Source: Penicillus capitatus (taxonomy: Eukaryota; Plantae; Chlorophyta). From it: a stretch of 64,000 nucleotides of DNA. The position numbers and the translations under genes are program-made. Each line of letters begins with the position of its first letter. Position 1 is the stretch's first letter. Shown one piece after another: positions 1-64,000 of the stretch. The stretch is taken from assembly GCA_965649825.1 (NCBI GenBank), contig OZ287700.1, positions 1,488,001-1,552,000 of the forward strand. The letters are read 5' to 3'. The notes beneath the pieces were generated by a model, which was not told where the DNA came from, did no database searches, and saw only the letters and a program-made list of their open reading frames with translations.

Positions 1-1318
1 ATCATCCACGTCGAGACGTGTGCATAACGGCCACCTGCGGACGCGCATGGCATTGAAAACTGGGCAAGTTCTGAGCCTATATAAACAGAACGTCTGTTAG
101 ATGAGGACCAAGGAACACCTTATCGGTTGTGGTGTTTCATCGACGGCGTCGTTCGGCGACAAACCAAATTACTGAACTAACTTCAAAGGAGCACGAAGAA
201 GACAAGTGTTTGACTGCAGAGTAGTGACCTACCGCACTCCTATCCCTTGCGCAGAGAATCGCTGGATCGTCTTTTAGGGATGTTTTGATCTTTGGCCGTG
301 AAGGAGAATAGCAATGCGGGTTGATAAAACACTTACAGAAGGAAGCATTGACCGATTTCGTGACGGAGGTTGAACCCAATGGTTTCACAGTGTCGAGTCA
401 GCAGAATAAGCGTCGGAGACATTTTCCAGTCAGTGAGATCGATCTCTTTTCTGTCGCCGATCACACACACATTCTGATTCGGAGAATGAACAATATTGTA
501 CAGGTATGATTCAACGGGACAACGAATTCTGGATTTGCATCCTACTCGGAACTAAACAGCTTAGGGACCCTCTGTCGTTCGGATGGCTCGATAGAGATGG
601 CACAGCAGCGTTGGCAGCTTCACCAAAACAGTTGATTGACGCTCATCATATGATAAAGCGTTTGTGTCAGTGATTTGTAAGTGCACTTGGGATTCGATCC
701 GTCGTTTCGGCAACGAACTTACTCTGTTCTTTCATCACTTTCACGAGGCTCCCTAGATAATCGGTCCAGCGTTGCAAGAAGATTCTAGATTTGGCCATTC
801 GCTGAAATCTCGCCAGTTTTTCGCACGGGCTGCTTTTGTCGATGCTCTTGTTCTCTTTATGTCCGTTTCTTCGCAAGGACGTTTATTTTCTCTCACTCCA
901 GTAAAACAGAGGATATTTAGAAAACGATCAAACCCCCTTCTGTGGGCTGCTGCTGAGGTGAGGAAAGCCTCCTGGTTTGTGACCGAGGCTGCGAAGGAGA
1001 TGAATGGATGTCAACCACGGAATACTCTGTTTGATGTGGGGTTTAGCGAGTAGCCTTTGATCAGCACATGGTGGAAACAGCGCTATCCTTCTTCGCGTCT
1101 ATCATCGCAAGACGTCTGTTGGTTAAGAGAGACAGGGATATCCATCAGATTCGTTATTCTGTTGCAGATAGACGCACAAGCGATATCAGCAAAAATCGGA
1201 GATCTCTCTAATAATTGAAAGGGTCTTTTGCAGCTGATAGATTCCATGCGCAAATTCCGAGCCATCATTTGCAGTCCTTTTCGTTTGTAGCCCTCGGTGT
1301 CGTCGACCCGTTTCAAAA

Positions 1319-1644
1319 ATGGCAGACAAAACTCTTGTTCTTCTACTGATCTTCTGTGTTGGCTTCATGCTCTCTGTGCCACATACGGAAGGGCGAAACA
1401 TGCAACCAGGCGATTTTTCCGACTTCGGTCTACAGGCCGCGGTTGCCGAATCAAATGCCGGACCTCCCCTCCCGGCAACGGAGACGGTGGTGACGAAACC
1501 GCTACCGAAACCTTCGTGTACGCCTTCGGTAAGACGCAAACGCCGCGTGATCGGCGTGAGTCATCTTGTTCGATTCAGGGATTCGAGTGCTCTTCGTCGG
1601 TGGAATGTTGCAGCAATGAGTGTGTCTATTATATCTGTAGCTGA
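1319..1644 (+). CDS. Secreted 91-aa precursor: signal peptide, Pro/Thr-rich spacer, C-terminal inhibitor-cystine-knot (knottin) motif; 2 exons
   Basis: ATG 1319, hydrophobic N-terminus MADKTLVLLLIFCVGFMLSVPHTEG. A phase-0 GT-AG intron at 1529-1578 (50 nt) joins ...PKPSCTPS to GFECSSSVECCSNECVYYICS*, giving C-x6-C-x5-CC-x3-C-x4-C. Confidence 0.75.
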
Positions 1645-3299
1645 GTTCGAAGGCACTCATGTCTTTCGCCGTTGTCGACTTGAACCCTTTTTGCACAAAG
1701 TCTACCGACGCTCTCTGTTAAACGCGTGGATGATGCTCGGCGTTAGATAGAGCGAATGCAATACGTCGTCTTCAAGCGGATCATCGAAAGGCTCTTCGTG
1801 GCCACGCGCCGTTCATCGTGAGCAGACCCTCGATCATTGTCCGACGAAAAAATCGTCTCCAGAGCGTCCTGGTATCGAAGTGTCACGACGAGATTCTGCG
1901 ATCTGCGGCCTCTGTCCTCCCCGGATGAGTCATGCCGTTGCATACACAGAGCGTTGGTTGGCAGTTTTGTCATGATCGATGGAAAACGATGTTCGTCAGA
2001 ACTCGCACGCCTGTGAGATCTTGACACTCAGCTTACAGAGCGCATGGAAGGATCAACACTTCTGTCGTGTAACAGCAAGTCTGCGTGCGACACAGAACCC
2101 ACAAAGCAGCAGACGATTGCGAATTCATGGCGCTCACACGTCTGGGCTGTGGAATGTGAGGAACTGATTTCAGATGACACTTGGTAGACATGCACAGTGG
2201 CCTCTACGCTCCGCAGTGTGTTCGAAAAGGACCAGCACTGGGACATCGACAACTGACTTGCACGTTGCATCTGAACAGCATCATTCTCTCTTTAAGAATT
2301 GAACATGCAAAGCACAACATACGGGAAGCAATGCAGGTTAAAAATGAGAAAACAACCTTCTTAGGGTATTACTACTCGTGGCACAGAACCATTCACAGAA
2401 AAGCAAACATGACATGGGTCTGAAACGGCTGGATAACGCATCGTCGATAACGAAATCATTTGATTGATCTCAATCCGATGCAAAATGACCATGACAAACA
2501 TTGCTGGAGAGGACATCTGTTTGTCGTCAGAAGAGTAACATCACACTTTCGTCTTTGAGGAGACGTCACGAAGCGGTGCATCATGCCGATCGACAGACGG
2601 TCGACTTCCACGTGTCTAGTACTCCGTGTTCCATCATGGGTCAACAACGATGAGGAGAGAACGCACCTTGTTGAATGTCATTTGTGTGACCGTTTCCAGT
2701 TGAGTTTAGCACTTCGATATCTTTAGGCAATCGCGGAGAGCACGTCCCTTCTCAGCTCGTTGACTCTGTGTCTTGGGAAACGAATCAAAAGGAGAACGAC
2801 CCAGTATAGATCGCGTCGGGCTCTTTACTGATGCAACGGGTCTAAGACACCTACAATGACGTTCGTTTCTTTCGAGGCAAGACATGCAACACACACTATC
2901 GCACACAGCTTTTTCAGTCAACTGTGTTACGACGAGGCATCGAAGATCAAACATTGAGAGGTTCCTACCGAACGACTTTATAACCTAGTAGAGAAAACGA
3001 TGCGCAAAGGGTGACGCCATTGGCATCTGTCAAAGCCTCGAAGGACATCGCACTTACAATGATGCTTTACGTAATGTGTTGTATACTATGAGATTATTGA
3101 CTTTTGTGGTCAGTGCTATGTATTGCTACATTATCGAGGCGACGGCTTTTTCGTCTTAGCTTCAAGGCCGTCAATAAATACGGCGTAGATGCATCAGCTC
3201 CATTCGAGGTTCTGGGTTTATTTGCTCCTTTTCCTTTGAATCTCAAGACAGTGCTTTTAACGTTCCATCTGTGTTTGGCGCCTTCGAGTGTTTATTACG

Positions 3300-3940
3300 A
3301 TGAAGCTCCTTTGTGTATTCCTCGCACTTTTGTCTGCCGTCTTTATCGGCAACGTCGTTGGGCACAACGTTTGTAACTACAGACAGGCGCGTCTGTCTAT
3401 CGCCCGTGACGCGGAAGCATGTGAAGAGAACTGCAAGAACTGTAAGATGGCACTTCCTTCTCGTTCACTGCTCTAGAAGGATGCTTTTCTTCAGTTCTGC
3501 ACGAAGATTACGGTAGCTGCTTCGGATATTTGTATGACCCTCAACGTGAGGATTGCGACGGAATTTTCTTGGACCATCACAGCGAGTATGGAAACTACGA
3601 GACGTGTGGAGTCGTCTATGGAGCCAACCTTACACTGCAGACGAACGGCGATGAAGCTCCGGCATCTGAAAGTGAACGATCAGGATGCTCCTTCGATCTA
3701 GCTTATCTCGGAATCCAGAAAAACCAAACAGACTGCCGCAACACCTGTGAGAACTGTAAGTCGGTCCATTCAATGCTATTGTCTTGAAGAGCATCTCTAT
3801 TCTTCACAGTTGAAGGCACCAACACTCGCGGCGGGTGTGCGGCATGGTTCTATGATCCAGATAGCGAAGATTGCGCCGGTATGGTTTCATGGTATAATAC
3901 CTACGGCAGCGACATCTGCGGTTCCATTCAGCAGCCTTAG
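3300..3940 (+). CDS. Secreted Cys-rich protein with two tandem PAN/apple-like repeats; 3 exons
   Basis: Signal peptide MKLLCVFLALLSAVFIGNVVG. Phase-1 GTAAG..CAG introns at 3442-3494 and 3756-3809 restore the frame. Repeats: ACEENCKNF..SCFGYLYDPQREDCDG and DCRNTCENF..GCAAWFYDPDSEDCAG. The PAN assignment rests on Cys spacing only. Confidence 0.65.
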
Positions 3941-4170
3941 ACAGACGGAGGCACTATGGGTTTTCAATAATTCTTCGATTTCGCATCGCTTTGACTTAAC
4001 GTGTTGCATTCACAAGTTCTCTATCTATCTGCTCTGATGACAAATCGAGAACGGAGAACACTAAGCAGTCGTCGATGTTGCTTCATGATCATTCTTTGAA
4101 AATTCTGTGATCCCTGTGCATGTGTATGTAATCTGTGACATTTTCCCTTTGTTCCACGGGGCCAGATGCG

Positions 4171-7100
4171 ATGAGAGCATTCGCGAGATTTTCCGAGGAA
4201 GAAATACGATCTGTTGGATTTCGTTCGCTCGAACGGCTGGCTTCACATCTAAAACCTGTTCACTCGAAGAACAGCTCTAGCGCAGACACCATCCAAAAAT
4301 GTGTTCGGAGCCGTCCATACGCAAAAAGCGCTTCACTGTTTCATGCTCGGAGAACGCGGATAGACAGTGGGGAATGGACACGATCGATCCATTGGCTCAA
4401 TGTTTCTGAGCGGATCCAGTGGATTTATGCTACGATTGATCAAGAGGCAACACTGTCGTACGCATTTGCCACCTTCACTATGAAAACCACCGTCAAGCTG
4501 TCAAGAACCGTGTCACGCAGGTGAGATCCTTTCGACGACTCTCGCAAACAAACCTGTCCTTTCTTCCTCCCATCTAACCAGTCTGCGAGGAAAAGAGACG
4601 AGTGGGCGACGGTGTGGTCGACGGTTGGTCATTCGTGGCAGTTTAAAGAAGGAACACAAAGATCTTCGAGATCCCGTCGACAGCGTAAACAGAGGAAAAA
4701 CACGAAATCGGAGAAAGCCAAAACCCAAACTACCAGAAGAGATCAATCCCTTCAAGGAGACTTACAACGCCGACTTCGCCGATGTTACCTCCTATCATCA
4801 AGGCATCGTTCGTACGTTACTCAAAACGTCACATCATTTTTCTGCCTGCAACACAGCACGGCTGTTTAGAGACGCAAGGAGAGGAAGAGGATAACACAGA
4901 GGATGATGTCGATCTGGAACCCGAAGACGAACGCACACTAGAAGAGATGATGGAGAAGCTCGAATTCTTAGATCGTAGGTATGCGCATCTCGTATTTGAT
5001 GACGACGAAGAAAATGTCCCCTCTCACGACGGGGAATCCGACGAGCCAGAGGTCGATATCAGTCCACTCTTCGAGGTGCCGCTGACCATGACCGATGTTC
5101 CGCTTTATTCATACAAACATGTTTTGTCCCCCTACAGAGTTCAGACGATCTGTTGGATTTCGATGACATTGAGGTGCACGACGAATCGGAGGCAGCCAAA
5201 AATCTGGACGATGAAGATTTGCGATATCGATTCGATGATATCGAGTCTGAGGCGTTTTTGGAAGCATTGAAAGGAGCAGATCCCGGAGAGTTCTTTCAAG
5301 GAAACAACGACATCGTAAGAAAAGCGGAAGATGCAATCATCGATGAGCGGCTGGAAGACATCCGCAGGCCTTCCGAAGGGTATGACGTCGACGATTCTAA
5401 GTGGGAGAATCCTTACGACCAAATGTGTTGGGATATCAAGCGGATCCTGTTTCCCAGAAGAGGCAAACGCGTGAGATCGTATGCCCTTCGTTTTCAGTGG
5501 AGTGACAAATTGGATCTGTAGGATCATCGACAGAACTGGGATCACATGAACGTTTCGGAAGAGATTAAGCAGAAGAGAGCAGCAAAGAAAGCAACACGCT
5601 TGTCTATCTGGTTGAGCATGGAAAACGCAAAGGTCGTCAAGACTGCCATGAATCGACTTCGCAAGCTTCCGAAGCGCGCTGCAGCAAGACAGGAGATCGT
5701 TGATAAGACATTGCGCAAGTACACAACAGTGCTTGACTATCATGAACACAAATTCAATCTGCAAAACACTGTTGGTCTCTTCCATGCGGTCGCACGCCTC
5801 ATTGATGCATCCGTCGACCCTCGGGCAATAGCAGAGAGACATAGACTATTTATCAGAAAGCTCTGCGGAAGAGTGAGAGACCAGTTGCAGGATCTTAACG
5901 GTCGATCTGTCTGTGAACTTCTTTGGGCATTACACAAAATGAGATTCAGAGATATTGCCACTCGTGTCCGCAGTCCGGCATCTACCACAAGCGTTTTAAA
6001 AGATGCAGAACGCGATTCGCTCATACAGTCAATACTGGAACGTGCAAACGCGCCAGATGTTGCTTACAACGCCCAAGACAGAGCCATTCTTGTTCACACG
6101 TTACTGAAGATGCAACTCGCAGATCGGCAACCCGCCCTGGTTCAGAAACTGCTGACTGGTGCGGTGAGACAGATTTCTGATTTTCAGCCGCGGGATGTTT
6201 CGATGCTCGTCTGGTGTCTTCCTCAGTTGAAGATCGCGCCGCCCATCCTCCTGGTTTCGTCCCTTGTAAAGAGAGCCATGGATATGGTCCCCGACTTCAC
6301 GCCTCAGGACATTGCAGATACGGTGCACGGTCTGGCGCAGCTTTCATACTATCACTGCACGCGGCTCTGTTCTCTTTTCCTGTCCGAAATGGAAAGCCGA
6401 TTGGAGACGTTCCGGTCACAAGAACTGGCGTGTGTGTTATGGGGATTCGCCAGACTGCTCTACTTGCCGACTCCTGTTTTTCTGAACAAGGTCGCCGATG
6501 TCAGTCTTCGCACAATGGATCAGTTCACGCCGCAGAGTGCCTCGAATCTGATTCTGGCTTACGCCAATTTTCGCCACCATCACGCTCCTCTGACCAACGC
6601 TGTCGGCGTTCGTATTGTCGCCTCTCGAGGATTTCTCCGTTCACAAGATGTCGTCAATACAGCCTGGGCATTTGCTATTCTCGAATGCTTGGATCCCGAA
6701 TTCATGCGCTTCTGTCTGGAGGAGCTAAGGTATGTGCAACGGTCTTTGCCAGTCACCGAGAAGATGCAGCTTTATCAGTGCTTTCTCCACATGAGTGTGC
6801 ATCATCCCGACGCCAACGTCTTTCGCATCTGCCCTCCCGGGTTTTTGCATAATTGTCGACAGAAATGGACAGCAGCGCAGGCAGAGCTTCGCAAGGAAAA
6901 CAAAGTGCTGGATGACATTCTGAGATTTCTGAAAAAAGAGGGCTATACTTGTCAGCACAGGCATCCCATTCGTGGCGGGGATTTCTTTGTGGCCACTGTT
7001 TCACAGCATGGCGTGCCCTACGTTGTGGAGTGCATCTCAAAGGATGTGAGGTTCAGCAATCAGCCCAACACTCTGATTGGGAAGACAGCATGGAGAGAGA

Positions 7101-7207
7101 ATCTTCTGGCTCGTTATGGCTATTTTATGCTAAGAATATATCCTGATCAGTGGACAGCGTTTGATAACGACGAAAAAAGACGAGAGTTCTTCAAGCGTAT
7201 TATTTAA
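4171..7207 (+). CDS. Organelle-targeted helical-repeat (OPR/FAST-like) RAP-domain RNA-binding protein with a long acidic N-terminal region; multi-exon
   Basis: ORFs 4135/4625/4782/5153/5546 join through plausible introns (e.g. 5471-5521, 51 nt). Repeats such as FQPRDVSMLVW, FTPQDIADTVHGLAQL, FRSQELACVLWGFARL and FTPQSASNLILAYA. C-terminal RAP-like segment ..VVECISKDVRFSNQPNTLIGKTAWRENLLARYGYFMLRIYPDQW. Start codon uncertain. Confidence 0.8.
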
Positions 7208-7250
7208 CTGCCTCGTTGCGCATGAAATTGTGTCGTTAACCATTCACAGC

Positions 7251-8896
7251 ATGGCGACTCTCGGGAGGCTTCCATATCACTCGGGGCCGTCTAGTTGCGC
7301 GTTTACGATCGCGAGCTTGCACAATGCACGTGGCCGCACACAGCACCACAGGGGAGCTACTGTGCAGCCGAGATCGAGGTTCATTGTGGGCCCTGTGTAC
7401 AGCACCTCGACTACTGAAAAAGTGCCTCGACTTTGCTCTGCTTGCTGTCTACTGTCCAACATCTGCTGTGCTGTGCAGGATACGGAGACGGCCTTGGTCA
7501 GTACAGAAGAGCACATCTATGAGAAACTGGATCGCGATGTGAAATACCGTCCCGTTGTTTCTCCAGAGCAGTACCTTCTGAGCGTGCTCATATCCGCCGG
7601 ACTCATTTACATTCCACTTCTCAAAGATCAACAGCTGACGAGCCAAGACTGGCCGAGGCTCAGTCTTATTGTCACTGTTTTTATCATTCTCTTCTTCACT
7701 TTCCGCCAACTCTTTCTCGAGACCTACTACACAGTAAGTGACACATGTCCGACGCCCTCGCTCCATGATGTCTGTGTACCGCAGTTACTGCAGAGACGGG
7801 AGACGCAACTGAGAGACTTTGATTCCATCTTCCGTGTCGCCGACAATATCACAGTGCACTATAAGTGCAAGCGTCCGGATGACACGAAGAGCAACATGGG
7901 CATGCAGCTCTATCACGGTTTCGGCTCAAATCTCTTCTCGTGGAAAGATGTCCAAGACAAACTTGCCATAGAAGTGGACGCTTGTGTCACGGCCACAGAT
8001 CTTCTTGGCTTTGGTTTGACTCAGCGTCCATTCTTTTGGGGTCTCTATAGTCGTGAACGAGATGGAATGCTTGGGCGCGATATTCTCAGATACGAAATGC
8101 GAGATGTTCCCCAAAATGCCGCCAGAGAGGTTCTCGTGGGAAATTCCTTGGGCGGCGCCACAGCCATCGAAGAAACGATACGCGATCCGGAAAATATCAA
8201 AGCCGTTATCTTGATATCGCCGCTTCTCCAGTTGCTTGGCGATCCAAGCGAGGCACCATCACAGAAATGGCCCGAACGCATCCTTGATGCTCTTAATCAT
8301 CTCTTCTTGGTTCGGGGTGGTAGTTTGCTGCTGTCGGCCCTCCTCTGGATTTCCCAGCCAATAGTCTTTCTCTTCATTCGATTTGCCACGCGCCAAAGAT
8401 GGTTCTGGGAATTTGGTTTGGGCTTTGTGTACTATGATAAAGAGAAAGAGGAAACCGTTCTTGATTGGTACAGGTAAGACAGATGCCTCATTTTTGAGAT
8501 CCGTGCGAAACGGGGACTCTTTTGCGAAGGTTTCCGCTATTGGTGCGTGGATGGGAATTCGGAATCATCCGCCTCAGCCGTGCGACCATCTCGAGTCTCA
8601 CCGGAGGAAGAACATTCGTGGACATCTTGAAAAATCGTCGCAATTCGGCGATTGATCAGTTCATTCAAAAAGTCAAGGACCACGACATTCAGGTGTTGCT
8701 TATTCACGGAGAGAACGATAGACTGGTCCCCGTTATCAAAAGCCAGCAGCTTCATGAACGCCTTCCGAACAACAGCAAATTCATTCCCTATCCAGAGTGC
8801 GGACATGTAGCGCATGAAGAGTATCCTGAAAGATTTATCAAAGATACTGTCTCTTTCTTGCATGACGTGAAAAAGGAATCCCCGCAGTCGACATGA
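7251..8896 (+). CDS. Alpha/beta-hydrolase fold protein with probable transit peptide
   Basis: HGFGSNLFSW, DLLGFGLT, nucleophile elbow VGNSLGG, then LLIHGENDRLVP and ECGHVAHEE (Ser-Asp-His triad). Intron after 8472, plus an in-frame 57-nt intron near the 5' end. Confidence 0.85.
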
Positions 8897-9359
8897 ACAT
8901 GTCACAGCAACACATGCTATGAAATCGTGTATGGCGATCGATCGGAAGAGACGTACGTGCAAGGAAAGTGTATTCTCAACTGCGTTCAATTGTGACAAGT
9001 GACAAGGGACAAAATCGGGACATTCTTTCCCGTTCCGCAATTCAGTATTGTCCTTCTTAATGTAAATCCGACACTTTCGTACGTCAACAAGATTTCTCGT
9101 GCTCTGTCTCTGAATGGAATATCGGATCGGTGGCATTCCTGATGTCATCCTTTGATTGTTGAATAGACATTCGTATGTCTCATAAGGCATCGGATTCGAA
9201 AAGACGAAACCGAAAACCATGTCAAAGCTTTTGCATCGAAGAATGCATTTGCCGCTCATCGTCAAGTATCCAACACGATGATCGATGATTACTAATTCAT
9301 CATTATTCGCGTCTTGCCGTTGTGTTTCTTTTCCATTGCGCGCATCCGTTCGACCAGTC

Positions 9360-10255
9360 ATGGCTTCCGCAAGAAACACATTTCAAAACGAAATTGACGA
9401 AAAGGAAAAGCAAGAAGTGGCTGAGAGAGCTGATGACGACGAGAAGGGTGTGCAAGAAGAACAGTCGGACGAAGAAGATGAAACATCGATTGCTGCGATG
9501 TCCGACAGAGAGAGGCGACTGTATCTGTTAAGACAGAAGATGCAGCTCTCTCGCCAAGCCAATCATCAAGCCATCCTCGCCGAAAGCCGTCGAAAGAAGA
9601 CTGCAGATAGTGGCGGACAGGGAGGCGATCGAAAGAAATGGTATGAGGAAAGAAAGAAGAAGCAGGAGGCTCGTCTGAAGGAATTGGGACTCGCACCGGA
9701 CGACGTTCATCGGATCGAGACAGTCGAAGTGGCTTCAGCAAAACACAAGAAGAAAGAGAAAAAGGAAGCCGCCTTTGGATGGGATGTCTTTAATCAGAAG
9801 ACGCTCTACAAGGCATACGAGAAGAGAGCCAACAAAGTGGATAGACACCCTGTGCGTCATGTTCTCGGACAGCGTCTGGCGGTGTAGGTACCTTACACCG
9901 TCGAGGATTACCAAAAACAGAGAGAACTGAATCCAGATCTCTACGGAGAATCGGAGAGCAGTGTTTATGGCCGAGCGCCGAAGATTCCCGAAGAGAACAT
10001 CGACAAGATGGTGAATGAGCTCAGCGAAAGGTGGCTGCCAGAGATGCAAAGAATTCGGCCTTTCCACGCTGTTCCTTTAGGCAACTGAAACGCTCAGAGT
10101 TCAGCAGGCGGCGAAAGCATTACGACGACCGCGATATCGATTTCATCAACGAACGGAATAAGAAATTCAATCGGAAGATCGAGAGAGCCTTTGGAAAGTA
10201 TACCGTCGAAATCAAAGGCAATTTGGAAAGAGGTACCGCACTGCCGGACCACTGA
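9360..10255 (+). CDS. SYF2: Pre-mRNA splicing factor SYF2
   Basis: [18 protein letters not shown]; after two ~50-nt introns, [50 protein letters not shown], the conserved SYF2 C-terminus. Confidence 0.92.
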
Positions 10256-11543
10256 TATTATCAAAGCTTCCCTGCAACGACACATGGACCAAAAATAGTG
10301 TATACGGGACGTATCGTGTCGGACACGTCAGTCGTAACAGACTAAGACGATGATGACGTCTATCTGCGCTGGAACACCTGTCCAATCGCGTCGATGAACG
10401 CATCATAACGCGAGGCAGTACACCGCCGGCGACGACTTACCACTAAGGGACCTTGCCGAACGCCGCCGTTGAAAGGCATCAAAGAAACGCGGTCGACATG
10501 CCAAACAACAAGCACAGGTCCCAACTGCGCCTTAAAAATGCAGATCTCGATTGTCGTCGATTGCGCGAAGGGACTCGGAGAAGGATGCAGATGCGTTGTC
10601 GGAACATTCGGGAATCTTCGACGTCTTCCGAATCTTTTCGGCTTTTATTCTCTCTCAGCGACCGCTTTGTTTCGTCGAGTGTTTTTTTGTCTGAGTGTGA
10701 GTGTTTATTTCCGTCTGTTTCGTCCAAACAGAGTCATACATAGTTTCTGCACATACACACATCATTGTAAATCTTCACATCCCTCGAGGTAACAACACTG
10801 CCCTCCTTCACAATTTTCGCTTATTCTCTTCGGTTTCGCCCATTGATCGATCTCCGATACGGATGCCCTTCGTTCAGAGGCAAAATCTCAAGTCCGAGCA
10901 CCCGAGCAAAACCTCATACCGAAAAATTACGTGTTTCTGACGGCAGCTGGACCAACCGCTGTCCTGCATAAAAGTTACCAGCGTGTTGATAGAGACAGAC
11001 GGCCGCGCATCTTTTCGTTCTCGTGTTTATCGAGTTGTCTTCCGTTCGGCTTGTCTTTTTGTAGAGGCTTACGATAGCGGTTCAATTCATTTGTACAGCC
11101 GGTCGCTGGCTCTTTGAACTTCCATTATCCGACGCTTTCGTTTCTCCCTTTTGGGTATTCTTCTTCGGCTGCCTTCTGGTGTTGACAACTTCACTCGACG
11201 CTAGCCGAAGCTCTACTCTACGTGACGTGGTGCTTCTTGACGCTTCAGGTTAGCCGTCGGACAAAACGCATTGCCGTAGACGCTCCACACGCAGCATCTG
11301 CTGACAGCAGTGAGCGTACGGTGTACCTTTTTTGTTACCTTTTGCCTCCCATCCAACTGACGCAGCGATGGAATGGCTACCAAGGGTGCTATTGTTGTTG
11401 TAGATCCCGTTTAGAAGCATTTTGTTCAGTGACCACGTCTTCCACATCTGAGCGACATTCACTTCTATTTCTCTTCGCTTCTCGGAGATTTCACTGTTGA
11501 GCTCATCTATCGCTTGCAAGAACTAGATTCATAGTATCCATCC

Positions 11544-13408
11544 TTGCTGCATCGAAAGACAAATCGAAACAACAAAAACTATAACATGGAGAGAATCAAT
11601 GCATTTCGTTATGGTCCAACATTGGCGCTTTACGCTGCGAAAAGGGGATACACGCGAAACTTGAAGATGTTGATCCAGGCGGGTGTTGACATCGAAATCA
11701 GAGACCCAGATGGTCAACATCACCTCTCTGCCTTCATCTCCACCGACAGTGTGCTTTTTATGAAGGCATCGAGCATCCGGACGATGAAGGCTGTACCCCA
11801 TTGCTTTTGGCTGCAAAAACGGGAAACTACAGGGCTGTGAAATTCCTCACGGAATCCCGCGCAAACGTTCTCGCATGGTAAGGCCATCCCCCTTGGCAAT
11901 GCGTGGCATTTAATACACCTTCTGTTGATGTGCGCAGTTCGGAGGAAGATGTTTCAGCGTTGCAGTTTGCGTCTATCATTGGTCATACGAAGATCGTCGA
12001 ACTTCTCATCTCTTCTGGATGTAGCATTGATCACTATAGCTTTGACGGTTTCACTGCATTGCATTGTGCGGCAAAACACGGTCATGTAGACACCACAAGA
12101 TTATTGGTTCGAAGAGGGTGCGTCTTCTGTCGGAAGCCCCTCTGTTACACTTTTCATTTGGAATCTAGAGCGGATATCACAGCTAGGACCGGCAAACAAC
12201 ATACTCCATTGTCCCTGGCTGTAAAGCACGGACACCTTGGAGTTGTAAAGGTGTTAATTGGGTGCGGGGTCCACACGGAATTGGTTAAAAATAAAGTGCG
12301 TGGTCTGTCTATTATTGACAGAGATCGATTTCGCCGTCGTGACTGTCAGGGATTTACTCCATTACTGTTGGCCGCTAAGAAAGGACATACAGCTATTGTC
12401 AAGTATCTCATACTATCAGGAGCATGGTTGGGTGCAACCACCGATTCGCAATCATCCGCTTTGCATTTCGCTGCATTTTATGGACATAAAAACGTTGTCA
12501 AGTGTCTTATTGGTGCTGGGATTCGTCTCAACGCTCAAGAGTCGGAAGGATACACGCCCTTACACTTCGCTGCACAAGCTGGACATTACGGAGTAGTCAA
12601 GATTCTGTTAGGTAACACAACATCCTTGTTATGGATCGATCGATCGATCGATTTCGACAGACATGCCCTTTCATGACGGTTATGTTTGACAGAGGAAGGT
12701 GCGGATGTTGACAGAAGAACGTTGACCGGAGTGACGCCCCTGATCCTGGCATCTAAGAAATCGAACCCAAAAATCGTAAAGTTGTTACTTCAAGCCGGAG
12801 CCAATGTCGACGTGCAAACGGACCTGGGCTCCACCGCATTACACTTCGCAAGCTACTTTGGTCATAGTAAGGTTTCAAAGCTTTTGGTTATGCACGGAGC
12901 GAATCTGGAATTGCAAGAGGCAGAGGGGTTCACACCTTTACTCTTTGCCTCTCAAGAAGGACATTTGGCAATCGCGAGAAGTCTGGTGCGAAGTGGCGCG
13001 AATGTCAATGCCGCGACCATTAGGGGATTCACAGCATTGATGCTAGCAACGGATGGGGGATGGATTGAAATCGTTGACTATTTGATCACCGTTGGGGCAG
13101 ACGTGGATGCGACAACGCTGAAGAAGGAGAGTGCGATTCATTTGGCAGTCAAGGCTGGGTCGAATGACATATTGGAGTTGCTGGCTTGTGCCGGTGCCAA
13201 TCTGGATATGCCAGTAATGATATAGACATACGATGTTGCCTGCGAAGTGTCGACGTCTGTGTGCCTTGTGTGTTTGCAGGACGACCGAGGAAAGGTTCCT
13301 GTTGCATGGGCTGTTCGTTATGGGAATCGAGGCGCCATCCATGTACTGTTGGATCATGGGGCTCGGCCTGACATTGACGATGACGATGATGAACTCCTCG
13401 ACCTCTAA
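11544..13408 (+). CDS. Ankyrin-repeat protein (about 15 repeats), multi-exon
   Basis: Many G-x-T-P/A-L-H-x-A-x-x-x-G-H repeats (GFTALHCAAKHGH, GYTPLHFAAQAGH, GSTALHFASYFGH, GFTPLLFASQEGH). Last exon DDRGKVPVAWAVRYGN..DDDDELLDL* ends at 13408. Confidence 0.9.
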
Positions 13409-14792
13409 GCTGGTTGGTCCATTCACATCTGCGCTGACGACGACGACCTGAAGAACGCACCCATGCACTAATTGTTAAGAGCAAATAATCGCAAGAAGGG
13501 GCTGGGGCAGACTGTTAGAAGCACACGAGTAGGGAGGGTCACGATCTCATCGTTATCCCAGCTGGACTGTCTAAGAAGCTGTGTGATTCGGTCGGGCTCT
13601 TTGTTTGGTGCGGTGTTAGAGAGCACGAATGGAACGCCTTTACATGCGAGCAAGCGAGCAAGCAAGCGAGTCTACTGCATTTGCTCCTTTTTGTTCATGT
13701 CCTTTTATACATATTCTGTCTGTCCAATGACGCGAACCGTCGAGGGCAAGAGTTGGCAATGCTTAGCACCTCGGCCTTGTCGACGACGACCTTTTGTGGA
13801 TTATCATCTCTGTTCACAGCTTTGGTGAATTTCTTGGTAACAAACACTTCTCGTGCTCTATCAGGCTTCGTATCTGTCGCTAAACCTTGCATATTTTGAC
13901 AGCATAAGAATCAGTGCATCTCCAGTTCTAGATGAGATTTATATCTAGTGATCTTTTCTAGTTTACATGTATCTTTCTCTCTTTATGTTCAGCGCACCTG
14001 CCTGACCCTGAAACCTAAGTCGCAGCAAAGATTCATCACAATTTGATTTCTAGCATCTTTGCATGCGTTCAATTTTGGCATCGGCTGCACTAGATCACGC
14101 ACGAACCTAGTGCGTGCCTCGTTGACACCGCCAATCAATATGTCTAGCGTCCTGAAAACTGATGACAATGAGTAGTCTCCTGGCCGTTTAATATTTCATT
14201 AGGCATTGCGCCTGCTTTCGATGTCGCACTGCTCTCAGAGTTCGTGCTATTCGATATCTCACTATCAAGTCCACTCCTAGCTCTAACTGTTATGCCATTC
14301 CACTCGCAGCCACCGATGTTTTCTTTCATTAGACGACTGTAACATTCCAAGAACCCTCTCTGAATGCACTAACGACCATATATCTTAATTCATGCCACAG
14401 GATCGTTGCCCTTGAAGAGCACCTGTGGCAGTTGCCGTACTCGACGTCTCTCTTGACGACGGACGCCATTCGCGACCAGATTTTGGCATGGACCTCAAGA
14501 AAGTCGATGACGCAGAGAGTACAAGTGGCACGCTCGTTGCCTTCAGAAAGAATGAGACATGCACAGCCATGCCTTAAGAGAACAAAAAAAGAATCGACGG
14601 CACGGTTCATTGAGCGAATAAATATCCGGTCTTGAGCGCGTCCGCTCCAGAGCATAACTCGCATTCCGTCGTCCGCTGTCCTTGCGTCGCGTTCGTTTCA
14701 AAAAGCAGAATCGCCTTTCCTGCCGCTGACTGGGCTCGCGAGTTCGGTCTCCCGTTCGAACACTCATACCTACAACTGAGCGTGCTTTTCTG

Positions 14793-16344
14793 ATGCGAAC
14801 GTTGTCGAGAACAGTCGTTGACCATATCAAGCGACTTCTCAGACGTCGGTCCAACGAGACAATGAATTGCAAACCGGTTGGCGACTCTCTCGCGAACGCA
14901 TTCACTGCACTCGAAGCCTGGATCGACGCTCTGCCGACAGACTGGAACGTGACCGTCACAGCCACGGTGCCCCTACCGTCCAACCTCAACTCCGAGGACA
15001 TTCGTCGCGTAAAGATATCGTTCGAATGGAACGAAAAGGTCCACGCCACGCAATAGGTTGCTCTCTATGCAACAACAGTGGATGACGCCGAGGTACTCTG
15101 CCACCGAATCGATATCCAGAATCCAAAGAGCTCGTTCACGCCGCTCCTCCTGCTCTCCGAAATGGTGAGATCTGAGTGTCATGCATGGATGGCGTTCTTG
15201 AAGGGAGATCGCCCTATGGTGTTTCCAGATCGCTTTTGCACATCCTCGTCTGCGCACTGCTGTGCGAGAGCACCTCAAATCTGAGAGTGTTCTCCACATT
15301 GCGATCCATGGACACGCTCAATGCCGAGAGCCAGCAGGGAAACTCTTTCTCCGACTGTGGGCTGCTGCTCTCCCGCAACAACACGCATCCGATGTCGTTC
15401 TCCTCTTGCACAGTTCTCTCGTGATCTCGGGCCTCTCTCGATGAGATGGCACCTCGTAGATCGGTCTGTTGCAGGAAAGCTTGAAATCTGAAGCTCTCGT
15501 GTGTATCTCTTCCATTGCGGCTGGTCATCCATTCCACTTGTACAGCGTCCGAGAAGCTTTGAAAACAGGAGGTTCTCCAACAGATGACACGCTTTTGTAT
15601 TTCTTTCGTCTCTATGCATCTACAGAAAACGCACAGGTGAACATCGAGATCCTCTGGCCCTCGGCACAGCATACGTTTACAGATCAAAGACAGCATTTCT
15701 CTGCTTCTCTTGTGGCTGCTTTTACAGAACCTATCCCAATGGCAGACCTTTTCGCTCTCCATGAATGAGGTTCTGGCGCTCGTCATCCAGCGCTGCAAAC
15801 AGAGCGAGGAAGCAAACATACAGCTCGCACTCCTCGATGGTCTGTCGGATTTGTACATGAACGCTGTGACATTAGAGTACACCTCTTGTCCTTCATCTAC
15901 GGTTAGATAATTCGTGGGTGTGTTACGTCCAGGTCTGTCTATTTTTGTGAAGGGATTGATCTTATTTCTGGTCTTCTCAATACCATGAGGCATTGTTCTT
16001 TCTTTCATGAAGCACTTCCATTTTGCGACTCGGTCGAGACGCCCTTCGAAGCCATTGCCAAACAGGCACGATACCTGATACAACATCCAGAAACTCAGAG
16101 TGCATTCAAGTATGTGATGTCCATTGAGTTAGCAGGCCGCGTATGGTCTGCGATTGACATTTCTCTAGATCAAGCGATATCTCACGCCAGTTGGCCAACA
16201 TCGCCAGCGATCAGGCGTTTCTCCAACACGAACGCTTCCATTCAATATCGGAGACGTACCTTCGACCCCTCCTCTGTGATACAGACCCAACGTCGTCTTT
16301 ATGAGCCCTCTTCTTGCATAAAAGGGCAATGCTACACAACGTAG
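14793..16344 (+). CDS. Hypothetical multi-exon alpha-helical protein; family not recognised
   Basis: Successive ORFs (14793, 15078, 15262, 15469, 15710, 15985) can be joined by ~50-65 nt GT-AG introns into a Leu/Ala-rich helical sequence. Boundaries approximate. Confidence 0.4.
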
Positions 16345-16523
16345 AAATAACAGACGGACATTCTCTCTTTGCTAAATAATGGGCATCTTTCAAAAGCTTG
16401 CCTGCAATCCATATCTGTGCTATTCAAAGAGTGACGATTATTTGTGCTTATTTGCTAAAATGTTTCATAAGGGGGAAAGTGTGTGTACAGTGCAGAATAA
16501 GAACAACTGGTACTCTCTTGGGC

Positions 16524-18102
16524 TCAATCAAGAGTTTTTCGCAAAAGGTGCTTTTGATCCTGCCCAAAGAATCGAACAATACCTGGGCTTGTCCTTTCGG
16601 TCGTGTAGCCGAACTTCCTGTAAAGCTTCCCGGCAACATCGTCTTTCACCCTGTCTCACACATCTCAGAATGCGAAATCGCAAAAGAGTGTGATTTCACA
16701 GGAGATGTAGATAGATGTCCTTGATCGGCGTGCTTTGAACAATCTGCTCAGCTGCTTTGAGGAGCCTCGATGCATGCCCCTGTCTTCTGAACACAGGCTG
16801 CACCGCAATGTTGGAAACGTAAGCAGCGTCTTCTGGTGGATTAAGCAAGAGAAAGAGGGATCGAGATGAGGCAGATAAGGAAAGCTCTGCGGTACCCAGC
16901 AGCACCTCTCCTATACAAACGACCTATCAATACTCAAAGGACAGAAGAAGAGAACACGACGAGAAGAGGCTGGACCAACAACTGCTTCGTCATCCACGAC
17001 AGGAGAAGCTTCTTGTGGTACGACGTCCTCTTCCTGATACACAGCGATCAAAGGACAGGCATCGAAGGAGACCCAACTTGTGATGGAAATGCTTCCTCAA
17101 ATGCATCCATCTCCGCAGGTTCAGCCACTCTCTGAAGCGATCGCTCTTTGTCCTCATCGATCTCCATGCGAAAGCTGCTGAAGACGGTCGAGATGGTCTT
17201 GGCAGGTGCTGGTCGCATGTCCTCTAATTCAGGGACAGTCTGCGATGCCTCTTCTTCGTCCATTGCAGAGGGAAAACTGCGAAACATTGGCTGCAGGTAA
17301 CCCTCTGGTTTCACGTATGTATCCTGATCTCCGTTATCCACTGGCTCAAGCATTGCGACCAGGACCACACCATCCTTGTCCGACTGCAAGTAGTCTTCCA
17401 GATACCGTGTGATCTCTTTTCTCAACAGCCATCTGGACACGATAGACACATTGCGTCGTGGTAGGGATGGAGTTGTCTTCGACTTTAGAGTTCGAGTGTA
17501 ACCTAGGACGACGCTGAAGGTGTTTGCAAGGAGACAGGCGACGGCATCAATGTCATCTTTGCGAAGGGACCTTATGCGAACAATGCCGCTCTCCGTTTCT
17601 TCCTACATACTCTTACACGCTTCTCTGTCTCAATGCACTCGAAACACCACAACCTCAGCACAGAACCCTTGTAGTGGCGGCTCTACGTTTCCCTGCACGG
17701 CCAACAGCAACATCTTCACACCGAACGCAGCGTATCTCTGCTGGGATGCCACCTCCGTAAATGCCTGCGTCGTGGAGAGGGTCAGATCGGGTCCAGAAAC
17801 GCGAGTGAAGGAAAAGAACGTTGTGGCTCGTTGCAGACGCGAAGGTGTCATCGTGCCGATCGAATGTCGTCTCTGTTGCCCGCTTGAGAATGGTGCCACC
17901 CTAAGGATAGAATCGAACACGGGAGACGTCTTCGAAAGGACCTCACTCGAGTAGGCCGACACTTCGACGAGCTCTCGTTGGGAGCATTCTTTTCCCTAAC
18001 CGGAAGGGCTGTTGTACGACATCTATCCTTCGACGTCATGCACTCTCCACGTCTCGTCGCCCTTGCTTCTGTCGTGGCGTTTCTGACATACTTTGGCATC
18101 AC
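16524..18102 (-). CDS. GNAT-family N-acetyltransferase, probably plastid-targeted
   Basis: Motif A AYVSNIAVQPVFRRQGHASRLLKAAE; after an intron, IYLHLLVKDDVAGKLYRKFGY (motif B). Stop at 16524. Upstream exons and start approximate. Confidence 0.8.
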
Positions 18103-18386
18103 TCTCTACCGCCTTCTCGTAAACCCATACCCAGACGATGATTGAACACCCGAGGCGCCCTCTTTTATTCTATCCTTTGAACATCTCACTCTTCCTTTGT
18201 GTCTAGGTGACTCTTTTTTCTCCTGTTCTCCACTGGACTCAGCGGAGCAAAGCTGAAGTCAAGGGGAGACAGAGCATAGACTTCATGACAGGCTGTGGGA
18301 TTCGTTCTTTGTTTGTTGTCGTTGTTGTGGAAGGATAATGATGTGACGTCCATTGCTGTGGTCATTCGCCGCTCTCCTCTATCTCC

Positions 18387-19167
18387 ATGAGAGTCCGCAC
18401 CTTGCGCCTCTCATCTGCTGCGCGTCGCGGCCGTCAACGCCGCCTCGATCTTTCATGTCACGCTCGAACTGCTCGGCGTGCACCTCCACGTGTCCGCGTT
18501 GCGTTTCAGCTGCCCTACCGCACGCGCTTTGGCCAAAGTGTGACTCTCGTCGGTTCAGGCCCATTGGGCGCGTGGGATCCACGACGAGCCATTTCGATGA
18601 CATGGACAAAAGGAGATATCTGGAAAGCAGACATCACAACGACAGACCTCGTGCCCGGTGACATCATCCACGTACATTTCAACCACGAACCCTGTCTCTA
18701 TGTATTCCTGTGATATTGTTCAGTATAAGTACGTCATCTGCAATGCCGATGGGGCGATCGAAGCATGGAAACCGGGAGAAGATCTTAATCTACGCGTCCC
18801 ATCTTCTCTTGAGAATGTGGATCAAGCCCAGCTGCACATCGTGGACACGTGGGATGGTGCCGTGCACGAAGTGGCCGTCGAGACGATCACTGACAAGAGC
18901 AGCGAAGAAAACAAGAGTGACAGTTCTCCAAAGCCATCGGCTGAGAGTTTCATGCTGTCAGCTTTAAAAAATTCCTATCAAGATTTGGAAGTGAAGCTGA
19001 ACGCCGCTCAGAGTCTGTTGGAAGTGACGACCGATCCAGGCGCAAAAGAGATGGTTCTGGCAGACAGAGAGCTGGCAATTGCAGCGAACAAAGCTTCGGC
19101 ACTGACCAAAGTCGTCGAGGCAGCTTCGCAAGAAGCAGAGATCCAGCAACAGAAACGTGGCTGCTGA
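18387..19167 (+). CDS. Starch-binding CBM20 protein with transit peptide and acidic helical C-terminus
   Basis: RVAFQLPYRTRFGQSVTLVGSGPLGAWDPRRAISMTWTKGDIWKA, an intron, then QYKYVICNADGAIEAWKPGEDLNL (CBM20 signature). No catalytic domain follows. Confidence 0.85.
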
Positions 19168-19300
19168 GATGATCATCTCGACCCTTTCGCACTAGAGTAG
19201 AAAATCACACAAGGGATTGTATTGTTTGGTGGTCCCTGGTCCCATCGTTGCACAATCGAGTGCGATCGGTCCAGGGCGGGGGACTGGGAAATGGGCGTTA

Positions 19301-20951
19301 CTAAAGCATCTGGTGCAGTTGCTCCAGTACTTTGTCAACAACGTGCTGTAATCTAGACAGACGGTTCTCCGAATCGGGCTCCTGTGCCAGAGAGGCATCG
19401 ATGTGTTGCCGTATCTTGCATAGACGTGTCTTCATGGCTTCTAGCGCTTTGCGTTCGAGGACGCCAGAAATGGATGACTGTTCGGCTTGGTCTCGGACCA
19501 GGAGAAAGAGGTAGAGATTGAGGACGGCGCTGTATAGTTCTGCCCGTTCAATCACATCAGTCATGTTCTCCTTTTCCCTCAGCATCTTCTTCACGAGATC
19601 AAAAACATGAGGAGAGGCAAAAACGGATTTCATAGAATGTGTATTCCGGGCAGATACGACAGAATGTCGCAGTTGTTGAACCACGAGGGCAGCAATGTCA
19701 GAGAAGGGAACAAAAACCAATTCTTTGAAAAGCTGCCATCGTATGTCTTCTGTGCAGCTCTGTATCAGCAGAGATAATCGATCAGCTGCTTGGGCTTTGA
19801 TCACGCCAAGAGGATGCAGTTGCATATGATTGACAAGCTTCAGGCAGAGTTCCTTCAGATCATCGACATCTGACAAGGGATGTTTCTCGACGGCGGCAGG
19901 AATCATGCATAACCCTGCCAGAATGCATGGAGCTTGTGAAGCAGAGCTGTCAGCTGTCAACAGCATCTGGACAACAGAGAGATCACTATCTGTAAACAGT
20001 CGGGGAATGGTCGAGTATTGATGGGCTGCCCATTGAAGCATGCCACATCCTAATCTCAATTCTTGCTGTGTTTCGGAGACATCCTCCTCGTCTTCTTCAG
20101 AACGATTCCAGACCTCTGCCATGTGAGAGACGCTTTCTTGGATCGGACGTTGCGGAAAGGGCAGTGCTCTCAAGAGCGATCCGAGTTTTGTCGTCACTTC
20201 CTGCTCCATGCTTTTTCCTCCCTCTGCACAATTCTGCTGCAGGATGATCATCACAGACAACAAGCAGCTCAACGAGAGCACCACGAAAGCCATGGTCTCT
20301 TCAGAGACGACCTCGCCGCTTTCGTCGCCCTGCAACTCTCTGCCTGTTTGCAAGAAGGCGCAAATGGACGGTTCGCATTCGGACGTAGACAAATCTTCAC
20401 AGTCTTCCAACAATCTCTTCGCGGCTTTGTGTATCAACTGCAGGGCGATGGAAACAAATCGCTCACGTTTTCTTTGAATCCTCTGGATGCACATAGGCAG
20501 CATTCTTAGGCTGCTTTCAAGGACGGATAGCATTTCATCGACACTGCTCCTCTCCAAAAGCAACGACAGACCATCTGTCCATCCTACAGCAGCCGAACGT
20601 TATGTCCATCGGGACCTTCCTTGGTTGAATCTTACCTGTGAAGACCTCTCTCGCTGGGCCGTTCTGCGACATGATCTCCAGAATGGCGACGCTCAGATCG
20701 TGGCAACGTTGGGAGAGCGTCCCGCATACGAGACAAGGAGTGTAGAGATACAGTGTTGTCTGCTCTAACAGTTCTTCGATTCCTGGAGTGTCTTTGCGAA
20801 AGACCTCCTCCAGAGCCTCCAAAAGAGGCCGTGCCTTTTCCTCCTCGCTCTTTTCGTAGCAATCCATGAGCTCACACTGCAATATCTGAGCATTTTCGAC
20901 GAGAACATCCCCCTGTCCGATAGAACGCATAAGTGTGACCATCCAATTCAT
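19301..20951 (-). CDS. Glomulin/ALF4 (Ybp/Kinetochor_Ybp2-like) family protein
   Basis: SQRCHDLSVAILEIMSQNGPAREVF, LPMCIQRIQRKRERFVSIAL, LIQSCTEDIRWQLFKELV and ELYSAVLNLYLFLLVRD resemble ALF4/GLMN blocks. One intron near 20600. Confidence 0.65.
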
Positions 20952-21232
20952 GACGCCAGATTTGCTCGGCTGTGCCGTGTGACAAACACAAGGTCAGTTC
21001 CAGGTGTCGCGCAGAATGCATTGACGGTGTCGTACAATCGGTTGTCGCGAAGGACCGCCGCGGCGAGACGATGGCGCTCTCGGCACAGTTTCCGCGACGT
21101 CTCCTCTCTGCTTGCGCTTCGATCCGTTGGCTCCAGAACATAACATCAACGACGCGTCCACCGACGGTCAACGAAGAGTGAGAGCTCTCTCCTCTGCCGC
21201 TGTCCTTCTAGTTATGTCAGCAGGGATCGGAA

Positions 21233-22011
21233 ATGGACAGAGGGAAATGGATCTTCCCTGCCAACGTTCATGCGGTTGTTCTTTCCGTCGCCACCCACTT
21301 CGCCTTCAAAAGTGCAAGCAAGCTTTGGAGGGGAATGTGCTCTTCATTGGCATCTCGTGCCGGACAGAGATCGACGATTTGGGAGACTCTCCGATCCCGG
21401 ATGCTACAAGGAGACGTGATCGCGCTGAACAAGACCCCGCCGCCACCCGTTGTGCAGCCACCATGTCTCTTACATAACAGCGCTGCGAGATTTAGGAATG
21501 GCGCTTTCCGGCTGTCCATGTCCTGGAACGTCCAGTTGTCACAGACAGTGATATCTACGGAAGCATCTTTGCCATTACCATCAATCAGATTCTGCGAAAG
21601 AGAACAGGAAGAAAGCGGAAGCGCATTCCGAAGAAGCTCAAAAAATCGGCACTGGGCAACAGTCCACAGAGACGCGGCGTTGTGCTGCGTGTCTACACCA
21701 CGACACCAAAGAAACCCAACTCGGCATTGCGAAAAGTGGCAAAGATTCGGGTAACGACAGGATACGAAATCGTCGCACACATCCCGGGCGAAGGACACAA
21801 TCTCCAAGAACACGGTGTCGTCCTCATTCGCGGTCCAATCTCATCTCACTCAAACCTTCCTTCTCACACTTTTCTTTCAGGCGGTCGCGTCAAAGATCTG
21901 CCTGGTGTGAAGTATCGTGTGGTCCGTGGCGCTATGGATCTGCAAGGCGTGGTAAATCGCAAGACTGCTCGATCGAAGTATGGCACACCGAGATCGGACA
22001 AATCCAAATGA
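21233..22011 (+). CDS. rps12: Nucleus-encoded bacterial/organellar-type ribosomal protein uS12, probably mitochondrial, with N-terminal extension
   Basis: [60 protein letters not shown]|[24 protein letters not shown] 48-nt GT-AG intron at 21833-21880 and a second intron ending at 21495 link it to an Arg/Ser-rich leader. Start is 21233 or 21335. Confidence 0.9.
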
Positions 22012-22336
22012 TGTGACGTGCGGAGACGACGTTGTACGACACCTTGGAGATTGTAAGCCATGCATCCTAGTGATTGAGAGACCTCCTTGTCGTTTCTCTG
22101 CAGCCGGCAATCTATAAACGGCACCGCGATCTTGGCAACTGTTCGCGATTCCTCTGAAGTTCACTATGCGCCGAACGCGTTCGGTAAGTCGAATCGCATG
22201 CCTTCCCAGCTGCGTGTCGCTTCGTTGCCGTACGCGAACGTCTTCTTCGGCTTTTCACTTCTGTCACTGTCTTGCGTGTTCTGCGCGTGTTCTGCATGAG
22301 AAGCGGCCAAATCGCCATGTGAATGCGTGTACAGCC

Positions 22337-25300
22337 ATGATGATTTCGGGACGTTATCTTTCTTCGACAACATCTGTACATGCGTTTTCGTCGGACGTAT
22401 CGCGCCAAGGGCTAGATAAAAGGAGTCACTCTGCTACGCAGTTGACAGATGTGACGGAATGTGGAGATGAAGATACGAAGATCGTCATCGGCATCTGCGC
22501 CATGGACAAGAAGGCATACCATCTCGACGGCGATATCGTTTATGATATGCACAACTAGGCACTGTCGAATCCAATGAGTGAGATTCTTAAGCGACTGACC
22601 GTTCATGGAGAATTTACGATCCGCATCTTTGGAGATGAGGTGCTGCCGAAGTGTGAGATAACATCTCGACGGTTTCGTTTTGATTTGTGCAGATGATTCT
22701 GAATCACCCGGTTGAGGAATGGCCGATGTGTGACTGCCTGTTCTCTTGGCATTCAAAGGGATTCCCGCTGAGCAAAGCTGAAAAATACGTCGCGATGCGA
22801 CAGCCGTTTGTCATCAATGACGTCAACAAACAGAAAGTTCTCAGAGATCGTCGCAAAGTTTACGCTATGCTCAGAGTACAGTCAGTAGCTCCGATCGGAA
22901 AGTGAGATGAATGGACACTGCAGGACGCCGGAATACAAATTCCAGTTCATATCACTGTCAGTCGAGATGACTTGCCGCCTGGTTTGCACTTCTCTAGTGA
23001 GAAGACCATCAAGGCGTCTGTCATTCAGGAACGGATCCAGAAGGCTTTGTGGAGACGGTGGATTATGTGGAGATGCATGGTGTGCGGATTCATAAGCCGT
23101 TTGTAGAGAAGCCTGTCAGCGGTGACAATCACAACATCAACATCTACTACCCGCAACAGAAGGCATCGTGTCTACGTGATGATTTCTTGGTGAAAAGACT
23201 GATGGGACTGCTCTTAGGGAGGAGGCGTGAAATGCCTGTTTCGTAAACTGAATAACCGTTCAGCAGAGTACCTGCCAAATCATCCAGGAAATGTCCGCCG
23301 TGATGGATCGTTTATTTATGAGGAGTTTTTAACAACGGGCGGGACAGATGTCAAAGTCTACACGGTGTGTGTGTCTTCAGAGATGGATCCAGTTTCCTAT
23401 CCGCTTCCTTCCAGGTCGGTCCCCGTTATGCCCATGCAGAAGCGAGAAAATCGCCAGTGGTGGATGGGGTCGTCCAGCGAACACCTGAAGGCAAGGAAGT
23501 GCGTTTTCCTGTTGTCCTGGACAAACAAGAGAAAGAGGTCAGACACCCGTGTCACACAAATCACGCTGGTCACTCTTTATGGGACAGATTGCCAGGGCAG
23601 TGACATTTGCCTTTGGCCAGAAAGTATGTGGTTTTGATTTGCTGCGTTCGGAGAAGGGTCCGTTCGTTTGCGATGTCAATGGGTGGAGCTTCGTCAAGAG
23701 TTCTTATAAATACTATGAAGATGCCGCGGAGATTCTAAGAATGGCGATTCTGCATCGTCTTGCGCCCCACAAGGTCTCTATGCACCACAAAATCCATTTC
23801 GCCAGGATGGCAGACTGTCCCAGCTCTCCCGAAATACAAATGACACGAGATAACACATCTTTTGATGACCTCGATGAGCTGAGCAATAAGAGTCAGCATT
23901 TTGCTGAGAAAATCTCAAGCCTGGATGACTGGCTGGGTGCATCTGTCTTAGATGGTGACGATGTCCGTAACTGGGAAGAATTGCGTTGTGTTCTGATGGT
24001 GGCCCGACATGGAGACCGAACGCCCAAGCAGAAAATGAAGATGGTGGTTTGCGAAGTATACTGCTTTGCAGATGCGGCTTTGGATCCTATGACGGCATCT
24101 AGGCACCCTTTTTGGGACTCTTTGAAAAATACAAGGACGAAAAGGGGAGTCAGGCAACACTGAAGGCCCCTGCTCAACTTCAAGAGCTGCTCGATGTCAC
24201 GCGTACACTCTTGAAAGACAAGAATGCCTCACAGAGACATCGATCCTCCGCGAATGCTGCGAGCCGATTCTCAAAAGGCGAAGTGAAAAGCGAAGTCTCG
24301 GATTCTGAGAAAGAGGCAAAGGACGTGGTGGATGTATGTCGTCATCAATGTATCGATCTCAATGCTCGTGGCATTTGTTTGTGTTATACCAATAGGAGGA
24401 GTATAGGGAGAAGCTACGCATCATTGTTAGCGTACTGGAAGCTGGTGCGAAGCTATCGAGGCAGTTGGGCGTGTACCTAACTCGATATCGTTGATGCTAC
24501 ATAGGTGGTCATTTCTCAGGGATCAATCGGAAAGTGCAACTCAAGCCTGTGAAATGGACGCTTCCAGAACAGGGCTCTTCAGAAGCATCTCGCGCCAAAG
24601 AAGTGCAAAAGCTACCCGATAGTGGCGTCCAATATGCGTCCGTGCTCAAAGGTGCTGTTGATCATGAAACACGGAGGCACCTTGACTCATGCCGGAAGAC
24701 AGCAGGCCGAGAACTTCGGTCGACAGTTTCGCACAACGATGTACCCGGGGCACGGCGTCTCTGTGATTCACGAGTATGATCACGGCTGTTTGTGTTGTTA
24801 CAGTGTGGGAATGTCAGAGGGCAGAACAAGTGGTCTATTGCGTTTGCATAGCACCTATCGACACGACCTCAAGATTTACTCCAGTGATGAAGGCCGCGTC
24901 CAGACATCGGCCGCCGCCTTTGCCAAAGGTCTCCTGGATTTAGAAGCCATATCCTTGACACCGATCCTCGTCAGTCTCGTTCAAAAAGTGTGACATACAT
25001 GGTATAAGGGCCGATCGAGTCGCTGGTGCAGGACACAGGGATGTTAGATTCGTTCGATAAAGGAGCATCGGAAGATATCCACCAATCCAAAATCGAACTC
25101 TACGACCGAATCACCTGGAACAAAGAGAAGCAATGCTCCATGCAATCCCTCGGACGTCGACCGCTTACCTCGATCTCTGAATGCGTCGGTTGATTTGTTG
25201 TTGTCTTTCCAGGAAGTATCACTGTTCCGACGCCGCCGTCTTCTCCTTCCAGGAGTCTGGCAGAACGGATAGCTGCCGGGACTGCCGATCCATCTGGCGG

Positions 25301-26901
25301 CTCCGGGAATTTCGACGCCGCTGAGCAGTCGCTTTCAAAAAGTAAATCCGGATCGTCGAAAAACGAACGGTGATGATCATCATCGTATCCAGAAGAGGTG
25401 ACGAGTCAGGAAGAGGAGAACGAAGATGAGCTGCCACTGATTCCAGAGAATTGTCTGGATCTTCTTTACAAGCTCGTTCAGCTCATCCAGAATCTCCTCG
25501 ATCAGCTCTATCCTTTGTGCCTCAAAGAGAAATCCGACAGTCAGGAGCATGCCAAACGTGCCTATAGCTCCTTATCACAGGATCCCAGTGAATGGGAAGA
25601 ACCCAATGCGAACACGCCATGCACTGGCATATCTCATTTGCCTTCGATAGGGATTGCAGGAGAGACTGACTTAGGTGAGAGGCTGTTGCTGATGTACGAT
25701 CGATGGCGGAAACTGTCAAGATCTTTTTACAGCACCAAGAAAGATCGTTTTGACATCAGCAAAGTACCGGATATCTATGACTCGGCAAAATACGATGCCA
25801 TCCACAACGCACATCTGAATTTGGATCTTGAAGTGCGTGCCTGGGTGTACAGAAAAGAGATCGATGCAGTGACACGTGTTCCTGGCAGGAGCTTTACAAT
25901 ACAGCTCGTATTCTAGGCAATTTGGTGATACCCAATGAGTACGGCATCGATCCGGACAGTAAATTTCGAATCGGCGTTGGAATCTGCTCGCATCTCTTAG
26001 GTACAGCAACAGCAGCACTCTATGCCCTGCCTGAGGTGCTCCCTCTTCGGCCATGTCTATACAGGTAAGCTGCTGGTGGATATGGCCAATACTCGAGAAG
26101 AGAGCGTTGTAGCTTCCAAGATTATCAACCAGTCCAACCGTACAGTCTCTCTCGACCTCTTGCTACGATGCCATCTTTGCATCATAGGGCAGAGAGATTG
26201 GAGAACATCGCATTACAATATGGATTTTGGAGATGCCGGTTTCTTCGATGATTTCTATCTGAAAGCCAATCAATCTGTCGATGAGAGTGTTCTGAAGCAG
26301 AGCGCCGCCGGCGAAGGGACAGAAGGCAGTTCGCGATCGTCTGAATCGCCCAAAGAGAGTGGCCATCGACTCTGTCCCACTTATGCCATGAACATCAACT
26401 CTCCGATGCGCCATGTCCATACACGGATTTACTTTACTTCCGAGTCCCACATTCATGCCCTCATGAATGTGCTTAAGTACTGCAGAAGCAAGAATGCGGA
26501 TGGCACAGAGGGGGGTTCCATCAAGATCGACAGTCACATCATGGACAACGCAGAGTATGACTACCTGTCACATCTCGTTTTCCGTCTCTATGAGAACCCT
26601 CAAGTACAGCATCCCAGAAACATCCTGTCCATCCTCTGCATTTCTTGCCCTTCAGTTGGCCATCGACGATGAGAAGCGTTTCCGAGTGGAGATTCTTTTC
26701 AGTCCAGGAGCTGCCTACAATCCGTTCGAGCAGCGAAAAGATGACAAGCACTGGTTACATGTTCTGCCGATCCAACCGCGCCTCATGCTGCATTGCGAAG
26801 AGGGATTGACACTGAAGATGCTGGAAGACATGTTGCAGCCTTTCTCAACTCCTCGTAAAATTTCAAAGCCTTTTGCATGGCTGACACAACCACAATCATA
26901 G
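22337..26901 (+). CDS. VIP1: Inositol hexakisphosphate/diphosphoinositol-pentakisphosphate kinase (PPIP5K/VIP1/VIH)
   Basis: [91 protein letters not shown], phosphatase motif [40 protein letters not shown] and [10 protein letters not shown]. More than 15 short introns. Confidence 0.95.
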
Positions 26902-26991
26902 GAACAACAACTCTTATGTCTATGTATATATCATAAAACATGTGTCCAGCGGCGCACATCCCTCTGTCCATCATGTGACTGAGGACACGAT

Positions 26992-28969
26992 CTACGGCGG
27001 ACGAATAGCCTTTATCCTGTTCATGGTATTGGCTCTGGCCTCATCGATCTTGCCCTGGAGGTAACTCTTTTTGGCATCGAGATGAACGCGCTTCTCCCAT
27101 TCCCCTTCTTCGATGCGCAGGACTTCGTAGCCCATGACTTCCAGCAAACGGACTTTCCAGCGGTAACGTCCTGTTGTTTGTGCGAGCGGTTTTCTGAAGC
27201 TTCGCACAAAGGAGATGCCTTCAACGGCATACTTGAAATTATCATCCAGGTCCAGAATGCAGGTATTGATCAGTCCCTGTTCCAGAAAGCGGCCCTGACA
27301 TTTGTGCCCCATCCGTTCCATGACCACCAACGCAGCAGCCACCCACAAAGGCAGTGGAGATGTGGTTTGCCGAACGCACCAAATGGCTTTCCATCTCTGC
27401 TCGATCTCAACAGGCAGAACGGTAAACTCAGGATCTCGAATCTTAAAGGCCTTGATGTGGAGAATGCCTTGATAGAACTGCCGAATGTCTTCGTCTCTCA
27501 GGGTCTCCAGTCCGATCCGTTGCAAACGGCTGAACATCAGATCCAGCAAACCCGGAGTCAGAATCGGATTGTCCATAATCACCAGCGCCCAGATGAAATT
27601 ACAGATATCTTGAGCGGCGAAGATGATGGGCTCGACATCAAGAACCTCTCTCAGTCGTAGACTCAGCTTCATCCTTCTCGGTGATCGATAGCCGAAGTCG
27701 GCCAATGCCACCAAGATCATGCAGTGATCCCTGACTTGTTCAATGGAGCGAGGCGGTTGAGCAAAGCCGGGACACTCTTCAAGGAGACGACCGATCTGCT
27801 CGTCTGTGGGACGGATGAACAGCTGAGAGAGACTCCACAGTACAACAGCAAGAGACTGACTGTGACATTCCTTGCTCCCCAGAATCTCGACGATGCTCTC
27901 GATGATCGATTCGTTCTCTATGTAATGAAAGGCGGCTAAGGACCACAGAATGACTGCCATCTGTTGCGGCGTGAACTCATCGATCATTCCTTCGGCCCGT
28001 CTCAGCAGCCTGAACAGAAAATTCTGTCGGTCTATGTAGTGCAGCATGGCCAGTCCCCATATGGTATTGCTGAGTTCCTGTGGACTGAAATGATGCAGCA
28101 TCACTTTCGCCTGCGCGACCAGAACAGGCAGAAATGGTCGGCAATTCCGGTTCTCTAGGTATGCCAGTCCCAATAGAATGTTCGAAACATTGCGAGGCCA
28201 GAATTCGTGGATCCTCTGCACGCCATGCTCAACCAATTGGTGCAAGAGTGGTTCCCATGCTGTCCACGCCGAATTGGAGGAGGACATCTGAAGGCGCATC
28301 TTTCCCAGAGCCCATACGACATTGCTGACGTGTCTTGGCTTCAGCACAGACACATGCACCTCGACGACATCGAGTAATTCCCTCAGAAGCAGTTCGTGCG
28401 TGGCGCCTGGATGCATTCCGACGTCCTTTGCCATGGAGCCCATTCTGTGCAACATCGTCACTACGTTCACATGATTCACGTCATGACGATGTCGGAGCAA
28501 GACGTCCTGAAAACGATCCAGCGCCACGAGGAACTGGTACTTGTTCAGGAGTCCCTTGGGAGATGCCTCTCGGGCTTGCTGACTGATGTCAATGATCTCC
28601 TGATTGATGGCGCTCTGCTCACTCAGGCCAGTTCCCCGCATCTCTGTGGAAAACCACCGAACCAGATGACCGTCCTGCGGTCCATGCAGCGACTCATACG
28701 CCGCTTGACGCAATCACGGCCGAACGCACTTCGCAGAAACGGCGCAGATCGTTGAGCTCGGCGAGATCGCTGAGTTTGCCCTGGAGGAAGACGCTGTAGG
28801 GATTGGGTGGTGTCCGATGCATCCATTCTTTCAGCTGACGTCTCAACAGGCGCGCGATCCAGTAGATCTGAACAGACCACGGCGGCGTCCTTGCTGCAAT
28901 CGATGCCTTTACAGATCCTCCGAGCGAAGAGACGGCATACCATCTCCTCAGTAGAGCGAGCATCCACAT
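26992..28969 (-). CDS. Second OPR/FAST-like RAP-domain protein
   Basis: HVNVVTMLHRMG, LKPRHVSNVVWALGKM, FSPQELSNTIWGLAML and FAAQDICNFIWALV repeats. C-terminal YAVEGISFVRSF..TTGRYRWKVRLLEVMGYEVLRIEEGEW. A 5' exon from ORF 28694-28969 joins via one intron. Confidence 0.82.
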
Positions 28970-28995
28970 TCCGCCTTGATGTCACCATTAACGCC

Positions 28996-29740
28996 ATGTT
29001 CGCGATCGGCACACCGTGTAGACGTCCTGTGGCGCGAGGCCACTGGCGTCGCCCTTCGAGACGGGTCGTCCGCCTGCGGGCCGAGAACCTGAAAGGTGTT
29101 CTGCAGAGAGGTGCGACGGGAGAATTGTCTGCGTTGCTCGGTTGAGATGTGGGTGGATGAAGGAGACTTCGACCCCGATCCTGCTTACGTGGAGGGCGGA
29201 GACTTTCTCAGAAGCATCGGGATGCGAAACCAGGCAGAGATCAGTCGGATACTGGACGTGGCGATGAATCCAGATTCCCTCTTTCTCCCTCCAGTCCAAC
29301 GCCGCCGATCGACGGCCGGCGTTCGATCATCCCCGCTCTATCTGCGATGCGTCATCTCTGTCCTCCAGGCGCGGAGACTGAGCGTCGAGGACGACATGAA
29401 GCCGGTCGTGGATTACCTCCGTGGCCTGGGCATCGAAGACGATCAAATCATCAAGGCATGACATGGGATGGATTGACATGCGTGGTACGGTTCGTGTCTG
29501 TGGCTTTAGATGATCGAGCAGGTTCCCTATTTGCTGGGGTACAGTCCTGAGGAGCGCATTCGCCCCGTTTTGGACTATCTCAGCTCCGTCGGTATTGAAG
29601 ACCCTGCCCAGATCATCGCCAAACGACCGTCTCTCTTGGGATTGGACGTCGATCGGAATCTCAGGAAGATGGTGGATTACCTGAAATCCAATGATTACGA
29701 AATGGATCAGATCGTGAAATGGTTAGAGACATCTCTTTAA
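28996..29740 (+). CDS. Small mTERF-family protein
   Basis: LSVEDDMKPVVDYLRGLG, then a GC-AG intron (29456-29509), then MIEQVPYLLGYSPEERIRPVLDYLSSVGI..IIAKRPSLLGLDVDRNLRKMVDYL (mTERF repeats). Start uncertain (28996 or 29147). Confidence 0.8.
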
Positions 29741-29860
29741 AAACACCAATTCCACTTTTTATCGACAGACTGTCAGCGCATCAGAGATCGAACAGAATTC
29801 AAAAGTGACTGTCATCCCACATCTGCAGTTTGATAGTCAAATGACCAATCTCTGTCCTCT

Positions 29861-31025
29861 TCACTTTGTTTTCTGTTTGCGTTTCAGAACGTGTTTGCGC
29901 AAGAAGAAATTGCCGAACAAAATGAATAGGGTTTGCATATAGACAAAGAGAAGCTTTGCCAGAAATCTACACACATATCACACTCAGTTTTCAGAAAGAG
30001 TGAGATGACACAGACATTGGGAAATCTGCAATGAAGAGGTAGCAGTAGATAGCTTGAACCATCATCGACACGAATTGCCCCATCTGAAGGAGTGTCATAT
30101 ACTTACCCCACCACAAGTACTTTGCACGCTTCTTAGGGTCCTTTCCGATCAGCAAAGCAAGTAGATAGTAGGTGTACATCAAGATATGCACAAAGGAATT
30201 CAGAGCACATGTGTAGTACGCTACAAACATACAGCATTCTGCACCTCGCTCGATGACGCAGAGCACCTACTGTCTCCACCGGGGACCGAATAGACGAGAA
30301 ACCACCTAAGTAGCACATCTCTGTTCCCGTAGACAGCAGTGAGATGACAGTGGGCTGGACCAGACAAGTGAAATGGATACGTGATGGTAGACGTGGAGGA
30401 AAGACACTTGATGGATGTTGCCCTTCATTAGCATAATGAACTAACACATTACGGGCTCAGTACTGTACTGGCACGAGGGCGAGCATTCCATTCACACCGT
30501 ATCGTTGAATTCGTAGATTTTGGAGAGGTAGAAGATATAGAGCATCTTGGCCAGTCCCGTATCTTCCGGATTGTAAAGGTTTCCCCAGAACGTATAGCCA
30601 TATCTCATTGACATCACACAAATGAGAATGCTGTTGAGGTCGCTCGCATTCTACTTTCTGGCCTGATAGACCGTTCCGATGAACATGAAGGTCGAGAGAC
30701 CAACAAGGAAGATGTTGTGAAAAAGCATGAAGAATCTGAGCCAGGAAGGATCCTTCTTCTTTATCTCTATATTCTCTTTTGTCTTATCCACTCCAAGCGA
30801 TCTCCGACAGAAGGTCGAGAAGATGATGACGAGGTAAGCCAGAATCGTCGTCAATAACACCGTCGGTGTTTTGACGAGTGGCAAGTCTTTCGTCAGAACA
30901 GAGGGCGTGCGTATCTCTTTCCATCCGGCCGCGTCGATAAGGTCCAGGACGATTTGAGTGACCAGAGTGTCCCATCTGGACCACAGAGATGGTGATGTTG
31001 GTATAGGCCCGGATGTGTCTGTCAT
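29861..31025 (-). CDS. ELO-family fatty-acid elongase resembling algal/moss PUFA (delta-6) elongases
   Basis: [28 protein letters not shown] box, [38 protein letters not shown], and a C-terminal [19 protein letters not shown] (di-lysine-type ER tail). Alternative start at 31118. Confidence 0.92.
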
Positions 31026-31226
31026 GGGGAACGGCGGCAGCAGCAGAGGTGCAATGAGACACAAAAGGCCGTCGCTGCCGGTAACGCTCGTGGCAATGAA
31101 ATACATCGAAGCATCCATTACATTTATGTAAGGGATGTTGAGTCATGTCAACGACAGGCACCACAGAGTGACGGACTACCACTATCATGACGGAAGATCT
31201 CAAATGCGTGCAGAAACGGATGTTAG

Positions 31227-34200
31227 AGGGTATATGCAGGGGAACCCCATCCCTCCCACGCCTTCATGTATTCTGGATGCCATCCGGCACAATCTGCAGA
31301 GAGCAAAAGAGTGAAGGGAGTGTATGGTATACGATGTTGCACTTTTGAGCAAAGCGGGAGGTGTATAGACCTTCGGATCGATGCTGGCCGGAGGAGCTAA
31401 ATCTGCCATTTCCAGAGGGATGTAATTTAGGCTCGGTTCAAAGCGCCGATCACAGTATCTGCAAAAAGGCATGCAAGGGATGGATGGACATGTCGTCGTC
31501 TGTGTATGCCTTACACGTAGAAGTTTCGAAGTACGATGGGGACTGTGATCCAGAGAATGGCTGCTTGCCAGAAAGCTTCTTTGGTGAGCAAGACACAGGA
31601 TGTCACAAACTGAAAGAGCCATAGACTGAAGACAATGCGACGTACAATGAGAGGCCACATCCGACCACCCGATTCATATTTTCGGACAAAGATGTAGAGA
31701 ATCTGATACCTAAATCAAGCTCCTTTATTTGTCATTCCACTGTGATGATGCATTTACCTCCATACGAGCCAAGAGGCTATAAAGTAGACGAGAGCTATTG
31801 GAACGATGATTGGCGAAATGACGGAGTATCCCAATGTGATCAAGAAAATCAGGAGCACGAGACCATACTCACGACCATACCGTACTGAACGAGGGGCCCA
31901 GAGTCGTGCTCTGTCCCGCGCTGTCTTCGCAAATCCGCACCGTCCGCCAAACCTAAACAGCCAATGGACAAAAGCTGTGAGATGCCCTAGAGAGGTACCT
32001 GAAAATGTAGAACCAGATTCCGGGATGTGGCACCAGTAGCTGATAAGGCACCAAGAAAAAGGCTCTGAGGCAGACATAGTTTACAAAGAAATTCGAGGAT
32101 GCAGGTAAAGCCAGGCCAATCCAATGCATGAGTTCTGCTGGATGTTTTACGGCAGAGTTGATCTTGTAGAGGACAGAGCCCCCGAGCATTCCACCAAGGA
32201 AGATGTTGAGGACATCCCAGAGAAAGAAAAGATGTGCAATGTAGCGCTCCAGTTGACTGAGAGATGCGCAGCTGGCGGAAGCTTGTACCAGATAGTACAG
32301 AGCATTTGGCATGATCATATTCTGCCACACAGATACCAGAATTGGCGGAATCCAACCTGTAATGAATTGTCGATGGCTGTTCTCTTCACAGTACCACTCA
32401 GAGTAGATATCTGCATCGGAGTCTTCGCAGAGAAACGTGTTTAAACTACACGAGTGCATGTCTGTATAGAGAGAAGGGTTGGATTGGGAGGGGCCTGCCT
32501 TGAGAGTGATCCAGCAAAGACACCAAGGGGAAAGGCAATCAGTAGAGACATCAGGGGCCACACCACTGCTGCTCGGATCTTCTTCTGCAGGGGCGTTTTC
32601 CATAGAGCTTGCCAATTGATCTCATCTGGGCCGGGTGCAGGTTCCACATGAAAGATATCGTGGCGTTCTGAGTGCAGCAGCGCTTGCGAGGCGATAGCAG
32701 CTGCCTTCTGCGTCCTAACGAACCATTGCCCTTACACATTGCCTCGAGAATGTCACGTCTTGCTTGAAGATAATGAGCCACGAAGGAGTGTGCGGACCTT
32801 TTCTGATCTTCTCACGGAGACTATCGATTTCTCTCTCTAAACGCGAGAGACAATTATGATAATACTGTATGGCATCCACAGGGGCACGATTGCCATACTG
32901 GTAGAAACAGAGGAAGCTCCACCATTTACTGAGCGACACAGAAATCGGTGTTGGGCAGATGGTATGTCTCAACAGTGCTGTACTTTCGCGAAATCTTGGT
33001 GCGGATTCCAGTCCGCGCATGGTAATCTTCTTGTCGTTCCAGCAGGCCCATTGTTGTATCCCATTTCGCAACCAAGATATCGAGCTCCTTGCAGTTCCGA
33101 ATGGGCAATGCTCGATCGAAATCATCCGGAAACAGATTTCGAAAGCTTTCGCTGACGATGTCTGCCTCGATCGCCCTTTTGCTCATCTGACCAGATCGCA
33201 CCTGTCCAGAAAGTCAATCATTCACTCAATGCTGTGTATAAGAGTGAAAAAACGCACCAGGCTTTGCACCTGTCTCCATGACGGGTCAGCGCGCCTTCCT
33301 AGCAGGGCTGCACGATTAGGCGATTGGGTCTCGCCGTTCTGAGATGTGTGTTGCGACGTTGGCCAGAATCGCATCTTGTTAACCTTCTTGCGGAAATGCG
33401 AAGCACACACAATATTCTCAAAAGATATCTCTCCAAAGAACCACTGGAAGGCCTTTGTCCACCAGTTATGGTCCACCTCTTTTGTTTCGCTGCAAATCAC
33501 CAACCCAATCGACAGGATCTATGACAATGGACGACAGCAAACCCTCTGTGTTGTCTGTCAAAGTCAGGAAAGTTCGTCAAGAGCACACAATACTGCTGTG
33601 CATTGAGGGCAACTTCATTTCCCGATCTGAGATCTTTGGTGTTGACTGTCTTCAAGTATCGGACCGAAGGACGGGGCAGCTGATATTCGGCGTTCGATTC
33701 GTTGGTGGCTAGAGATGAATAGACTTCTGTCCTGCAGTCTGTCAAATACCACCATTTCCAGATCCTCTTACCTCAAGGCCACAACACCCTTATCCTCACC
33801 ATCTGGAAAAGGTCATGCTGATCTCACTTTCTGCTCTCTCAGAAGAATAATTGCCAACGTGATTCTGCTGCTTGCGTCTTTCTCCTGGATGCACATCTGC
33901 GGAGAGCACTGTCGACAGCGCCAGAGGACGACAGCGTCTCTCTCGAGGTTCCTCTTCATCTTCCTGCGGGACAGCAGGGCTGTATTGTGCCATACTATAC
34001 CGTCTGTTATGATTACTGTGTGGATTCGATGATTATTAGAAGGTTGCTTCTCTTCCATTGTCTCCGCTTCTTCAATCTCTCCAAGGCTTTCATAAGGGGG
34101 CGGCGGTGTCTGGCAATCGATTGTGACTTCTGTATTACTATAATCTTCATTTTCATCTATTATGCCTTGCTGATAGAGGTCATCATCGTCCGGAATGGAC

Positions 34201-35540
34201 CTGGACAAAGGAGATCTATGAACACGAGCTCTACTCGAGACAAGAACGACATACCGACAAGACCTTGATTCTCGGGCAGCTCTTGGAGTATCATCTAAGT
34301 GAGTAAAAACCTGTTCGGCTTCGTTTCTATTCAATGTTGCCAGACGAGACAGAATTCCGCGGCGAATTTCTTTCTGAGGGACGTCATCTTTGAACAGTTC
34401 TAGCACCACACATCACTCTTCTTGGCATCCAGTAGAGACAGATCATCTGCATAGACAACTTTCGACGAATGACGTGAACATGGACGAGTGCATCAGTCGT
34501 TGGTTCGGTGCTGGAGATTGGGGAAATGTCTTGGTTCTCCACTGATTTGGATCCGAACCTGTCGCAACAGTCAAAGCCACTGGACACGAATGCCCACCCA
34601 TACCTGAACTTAAGTACTCGTGCCGAAGCCGGACATATCTCCTTAGATGCCAATTCAGCAGCACCAGTGCGTAGACGATGAAAGCGTAAACACAGAAGAA
34701 ATGTATCCTGTCACACTTTTGCATCAGACAAATGAAGGCATCGATTTGTGAGGGAGACCATAAACTGGGAGAACCGGGTTTGACATTGCTCGCCGTCAGC
34801 CGAACAAATTTCCCAACCGTTCTGTGGCTGTCATCTCCGTGCACGACGTTATCTGCATACTCTGTGCCGTCGTGGATCGGAATCACTACAATACCCATAG
34901 GCTTTCTCACTCAAACATGTCGTCTTTCTTTTGCACACATACGTACGGCACAACCGATAATGGCCAAAGGGAAGAACAACTGAATTCCGAGTCCAAATGT
35001 CTTGACCAGCATCAAGGCGTCCAATCCAGCCGAATCTAATAGATCTGCATCCGAAACAGTCATGGCCCTCCACATCCACATCCTACACCCGTGATGTTTC
35101 GAGATCAGTTTTCGAAAAGACTTCCTCGCCAGATCATGCTCCAATGCCATTTCGGAAGATCGGGAGGTTTACGAGTGACGCGACGAAGGGACTAGAGAGA
35201 CATGACGCTCCGAACGGCATTATCGCGGGCGGACCCGACGCACCAATCGCAGACGATAGAGTTTGGAGACAGCGTTCAGGACACCGAAGACAACTAGACA
35301 TGCGAATCCCAAACACGCACTGTAGCGCATGGAGCTCAGGAGTTCTCCATCCGTCACAGACGTTCTGTTCGCTTCTTGTGTAAAGTCAAGGGCATTCTGC
35401 ATGCCTCGAGGCAGAAAGGAGAACTCCTCATGTAAGGACGGAATGCTCTCATCGCCGTATGTCGAAACACTTCCTTCTGTCTCGCTACCTGACTTCATCG
35501 ATAAAGAAGGCGATTTGACAGAGAATAAAATCAACGTCAT
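31227..35540 (-). CDS. OSCA/TMEM63/ERD4 (CSC1-like) calcium-permeable mechanosensitive channel
   Basis: N-terminal TM, then DADLLDSAGLDALMLVKTFGLGIQLF, FVRLTASNVKPGSPSLW, QYCVLLTNFP, VEPAPGPDEINWQAL, ASSNFFVNYV and YGREYGLVLLIFLITLGYSVISPIIVPIALVYF. Many short introns. Start is 35540 or 35498. Confidence 0.92.
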
Positions 35541-35550
35541 TCGTGTCCGT

Positions 35551-36160
35551 TCAATCGTCACATGTCGTGGATGGACATCCCATAATGATCATGCGACAGA
35601 ATCGCACTTCGGCACTGCCGACGAACTGAAAATCCATGATCTTGCGTGAGCGGATTTTCTGGCAACGCGTGAGGTAGATGCGTGTGATGACACTGCGGCA
35701 GATTCGTGCAGCGGGGATCAGGGCAGCATCGAGGGCCTGGAAAATCTCGTAGTAGTAAATGGGCAAGCCTGAAGAGAATGTCGACTCCGATTCCATCTCT
35801 TTCATGAGAATCTCGTTCAGATGATCGGGATCAAGCCATGACGGACATTGAACCTCGCAGAGACTGAGACGGGCCAGATGCAGGGCCACAAAGAGTGGCG
35901 CCGATATCTCATCTCCCGCTGTCCGAGATTGAAACTGCACAGAATGGTCACACTTCTCCGACGTTCGCGCCCAATCTTGCAAAAACGCACTTGGAAGCCT
36001 TGGAGGTCGAGTTCAGGAAGGGACTCTTTCAAGACGATCTTGGTGCTGGTCAACATCGCCAGTGTTTTGGCATCACGAAAGGTAGCCACACTTGGGCATT
36101 GTTCCTAAAGAGTGACGTCACGCTTTGTCCGTAAGACGCGATGCTTACCTGGGGTGGCAT
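35551..36160 (-). CDS. Divergent GINS subunit Psf2-like protein
   Basis: Exons MPPQ|EQCPSVAT..KIVLKESLPELDLQGFQ|FQSRTAGDEISAPLFVALHLARLSLCEVQCPSWLDPDHLNEILMKEMESESTFSSGLPIYYYEI..RSVITRIYLTRCQKIR follow the Psf2 pattern PLWxAxxL..C.I.PPxW..L..IL..E..F..LP.xY.EI. Confidence 0.65.
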
Positions 36161-36324
36161 GTTGCTGTTGGTCTACCTGTCACATCGGTTCGTCGAGGAT
36201 TTGTGATGATGATGCCATCTCATTACACGTTTCACGATCGCGCCGCCCTGACTTTGTTCACCTTCTCAGTTCTGGAACAAAGCAAAGAAGAGAACTGTGA
36301 TCTTCTGTGACAACGTCATCCGAA

Positions 36325-37867
36325 ATGGAAAGCTCGACTTTTCACACGGAGGGCAAGAAGCATAACGTGGGAGTGGACATGGACGTAGAGGTCATAAAAC
36401 TAAAACGACAGCAGAAACATCTGCTCACCGCTGTGGCCGCTCTTCTCCTCTTGAGTCTCTTCTGCGTCGCCATGGTCATCTGGCTCAGCGTGGAAGTGAC
36501 CGAAGACAACGATGACGATGGCGGCACAGTTAGGGTTAACGACGGAAAGAGTGAGGTTCCTGCGACGGATCGTGCATCAACACTGAACGTATGGGTTATC
36601 TCGCACTTCTCATGTGACGCCACAATGGGATCTTGGCGATCTAGGAAGATGCACGTGTGGTGACGTTGACATCGAGACCAGACTCTTCGTCCGAAGCGCG
36701 GCCTTTACTGGTCGGAACTGGGTACTGGACGGAGAAGGCGTCTCTGCCCTATGGCCGATCTGATCACCACGTACGTCTCCTGACCGCGCAAAGCTGACAG
36801 GCGAAATGGAGTGTCCCAGGCGGTAGCTGTCGACGATTTCATCTATATTATCGGCGGCCAGAACACAACAGCAGTTGTGGTCGATGATGTCCAGACCACA
36901 ACAGAAGCTGTGCTTGACGATGTTACGATTTATGATACTATCATGGATACCTATGCCAGTGGACCATCTTTGCCCTCTCCACTCCACAGATTTGGCTCAG
37001 CCTATGACACCGATCGTCAACAGATTTACGTTTTTGGAGGCATGAATGTGTCGGATGGACATGCCTTGGATGCGGTTTATGTACTGGATATCGAATCTCA
37101 GAAATGGACAGAAGGTCCGAAGTTGCCGTTTCCACGTTCGGATCTCTGCGGAGCTTATGTTGATGGCCATGTCTATGCCATCGGCGGTTACAGTTTGGAT
37201 TATGAGGAGACGCTGGACACAACGGAAGCGCTGGACATCGCGTCTGGAGAATGGAAGGAGGTGGCAAGCATGCCAACACACCGAGGCGATTGCAAAGCGG
37301 CACCGTTTGGCCGAGGAGTGATCGTGGTGGGAGGATATTACGATCCGACTGGAGCTTGGAACCATGAAGCCTTTAGAGATGAAGTCGAATTCTATTCTCC
37401 AGTGAGCGGCAACCAACAGATCCGATCACACACCTTGGTGAATTCTGTGTAGGGGGATGATGTCTGGGAGGAGAGAGCTCCGCTGAAAAACGCCCGTGGA
37501 GACAAGGCCATTGTCGTCCTTCCACGTGAACGTCTCCTCGTCGTCGGGGGCGAGACACATAATAGAGGTCGATCTTCTGGCAGAGATGTCGTTCTGTATG
37601 TGGTTGCTGTTCGCAGGGCTTCGCACAGGAGTTGCGACACATCATGTCGAAGAGTACAGTATGTCTGAAGATGTCTGGATTGATCGAGCTCCGCTGCTCT
37701 CCGCCACTTTCAGAACAACGTGTGCCTATGCGGACGGAGTTGTCTATGTTTTTGGTGGCGACGTCACGTGTGCGTCCGATGACGCTGACGACCATTCTGA
37801 ATGCGAGAAATCCGATACTCTGCAAGTCTACTTCGACACAGAACAGCCGAACGTATTCATTACTTGA
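36325..37867 (+). CDS. Type II membrane protein with Kelch beta-propeller
   Basis: A single N-terminal TM (LLTAVAALLLLSLFCVAMVIWL) followed by Kelch blades IYIIGG, IYVFGG, VYAIGG, VIVVGG, LLVVGG and VYVFGG with W-x-x-x-x-x-L/M-P motifs. Confidence 0.85.
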
Positions 37868-38224
37868 TGTATGAAAGGAATTCGATTTGATGCACAATGT
37901 CTGCTGTTGGAGATTCATTCTTTGCGGAGAGTGGATCAAGGGAAACATTTATTGATCTTTTGTCCAACGTGCCATTTGTTTAGTTTTGATTCAGGAATCC
38001 GCACATCGTTATCTTATCGTTTTGAACTCAGAACTCATACGCAACCATTTGTTACATCTGCATCTGTTAATGCCACGAGGCCCAGAGCCTTCCAGCCGGA
38101 AACACCGCACGGAAGATGAGGCGCGTTGCTTATGGGAGAACGTTTTCCACGGCGTCATCTCCAATACAGAATCACGGGAACCGCATTTCTCTGGTGATGA
38201 TTAAAGTGCACATCACAGAGCCTA

Positions 38225-38967
38225 CTAAAAATATTGTCTCACAAAGGCGTTTATTCGATCCTTCGTTAGTGTGATCTGCTGGCATGCCGTCGAGCCTAAC
38301 TCTACTTCGAAGATTGTAGCTATCGTGTTCATTGCTTCCACCACTGCCTGCAAAGATGGGTGCTTCTCCTCCCAAGGTGACCTCCATAATCATCATTAGA
38401 ATCAAGAAATAAAAGAGGAACCTTACTTACCCTTGTTCCACTCGATAATGTGAAATCGGTTGTTCTTCGAACGCAGTTTTGTGAAAAGGCTTTCTTCATA
38501 ATCAAAAGCTCGGAGTCGACTTGGAACCGAAGAAACGACGTTCGGCCGCCATCGCATCCGCGACACAATCGAATGTCACCGCACCCGTTCCATATGATCT
38601 CCCACTACACAATCAAACAGGATACTAAGTTGAATGGAGTTTTTTACCTTGCATCTCTGTCGATGTGTACATTCTTCACTCGGCCGACCATTGAGAACAT
38701 CTCTGCGATATCCTGTTCTGTGACTACTTCTTCAAGCTTTGCCAGCAAGCTAAAATTCTCACGGGGTATTAACCATCCCAAATAATTTTACAGTTTGTCG
38801 GCTCGAAGTGTGTAAGGTTGTTCAGGTTCAGGTTCAGGTTCAGCGCTACTGTCTTCATGTCGTTCTTCCACGACTTCGTTGTCTGCAGGTGTGATCTCGA
38901 ATGCTGTGCGACGAGTTCGACTCTCTTGGCTTCTTGCCACATGTCTACTCATGTCGGCCTGCGCCAT
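38225..38967 (-). CDS. RRM protein similar to ALY/REF (THOC4) mRNA export adaptor
   Basis: Not in the ORF track because it is split by introns. Spliced: KLLLAKLEEVVTEQDIAEMFSMVGRVKNVHIDRDASGRSYGTGAVTFDCVADAMAAERRF, matching the ALY RRM (..SGRSKGTAEVVF..DAxAA). 3' exons uncertain. Confidence 0.7.
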
Positions 38968-39266
38968 AGTGCACGCTCGGATGAAATACCGTACACGGTA
39001 AGATGACGACGGTCCTTTCGAAGTAAAGCTTTAGTCGGGAAATGGCATCGTAGGTGCTATTCCTAATCGAGCAAGAAAGACAAGACGATGCAGTACGAAA
39101 GCGAGAACGTCTTCAGACGATGGTCCTGTTGCCACGTGAATTGACTGGGATGCTCAGACAAACGTGCGCCGCGGCCGCGCACACGCGGAAAGACAGACGT
39201 AGGAGACAGACCTGAGTCAATGCAGAGACTACAGGATGTGCGTAGAGTCAGCTCCATATACGTCGT

Positions 39267-40883
39267 CTAGCTCGAATCTAAGGCCGAGGCGGCATTGACA
39301 GTTTCCGAGTCCGCAGGGGAGAGCATCATTTCCGAAACCACGGGACCCAGAACAGACGACTGGATCTCGTTCTGCACGCTCTCATTTCCTATACCCGCAC
39401 AGACATTACTGCAATGCCAAGGGACCAAAGCGAAAACGTGCGCAGGTCTGGGCGACGGAGATCGTGTCGATCTGTTCGGGCGGGAAGTAGCACTGGTAGG
39501 CGGAGAGAAATCCCCCGTCGGACGAAATCAACGTCAGCTGCGCAGCAATCTCCACGACCATCGAACGAGCGAAGGCGTTCCAGACGAACCTGGAGAGGAT
39601 AGTGCACCTCGCGTTCCTTCAGGTCTCCTTGAACGATGACGTGCAGAAGGATGCCGCATCGACCAGGGTTGATCGCGCTTTCGACCCAGAGGTCCTGCTT
39701 CATCTGTGTGGAGAGAATCTGATGCTCCCGCGTGTGGTTTCCGCCGTACAGAGATCTCTGGGACTTGCCAGGGACGTAGTACGTCGCCCATGGATCGGTG
39801 GTTCCGATGACGGTGGCACGTGTCTTGCAGGGGCAGCCGATGTACACCACCTGCTCTTTGAGACTGTCAAACACCTGTCGCAGGAAACATGGGAACTGCT
39901 CATCCGTCGGTTGGTCGCAGAATCGACCTTCTTGGCACCCCCAGGCCAGTTGTAGCTGTCTCCGGACACTTCGATGACAAGACTCTCGCGCTCACTCTGT
40001 CGAGCGTAGCGGTCACACTTCATTTGCATCATGCAGCACTTCAACTGCACAGAACACTGAGTCGCGCGCCGTTGGAACGGCCATCTGACTTGCAGGACGG
40101 TATCGAGTGTCGGGAAACCGGGCGGGAACGGCAGCGAAGGACCTGATGCAATCGACGGTCGAAGTTCACGACATGGTGCTCGACAGTGCAGAACCTTTCT
40201 GCCAGGGAGATGTCCTTTCGCGTACAGGCCGTGACCACAGGACTGTAGATCCGCAGGAGCACTTAACATCCTGGTAGTTGTTGGTCGTCGACGTGCAGTA
40301 GCTCTTCGCTTTGCTCTCTGCACGAAATTGCATGTTTCGCACGAGAATTGCTGCTGCGGAGCGCGACGGTGATTCGGGACGAAGTTGTGATTTAAGTCGT
40401 CGTCGATGAGGGCCTGATCCGGCCAGATCTCTTTCTGCACGCCCTTGAACCTGCCGATCGTCTTCGTGATCCGATAGTAGTTGAAAGGACGGATCAGGAG
40501 CTTGTTCTCCTGGTCGTTCCACGCCCCCTCGATGTCGACGGAGAAGTCCAGCTTCGACCTGAAAGCCATACGCGTCAGGGAACATGCAACAGAGACACTG
40601 TCGACGACAGGGTGTCCTTGTAGAGCTTCCTATAGCAGGACTCGTCGTCTGTGACTATGCACTGGAGCGTTTCCGGCAGAAAAGAAGCGTCCACGCCGGG
40701 GATGACGCACAGGAGGTAGTCCAATCGGCTCAAGGCTGGCTCCTTCTCCAGTTTAACTGAACAGCGCCAGGCATCTAGCGGGAACGACGTTGTTCCACGG
40801 GAAAAACGCGAAAGCGAACGGGAGTTCTGAGCGGTCGTCAAATTCGAAGGCCAGCAATCGCACCGCGTGATGTGACGTGCCAT
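39267..40883 (-). CDS. Hypothetical multi-exon protein with strongly GC3-biased codons; family not recognised
   Basis: Exons with consistent GC-ending codons (SKLDFSVDIEGAWNDQENKLLIRPFNYYRITKTIGRFKG; VVYIGCPCKTRATVIGTTDPWATYYVPG; FLSAYQCYFPPEQIDTIS) linked by ~40-55 nt introns. Both ends approximate. Confidence 0.5.
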
Positions 40884-40907
40884 TCGCTGATCGCGGAGCG
40901 AGTCATC

Positions 40908-42393
40908 ATGCTTTCGTGTGGTCCGTCTTCGAAGACGACGTTCGCGAGGACGTCCTCCACCAGGACGAGTCTCTCCGCACGCGCCAACAGCACTCGACGC
41001 TGTGCGGCTCTCCGAGCGACGTCGACAGCGGATGAACCCCCTGCTGCCTGGCCCAAGCGCGCCATCGTGCCCGAACACACGCCCAAACCGGAAGATCCGA
41101 AGGTGCATGCCCCGGAAGTCCAGTGGAATTTCACGGTGTGGCGATGTGACGTAGCCGATTTCTCTGCTCGGGTCGACGGGTTCGATCGGCACGCAGACGC
41201 TCGACATCTGCGCCGAGCATCCCGAGGAATTCACCGTCGTCGCGCTCAGTGCTGGTTCGAACGTCGAGTTGCTTGCCGAGCAGGTTCGACAGTTCAAACC
41301 GAAGCTCGTGGGACTGCAAGATGCTCGTCGAATCCCCGAGCTGAAGGAGCTCATTCGGGACGTGGATGCGCAGCCGGAGATTCTGGGAGGAGCAGAGGGC
41401 GCGATCGAAGCTGCACGGCATCCAGACATTGAGGCCGTGGTGACGGGCATCGTTGGATGTGCTGGACTCGGACCGACGGTGGCGGCCATCGAGGCGGGAA
41501 AGGACATCTGTCTGGCCAACAAAGAGACCCTGATCGCCGGTGGTCCGTACGTCCTGCCGCTGGCCGAAAAGTACGGCGTCAAGATCCTGCCGGCCGATTC
41601 GGAACACTCTGCCATCTTCCAGTGCATCCAGGGTGCGGTCACGCGCGAGCGGTCCGTCTGTGCTACGTGCGAGAGTGATGTGACAGGTCTGCCCGAGGGA
41701 GGAATGCGGAGAATCATCCTGACCGCCTCGGGCGGGGCGTTTCGCGACTGGCCCGTCGAGAGGTTGAGGGACGCCAAGGTGGCAGACGCCCTGAAGCATC
41801 CCAACTGGAGCATGGGACGCAAGATCACGGTCGATTCGGCGACGCTGATGAACAAGGGTCTGGAAGTCATCGAAGCGCACTACCTCTTCGGGGCAGACTA
41901 CGACCACGTCGACGTGGTGATCCATCCCCAGAGCATCATCCACTCCATGGTGGAAACGGCCGATTCCTCAGTCATTGCCCAGCTTGGATGGCCGGACATG
42001 CGGTTGCCCATTCTGTACACCCTGTCCTGGCCGCGGAGGATCCTCACCTCCGAGGAGACCTGGCCTCGATTGGACTTCATCAAGATGGGAGACCTGACAT
42101 TCCGCGAACCGGATCGAAAGAAGTACCCTGCCCTGAACCTGGCCTACGCAGCAGGGAGGGCGGGGGGAACCATGACGGGCGTCTTCAGTGCCGCGAACGA
42201 GAAGGCGGTGGAGTTGTTCCTGGACGAGAAGATCGGATACATGGACATCACGCGTCTGATCGAACAGACGTGCGCAGAGCACCAGAATGACTTGAAGCTG
42301 AAGCCGAACCTGCAAGACATCATAGACGCAGACCTGTGGGCGCGGGACTGCGTCGCTCGCCTTCACCAGAACGAGCAGCAACTCACCGTCTGA
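40908..42393 (+). CDS. dxr: 1-deoxy-D-xylulose 5-phosphate reductoisomerase (plastid MEP pathway)
   Basis: Ser/Arg-rich transit peptide, an intron, then [97 protein letters not shown] and SAANEKAV. In-frame 54-nt intron at 41633-41686. Confidence 0.97.
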
Positions 42394-43943
42394 GACCAGG
42401 ACCGATCGTCTCTTGCGGAGGTGTGGGTGATCTTCACGTTTCTTCACGACCGTATCGTTCAACGGTGTCCTTCTGAATGAACCTTTATGTTAATGAGCGG
42501 CGCCGACGACGACAACATCGTTTTGTCAAACATCAAACTTGCAAATGTGTCCGTCAACACTGCCAACAATATGTTCATTTGATAAGAAGATTCTTTGTTA
42601 CCTCTTTCCACAGTACTCAATATCGACGAAACGGAAAGAATCCGCAAATCGAACGCATGCTGCAAACATGGGCGCTTTAAGGTAACAAAACAGCACAGAC
42701 CGATCACTGTCGTGCGAACACAGGCGACAGCATTCTATCCGAAGGATGCATTTTCCTTGATTCATAGAACAGTATTTGCAGTGTGTATAGACCGTCCGTC
42801 GTTTGACAGCTGTCTCTCAGACAATTGATGGACTACAGCTCTGATACAAGGAGTGTTCCCAATCGCACTTCATTGACAGAATCCTTGAAGTACAGACGGT
42901 GACAGAGATGCCCTTCATCGCCATCACATCCTTTTCGATGGCAGGACGCGACCCATTCTTGCTGCAGAGCAGTGCTCATGAGTGGCTTTTTGGACCATCA
43001 TTTGTCTGTGAACCCGGTATTCGGCGCTTCGGATAAACTCTGCTGCGAAAGAAAGTGTAATAGAGATGCCGAATGCGTCTCGCGTTAGACGTAAAATCGG
43101 AGAGCCGCTACTCAGCACCAAGCATCTGACAGAGTCTCGCAGGCGATCTCTGAGTTGGATGCCTGACCGTCGTATTCGGGGCCTTTGGGCTTCATATTGC
43201 AATACGCCAAGCATTGTTTGGCGAATTCTCAAAAACACACTTCTGAAGCAACTCTTCGAGCTCCGTCTGCGCGTTCGTTGGTAAAACTCAAACGGCCGCA
43301 AACTGTTGTTGTTTGCGTATGAACAGGAGACAGAACGAGAGCTTTGTCTTTGGGTGGTGGGTTTCGGACTCGACTGCTTATGACTCGATAACCCACTTAA
43401 GCCAGAAAACAACGACGGCAGCGCAGCGACCTGACTTTCACATCTTCACTAGGCGATAGAGACAGGAGTCATAGAAACGAAAAATCCTTTCTCAGAAAAA
43501 TGCGGGTAGAATGTGCCGGTTTTGCAGACCAGCTATTCTGGACACTAAGTGAAATTTCCATGTCAAGCTTGACGACGTGTTCAGATTATCATTCTAACCG
43601 ATCCTCGAACGCGTTCCTGGCAGCGCATGGAAATTCCTGCTCCCTTCAACAAAAGCGCGGTTTCTTATTCGACCATTCAGGATCGCGACAACTTGTGTTA
43701 ACCTTCGGTGTGGTGAAACCAACAGGTAACATTCTCACTCACGTGTGTGTCCACGTGACGCAGCAGGTTTCAACGGTGAACTTCATGTTCTCTTTGCTTG
43801 TATTGCACTCAAGTTGGCGCCCGTTCAAATGAAAAGCATATGCCAGTGTCGAAACGATACCGTACGTATCACTGGGTCTTGTACCAACTCCTATTGAAAC
43901 AGAGCATTTTACAAGCACGTTGCGCCTTTCCCAGGACTTTCTG

Positions 43944-44439
43944 TTAAGCAGAACTTCTAAATGTCCGCGAAACGTGCGCCACCTTTGCCAAGAACCAAAC
44001 AGCAATAATCACACAGAATGCAAAGAGGACGAGCCAAAGCAGATGGTTGCTCTTAGACTGCTCATAAACCTTATTAAGACGTTTTGAGACACGACGCATG
44101 GCGAATTGTCCCTTCTCCATCGCCTCCCTCTACATGCCACACGATAGCATCATGCATACACACACCTCATTTCGATTGGCACCATTTGCTCCAGGAATCG
44201 GTTTTGCTCTTGGGATTCGTTGTGAATTTCCCTCGTCACCTGACATCGCTCAGAGGCAAAGACAGAACCTCGTATACAGAACATACGTGTTTCAGTCGAC
44301 CGACTTGGCTGCGCAGTCCTTCTATCTCCTTGTCAAAATCGAATTCTCCTTCAACGTTTATCTGCAGATGTCCATCGCCGTTGAGACGTGCACGAGAAGA
44401 TAGGCCATCTCTGTTTGAGCGTCCCTGCCAGTCCGTCAT
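43944..44439 (-). CDS. Bet1-like/SFT1-type Qc-SNARE
   Basis: Three exons give MTDWQGRSNRDGLSSR..DFDKEIEGLRSQVGRLKH|VTREIHNESQEQNRFLEQM|REAMEKGQFAMRRVSKRLNKVYEQSKSNHLLWLVLFAFCVIIAVWFLAKV.. (SNARE heptads plus C-terminal TM). Confidence 0.85.
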
Positions 44440-45584
44440 GGAGAGAGAACAAAGAGAAGAAACCAAGTCGCGTAAGATGCTGAACTAATGATACGGCATT
44501 TAGGACGTAATAACGACATCTCGGAGGAATGCGTTGTACGATAATCAATTCCGGCCTGGTTTTGTCGCTGTCGCTTGTGACGTCTATGGATCTCTTATCA
44601 GTGTCAAGATCATTTGGTAGAAAGGGCAGCACATGAATGCTCGTGAAACGAGACCTGCGTCAAGAGATTTCTGTTCTGTTTTAGAAGAAGCCGTTTTGAC
44701 AAGTATGTGGACAGGAACGCTTTTTTGTGTTGGCGTATGCGATGCTTTATTGGTCGTCCAGAGACGAATTCGGTGGTGGCTTTCTATTGCGTCAGCACCG
44801 AACAGGCCCAACTGTCAATCGTTTTAACGTGCATCTTCCGCTCCTACTTGGGGAAACTGCATATTTCAAATTATGCGACATAAAACACCACTGTTTTCTG
44901 CGCTGGTAAGCCTGATTGTCTAGTTTTCTCGGGCAACGAGACCGAAGACGATCAGAGAGCAAACTGAAGGCAGAGACTGCGTATTTTTCTAGTTCATCCC
45001 ACGTAAGAACGCTAAAACGCGTACTCAGACACACTGTACGCCACACGTGGTGCGCTGTCCTCAAATGACGCGTAGGTATAAAGAAAGGCTCTTGCGCAGT
45101 CGTCTTTGTAGCTTTCGTTTAGTCCTGAACTCGGTGCCGCGCATTTCCAAAGCGGAAAACGGACTCTCTTCTTTGATCACACTTAGCAGACATCTGCTGT
45201 TGTGAATTTGTGACGGTTTTATATTGCCATAGCAACAGTGAGCATATAAGAAGTCGGAGTAAAAAGGCGAAACAGCGCTGACCCACAAAGCGGCGTTCAG
45301 CAAAGATAAGAATCGTATCAACATCCAATTCTTGCAAGCATCACGATCCGTCCTGCCTCTTTCCCAGGGGGAATCGAAAAAATATGTTCGCGTCTGCGAC
45401 CTATTTAATTGAAAGACATGAGTGAACGCTCAGAACTTGTTGGCTTTCTGCGCACGTTACCCATCGTAGAAGAGGCAGTTATGTTTTGCTCCATGCATGC
45501 ATGCCTTGATGATTACGAAGTCTCCGTCAGAATGATCGAAACGGTCACAACTGTTTCGCGTTTCAGCACGGTCGCAGTAGCCGC

Positions 45585-48500
45585 ATGTGGCGTTTTGCAA
45601 TCCTTCTCCAGACGATTTGCGTCGTCGCAGATTCGGCTTTCCGCTTCGGTGCCGTTCTCAGCACAGTCGGTGACACTGCCACGCTCGCCGAAATAAAGAA
45701 TGGATACGAGCTTTATTTCAATACTCTCAATGCAGAAAACGACGGACGCGGATTCGAACTCAAAGGGAAGAAGGGCACAGAGAGCTTCTTCTTTCAATTC
45801 GAGTTTCTCTGGCGTGAGGACATGAGCAACGAGAAAACGCATGAGCGACGCATGAGGGACCTCATTCGAAAGGACAGGGTGCATTTCCTTGGAGGCTCAC
45901 ATCCGGTCTACGCCGAAAGCGAAATGCGCATTGCCAATGAATTCGGCATCCTAAACTATCAGTGTTGTGTGGGGCCTGATTATCTCTACGAGCAAGATTA
46001 CCCCACGGTCTTTGGGATTCAGGCATCCAACAGGCAGTATACAAGCATGCTGATCCGGACATTGCAGCTCAGAAATGTCACTGCAATAGAGTTCGTGTAC
46101 CAGGAAGACGATCCGTTTACGCGGACAACGTGCGAAGCGGCAGAACGGTTCTTTCATGAATTCGACGGCATAAGAGGGACGGATCATAGAGGCGTTGCTC
46201 GTCACCGTTTCAACGCGACCCTCACTCGCAACTCGGCGAGAGAAGCAGCAAAAGAAGCGAAGCTAAGAGGAATGGAAGCCGTTGTGGCATGTGTCTTTCC
46301 AGCAGATGGGAAACGCCTGGTTGAAGCTTTCCATGAGATCCGATATCCCCTGAGGGCTTTCTTCTTGACGACCGGTCCGACGAAGCAAGACTGGGCGGAC
46401 GATTTTGATCCGCCCTCCCTCGCGAACGATCTGCTGAGCGCTGGTCAGTGGCATCCTGGGATAAACTACTCTGATGCGTTTTTCAGATCCACAAGTCGTT
46501 ACGCAGAGATGTACCGAGACAACTACGGCGGCCTTGTGGCGACTTACGAATCAGCTGGGGCGTCTGCTGTTGGACTAACACTCACACAAGCTATTCGAGA
46601 GGCTTTTCGAAGCTGTGACATTTCGGCAACAGGAGGCGATGTTGATGAGCTGCTTTACAATGCAACGGCCATTGAATGCGACCGGGGCGAGATTCAGATT
46701 GGATACCAACGCATTCTTCACGCGCTTTCCGTTTTGGTAATGAAGGAGACCTTCTTTGGAGGCGTCGCGTTCAACAAATTTCGACGAAACGTGGCATTGC
46801 AGCCGGTCACCACGCAGATCTTCGAGCGAAAGGCAGGTGGTGATACCTTCAGAGAGATCGTCGCCGTTTTGCCGCATACCTACGCCAACGAGGTGCTGAA
46901 GTATCCGGCCACGAATCGCTACACTAAAAAGTGCAAGCCTGGATACTTTACTGGTCCTGATCCATTCGATCCTTGCCAGCACTGTGCGCAAGGGGAATTC
47001 TCTGACCTCACCGACGCTGATCATTGCGAAAGGTGTCCGAAAGGAACGTGGACAGATCAATTGGCCCAGCAACAATGCAAACCCTGTCCGGAAGGAACGC
47101 ACACGATTGTCCCCGGCGCCAAAAAACAGAGAGACTGTGTCTGCAGACCTGGCTACTTCAATATTGCCCTGCAAGCAGGAGTGAAGTGCGAACCATGTCC
47201 TGAGGGAGCTGTCTGTCAAGGAGGAGTGCAGCCGCCGATTCCACGACATGGTTACTGGGCAGACGAGTCACGACGATATCAACTGTACGGCTGCGATCCT
47301 CTTTCCAGCTGTCTCGGGGGAGAAAGTATGGCCTGCGAGCAAGGCCGTACTGGGAGGTAAGACTGCTACTGGCAACGTCCTTGCGCCAGATCTCGCTTTA
47401 GGATGTGCTCTGAATGTGCCGATGGCTACTTTAACGTCATTCAGAAGTGCTATCCGTGCAGAGACAAAAGCGAACTCGTTGCATTCTTTATTCTGCTTCT
47501 ATTGGGGTGGTGCTTTGTCGTTCTGCTCTCAAGAACGGTGGATTCGTTCGCGATCATTTTGCAGTGGGCTCAGTTGGCCAACATCATTGGTGACATTCAT
47601 CTTAAGTGGGCAGGTATGGTGACAACACTGTTTGGAATTGCCAGTCTGCTCGACTTGGACGTTGACATTATGGATCCCACTTGTCTAACATCGTGGGGTC
47701 TCAGACAAAAGCTCCTTCTGCAGTTGGCACTTCCTTTTTTGCTGACGGGTTTGGGATGCAGCAGGTATCTGGGATCTGCCTTTGTTCATATGCTGCTCAA
47801 ACATAAGAAACTGAAACTGGGCAGAGGATGTCGACGATTTCTGTCCTTCTTCGTGCGTATCCCGGAGAACGAATCTGAGCTTACCGAGAAACGAGATGCC
47901 ACCATTGCCTCTCTCCTGGCATCCATAAATATCTGTTACATCACGATCACTAAGTATTGTTTCGATGTTTTCAAATGCGAGAAGATCGCTGGAGTCTCGG
48001 TTCTCAGAGTGGATCCCAGTATTGCCTGTGACGAAAGACACGCGATCACCGTCATTGTCGCCGGTTTGGGCATTTGCATATACGTCCTTGGATACCCGGC
48101 ATTTCTCTGCTGGAAGCTCTACCACCTGCACTGCTGTGATCGTTTTGTGGATCCGGTCCAGCTCCGCACATACGGATTCATCTATGCAAAATACGAACTG
48201 GACTATTGCTACACCCCAGCAATCGTCATCGTTAGGAAACTGCTGTTTGTCTTAGTCCTAGTGTACATCAACAACCCGGCATTCCAAGTTGGTGCGATTG
48301 CCGTGATCATCAATGCCTCGCTGACCATCCATGTCTATACAGCGCCGTACGTAGACACGCACCTGGATGTCCTTTTCAGTTTCTTGTTGCTGGCGCTGTT
48401 ATTCGAGGCATTTGGCGGACTGATGTTCTACAGTGAGAATCTACCAGACGCCAATCGACACATTCTGGAATGGATCGTCTTCGTCACGTTCTTGATGCTG

Positions 48501-49493
48501 GTTGTCGTCTTCGTACTCATTTTTGTTGCCGAGATTGTCAAGAAATACTACACCCTGTTTCTCAAGAAGCAACATCGATCTTTTGCCAGAAAGACTAAAG
48601 GCGATGGGCGCCATGGACAGACAGAGGCGTCCGTGGTCAACAGTCCACTTGCCCGCGCTGTTCTGGATACTGTCGGGTCCAGGGACCTGGACAAAAGAAT
48701 CAGTTTGGAGCTGCTCGATACATTCGAACCCGGTTTTGTCTATCGCTGTCTGAGGAAGCATCCAGAACATATCCAGAAGTGGGATCGCCTCACCGACATG
48801 CTCAAAGATTATATGGCCGATGATTCTGATACTTCCTATCTCTCGACCGATCCCGTGGCGAAGTTCTGGAGAAAGCTGGTTGATCGATTTCCTGAGCTTG
48901 TCGATTTTTTGGCAGTCGCGGACGAAGACAGTCGGAACAAGTTTAACGACTTCGCCACAAATCTCTATCGAAACTTCTACCTGTCGAAGAAAATCGAGCC
49001 TTTGCCTCTCATAGGCGTACTGAACTGGAGAGACTATGCTCCACTGGCTCAGTGGCTGGCCATTGCTGAAAAGGAAGAACGTGAGTTTTTCTTGAGCTTT
49101 ATGGGTGAGCTGTTCGAGACGGCTGGCATGCAGGAGGCAGCTGATGCCCTTAATGTAAAGTTTCGAACTGGTGGTCCTGATCCGCATCTGCAGCATCGCC
49201 GAGAACAGACAAATCTTGCGAGGAAAGGGAGAAGAGCTCTGATCCACATGAACAGTGGTTCCAGTCCTTTTCGCCATTCGGCAGCAGAGAAGAATCTCAA
49301 TACCTTGACAACCGTGGCAGTCGGTGTCTCAAAGTTCCGCTTGGGTCCATTGCGAAGCAAGAAGAAATTATCTCAGCCGCTGGCAGCTACGGGGACGCAG
49401 ACAGGACCCTCGACCTCGGAAGCCCCGATGGAATCCGCTCGGGAGACCGATCCAGCGATGGAACCTGTCGAGGAAGAAGACGTCGAGCATTGA
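45585..49493 (+). CDS. Large receptor-like membrane protein: signal peptide, type-1 periplasmic-binding (Venus flytrap) domain, GCC2/GCC3-like Cys-rich repeats, ~9 TM segments, cytosolic tail
   Basis: ORFs 45585-47360 and 47403-49493 are joined by a 45-nt intron at 47357-47401. FRFGAVLSTVG..NGYELYFNTLNA..DLIRKDRVHFLGG resembles LIV-binding proteins. Repeats CQHCAQGEF, CERCPKGTW, CKPCPEGT, CVCRPGYF and CEPCPEGAVC..PIPRHGYW. TM block includes YGFIYAKY..VIVRKLLFVLV. Confidence 0.85.
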
Positions 49494-51002
49494 GAGATCG
49501 AAAACAGAATGCTCCTTTGTCCCAGAAGAAAGAAAACTTAAGCCAAGCCATCTAGGTCCATCAACGTGCTTCATATGAAATGCCATTGTTTTTTATTCTA
49601 TGGTTTTAGTGTGACTAGCACATAACTTCCTGCGACATTCCTTTCCTTCACATTCAACTCCGTATCACACAACAACCACGGAATCAGGGTTTATATTTTG
49701 TTCTGTCGGTCTTCAACGTACTATGAAACCTATGTTTACAATCACGTGGATAGTGTTAATCCCGCCGCCTTTTTCAGTTTTCAATTTCAAGGGACTGTCT
49801 GTGACTGTCAAAGATGAGTCTAACATTACATCTTCAATGTCAGAATGTATTCACACCCCTTATTCACAAGGACTCGTCTTCTGCGTCAATGGATCGTGTT
49901 TGACAAAGGTACAGATGAGATCGTGGTGTGCTATGTTCATGTCACTCCCTTTCAAAGTGAATTGTAATCGGTTCTGAGCTAATAAATAGTGCTTCATTTC
50001 TTCTCCGGACATGGGCGCTTCTCTATGTAACAGCCGAGATGTTGTATACACTGAACTCGGCAGAAGCATTGAAAGCCAGATCGTGTACAACGTCACTAAC
50101 CTTCGAGCCTGCGTAATAGCCCGACGATCAGCAAACGGAGTGTACGCTGTCATGAATGAGTAATTGGGGGCGTTAAACCCGAAGTGTCACTTGATGTACT
50201 TAACAGTGGTGCCTGTGTCGAGTACGTGATTAGTGTGATCTTTTCTGTAACACATTCTGGTCGTAAAAGCGACAACGCCAAGCCACGAACTCTGAAGACA
50301 CTGTTATATCTTTCCCTGAAATTGCGGCTTCGACGCACAAAGCAGTTTTTTCTTGTTTATCTGGAAGAGCAGGAGGCATGATGGGCTTCGACCTTCTTTC
50401 TTCAAGATACTACAGGAAGAAACAAAGGTACCTGCACACACGTCGTGGGTTGCAAACGAAGCTTTGTTATTCGAAGCTTCTGTGGAGGATTGCACGGGTA
50501 TTCTAAGAATTGGATGAGAAAGCACGGATTAGTGCGTTTGTCTCGGAAAGAATACAGTCTTCTGAGCACGTGTAGGTTGAGCATATTAGTCACTCGCGGA
50601 TCGATTCCATGTTTGTTAGCTTACAAGTATTGCTTTAAAGCCTCAAGATGAAGGTTTGCTAGCTTACAAGGTCGTTCTCTTGAAGTAATTGTAGTGAGAA
50701 CAGAGTACAAAATCGAATTGCCGTGACAACACACGCGGTCATGGTTCAGTTGATGGTTTGACCTTTTCTGGGCAAAAGTTGAACTTAATAGAACAATCCG
50801 AAGGTTTGACGCACAAAACCACCATCTTCTAAATTAAGAAAACACTTTTTTTATGTTTAGATGATTAATATGTGGACTCTTGAGATATGCGAGTGCAAAC
50901 CGGGACAATTACACATTCATGTTAGGCGTAATGTTCGTAGACATGCATTTTCAGATTACAGTGTGGTTTATCTGACTTGGTAACAATTGGTTGTTAAATA
51001 AC

Positions 51003-51208
51003 TGACGGGGATTCGACAGACTCTAGCGCGCCGCGAACGCCCCGACGCGTATGCGGAAGCGGAGGAACTCTATCGCGTCGAAGCTAAGACTGATTACATG
51101 GCGCATACAATCGGTTTAGTACCCCTGGCACCCGCGGACCGCTGTCCCATCAGGAAGCGGACAGTCTGTCCGGTCCGCGGGGCCGCAACCGTTGTCGCGT
51201 ACCCGTCA
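51003..51208. ncRNA. Candidate structured non-coding RNA / cis-element of unknown type
   Basis: GC-rich island in AT-rich flanks. Terminal stem 51003-51009/51202-51208; hairpins 51043-49/51074-80, 51084-95/51109-19 and 51131-47/51159-81; loop complementarity 51049-55 with 51102-08. No match to RNA families I can recall; transcription is not shown. Confidence 0.35.
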
Positions 51209-51321
51209 ATAACCCTAGGTTTTAAAAGAACATTGGTTTGTATACGTAAGACACTTTACAAGACCGAACGGACACTGTAACTGCGAGACTGAATAGAGGT
51301 CAACTTTAAGAGTCAAAGATG

Positions 51322-51436
51322 TATGGCCTTTGTTGTACTAACGTGTTGTGCAGGCCTGCGAATCAAGCATATGGCCTTTGTTGTATTAACGGGTCACTCA
51401 GACCCGCGGATCTGAGAAGCCTTTGCTATATTAACG
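51322..51436. repeat. Three ~22-bp direct repeats separated by unique palindromic spacers
   Basis: TATGGCCTTTGTTGTACTAACG (51322-51343), TATGGCCTTTGTTGTATTAACG (51370-51391) and degenerate AGAAGCCTTTGCTATATTAACG (51415-51436). Spacers of 26 and 23 nt contain GCAGGCCTGC and CTCAGA-CCCGCGGA-TCTGAG. Confidence 0.8.
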
Positions 51437-51448
51437 ATTCTTGTGAAC

Positions 51449-53606
51449 CAGTGTTCGGGATGCGGATTACGACGGTGTGTGAATGTTGGTTTAAAGCCCC
51501 TTCGCCATCGGCATTTAGAGCTGCAATACAAGGAGGTTGTTCGAAGTGTTCGAAGTGTTTCTAGTTAGATCTATGAGTTAACTTTGAGTGACCAGTCTAA
51601 AATAGATCCAAAATGAGAATATGCGACCCTAATGCTTATTCTTGTTTTCCCACAAGTGATGTAGGGCGCACAGGAATTTTGTCAAAGAACAGATGTTGGG
51701 ACGCTTTTGAAGAAAACCACTGAGGGCTTCCAAGGTCTGGATGCCCGGGAGGTGCTGGGAACGAAGATGCCAGATGCGGGGACAATGGAGAATGTGTTGC
51801 CGTGTTTCCTCAGATTGGCCGCACAGTCTGCAGAGAGGGGATTCATGTTTCCGAATTCGGTGCAGATATGAACGGGATCTCCAGTGATCCAGGAGAAATT
51901 GTGCTAGTAAGGACAGATCGAGGCGCCGGTAATTTTTAAAGATCCAAAGGGCTCGCCAGGCGAAGGGGCCCCAGGGGAGCGATGTTCTGCCTGAGGCTGG
52001 GTGTGGGTCCTCGCGAAAGGACGATACTGTTTGGGTGTGGTTCTAACTTCGAATTTCAGACTTCCATTGGGGAGCGTTGATACTCTGAGAGAGTATGCGA
52101 GATTCTCTCGGCAGGAGTGCAAAAAGTTGTCGAGTGACTGATAGACGAGACGGGTAGGTCTGGGTGACCTGTGCTGAGAGTTGTTCAGCCGACCAGTGCG
52201 TTGTTTTCTTCAGAATTTCTGACCGAAGGAGGGACTCAAAGGTGTCCAGGCCTGCGAGATGCATGACTTATGTAAAGGGCGAGGAGCGAAAGGTGGCCGT
52301 GATCACTATGGCAGCGATGCGTAAGATGCGATTGATCTTTTGCGTCTTGGTTTTATTATGGTACACTAAGGGACCCCAGGACGATGCGGCATATGTGGCT
52401 TGGGGAATTAGTGTTCCACGTATCAAGGTGCGCATAATCTGAGGAGAAGCTCCCTAATGTGTAGCTGCTAATCTGCGGATAAGGAGGAGGGATTACGACG
52501 GTAGAAAACCGCGGCACCGAAAGGAAATGCAAGTGACAGACTGTAACCGTGTCATTTATAACGTCGGACGATTATTTCCGTACTGTTCGTGCCAGAATGT
52601 CATCCGAGGATATCATTGCCGAGCTCTTAAACTCGAGACTATAAGGATCTAGTGATAATCGCACTTAATGGATTTCTGCTACCATACCAGTCTTTCGAAG
52701 AATCAAGAAGTTATATGGCCTTGTTTGTTTACTTCATTTCAAAAAGTGAAAGCTATTACTAAGGTTGGAAACAGTGAATAAAAGATTCGACATCAGATCG
52801 CTGATTCGGTAGTATAAAGATCGCGTTTTCATTCCATCCCTGAGTCATCGTTTCAAACTCCTACATCAGGAGCTTAATGCAACGGCGACAGATAGTTCAG
52901 TTGGTGAGACGAAGAGTTAACTTTGACCATTATCAACCCGACACTGATGAACACGAAGAAACCGCAATTGAAGTGTAGCGAGAGTATAAGGTATTCCGAA
53001 GAAGTCACGAAACACCATGTAATAAGTGCCCATTATGTGGTTCGAGACGTACAAGCAATTATTTCCATCTTCTGCATGTTATGTCATGCAAGTTTTTTCA
53101 ATTAGCGCGACACAAATCTCAGCGAAGCGCTTGTTTTCTGTGGTTTTTTGATCGCGAACTTATGGTGTACTTGGCTTGTCGTTATATATCGACTGTCAAA
53201 ATCGAGGAAGGTGTTATGCTTCATTTATGAGCCGATAGTAGACAACTAAGAACCGAGTTAGTTAAACATACTAAGAGATCTGAGAATCAGAACATATGCT
53301 AGACGAGCATAAGATGAGGACACGTCATTATGACCGACGAACCGATCAGGGCTCGAGATCAGCGGACACTCAAATCTGTTCCGGCGCTAGTTGGCAAGAA
53401 CCGGAAAGTGGAACAAATTATCAAGTATTGTTGTGTGCCTAGGATTACACCTTATATCCGCCATGAACGTTTTACAAGCATACTCCGTTATCCTCGCAAA
53501 ACCGAATACCAGGTTTGCGAAAATACCGCGTCGCGTAAGAAATTAAGGGACGCGGTTTAGTAAAGACCGGGGAAGCCGATTCAAATCTGCGATTCGCCCA
53601 ACACTG
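51449..53606 (+). mobile_element. Decayed, internally deleted hAT-superfamily DNA transposon, interrupted by a LINE
   Basis: Frame 53026-53151 reads VPIMWFETYKQLFPSSACYVMQVFSISATQISAKRLFS, matching the hAT dimerisation motif (PLxWW..FP.L..LSIPATS..ERxFS). IIAELLNSRL*G near 52612 resembles the ..LLDPRxKG block. Imperfect TIRs CAGTGTTCGGGA (51449) and CAGTGTTGGGCG (reverse complement ending 53606). Flanking 8-mers match only 5/8. Confidence 0.5.
51477..52489 (-). mobile_element. 5'-truncated non-LTR retrotransposon (LINE, I/Tad1/R1/Ingi-group-like) remnant with 13-bp TSD
   Basis: One minus-strand frame (52489 to stop at 51629) reads IRRLAATH*GASPQIMRTLIRGTLIPQATYAASSW..INRILRIAAIVITATFRSSPFT*VMHLAGL (RT thumb region) through LSLLAQFLLDHWRSRSYLHRIRKHESPLCRLCGQSEETRQHILHCP (C-terminal CCHC knuckle). 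Three in-frame stops and no frameshift. Flanked by exact GGATTACGACGGT at 51464-51476 and 52490-52502. Confidence 0.85.
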
Positions 53607-53735
53607 GCGTAAACCTTCGATTCTGAAAAGTCGCAGAATGCCCGTTCCATTATCGCCGTCTTCACTTCCTGATCAATTGCGGGCCATCGCCAACACACCA
53701 TCAACAAACGTTGTCGACTCTCGACAGAGTTCCAG

Positions 53736-54354
53736 ATGATTTCGAACAGAGTACCTTCCAACGTCTCTTTACCTGTTCGCGTCCGCGGCCGCCCTCTTGC
53801 ACGTACAGCATCTTTACCTCCCGTGACTCGTCAAGTCTCTGGATCAGGGTTCCGTCGAGACGGACAACGACGCCGTTGTGCTTTCCTTCATCGTGCCAGT
53901 CTCGCTGCTGACCGCGCCGCTCTTGATATTACTAAAGCACAATCCAGTCATATCTGCTCTTTTCCCTGACGTCTCTTCTATTTTCAGATGGAGCCTCTGG
54001 GAGATCGTATCCTGGTCAAGCCTTTCGAAGCCGAAGAGGTTCTCACAGCTCTCTTGTTGTTCACACCATCTGTGGAATGCCCCACAGAAAACGGAAGGCG
54101 GAATACTGCTTCCTTCAAGCGCTGTCGATACAGGCAGAGAGGCCTGTTTTGGAGAGGTAGTCAGAGAAACGCATTTGAGCAGCTTCCAGAGACAATCAAT
54201 GTAGGTTTTGTCCATCGGAGAAGACGTGGAGCTAAAACTGTCAACAGGCGATAAAGTTGTCTTCAACATGATGTCGTCGTCGGCCAAGGTGGAGGTCGCC
54301 GATGGGGAAATCGTTTTTGTCCGTGGCAAAAATATTTTGGCAACGCTAAGCTAG
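53736..54354 (+). CDS. cpn10: Plastid chaperonin 10 (Cpn10/GroES family, single domain)
   Basis: Arg/Ser-rich transit peptide, GC-AG intron 53937-53987, then MEPLGDRILVKPFEAEE|KTEGGILLPSSA..FGE|VLSIGEDVELKLSTGDKVVF..ILATLS*. Confidence 0.9.
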
Positions 54355-54392
54355 AAACAAAGTGTTGAAAAGAACCTTCTTGCACTGTTTGT

Positions 54393-55321
54393 TTAAAGGC
54401 CTTTCTGCCAATTAACACTCCAATCGTAGGGCATGTATCTCACCTTCATCTCATGAGTAATCTGCTCCTCCTGCAAACAATAAGCACCTTGGCGCCACCG
54501 ACATTCTCCACTGATGTGACAGACCTCGAGGTAATGGTTGATAAATGCAATGGTGCTGCCGTATGCTGAAGCCTTGAAATCGGCTTGATACCATTTAAAG
54601 ATCTGGCTCAATTCCGCTGTCTTGCTGGACTCTAGGCAGTTCAGCGGATGTGAGACTATGCAAACAGCTCTTCTGGACTTACTGTCTATTTTGACCCCTC
54701 CTGCTTCGTTGATAAAACGCCGGGTCTGCATCTCCAACTGTTCTTCAAGGTGCTCTCCGTCGAACATAAACGTCGGCAATGGGGGACAGCTGTAGCTTGA
54801 ACAGTTGATAGCAAAATGAATCCTAGGATCTCCAAATTTGCGGATGACATCGTTCTCCAGGTTCTTCAAATTTGTTCTCTTGCCGGCCACGGTGATCGAT
54901 GTCAAAACAAAGAAGCGAGCACGTTCAACGAGACTCACGTTCCCTATCACCGGATCAACCGCACTTGTCTTCTAATCAGATGACGTGACGGTTTACCTTT
55001 CCACTTCTTGTCTGTTTTTTCTAATTTCTGATAGGCGAGATAGATGCTCCAGAGGTTGTAGGCATTGCAATAGAAAGCGAGATCCTCGGGACGACTTTGC
55101 TTTATCGTTCCCGTCACCGTGTGTTGGCGAACGGCATCGAGGTTTTCTTGCAGAACCGTATCGTCTTGGAAGAGAAGATGATAGCGGACAAAGCCGGTGT
55201 CGGAAATCACGTTGCCAAGGGGTTGCATCTTCACTTTCGCTGTCTGGGACGTCACGCGTCGACGAAAAGAAAAACAGCAGCAGCGAGATGCACGCTGAAC
55301 AGGCACCATACGTAGTGTCAC
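54393..55321 (-). CDS. DUF547-domain protein
   Basis: EDLAFYCNAYN, LKNLENDVIRKFGDPRIHFAINCSSYSCPPL, LEEQLEMQTRRF, LSQIFKWYQADF and YMPYDWSVN. The 5' end is uncertain and may extend towards 55640. Confidence 0.85.
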
Positions 55322-55786
55322 CGTACGACAAAAGAACAGTAAGCGTTGCTGAATCTAAGAACTCGAGCAATATGTACTGCCGTGCTGCCGAAAAGGGCGG
55401 CGACGGTTTGATCTGCGATTGTTATGGAATCGGGGGATGGTTCATCTGCTATCCCGCCCAAGAAAAGCAACACGCGACAGAGACCGCGCTCTGTCTTTGC
55501 GTCGAATACAGAACCGTTTGATGGCTAATGCCCGACTGCAGACCGTCGGGGTCGAAAGAGCCACAGGATAACATCATCACCCGCGACGCAGCGCAGGGCG
55601 AAATGAAGGTAGCTATGATTACGAACAGCAGCCGCATTGTGGCTGCTTTGGCAAAGGCGTTGCTCCAAGATGGGGTCAAGTAAAAAATGATGGGCAATTC
55701 CGATGGCCAATCGATGGGCACGCGGACCGTAACCATCGAATGGGACATCAAGATGGAAAGACAGTCGCCGTCGGGGGAACTGTGAA

Positions 55787-58741
55787 TTACAACTGCTTGT
55801 GCATCTCTGCTGCGAGAAGTGCATCAGGATCGTAGCCGAGTTCAAAGAGTTTAGCAGAAAGGACTTGAACTTTGGTATGTTCAATGCCCAAACAAACCAA
55901 CATCTCGTTCTTTGTCTCGCTATCCACTGACGCCTCCAATTGTCCCTCGAGATCCGAAATCTGTAAAGAATGGACTGAGGAGAAGACGATTATTCTTTTC
56001 TCGTGCCTGGAGACGGAGTTGTTGAATGAGGGATTCCTGTTGGGTGAGTCCTTCTTGGAGTGGGCCTTCCTGCGGCCGTTGCTGCTTAAAGGATGAAAGC
56101 TCTTCCGTCACTTGCTGAAGCCTTGTCTTCGTAGCATCCAACTCGATCTGCAGTTTCTGCACCGTCGTGTCTTCCTCTGCTCCTGCCTGTTTTTCCGAAC
56201 CGGCTATTCCCTGCTGGACAACGGGCGCTGCTGGCTGAAGTGCCTCCCCGGCTGTACGGCTTTGGCTGGGTTGCAGGTAAGAGTGCAGAACGGCCGACAT
56301 GTGGGCGAGCTTCCGATGCAGATCCACGTGTGCTGGGCCTTTGGTCTTGTCATGGGCTGCCTTCAAGAAAAGGATGAAATTGTCCACGCCCACGGATCCC
56401 ATCACCACGTTCTTCAGATACTCACGCATCGCCTGAGAATCTAACAAAGAAACGCACTGCAGCACTTCTCACCCAACGCTATGCTTGCTTCACTTGCATA
56501 ACTGGGACACTCAATGACAGTCGTGAGACATGTGACAAATATGAGCGAAACGAAATGGATCCCCGAGAGTCTCCAGCTCGGTGTGTCGATGGTATCCTCT
56601 ACCGTCTTCTGAAGATGTGTGACCAAGAGGGACACGCAGGATTCGATCTGCAGAAGTGCTTCCACGGCAGCAGGACATCCCTCCAGCGTATTCATGACGC
56701 ACAGGCTCAAAGCATCGCAGATTCCAGGATTGGAACCAAAGCGGACACTCTCCGAGAGCAGATCCATCAGCCTAACCAAATCTGTCACTCAGCGTCGATC
56801 CCCGAACAGCCATTTGTACCAGAAAAGCACTCGACCCGATTTTTGTCCATGGGGCAGAGTCACCTGCTGGGTGACGCAAGCCGTTTGCAGGACGTGGTTG
56901 TCGCGAAGGATGCAGGATAGGATCTGAAAGGCAGACGACACCGTGCACTTGGCCGCCAATAGAACCGTTCATCACTTGTGCGGCACGTCTGCCCGATTCT
57001 GATCCTTCGCGGCATGTGTCCAGTGCATTCAGCAGCTCAGTCAGAAAAGCATGATCCGTGGGTTGGCGTCCCTCGAAGGAGATCTGAGAAGAGAAGGTAC
57101 GCTCCTGCGCCTCTCGGTTGGAATCGTAGAAGCTTTGGAGCACGCCGTACGCTGCTAGAGACTCTTGCCGCTCATGAGCAACGAGGGCCATCCTTAGCAG
57201 CGCCTATCCAACACAGCTGCTCGCGAAGACGCACGCAGACGGAATGGAATCTCTCGCTGACCAAGAGTGCTTCGACGGGTTGACCGTCGAGGAAAACTCT
57301 GAGCTTGACAAGGAGCTTCTTGGCATCGGGGACGAATCGAACAACACGGCTCATGCATCGCAAGGACATGACGCGCACTTCCACATCTCTCACGCCTACG
57401 ACATCCCACAGCCACTGAAGCAGAGAGACACACTTCGACTCGCCTCCTTGGTTGAGGCACAGTTGCGAGAGAACAGGAAGACAGTCGGATTGATTCATCC
57501 ATTGGCAGTTTGCTATGTGAGCCTCCTGCATGTCGGTCTCATTCTCATGAACCTGAGGCGGAATGAGGGGACGCCGGTAGAGAACAGGCAGAAACCAGTA
57601 TCTCGGCGAGCTTCAGTGCCATTCTGAGATGATCGATGCGTTGCTGGGTCACGTTCTGGTTCGCGCTCTTCAGCGATTCGACGCCCGAAGAGCTGACATT
57701 CACAAGTTCCAGGAATCTCAACAGGGGCTCCACCATGCCTTCTTCCCTGTGGGAAGTCGTCTCGTGGGAGGCTTGTCGACAGACGAACCTGAAAATCTGG
57801 TGCGTCGTTTCGTTGTCTCGGAGAACTTGCGCCATCAGCTCCAGACAATCCCGAACAACGATGCTGCCCTCTGGGCCGCCTTCTCCCTTCACGATGTCAA
57901 AGAGCTTCGCAAAGATTCCGCCTCTGGCGGCAGATCCTTGCAGAGAAGGATGATTGGCGGTCAGTTGAATCAGAATCAGCAGAACTTCGTTTCTTATCGC
58001 CTCGCGTTCAGATAGCAAACTTAGTAGACCCTTCAATCCGTCCTCTCGTCTGTGCACCACTTCCTGGACCGTGTCTGTCCCAAGAAGCATCCCGCGAATT
58101 GGCGGGCTTCACTTGGAGCTTATAGAGGCCGGTTTTCAAGCAGCAGTTCAGGATCTGGACGGCGTGGTAGTAGACATAGAAATCGTGCACGCCGGTTGGT
58201 TCCGGATCCAACAGGGAAAGCACAATGGTCAGATGGTCGAGCGACTGAACGAACAATTCGCAGTTTGCAGAAGGCGTCGCAGTTGTCTGTCTTCACACAC
58301 AGACTCCTTGTTGTGCCTGCCGTGCAGTGAGTGACAGTGATTGCCTTCGTGTCTTCTTCCGCAAGTGCGATCGCCAGCAGCTCAAGTGTCATCTGAATGA
58401 GCTCGAGGTCTTCTCTTTCGGCCAAAATCTCGACCACTAGAGAGATGCCGCCCAAAGATCCGAAATCTGCCTTGACCTGATGGACAGGATTCGATCGAGA
58501 ACGAGCAGGAATGGACACAATGAGACTTCTGAATGGCTCTGCAGAAGTTCTTTGATGTCGTTCAGCGCCATCCGCTTCTCCTCGAGAGAAGACGTCTCTT
58601 TCACCCGGTGCATCAGCTGCTCGAGAACGGAGGCATTCTCTCCAGCTCCCAAAGTTGCAGCACCTGGCAGAACAGATGCTGCTGTTCTCTATCGACGCCT
58701 GCAGACGCCGGACCTTTTGCTAACTTGTTGAAGACCTGCAT
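55787..58741 (-). CDS. USO1: Vesicle-tethering factor Uso1/p115 (golgin candidate 6-like)
   Basis: VLEQLMHRVKETSSLEEKRMALNDIKELL, YVYYHAVQILN, IRNEVLLILIQLTANHPSLQGSAARGGIFAKLFDIVKGEGGPEGSIVVRDCLELM (armadillo head). Final exon ISDLEGQL..EMLVCLGIEHTKVQVLSAKLFELGYD resembles the Uso1 C-terminal motif. Confidence 0.9.
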
Positions 58742-59131
58742 GGAGAACCGTCCAGAGCAATCGTCAGATACGGCAGTCTGCGTCGCATCCGTTGCACACG
58801 ATACGGACACCGTAGACACGAATAGACATCTTTCGCGGAGACGCGATCGGAACGAAGGCCGCTGAAGACTCCAGAAAGCAGAGCCGATGGCGATGTCAAA
58901 CCAACTCAGTTCATGGCGTTTACACTCCTTCGTGGATCTCGAAGTCGTGCAAAGCAAACAGTCGGCGAGAAATGCGCCGCTCCGAGTTCGACTGAATTCG
59001 CAGATGCTCAACACGTTCAACGTACGAGTCCAGATCCAGGCTGAAGGACGAGGATTCTGAAACACTTGCAAAAGAGAGACGATCAAGAAGAGAGAGAGAT
59101 TGAAACGCCGCGAGTGACGCGTCATTCGAGC

Positions 59132-60490
59132 TCAAATTTTGTGCAGCTTGGTCACGATGCCAATTCGCACACGCTGATCGAGGGCACCGCAAACGAAGAG
59201 TCCTTCTCGGTCAGGACTCCAGTCGAAGCAGCTGATCGGTTGAGAGGAGAGGTTGCAGTGACTCAGGTTCTCTGCGGTACCGACCACACCCTTGAGCTTT
59301 CCGTCTTCCGCCTCGAGTCAAAGCCGCACTTGATGGATCAATGAGACGTCCCGTCGAGATCTCTTACCTTTCGCGTCCGTTTCGGCGGGTACCGGTATTT
59401 GTACAGAGCCACGGTGCCGTCTCCGTGTGTGACCATCCAGATCTCGCGGTTTTGGGGTAGATGTTGAGCGGACCAGCACGTGCTCTTGAAATCCGTAGTC
59501 ACTGTTAACCGGGCCAATCCCTGAAAGAGAAGTGGCCAAAACGACGAGGGATGCATCGGCGACCTCCTGCGGGTGCTGTGTTCTGGCATCGAAGACATGC
59601 AACTGAGATTCGAGACAAGCAACGGCGAATTTGTTCATCCGAATGTCCGGTCGATCGAACTGCACGCCGCAAACGGCGTTTGGCACGTGCGTCTCCCAGC
59701 GCACCTGTGAAAACACAAGCTCTTTGTCCTGTGGACGTCCGAGGCATGCCTGATTCATTCTCAGGTCGAATAGTTTAACGTCTCCGTTGTCGTAGCCTGC
59801 TAGCAGACAACGTTCTTCGTCGTTGAAAGAGTTTCCAAATGCCACTGTCCAGCACTCCCTCCAAGACAGTGTTCGAGAGAAGGTGTTTGTGCGCGCTGGA
59901 AGTGCCTTTTGGCGGATCCGGCGATCGGCTCGAAGGAGGCGACTGGGGAATGCAATTGACGCACGTCGAAGACATGCACACAGCCATCGCGACCGCACGT
60001 TGCGACTTCGGGAGGTCCGTGTCCGTCGCATTTGCCGCCACACCCGTCTATGGCGTTGATGGAGCTGGAATGCGCGCGCACGTTCGAGACGGCGTCCTTG
60101 GCGGCGTCGAGATCCCACAAGCTGAGTGTGCCATCGAAGCCGCCCGTGGCCATCCACCGGTTCGCGAGCGAAGAGGCCCCAAACGTGCCGCACCTTAGAG
60201 CGATCGGTTTCTGGTATTCTGCAAGTCGCTTCACGTCGGCGCCGTCAAGTTCGAAGACCTAGACTTCCAGTTTTGACAAGGGCGTTTGCGGTTAGTGACC
60301 TGGATGGATCCTGTTCCTTTCGGATATGAGCCCAGAACGACGAAACGCGCGCTGCAAGGGATCCATCTGCAGAGTGCCGATGCATTTGCTGTCGCGGTCA
60401 GTCTTCAGATTACTTGCAGTCGTAGATGGTGATGTTCAGCGATTTCGAAAGGTGTTCGAGTATCTGCGGTCTGTTGACGCTGTCGACCAT
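59132..60490 (-). CDS. WDR92: WD40 protein WDR92/DNAAF10 (axonemal dynein assembly co-chaperone)
   Basis: Spliced: MVDSVNRPQILEH..IYDCK|WIPCSARFVVLG..GTGSIQ, LRCGTFGASSL, ECWTVAFGNSFNDEERCLLAGYDNGDVKLFDLR, FDRPDIRMNK and QPISCFDWSPDREGL..DQRVRIGIVTKLHKI*. Confidence 0.93.
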
Positions 60491-61020
60491 ACTCGATCCG
60501 CAAGACGACGACCGGACAGTGCCGAAAGGCGAAAAGAGTCCTACGAGGCTGGAAGACAGGTCAACGGGTCGTCTAGCGAGGGCGACGTTTCGTCAACGCC
60601 GGCTCTTTCTTCTTCCTCGCCTTTTGGAACGAAGCACGCTCAGCAAAGCCCTTTGACCGTGATCGCGGCCTTTTGCTTCGGCGTGACATTTGCCTATCCT
60701 ATTGATTGTACGCGAACTGACGCCGGCCTTGTGACGACATGCGAGGTACAAGTCGTAACACGCATTCATACTGCTCGGAATTCTCAAGAGGATTCTTTCT
60801 CCAGCGATGACGACCACGTCCTCGAAGACGGAGGTTTTGTGCCGGCTATTTTTCGCGATCCATGTGTCTGCTCTTCTTGACAAGAGGCATGCGACTGTCG
60901 TTTGTTGTGGCCGACAACCGACGTTTAATTGATCGCGATTGTCAATTGTGCAATCAGAGCGTTTAGCTGTGCATGCGCGTCAATCGCCGTACCGCGATCG
61001 CTGCCACCACGCGAAGCGCA

Positions 61021-64000
61021 ATGATGGAGCGCTATTGTTTGTTGCCACTGCACGACGATATTCTGCTGCCCTTTGCCGTGCTCACGGTCCAGCTGGACCT
61101 CGATCAGAGGCACAGGTGGTGCACATCCTTCCGCCTTCCAACCATCATCATGTCTTCTCTCGCGGATCCTCAGCAAGGCACTGCTCTCTCACTTGAGTCA
61201 AGAGAATCAGGAAGACGTATTTGTCGCCGTGTTTCCAGTCAAGACCGACAATACGGACACGGTTACCTGCCCTTTGCCTGTCTTTAAATTCACCCTTTCC
61301 ATCCTTTGCAGAGATCTCTGCCATACCTGGGGAGCATCGGCGTGCTGGGACAAGTCCTGCAGATTTCAAGATTGCCTGGAGTTCGTGAAAGAGAACGCTC
61401 GTTCTGTTGAAATGACGTTCTGGTCGCAGATGCGGAAAGCCACGTTGCTGTTGGAAGGCAAATCGCGGGTCGCTCTGCAACAAGTCTATGAAGAGGACCG
61501 TATCCTGAAAGCTGAAATACGAACAATCTCTCACGAGAACAAAGCTCCGAAGGACAGCTTAAAACAAGAACTCATCTTAAAGTGTGTCATTCTGAGCACG
61601 CACGGCCCATTGCTCGAGACGGCTTCAATGACAAAGGACGCGGAAGTTGATGGAGCTGATGTCCATGAGAGGGAGAGAGGGGGTGGCCAACAAGATGCTG
61701 GAGACGATAGAACAGATGACGGCTAATGATGCAGCCGATGCGATAGGCTCTGTATTGGCCACAAGTTTCCAGGCATGCCCTTTCAAACAGCACTCCAGAT
61801 TCTCGATGCCCGTGTTCTCGGCAGGAGAAGGAATCTCTGCTGAACGAGATGGACGTCTCGAATCGCGTGGAGATGGTCTTGAAGATGGTGGAGAAGTCCA
61901 TCGAACTGGTGGAGAAGGCACTATCCGTCCGGAAACAACCAAGAAAGGCACCATCCGATGTACTGTCCAATGGAAATAGCAATGTGTGCATCTAGCCTGT
62001 GTCTTCTCTCGAGCTCCAGTCCGCTGATGACATCTCCGAACTGCTGGAGAGGATTGTGAAGAAGAATCCTCCAAAGGAGGTCTGTCGATTGTGGAATACC
62101 GCGTGAACTACAGCCGCATTATTGAGGATATGGATTTAGGTTTTGGACGTTGCCCAGAAGGAGGCGAAGAAACTCCAGAGGACAAGCGAAGTGCATCCAG
62201 CGTACGGTATGTCTCGGACGTATCTGGAGACGTTGGCGTCCGTTCCTTTCAACCAGTGGACACCAGAGGCCCAAGAGAACGTGGAACGGGCACGAACAGA
62301 GCTCGATGCTGGACACTCTGGACTGCAGAACGCCAAACGAAGAATCTTGGAATATGTTGCCGTGCAGAAAATCAGTCGAGGAACTGTCCGAGGTCCCATC
62401 CTCTGCTTCGTTGGCCCTCCAGGAGTCGGTGACATATCCACCATCCAACATGTCTGTCACCTGAACCCCTCTCCTTTCAGGCAAGACCTCGTTGGCACAA
62501 GGAATGGCGAAGGCCCTCGGGCGGAAGTACGTTCGAGTGAGTCTGGGCGGCGTCCGCGACGAAGCGGAGATCCGTGGACATCGGCGCACCTACATTGGAG
62601 CCATGCCGGGGCGCATTATATCGGTTCACGACTCCTGTGTGCACAGCCGAAGCTCAACGGTGGCTATTCTAGGGCCTGTGCCAGATTGGAGTTGCCGATT
62701 GTGTGATGCTACTGGATGAGTTGGACAAGATGGGACACGATCTTCGTGGCAATCCCGCCGCCGCATTGCTCGAAGTGCTGGATCCAGAGCAGAACCATGC
62801 CTTCATCGACACCTATTTGGGTACGCACTTGCGCAGATGTATGTTTGCGGAGACTGTCCGATCAATCAGGTGTCCCTGTGGACCTGTCTCGTGTGGTTTT
62901 TCTGGCGACGGCTAACAAGCTGAACGAACTCCCTGCCGCTCTCTTGGATCGTTTAGAGGTCATACGGTTGAGTGGCTACACCCTTCACGAAAAAATCGAC
63001 ATCGCAGAGAAGCATCTCATTCCAAAAGTTCCATCGACGAACAAGAAACGCGCATTCGACTGCTCTGCGTAGGTCACCCGGGAAAACGGACTGAAGCCAC
63101 TCGTGGAGGCAGGGAAGCTAGAGTTTCCAGCGAGCGGATTGGCATACATCATCAAGAACCACACCATGTCTGCTGACCGAGCACTGCCGCCGATGAGTTG
63201 CTAACTTGGGCAGTGTAGGGAAGTCGGCGTCCGAGGACTGGAACGGTGTCTCTCTTCCATCTGTCGATACTGTGCGACCGCCGTCGTTCAGAAGATGGAA
63301 AGGGCGCTCCCATCGAGCAGTTCTGTCTCAACGCTTCCGCCGTCGTCAAGATCAACGAGTGGAGTGAGTGACTCGGACGTTTCCGCAATTCAACTTCGTT
63401 GCTGTGTTACATACAGATTTCAGCGTTCGGAAAGGAGACGAACATCCAGTGGAACTTTTCTCCCGTTATGCATTTCAGCTCGATGTTTGCCACTGAAGCT
63501 ACGAGAGGGGCAAACCACGATTCTACAGCTGATCGTGAACCAAAAGAGAGAAAAAATGAGATCTCAATGACAAATGCTGTGATATGCGCCGTCGACAGAA
63601 TCATTGTTAACGAACGGCTCATCGATACAGTCCTTGGACATCCAAAGCATCAGATTCACTCCCCGGAAGACCACCTCCAGGGAGCAGGTTTGTGGTGTTC
63701 ATTATTCGCATTTGATGGACAAGTGAGCAACCAGGTGTCGCCGCCGGACTGGTCTGGACTCCGGTCGGCGGTTCCGTTCAGTACATCGAATGCTGCACGA
63801 CGCGAAAACACGATACCGAACACCAAGGGAGGTTGACACTTACTGGACAACTAGGAGAAGTGCTTGAGGAATCTGCCCAGATCGCGATGTCATGGATAAA
63901 GTCCCATGCCACCGAACTGAAGTTCCCAGAGGTAAACGCGTTTCAGAACTGCGACGTCCACATCCACCTTCCATCAGGCGGCGTTCAGAAAGACGGACCA
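61021..64000 (+). CDS. LON2: Lon ATP-dependent protease (LON2/peroxisomal-type N-terminus); truncated by window end
   Basis: N-domain [15 protein letters not shown]; [11 protein letters not shown]; [19 protein letters not shown]; Walker [13 protein letters not shown]|KTSL; [26 protein letters not shown]; Walker [11 protein letters not shown]; [11 protein letters not shown]; [18 protein letters not shown]; ends at [16 protein letters not shown] just before the catalytic Ser. The subtype is inferred from the lack of a presequence. Confidence 0.93.

What the first reader, a model, noticed from the sequence alone, without database searches (positions are those of the whole stretch)
45585..49493. 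Class-C-GPCR-like architecture in an alga: Venus flytrap + Cys-rich stalk + multi-TM domain
Seen: signal peptide, a bacterial-like LIV/periplasmic-binding domain (~430 aa), 4-5 GCC2/GCC3-like CxxC repeats, about nine hydrophobic segments and a ~330-aa cytosolic tail, with only one intron in 3.9 kb unlike its intron-rich neighbours. Known: VFT-CRD-TM order is the layout of mGluR/CaSR/taste receptors. The YGFIYxxY..RKL TM motif instead resembles the TRP-like/FLC (DUF907)-type membrane domain seen in protists and fungi. Inference: a convergently assembled small-molecule (amino acid/amide) sensor coupled to a channel-like or signalling TM module, possibly with a horizontally acquired sensor domain. 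To my knowledge it is functionally undescribed in algae.
Basis: partly seen in the sequence, partly recalled or inferred. Interest (0 to 1): 0.72.

Follow-up and report, generated by a model that had tools for sequence, protein, structure and literature searches.

The report
Algal flytrap sensor on nine-helix membrane core
A real green-algal gene encodes a surface receptor whose nutrient-binding "Venus flytrap" head sits on a cysteine-rich stalk and a nine-helix membrane core related to fungal Pkd2/Flc calcium-channel candidates and to the parasite CRMP secretion triggers. The design is untested but occurs in many protists.

Summary
Two same-frame ORFs (45585-47356 and 47402-49493) are joined by a conserved 45-nt GT..AG intron into a 1,287-aa protein. 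It has a signal peptide, a type-I periplasmic-binding-protein fold (AlphaFold2 pLDDT 88.7; Foldseek matches to bacterial solute-binding proteins and to CaSR/mGluR), a 19-cysteine stalk, about nine TM helices and a 312-aa cytosolic tail. It is under purifying selection (dN/dS 0.16).

There is no class C 7TM domain. I also found that the stalk base (DUF7630) plus the 9-TM domain is homologous to the conserved core of apicomplexan/ciliate CRMPs (hhalign 99.6%, E 1.8e-24).

It is not a one-off convergent assembly or a recent horizontal transfer. A profile search found 8,191 cluster representatives. In these the same core carries VFT, Cache, sugar-binding-protein, lectin or Ig ectodomains, in green algae, a pelagophyte, Rhodelphis, Mantamonas and Anaeramoeba.

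Most likely function: an extracellular small-molecule receptor that signals through Ca2+ entry or its conserved tail. No paper in the searchable library describes the VFT version.

The parts
45585..47356 (+). Exon 1: start codon, signal peptide, VFT, most of the Cys-rich stalk (aa 1-590 plus two bases of codon 591)
   Evidence: ORF list; join and translation; the 90% orthologue's conserved sequence begins at the matching Met
45585..45635 (+). Predicted signal peptide (aa 1-17, MWRFAILLQTICVVADS)
   Evidence: Hydrophobic N-terminus; helix 2-12 with low pLDDT just before the first VFT strand. No dedicated signal-peptide predictor was run.
45636..46874 (+). Venus-flytrap / type-I periplasmic-binding-protein domain (aa 18-430)
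   Evidence: Peripla_BP_6 32.1 bits against cut-off 31.7; ANF_receptor 18.7 bits. AlphaFold2 pLDDT 88.7, pTM 0.77. Foldseek: 8wch E 2.7e-21, 4nv3 TM-score 0.75, CaSR and mGluR ectodomains.
46917..47465 (+). Cysteine-rich stalk (aa 445-612; 19 Cys, six CxxC): Ephrin_rec_like/GCC2-GCC3 repeats, DUF7631, then juxtamembrane DUF7630. The interval contains the intron.
   Evidence: Ephrin_rec_like 42.6 bits; NCD3G 25.9 (below cut-off); DUF7631; DUF7630 24.7 bits. Profile match to Chlamydomonas mastigoneme Mst1 repeats, E 9e-17. pLDDT 84-94 over aa 451-570, falling over the last ~20 residues of the model.
47357..47401 (+). 45-nt phase-2 GT..AG intron containing an in-frame TAA
   Evidence: Sequence. 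Conserved in L001. Same position and phase in paralogues, 60 and 66 nt. Homologues are colinear across it.
47402..49493 (+). Exon 2: end of stalk, 9-TM domain, cytosolic tail, stop codon
   Evidence: ORF list. Identical ORF product in the protein collection, P0006.
47466..48554 (+). Nine-helix membrane domain (aa 613-975), PF06011 / CRMP-core type. Model helices at aa 613-633, 637-655, 691-724, 748-779, 802-836, 862-879, 883-904, 910-937, 940-971.
   Evidence: Hydropathy. AlphaFold2 helices, block pLDDT about 65-87 for most of TM3-TM9 with weaker dips. PF06011 hits. hhalign to the TgCRMPA core, 96%. dN/dS 0.10.
48690..49202 (+). Conserved cytosolic helical tail domain (aa about 1021-1191; motif AKFWRKLVDRFPELVDF), with no Pfam family
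   Evidence: Conserved columns in A1. My tail HMM hits 79 of 143 relatives. dN/dS 0.06. No Pfam match at E<=1.
49203..49490 (+). Poorly conserved, probably disordered C-terminus (aa 1192-1287)
   Evidence: pLDDT about 30-35; dN/dS 0.61

Best explanation
The gene encodes a plasma-membrane chemoreceptor of a modular, pan-eukaryotic receptor superfamily.

Shown: a secreted-side type-I PBP (Venus flytrap) domain is followed by a rigid, disulfide-rich stalk that ends about five residues before TM1. Next comes a nine-helix membrane domain homologous to fungal Flc/Pkd2 (PF06011) and to the conserved core of alveolate CRMPs. A conserved helical cytosolic domain follows.

Inferred mechanism: a small solute, identity unknown (an amino-acid-like, amide or organic-acid ligand is the prior for this fold), closes the flytrap. 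The stalk passes the movement to the 9-TM domain, probably within a dimer or higher oligomer. The output is Ca2+/cation entry through the 9-TM domain, as reported for reconstituted S. pombe Pkd2, and/or a conformational signal to the conserved tail that recruits cytosolic partners, as proposed for CRMPs that trigger regulated exocytosis.

My estimates: extracellular ligand-sensing receptor about 0.75. Given that, a Ca2+-permeable output about 0.5.
For: - Gene model and selection. dN/dS is 0.16 overall, 0.10 in the TM domain and 0.06 in the tail domain.
- VFT fold.
- PF06011: 13/19, 23/28 and 21/26 relatives match, best E 1e-12 to 2e-11. Bryopsis relatives score 36.3 and 40.7 bits, above the 28.5 cut-off.
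- CRMP core homology: hhalign 99.6%, E 1.8e-24 over 364 columns; 97.6%; 96% for the close family. Reversed and shuffled controls give <=0.5%. DUF7630 scores 64.6 bits in TgCRMPA.
- The same core carries classic ligand-sensor ectodomains in relatives: ANF_receptor, Peripla_BP_6, Peripla_BP_4, dCache_2, sCache_2, lectin-like.
- EF-hand loops lie just after the TM domain in about 15 relatives (Pfam EF-hand families).
- Topology: nine helices; basic loops and tail fall on the inside; conserved Cys-bearing loops fall outside. This matches the nine TM helices of Pkd2. An N-terminus-out orientation was shown experimentally for TgCRMPa.
- Pkd2 calcium permeability: title and abstract of PMC9727806.
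Against: - No ligand, localisation, expression or conductance data exist for any VFT-bearing member.
- The query's own PF06011 and DUF7630 scores are below Pfam's cut-offs.
- The TM-plus-tail model is only moderate (pLDDT 61) and found no solved structural neighbour. No pore can be pointed to.
- The molecular activity of CRMPs is unknown. Flc proteins were first described as flavin carriers, so a channel is not the only precedent.
- This protein has no EF-hand.
Confidence: 0.6

Rival explanations
1. Tethered substrate-binding protein plus transporter. The VFT captures a nutrient (amino acid, amide, organic acid) and hands it to the 9-TM domain, which carries it across the membrane. This would be a eukaryotic counterpart of bacterial transporters with fused binding domains, or a transceptor.
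For: The closest structural matches of the VFT are ABC-transporter solute-binding proteins. Relatives carry Peripla_BP_4 and one carries OpuAC, both transport-type binding domains. From my own knowledge, yeast Flc proteins of PF06011 were first described as flavin carriers. The family is multigene, with tandem copies, as nutrient transporters often are.
Against: The same core also carries Cache, lectin, Ig, cadherin-like and beta-helix ectodomains that do not deliver substrates. A rigid 19-Cys stalk and a conserved 170-aa cytosolic domain suit signalling better. Relatives have EF-hands. The characterised CRMP homologues act in signalling and exocytosis.
Confidence: 0.15
2. Mechanosensor or cell-surface-integrity and contact sensor. 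The ectodomain anchors to wall or matrix material, and membrane stretch or wounding gates the 9-TM domain. This would suit giant siphonous cells that seal wounds quickly.
For: S. pombe Pkd2 of PF06011 is reported as stretch-activated. CRMPs are proposed contact sensors. The family is expanded in siphonous green algae: Bryopsis has at least 5 copies, and there are Caulerpa, Ostreobium and this genome.
Against: A well-folded bilobed PBP cleft under purifying selection argues for a small ligand. VFT members also occur in small unicells such as Dunaliella and Nannochloris.
Confidence: 0.12
3. A divergent class C GPCR that signals through heterotrimeric G proteins.
For: VFT followed by a Cys-rich domain. 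Weak NCD3G hit of 25.9 bits, and PF07562 is precomputed for 7 of 18 paralogues. Foldseek alignments to CaSR and mGluR span 550-590 columns.
Against: No 7tm_3 match at E<=1. About nine helices rather than seven. The membrane domain is homologous to PF06011 and the CRMP core instead.
Confidence: 0.03
4. A recent, lineage-specific fusion in which the sensor domain was acquired from bacteria by horizontal transfer.
For: Pfam's best VFT match is the mainly bacterial Peripla_BP_6 model. The top Foldseek hit is a SAR11 binding protein.
Against: - This VFT subtype travels with the TM-domain clade across Ulvophyceae, Chlorophyceae and Trebouxiophyceae.
- No NCBIfam match for any of 18 family members.
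- No PDB sequence match at E<=10.
- No bacterial hit in the word-based search.
- Normal GC content.
- A spliceosomal intron is shared by paralogues.
- An ancient transfer before the core chlorophytes diverged is not excluded.
Confidence: 0.05

Closest known systems
Cysteine Repeat Modular Proteins (CRMPs) of Apicomplexa and ciliates (TgCRMPA/B, PbCRMP1-4, Tetrahymena CRMP1/2)
   Same: A juxtamembrane Cys-rich module (Pfam DUF7630) sits directly before a nine-TM core. hhalign gives 99.6% over 364 columns for the broad family and 96% for the close family. The ectodomain is large, variable and modular. The N-terminus is outside and the C-terminus inside. Free-living protists have multigene expansions.
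   Different: CRMP ectodomains are adhesive modules (EGF, Kringle, MAR, lectin), not a VFT. CRMPs work in a complex that triggers rhoptry or mucocyst exocytosis. The algal conserved tail domain was not compared with CRMP tails. The Toxoplasma cores do not hit PF06011 in Pfam.
Fungal Flc/Pkd2 'TRP-like' family (Pfam PF06011: S. pombe Pkd2, Trp663, Trp1322; yeast Flc1-3; A. nidulans TrpR)
   Same: The membrane domain matches PF06011 over about profile positions 147-420. The layout is signal peptide, ectodomain, nine TM helices, cytosolic tail. Published links to Ca2+ homeostasis and stretch-activated Ca2+ permeability.
   Different: The fungal ectodomain is a small Ig/ML-like lipid-binding domain of about 150 aa, with no VFT and no Cys-rich stalk. 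The query's score is just below Pfam's cut-off. The N-terminal third of the Pfam model is not matched.
Class C GPCRs (mGluR, CaSR, T1R, GABA-B)
   Same: The VFT fold and a Cys-rich spacer between VFT and membrane. The Foldseek alignment covers VFT plus CRD. Logic: small-molecule capture far from the membrane, passed down a stiff stalk.
   Different: There is no 7tm_3 domain. The stalk is of the Ephrin_rec_like/GCC2-GCC3 plus DUF7630 type and about 170 aa long, not the 9-Cys NCD3G. G-protein coupling is not expected.
Bacterial type-I solute-binding proteins (LIVBP-like; e.g. PDB 8wch, 4nv3, 4eyg)
   Same: Fold, with target-normalised TM-scores of 0.69-0.75. Peripla_BP_6 match at threshold.
   Different: Sequence similarity is near nil, 12-16% identity, with no HMMER hit to any PDB chain. 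Here the domain is part of a eukaryotic membrane receptor.
Ionotropic glutamate receptors / plant GLRs
   Same: An N-terminal ANF/LIVBP-type domain. A Tetraselmis relative is auto-named 'Glutamate receptor, ionotropic, plant'. The concept of a ligand-binding clamshell driving an ion pathway.
   Different: No Lig_chan pore domain and no S1S2 type-II clamshell were detected. The automatic name is a mislabel driven by the ANF domain.

Membership tests
Class C GPCR | Venus-flytrap (type-I PBP) ectodomain | tested here: met
   AlphaFold2 pLDDT 88.7. Foldseek matches to CaSR and mGluR at E about 1e-19 to 1e-18.
Class C GPCR | NCD3G nine-cysteine domain | tested here: inconclusive
   PF07562 scores 25.9 bits against a cut-off of 38.9. 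It is precomputed for 7 of 18 paralogues. The stalk is better explained by Ephrin_rec_like plus DUF7630.
Class C GPCR | 7tm_3 heptahelical domain | tested here: not met
   No PF00003 hit at E<=1. About nine helices. The membrane domain is homologous to PF06011 and the CRMP core.
Class C GPCR | G-protein coupling | not testable with these tools
   Needs biochemical assays.
Flc/Pkd2 TRP-like (PF06011) | The query itself reaches Pfam's gathering score | tested here: not met
   24.8 bits for the full protein and 25.9 for exon 2, against 28.5. E-values are 1e-5 and 5e-6.
Flc/Pkd2 TRP-like (PF06011) | Family-level homology of the membrane domain | tested here: met
   13/19, 23/28 and 21/26 relatives hit PF06011, best E 1.3e-12. 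Bryopsis P0022 scores 36.3 bits and P0049 scores 40.7.
Flc/Pkd2 TRP-like (PF06011) | Nine TM helices, N-terminus out and C-terminus in | tested here: met
   Prediction only: AlphaFold2 helices, hydropathy and charge distribution. Compared with Pkd2. No dedicated topology predictor was run.
Flc/Pkd2 TRP-like (PF06011) | N-terminal Ig/ML-like lipid-binding ectodomain | tested here: not met
   No such Pfam hit. The ectodomain is VFT plus Cys-rich stalk.
Flc/Pkd2 TRP-like (PF06011) | Ca2+ permeability or mechanosensitivity | not testable with these tools
   Needs electrophysiology or reconstitution.
CRMP (cysteine repeat modular proteins) | Nine-TM conserved core | tested here: met
   hhalign A1 against TgCRMPA: 96.0%, E 3.8e-9. 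A5 against TgCRMPA: 99.6%, E 1.8e-24, 364 columns. A4 against TgCRMPB: 97.6%. Controls <=0.5%.
CRMP (cysteine repeat modular proteins) | EGF-like Cys-rich module abutting TM1 (Pfam DUF7630) | tested here: met
   Query aa 573-610 scores 24.7 bits, E 2.6e-5, just under the cut-off of 27. Relatives score 27.7 and 29.5. TgCRMPA scores 64.6 bits. The motif GxxGRxCxxCxxGYF is shared.
CRMP (cysteine repeat modular proteins) | Role in triggering regulated exocytosis within a multiprotein complex | not testable with these tools
   Functional property known from Toxoplasma and Tetrahymena genetics.
Type-I periplasmic binding protein (Peripla_BP_6 / LIVBP-like) | Pfam match at the gathering score, and a bilobed alpha/beta fold | tested here: met
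   32.1 bits against 31.7. Foldseek target-normalised TM-scores of 0.69-0.75 to bacterial binding proteins.
Ionotropic glutamate receptor / GLR | Lig_chan pore domain and S1S2 clamshell | tested here: not met
   No such Pfam hit at E<=1.

The most novel reading that the evidence does not exclude
VFT-, Cache- and sugar-PBP-headed proteins on the DUF7630 plus nine-helix core form an unrecognised, pan-eukaryotic class of chemoreceptors in which ligand binding directly opens a Ca2+-permeable pathway. This would be a third way of wiring a flytrap sensor to the membrane, beside class C GPCRs and iGluRs. It would also mean that CRMPs and fungal Pkd2/Flc are contact- or stretch-gated versions of the same machine.
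Probability: 0.3. Interest if true: 0.82.

Novelty: new variant of a known kind. Interest (0 to 1): 0.6.

Why it matters
Three separately studied groups appear to share one membrane core: fungal Pkd2/Flc calcium-channel candidates, the alveolate CRMPs that trigger rhoptry or mucocyst discharge, and thousands of unannotated protist surface proteins. How that core signals is an open question for both the fungal and the parasite proteins, partly because their natural stimuli (stretch, host contact) are hard to apply cleanly.

Members with a flytrap or Cache head should respond to a defined soluble ligand. That would let the core be switched on at will in oocytes, yeast or liposomes. For algal biology, a multigene family of this kind is a candidate for sensing dissolved nutrients or signals in green algae.

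Tried and rejected
- Foldseek of the TM-plus-tail model against the PDB gave nothing (best E 0.77). The model is only moderate, pLDDT 61.
- HMMER of the A1 profile against PDB sequences gave nothing meaningful. The VFT alone gave no hit at E<=10.
- NCBIfam scan of 18 VFT-plus-stalk family members, to find a bacterial donor family, gave no relevant hit.
- tblastn found no paralogue inside the window, only the gene itself.
- Ten literature searches for VFT with TRP/Flc, PF06011, ANF_receptor with Ephrin_rec_like, Bryopsis with PBP, and class C GPCRs in algae found no description of this architecture. The GCC2/GCC3 search led to the CRMP papers.
- The class C GPCR and iGluR readings were rejected on their membrane domains.
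- The reading of two separate genes was rejected on homologue colinearity and on the domain that straddles the junction.
- I did not try to assign the ligand.
Full report
**1. Is the feature there?**

Yes. The + strand carries two long ORFs in the same frame, 45585..47360 (591 aa) and 47403..49493 (696 aa). They are separated by one in-frame TAA, which lies inside a canonical GT..AG interval of 45 nt at 47357-47401. Removing it gives a 3,864-nt coding sequence and a 1,287-aa protein. Stop-free runs of this length do not arise by chance in about 50% GC DNA: (61/64)^591 is about 5e-13 by my arithmetic.

Four observations support the splice:
- Full-length homologues read straight through the junction: P0001 (1,319 aa, 46% identity over 98% of the query), the Ostreobium quekettii partial protein P0002, and Bryopsis BSKO_04968 (P0022).
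- The 45-nt interval, with its stop, is conserved in a 90%-identical orthologue from another assembly (L001).
- Two tandem paralogues on the window's own contig have an intron at the same codon and phase, 60 and 66 nt long.
- One cysteine module (Pfam DUF7630, aa 573-610) straddles the junction.

A 33-nt alternative intron is also open. It would insert SRFR into a motif (GxxGRxCxxCxxGYF) that is uninterrupted in all relatives.

The gene is under purifying selection against its orthologue. dN/dS is 0.16 over exon 2, 0.10 in the membrane domain, 0.06 in a conserved tail domain and 0.61 in the extreme C-terminus, at dS 0.44.

**2. Context**

The neighbours are ordinary green-algal nuclear genes. 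They include FAST/RAP proteins, ankyrin, Kelch, an alpha/beta hydrolase, DXP reductoisomerase just upstream and a DUF547 protein downstream. The DXR-receptor-DUF547 order is kept in L001. GC content of the gene (0.48-0.52) is that of the window.

The window belongs to a 702,701-bp contig of an ENA assembly (ERZ25074695). From the contig names I would guess this is a metagenome assembly. The nearest named family members are from Caulerpa, Bryopsis and Ostreobium, so I infer the source is a bryopsidalean-like ulvophyte.

The window has 50 ORFs of 150 aa or more, and several neighbours also sit in long ORFs.

**3. Anatomy**

- aa 1-17: hydrophobic leader.
- aa 18-430: Peripla_BP_6 at 32.1 bits (cut-off 31.7) and a weak ANF_receptor match. 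AlphaFold2 on an 18-sequence family alignment gives a confident model of aa 1-591 (pLDDT 88.7, pTM 0.77). Its best PDB neighbours are bacterial type-I solute-binding proteins: 8wch at E 2.7e-21, and 4nv3 and 4eyg with target-normalised TM-scores of 0.71-0.75. CaSR and mGluR ectodomains also match, with alignments of 550-590 columns that include the stalk. At sequence level the VFT is very divergent: no PDB chain at E<=10 and no NCBIfam family.
- aa 445-612: 19 cysteines with six CxxC motifs. Matches are Ephrin_rec_like at 42.6 bits, weak NCD3G, DUF7631 and DUF7630. The closest solved sequence is the repeat region of the Chlamydomonas mastigoneme protein Mst1 (E 9e-17 with the family profile). 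The last cysteine is five residues from TM1.
- aa 613-975: about nine helices by hydropathy and by the AlphaFold2 model of exon 2 (pLDDT 61 overall, about 65-87 for most TM3-TM9 blocks). With nine spans, the basic loops and the tail fall inside and the conserved Cys-bearing loops fall outside.
- aa 976-1287: cytosolic tail. It contains a helical domain (about aa 1021-1191) that is conserved across the family but has no Pfam model.

**4. What the membrane domain is**

It is not a class C 7TM domain. No 7tm_3 hit appears at E<=1.

The query scores 24.8-25.9 bits on PF06011 against a cut-off of 28.5. Bryopsis relatives score 36.3 and 40.7 bits. In total 13/19, 23/28 and 21/26 relatives match, with E down to 1.3e-12, covering roughly the C-terminal two-thirds of the Pfam model. 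The best-studied PF06011 protein, S. pombe Pkd2, has the same plan: signal peptide, ectodomain, nine TM helices, cytosolic tail. It is reported to become Ca2+-permeable on membrane stretch (PMC9727806).

**5.

A literature search on GCC2/GCC3 led to the Cysteine Repeat Modular Proteins (CRMPs) of Apicomplexa and ciliates. Their 'conserved core' is two EGF-like modules plus nine TM domains (PMC9815656). I took the published TM-core sequences from that paper's S2 Table and compared them with my alignments:
- Broad alignment of this gene's TM-domain relatives against the TgCRMPA core: 99.6% probability, E 1.8e-24, 364 columns, running from the juxtamembrane Cys module to TM8.
- A second alignment against TgCRMPB: 97.6%, E 4.3e-12, 365 columns.
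- Reversed and window-shuffled controls: <=0.5% for the broad alignment.

Pfam's DUF7630 is the CRMP juxtamembrane module: 64.6 bits in TgCRMPA and 24.7 bits in the query.

CRMPs have an extracellular N-terminus. They are needed for rhoptry discharge in Toxoplasma and mucocyst exocytosis in Tetrahymena, and are proposed to be contact sensors whose molecular output is unknown (PMC9670195; PMC9815656).

**6. Distribution**

An exhaustive profile search with the TM-plus-tail alignment found 8,191 cluster representatives at E<=1e-3, 2,278 at <=1e-10 and 186 at <=1e-30.

Among the top 143, my own sub-HMMs find the TM domain in 130, the stalk in 88, the tail domain in 79 and this gene's VFT subtype in 17. 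The VFT-subtype members include Caulerpa lentillifera, several Bryopsis genes, Dunaliella salina, Nannochloris desiccata and Pleodorina starrii.

Of 54 further long relatives, 22 carry ANF_receptor-type VFTs. Others carry dCache_2 or sCache_2, Peripla_BP_4, Laminin_G/pentaxin, cadherin-like, Ig, beta-helix, DOMON or filamin domains. Several carry EF-hand matches. A separate motif scan places EF-hand loops just after the membrane domain in about 15 relatives.

Named sources span Chrysophaeum (pelagophyte), Rhodelphis, Tetraselmis, Mesostigma, Cymbomonas, Mantamonas and Anaeramoeba. All are 'hypothetical' or carry names borrowed from one domain. A Tetraselmis member, for example, is auto-named a plant ionotropic glutamate receptor.

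In this genome the family has roughly ten or more paralogues, judging by distinct ENA hits of 70% identity or less. Two are in tandem on the window's contig.

**7.

The layout analogy with mGluR/CaSR is real but is an analogy. The sensor-stalk-membrane order is shared; the membrane engine is different.

'Convergently assembled in an alga' is too narrow. The stalk-plus-9TM core is an old eukaryotic cassette that accepts many ectodomains, and VFT versions exist in at least three supergroup-level lineages. The highest-scoring TM-domain relatives all carry this VFT subtype. This suggests that head and core have evolved together within core chlorophytes.

I found nothing pointing to a recent bacterial origin of the head.

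**8. Mechanism**

Shown:
- the domain order and folds;
- homology of the core to PF06011 and to CRMPs;
- purifying selection;
- the habit of this core of carrying bona fide ligand-sensor domains.

Inferred:
- A small solute closes the flytrap.
- The stiff disulfide stalk, which abuts TM1, moves the nine-helix domain, probably in an oligomer. CRMP cores are predicted to pair through their TM domains.
- The output is Ca2+/cation entry and/or a signal through the conserved tail.

I put about 0.75 on 'extracellular ligand-sensing receptor'. Given that, I put about 0.5 on a Ca2+-permeable output. The EF-hands placed just after the core in relatives, and the Pkd2 data, favour calcium. The lack of any identified pore, and the flavin-carrier history of Flc proteins (my own knowledge), keep a transporter or transceptor rival alive at about 0.15. 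A mechanosensor or contact-sensor reading gets about 0.12.

**9. Novelty**

This is a new variant of a known kind. The membrane core is known from fungal Flc/Pkd2 and alveolate CRMPs, and the VFT and stalk are known modules. I found no paper in the searchable library that describes the VFT-headed form or places CRMPs together with PF06011. That library omits most subscription journals, so the absence is not proof.

**10. Limits**

- No expression, localisation or ligand data were available.
- The membrane model is of moderate confidence.
- The signal peptide and topology were not run through dedicated predictors.
- The ligand was not assigned.
- The source organism is inferred only from the nearest named homologues.

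Noticed in passing
window 41269-42393 (+), and 40001-42000: A 374-aa ORF encodes most of DXP reductoisomerase (MEP pathway; three Pfam domains, E 1e-26 to 1e-39). It lies in the most GC-rich stretch of the window (0.594). Long antisense ORFs with no Pfam match overlap it, e.g. 40575-41870 (-), 431 aa.
   Followed up: partly
window 5546-7207 (+) and 26992-28713 (-): Two long ORFs with FAST_1 and/or RAP domains, the kind of organelle RNA-binding protein that is common in green algae.
   Followed up: no
window 11903-12676 (+), 36811-37452 (+), 7161-8477 (+), 19301-20563 (-), 54393-54950 (-): Other neighbours: ankyrin repeats, Kelch repeats, an alpha/beta hydrolase, a YAP/Alf4/glomulin-like protein and a DUF547 protein. 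The DXR-receptor-DUF547 order is conserved in L001.
   Followed up: partly
window 46575-47249 (-) and 48441-49277 (-): Long antisense ORFs (224 and 278 aa) lie inside the receptor gene. They are probably a by-product of its codon usage. Not tested.
   Followed up: no
L004 10001-14113 and 14923-18912 (same 702,701-bp contig as the window, record positions about 88-97 kb): Two further family members sit in tandem. Their sequence around the intron is nearly identical apart from a 6-nt length difference in a CT-rich tract. This suggests recent duplication or gene conversion.
   Followed up: partly
L003 3705-7256, next to the paralogue at 8214-12235: A paralogue on a 1.68-Mb contig lies directly downstream of a 1,183-aa NB-ARC plus TPR gene (a STAND/NLR-like protein). 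Four family members map to that contig.
   Followed up: no
window 45963-45968 (aa 127-128): An invariant vicinal Cys-Cys, in the motif NYQCCVGPD, follows a strand of the first VFT lobe. GGSHP (aa 103-107), centred on invariant G104 and S105, lies on the preceding loop. These loops usually line the cleft in type-I PBPs. Their position in the model could not be inspected.
   Followed up: no
relatives P0088, P0091 (Mesostigma), P0119, P0122 and others: Canonical EF-hand loops, often in pairs, lie 40-400 residues after the nine-helix domain in about 15 relatives. The window protein has none.
   Followed up: partly
relative P0199 (Tetraselmis sp. GSL018), same cluster as P0073: A family member is automatically named 'Glutamate receptor, ionotropic, plant', apparently because of its ANF-type domain. 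Anaeramoeba members are named 'repeat outer membrane protein', 'G protein-coupled receptor-related' or 'insulin-like growth factor binding protein'.
   Followed up: partly
window 45585-47360: The ORF2 product is in the protein collection (P0006), but the ORF1 product did not appear among the hits of a search with its own sequence. The orthologue's ORF1 call (P0030, 622 aa) starts 31 codons upstream of the conserved Met.
   Followed up: no
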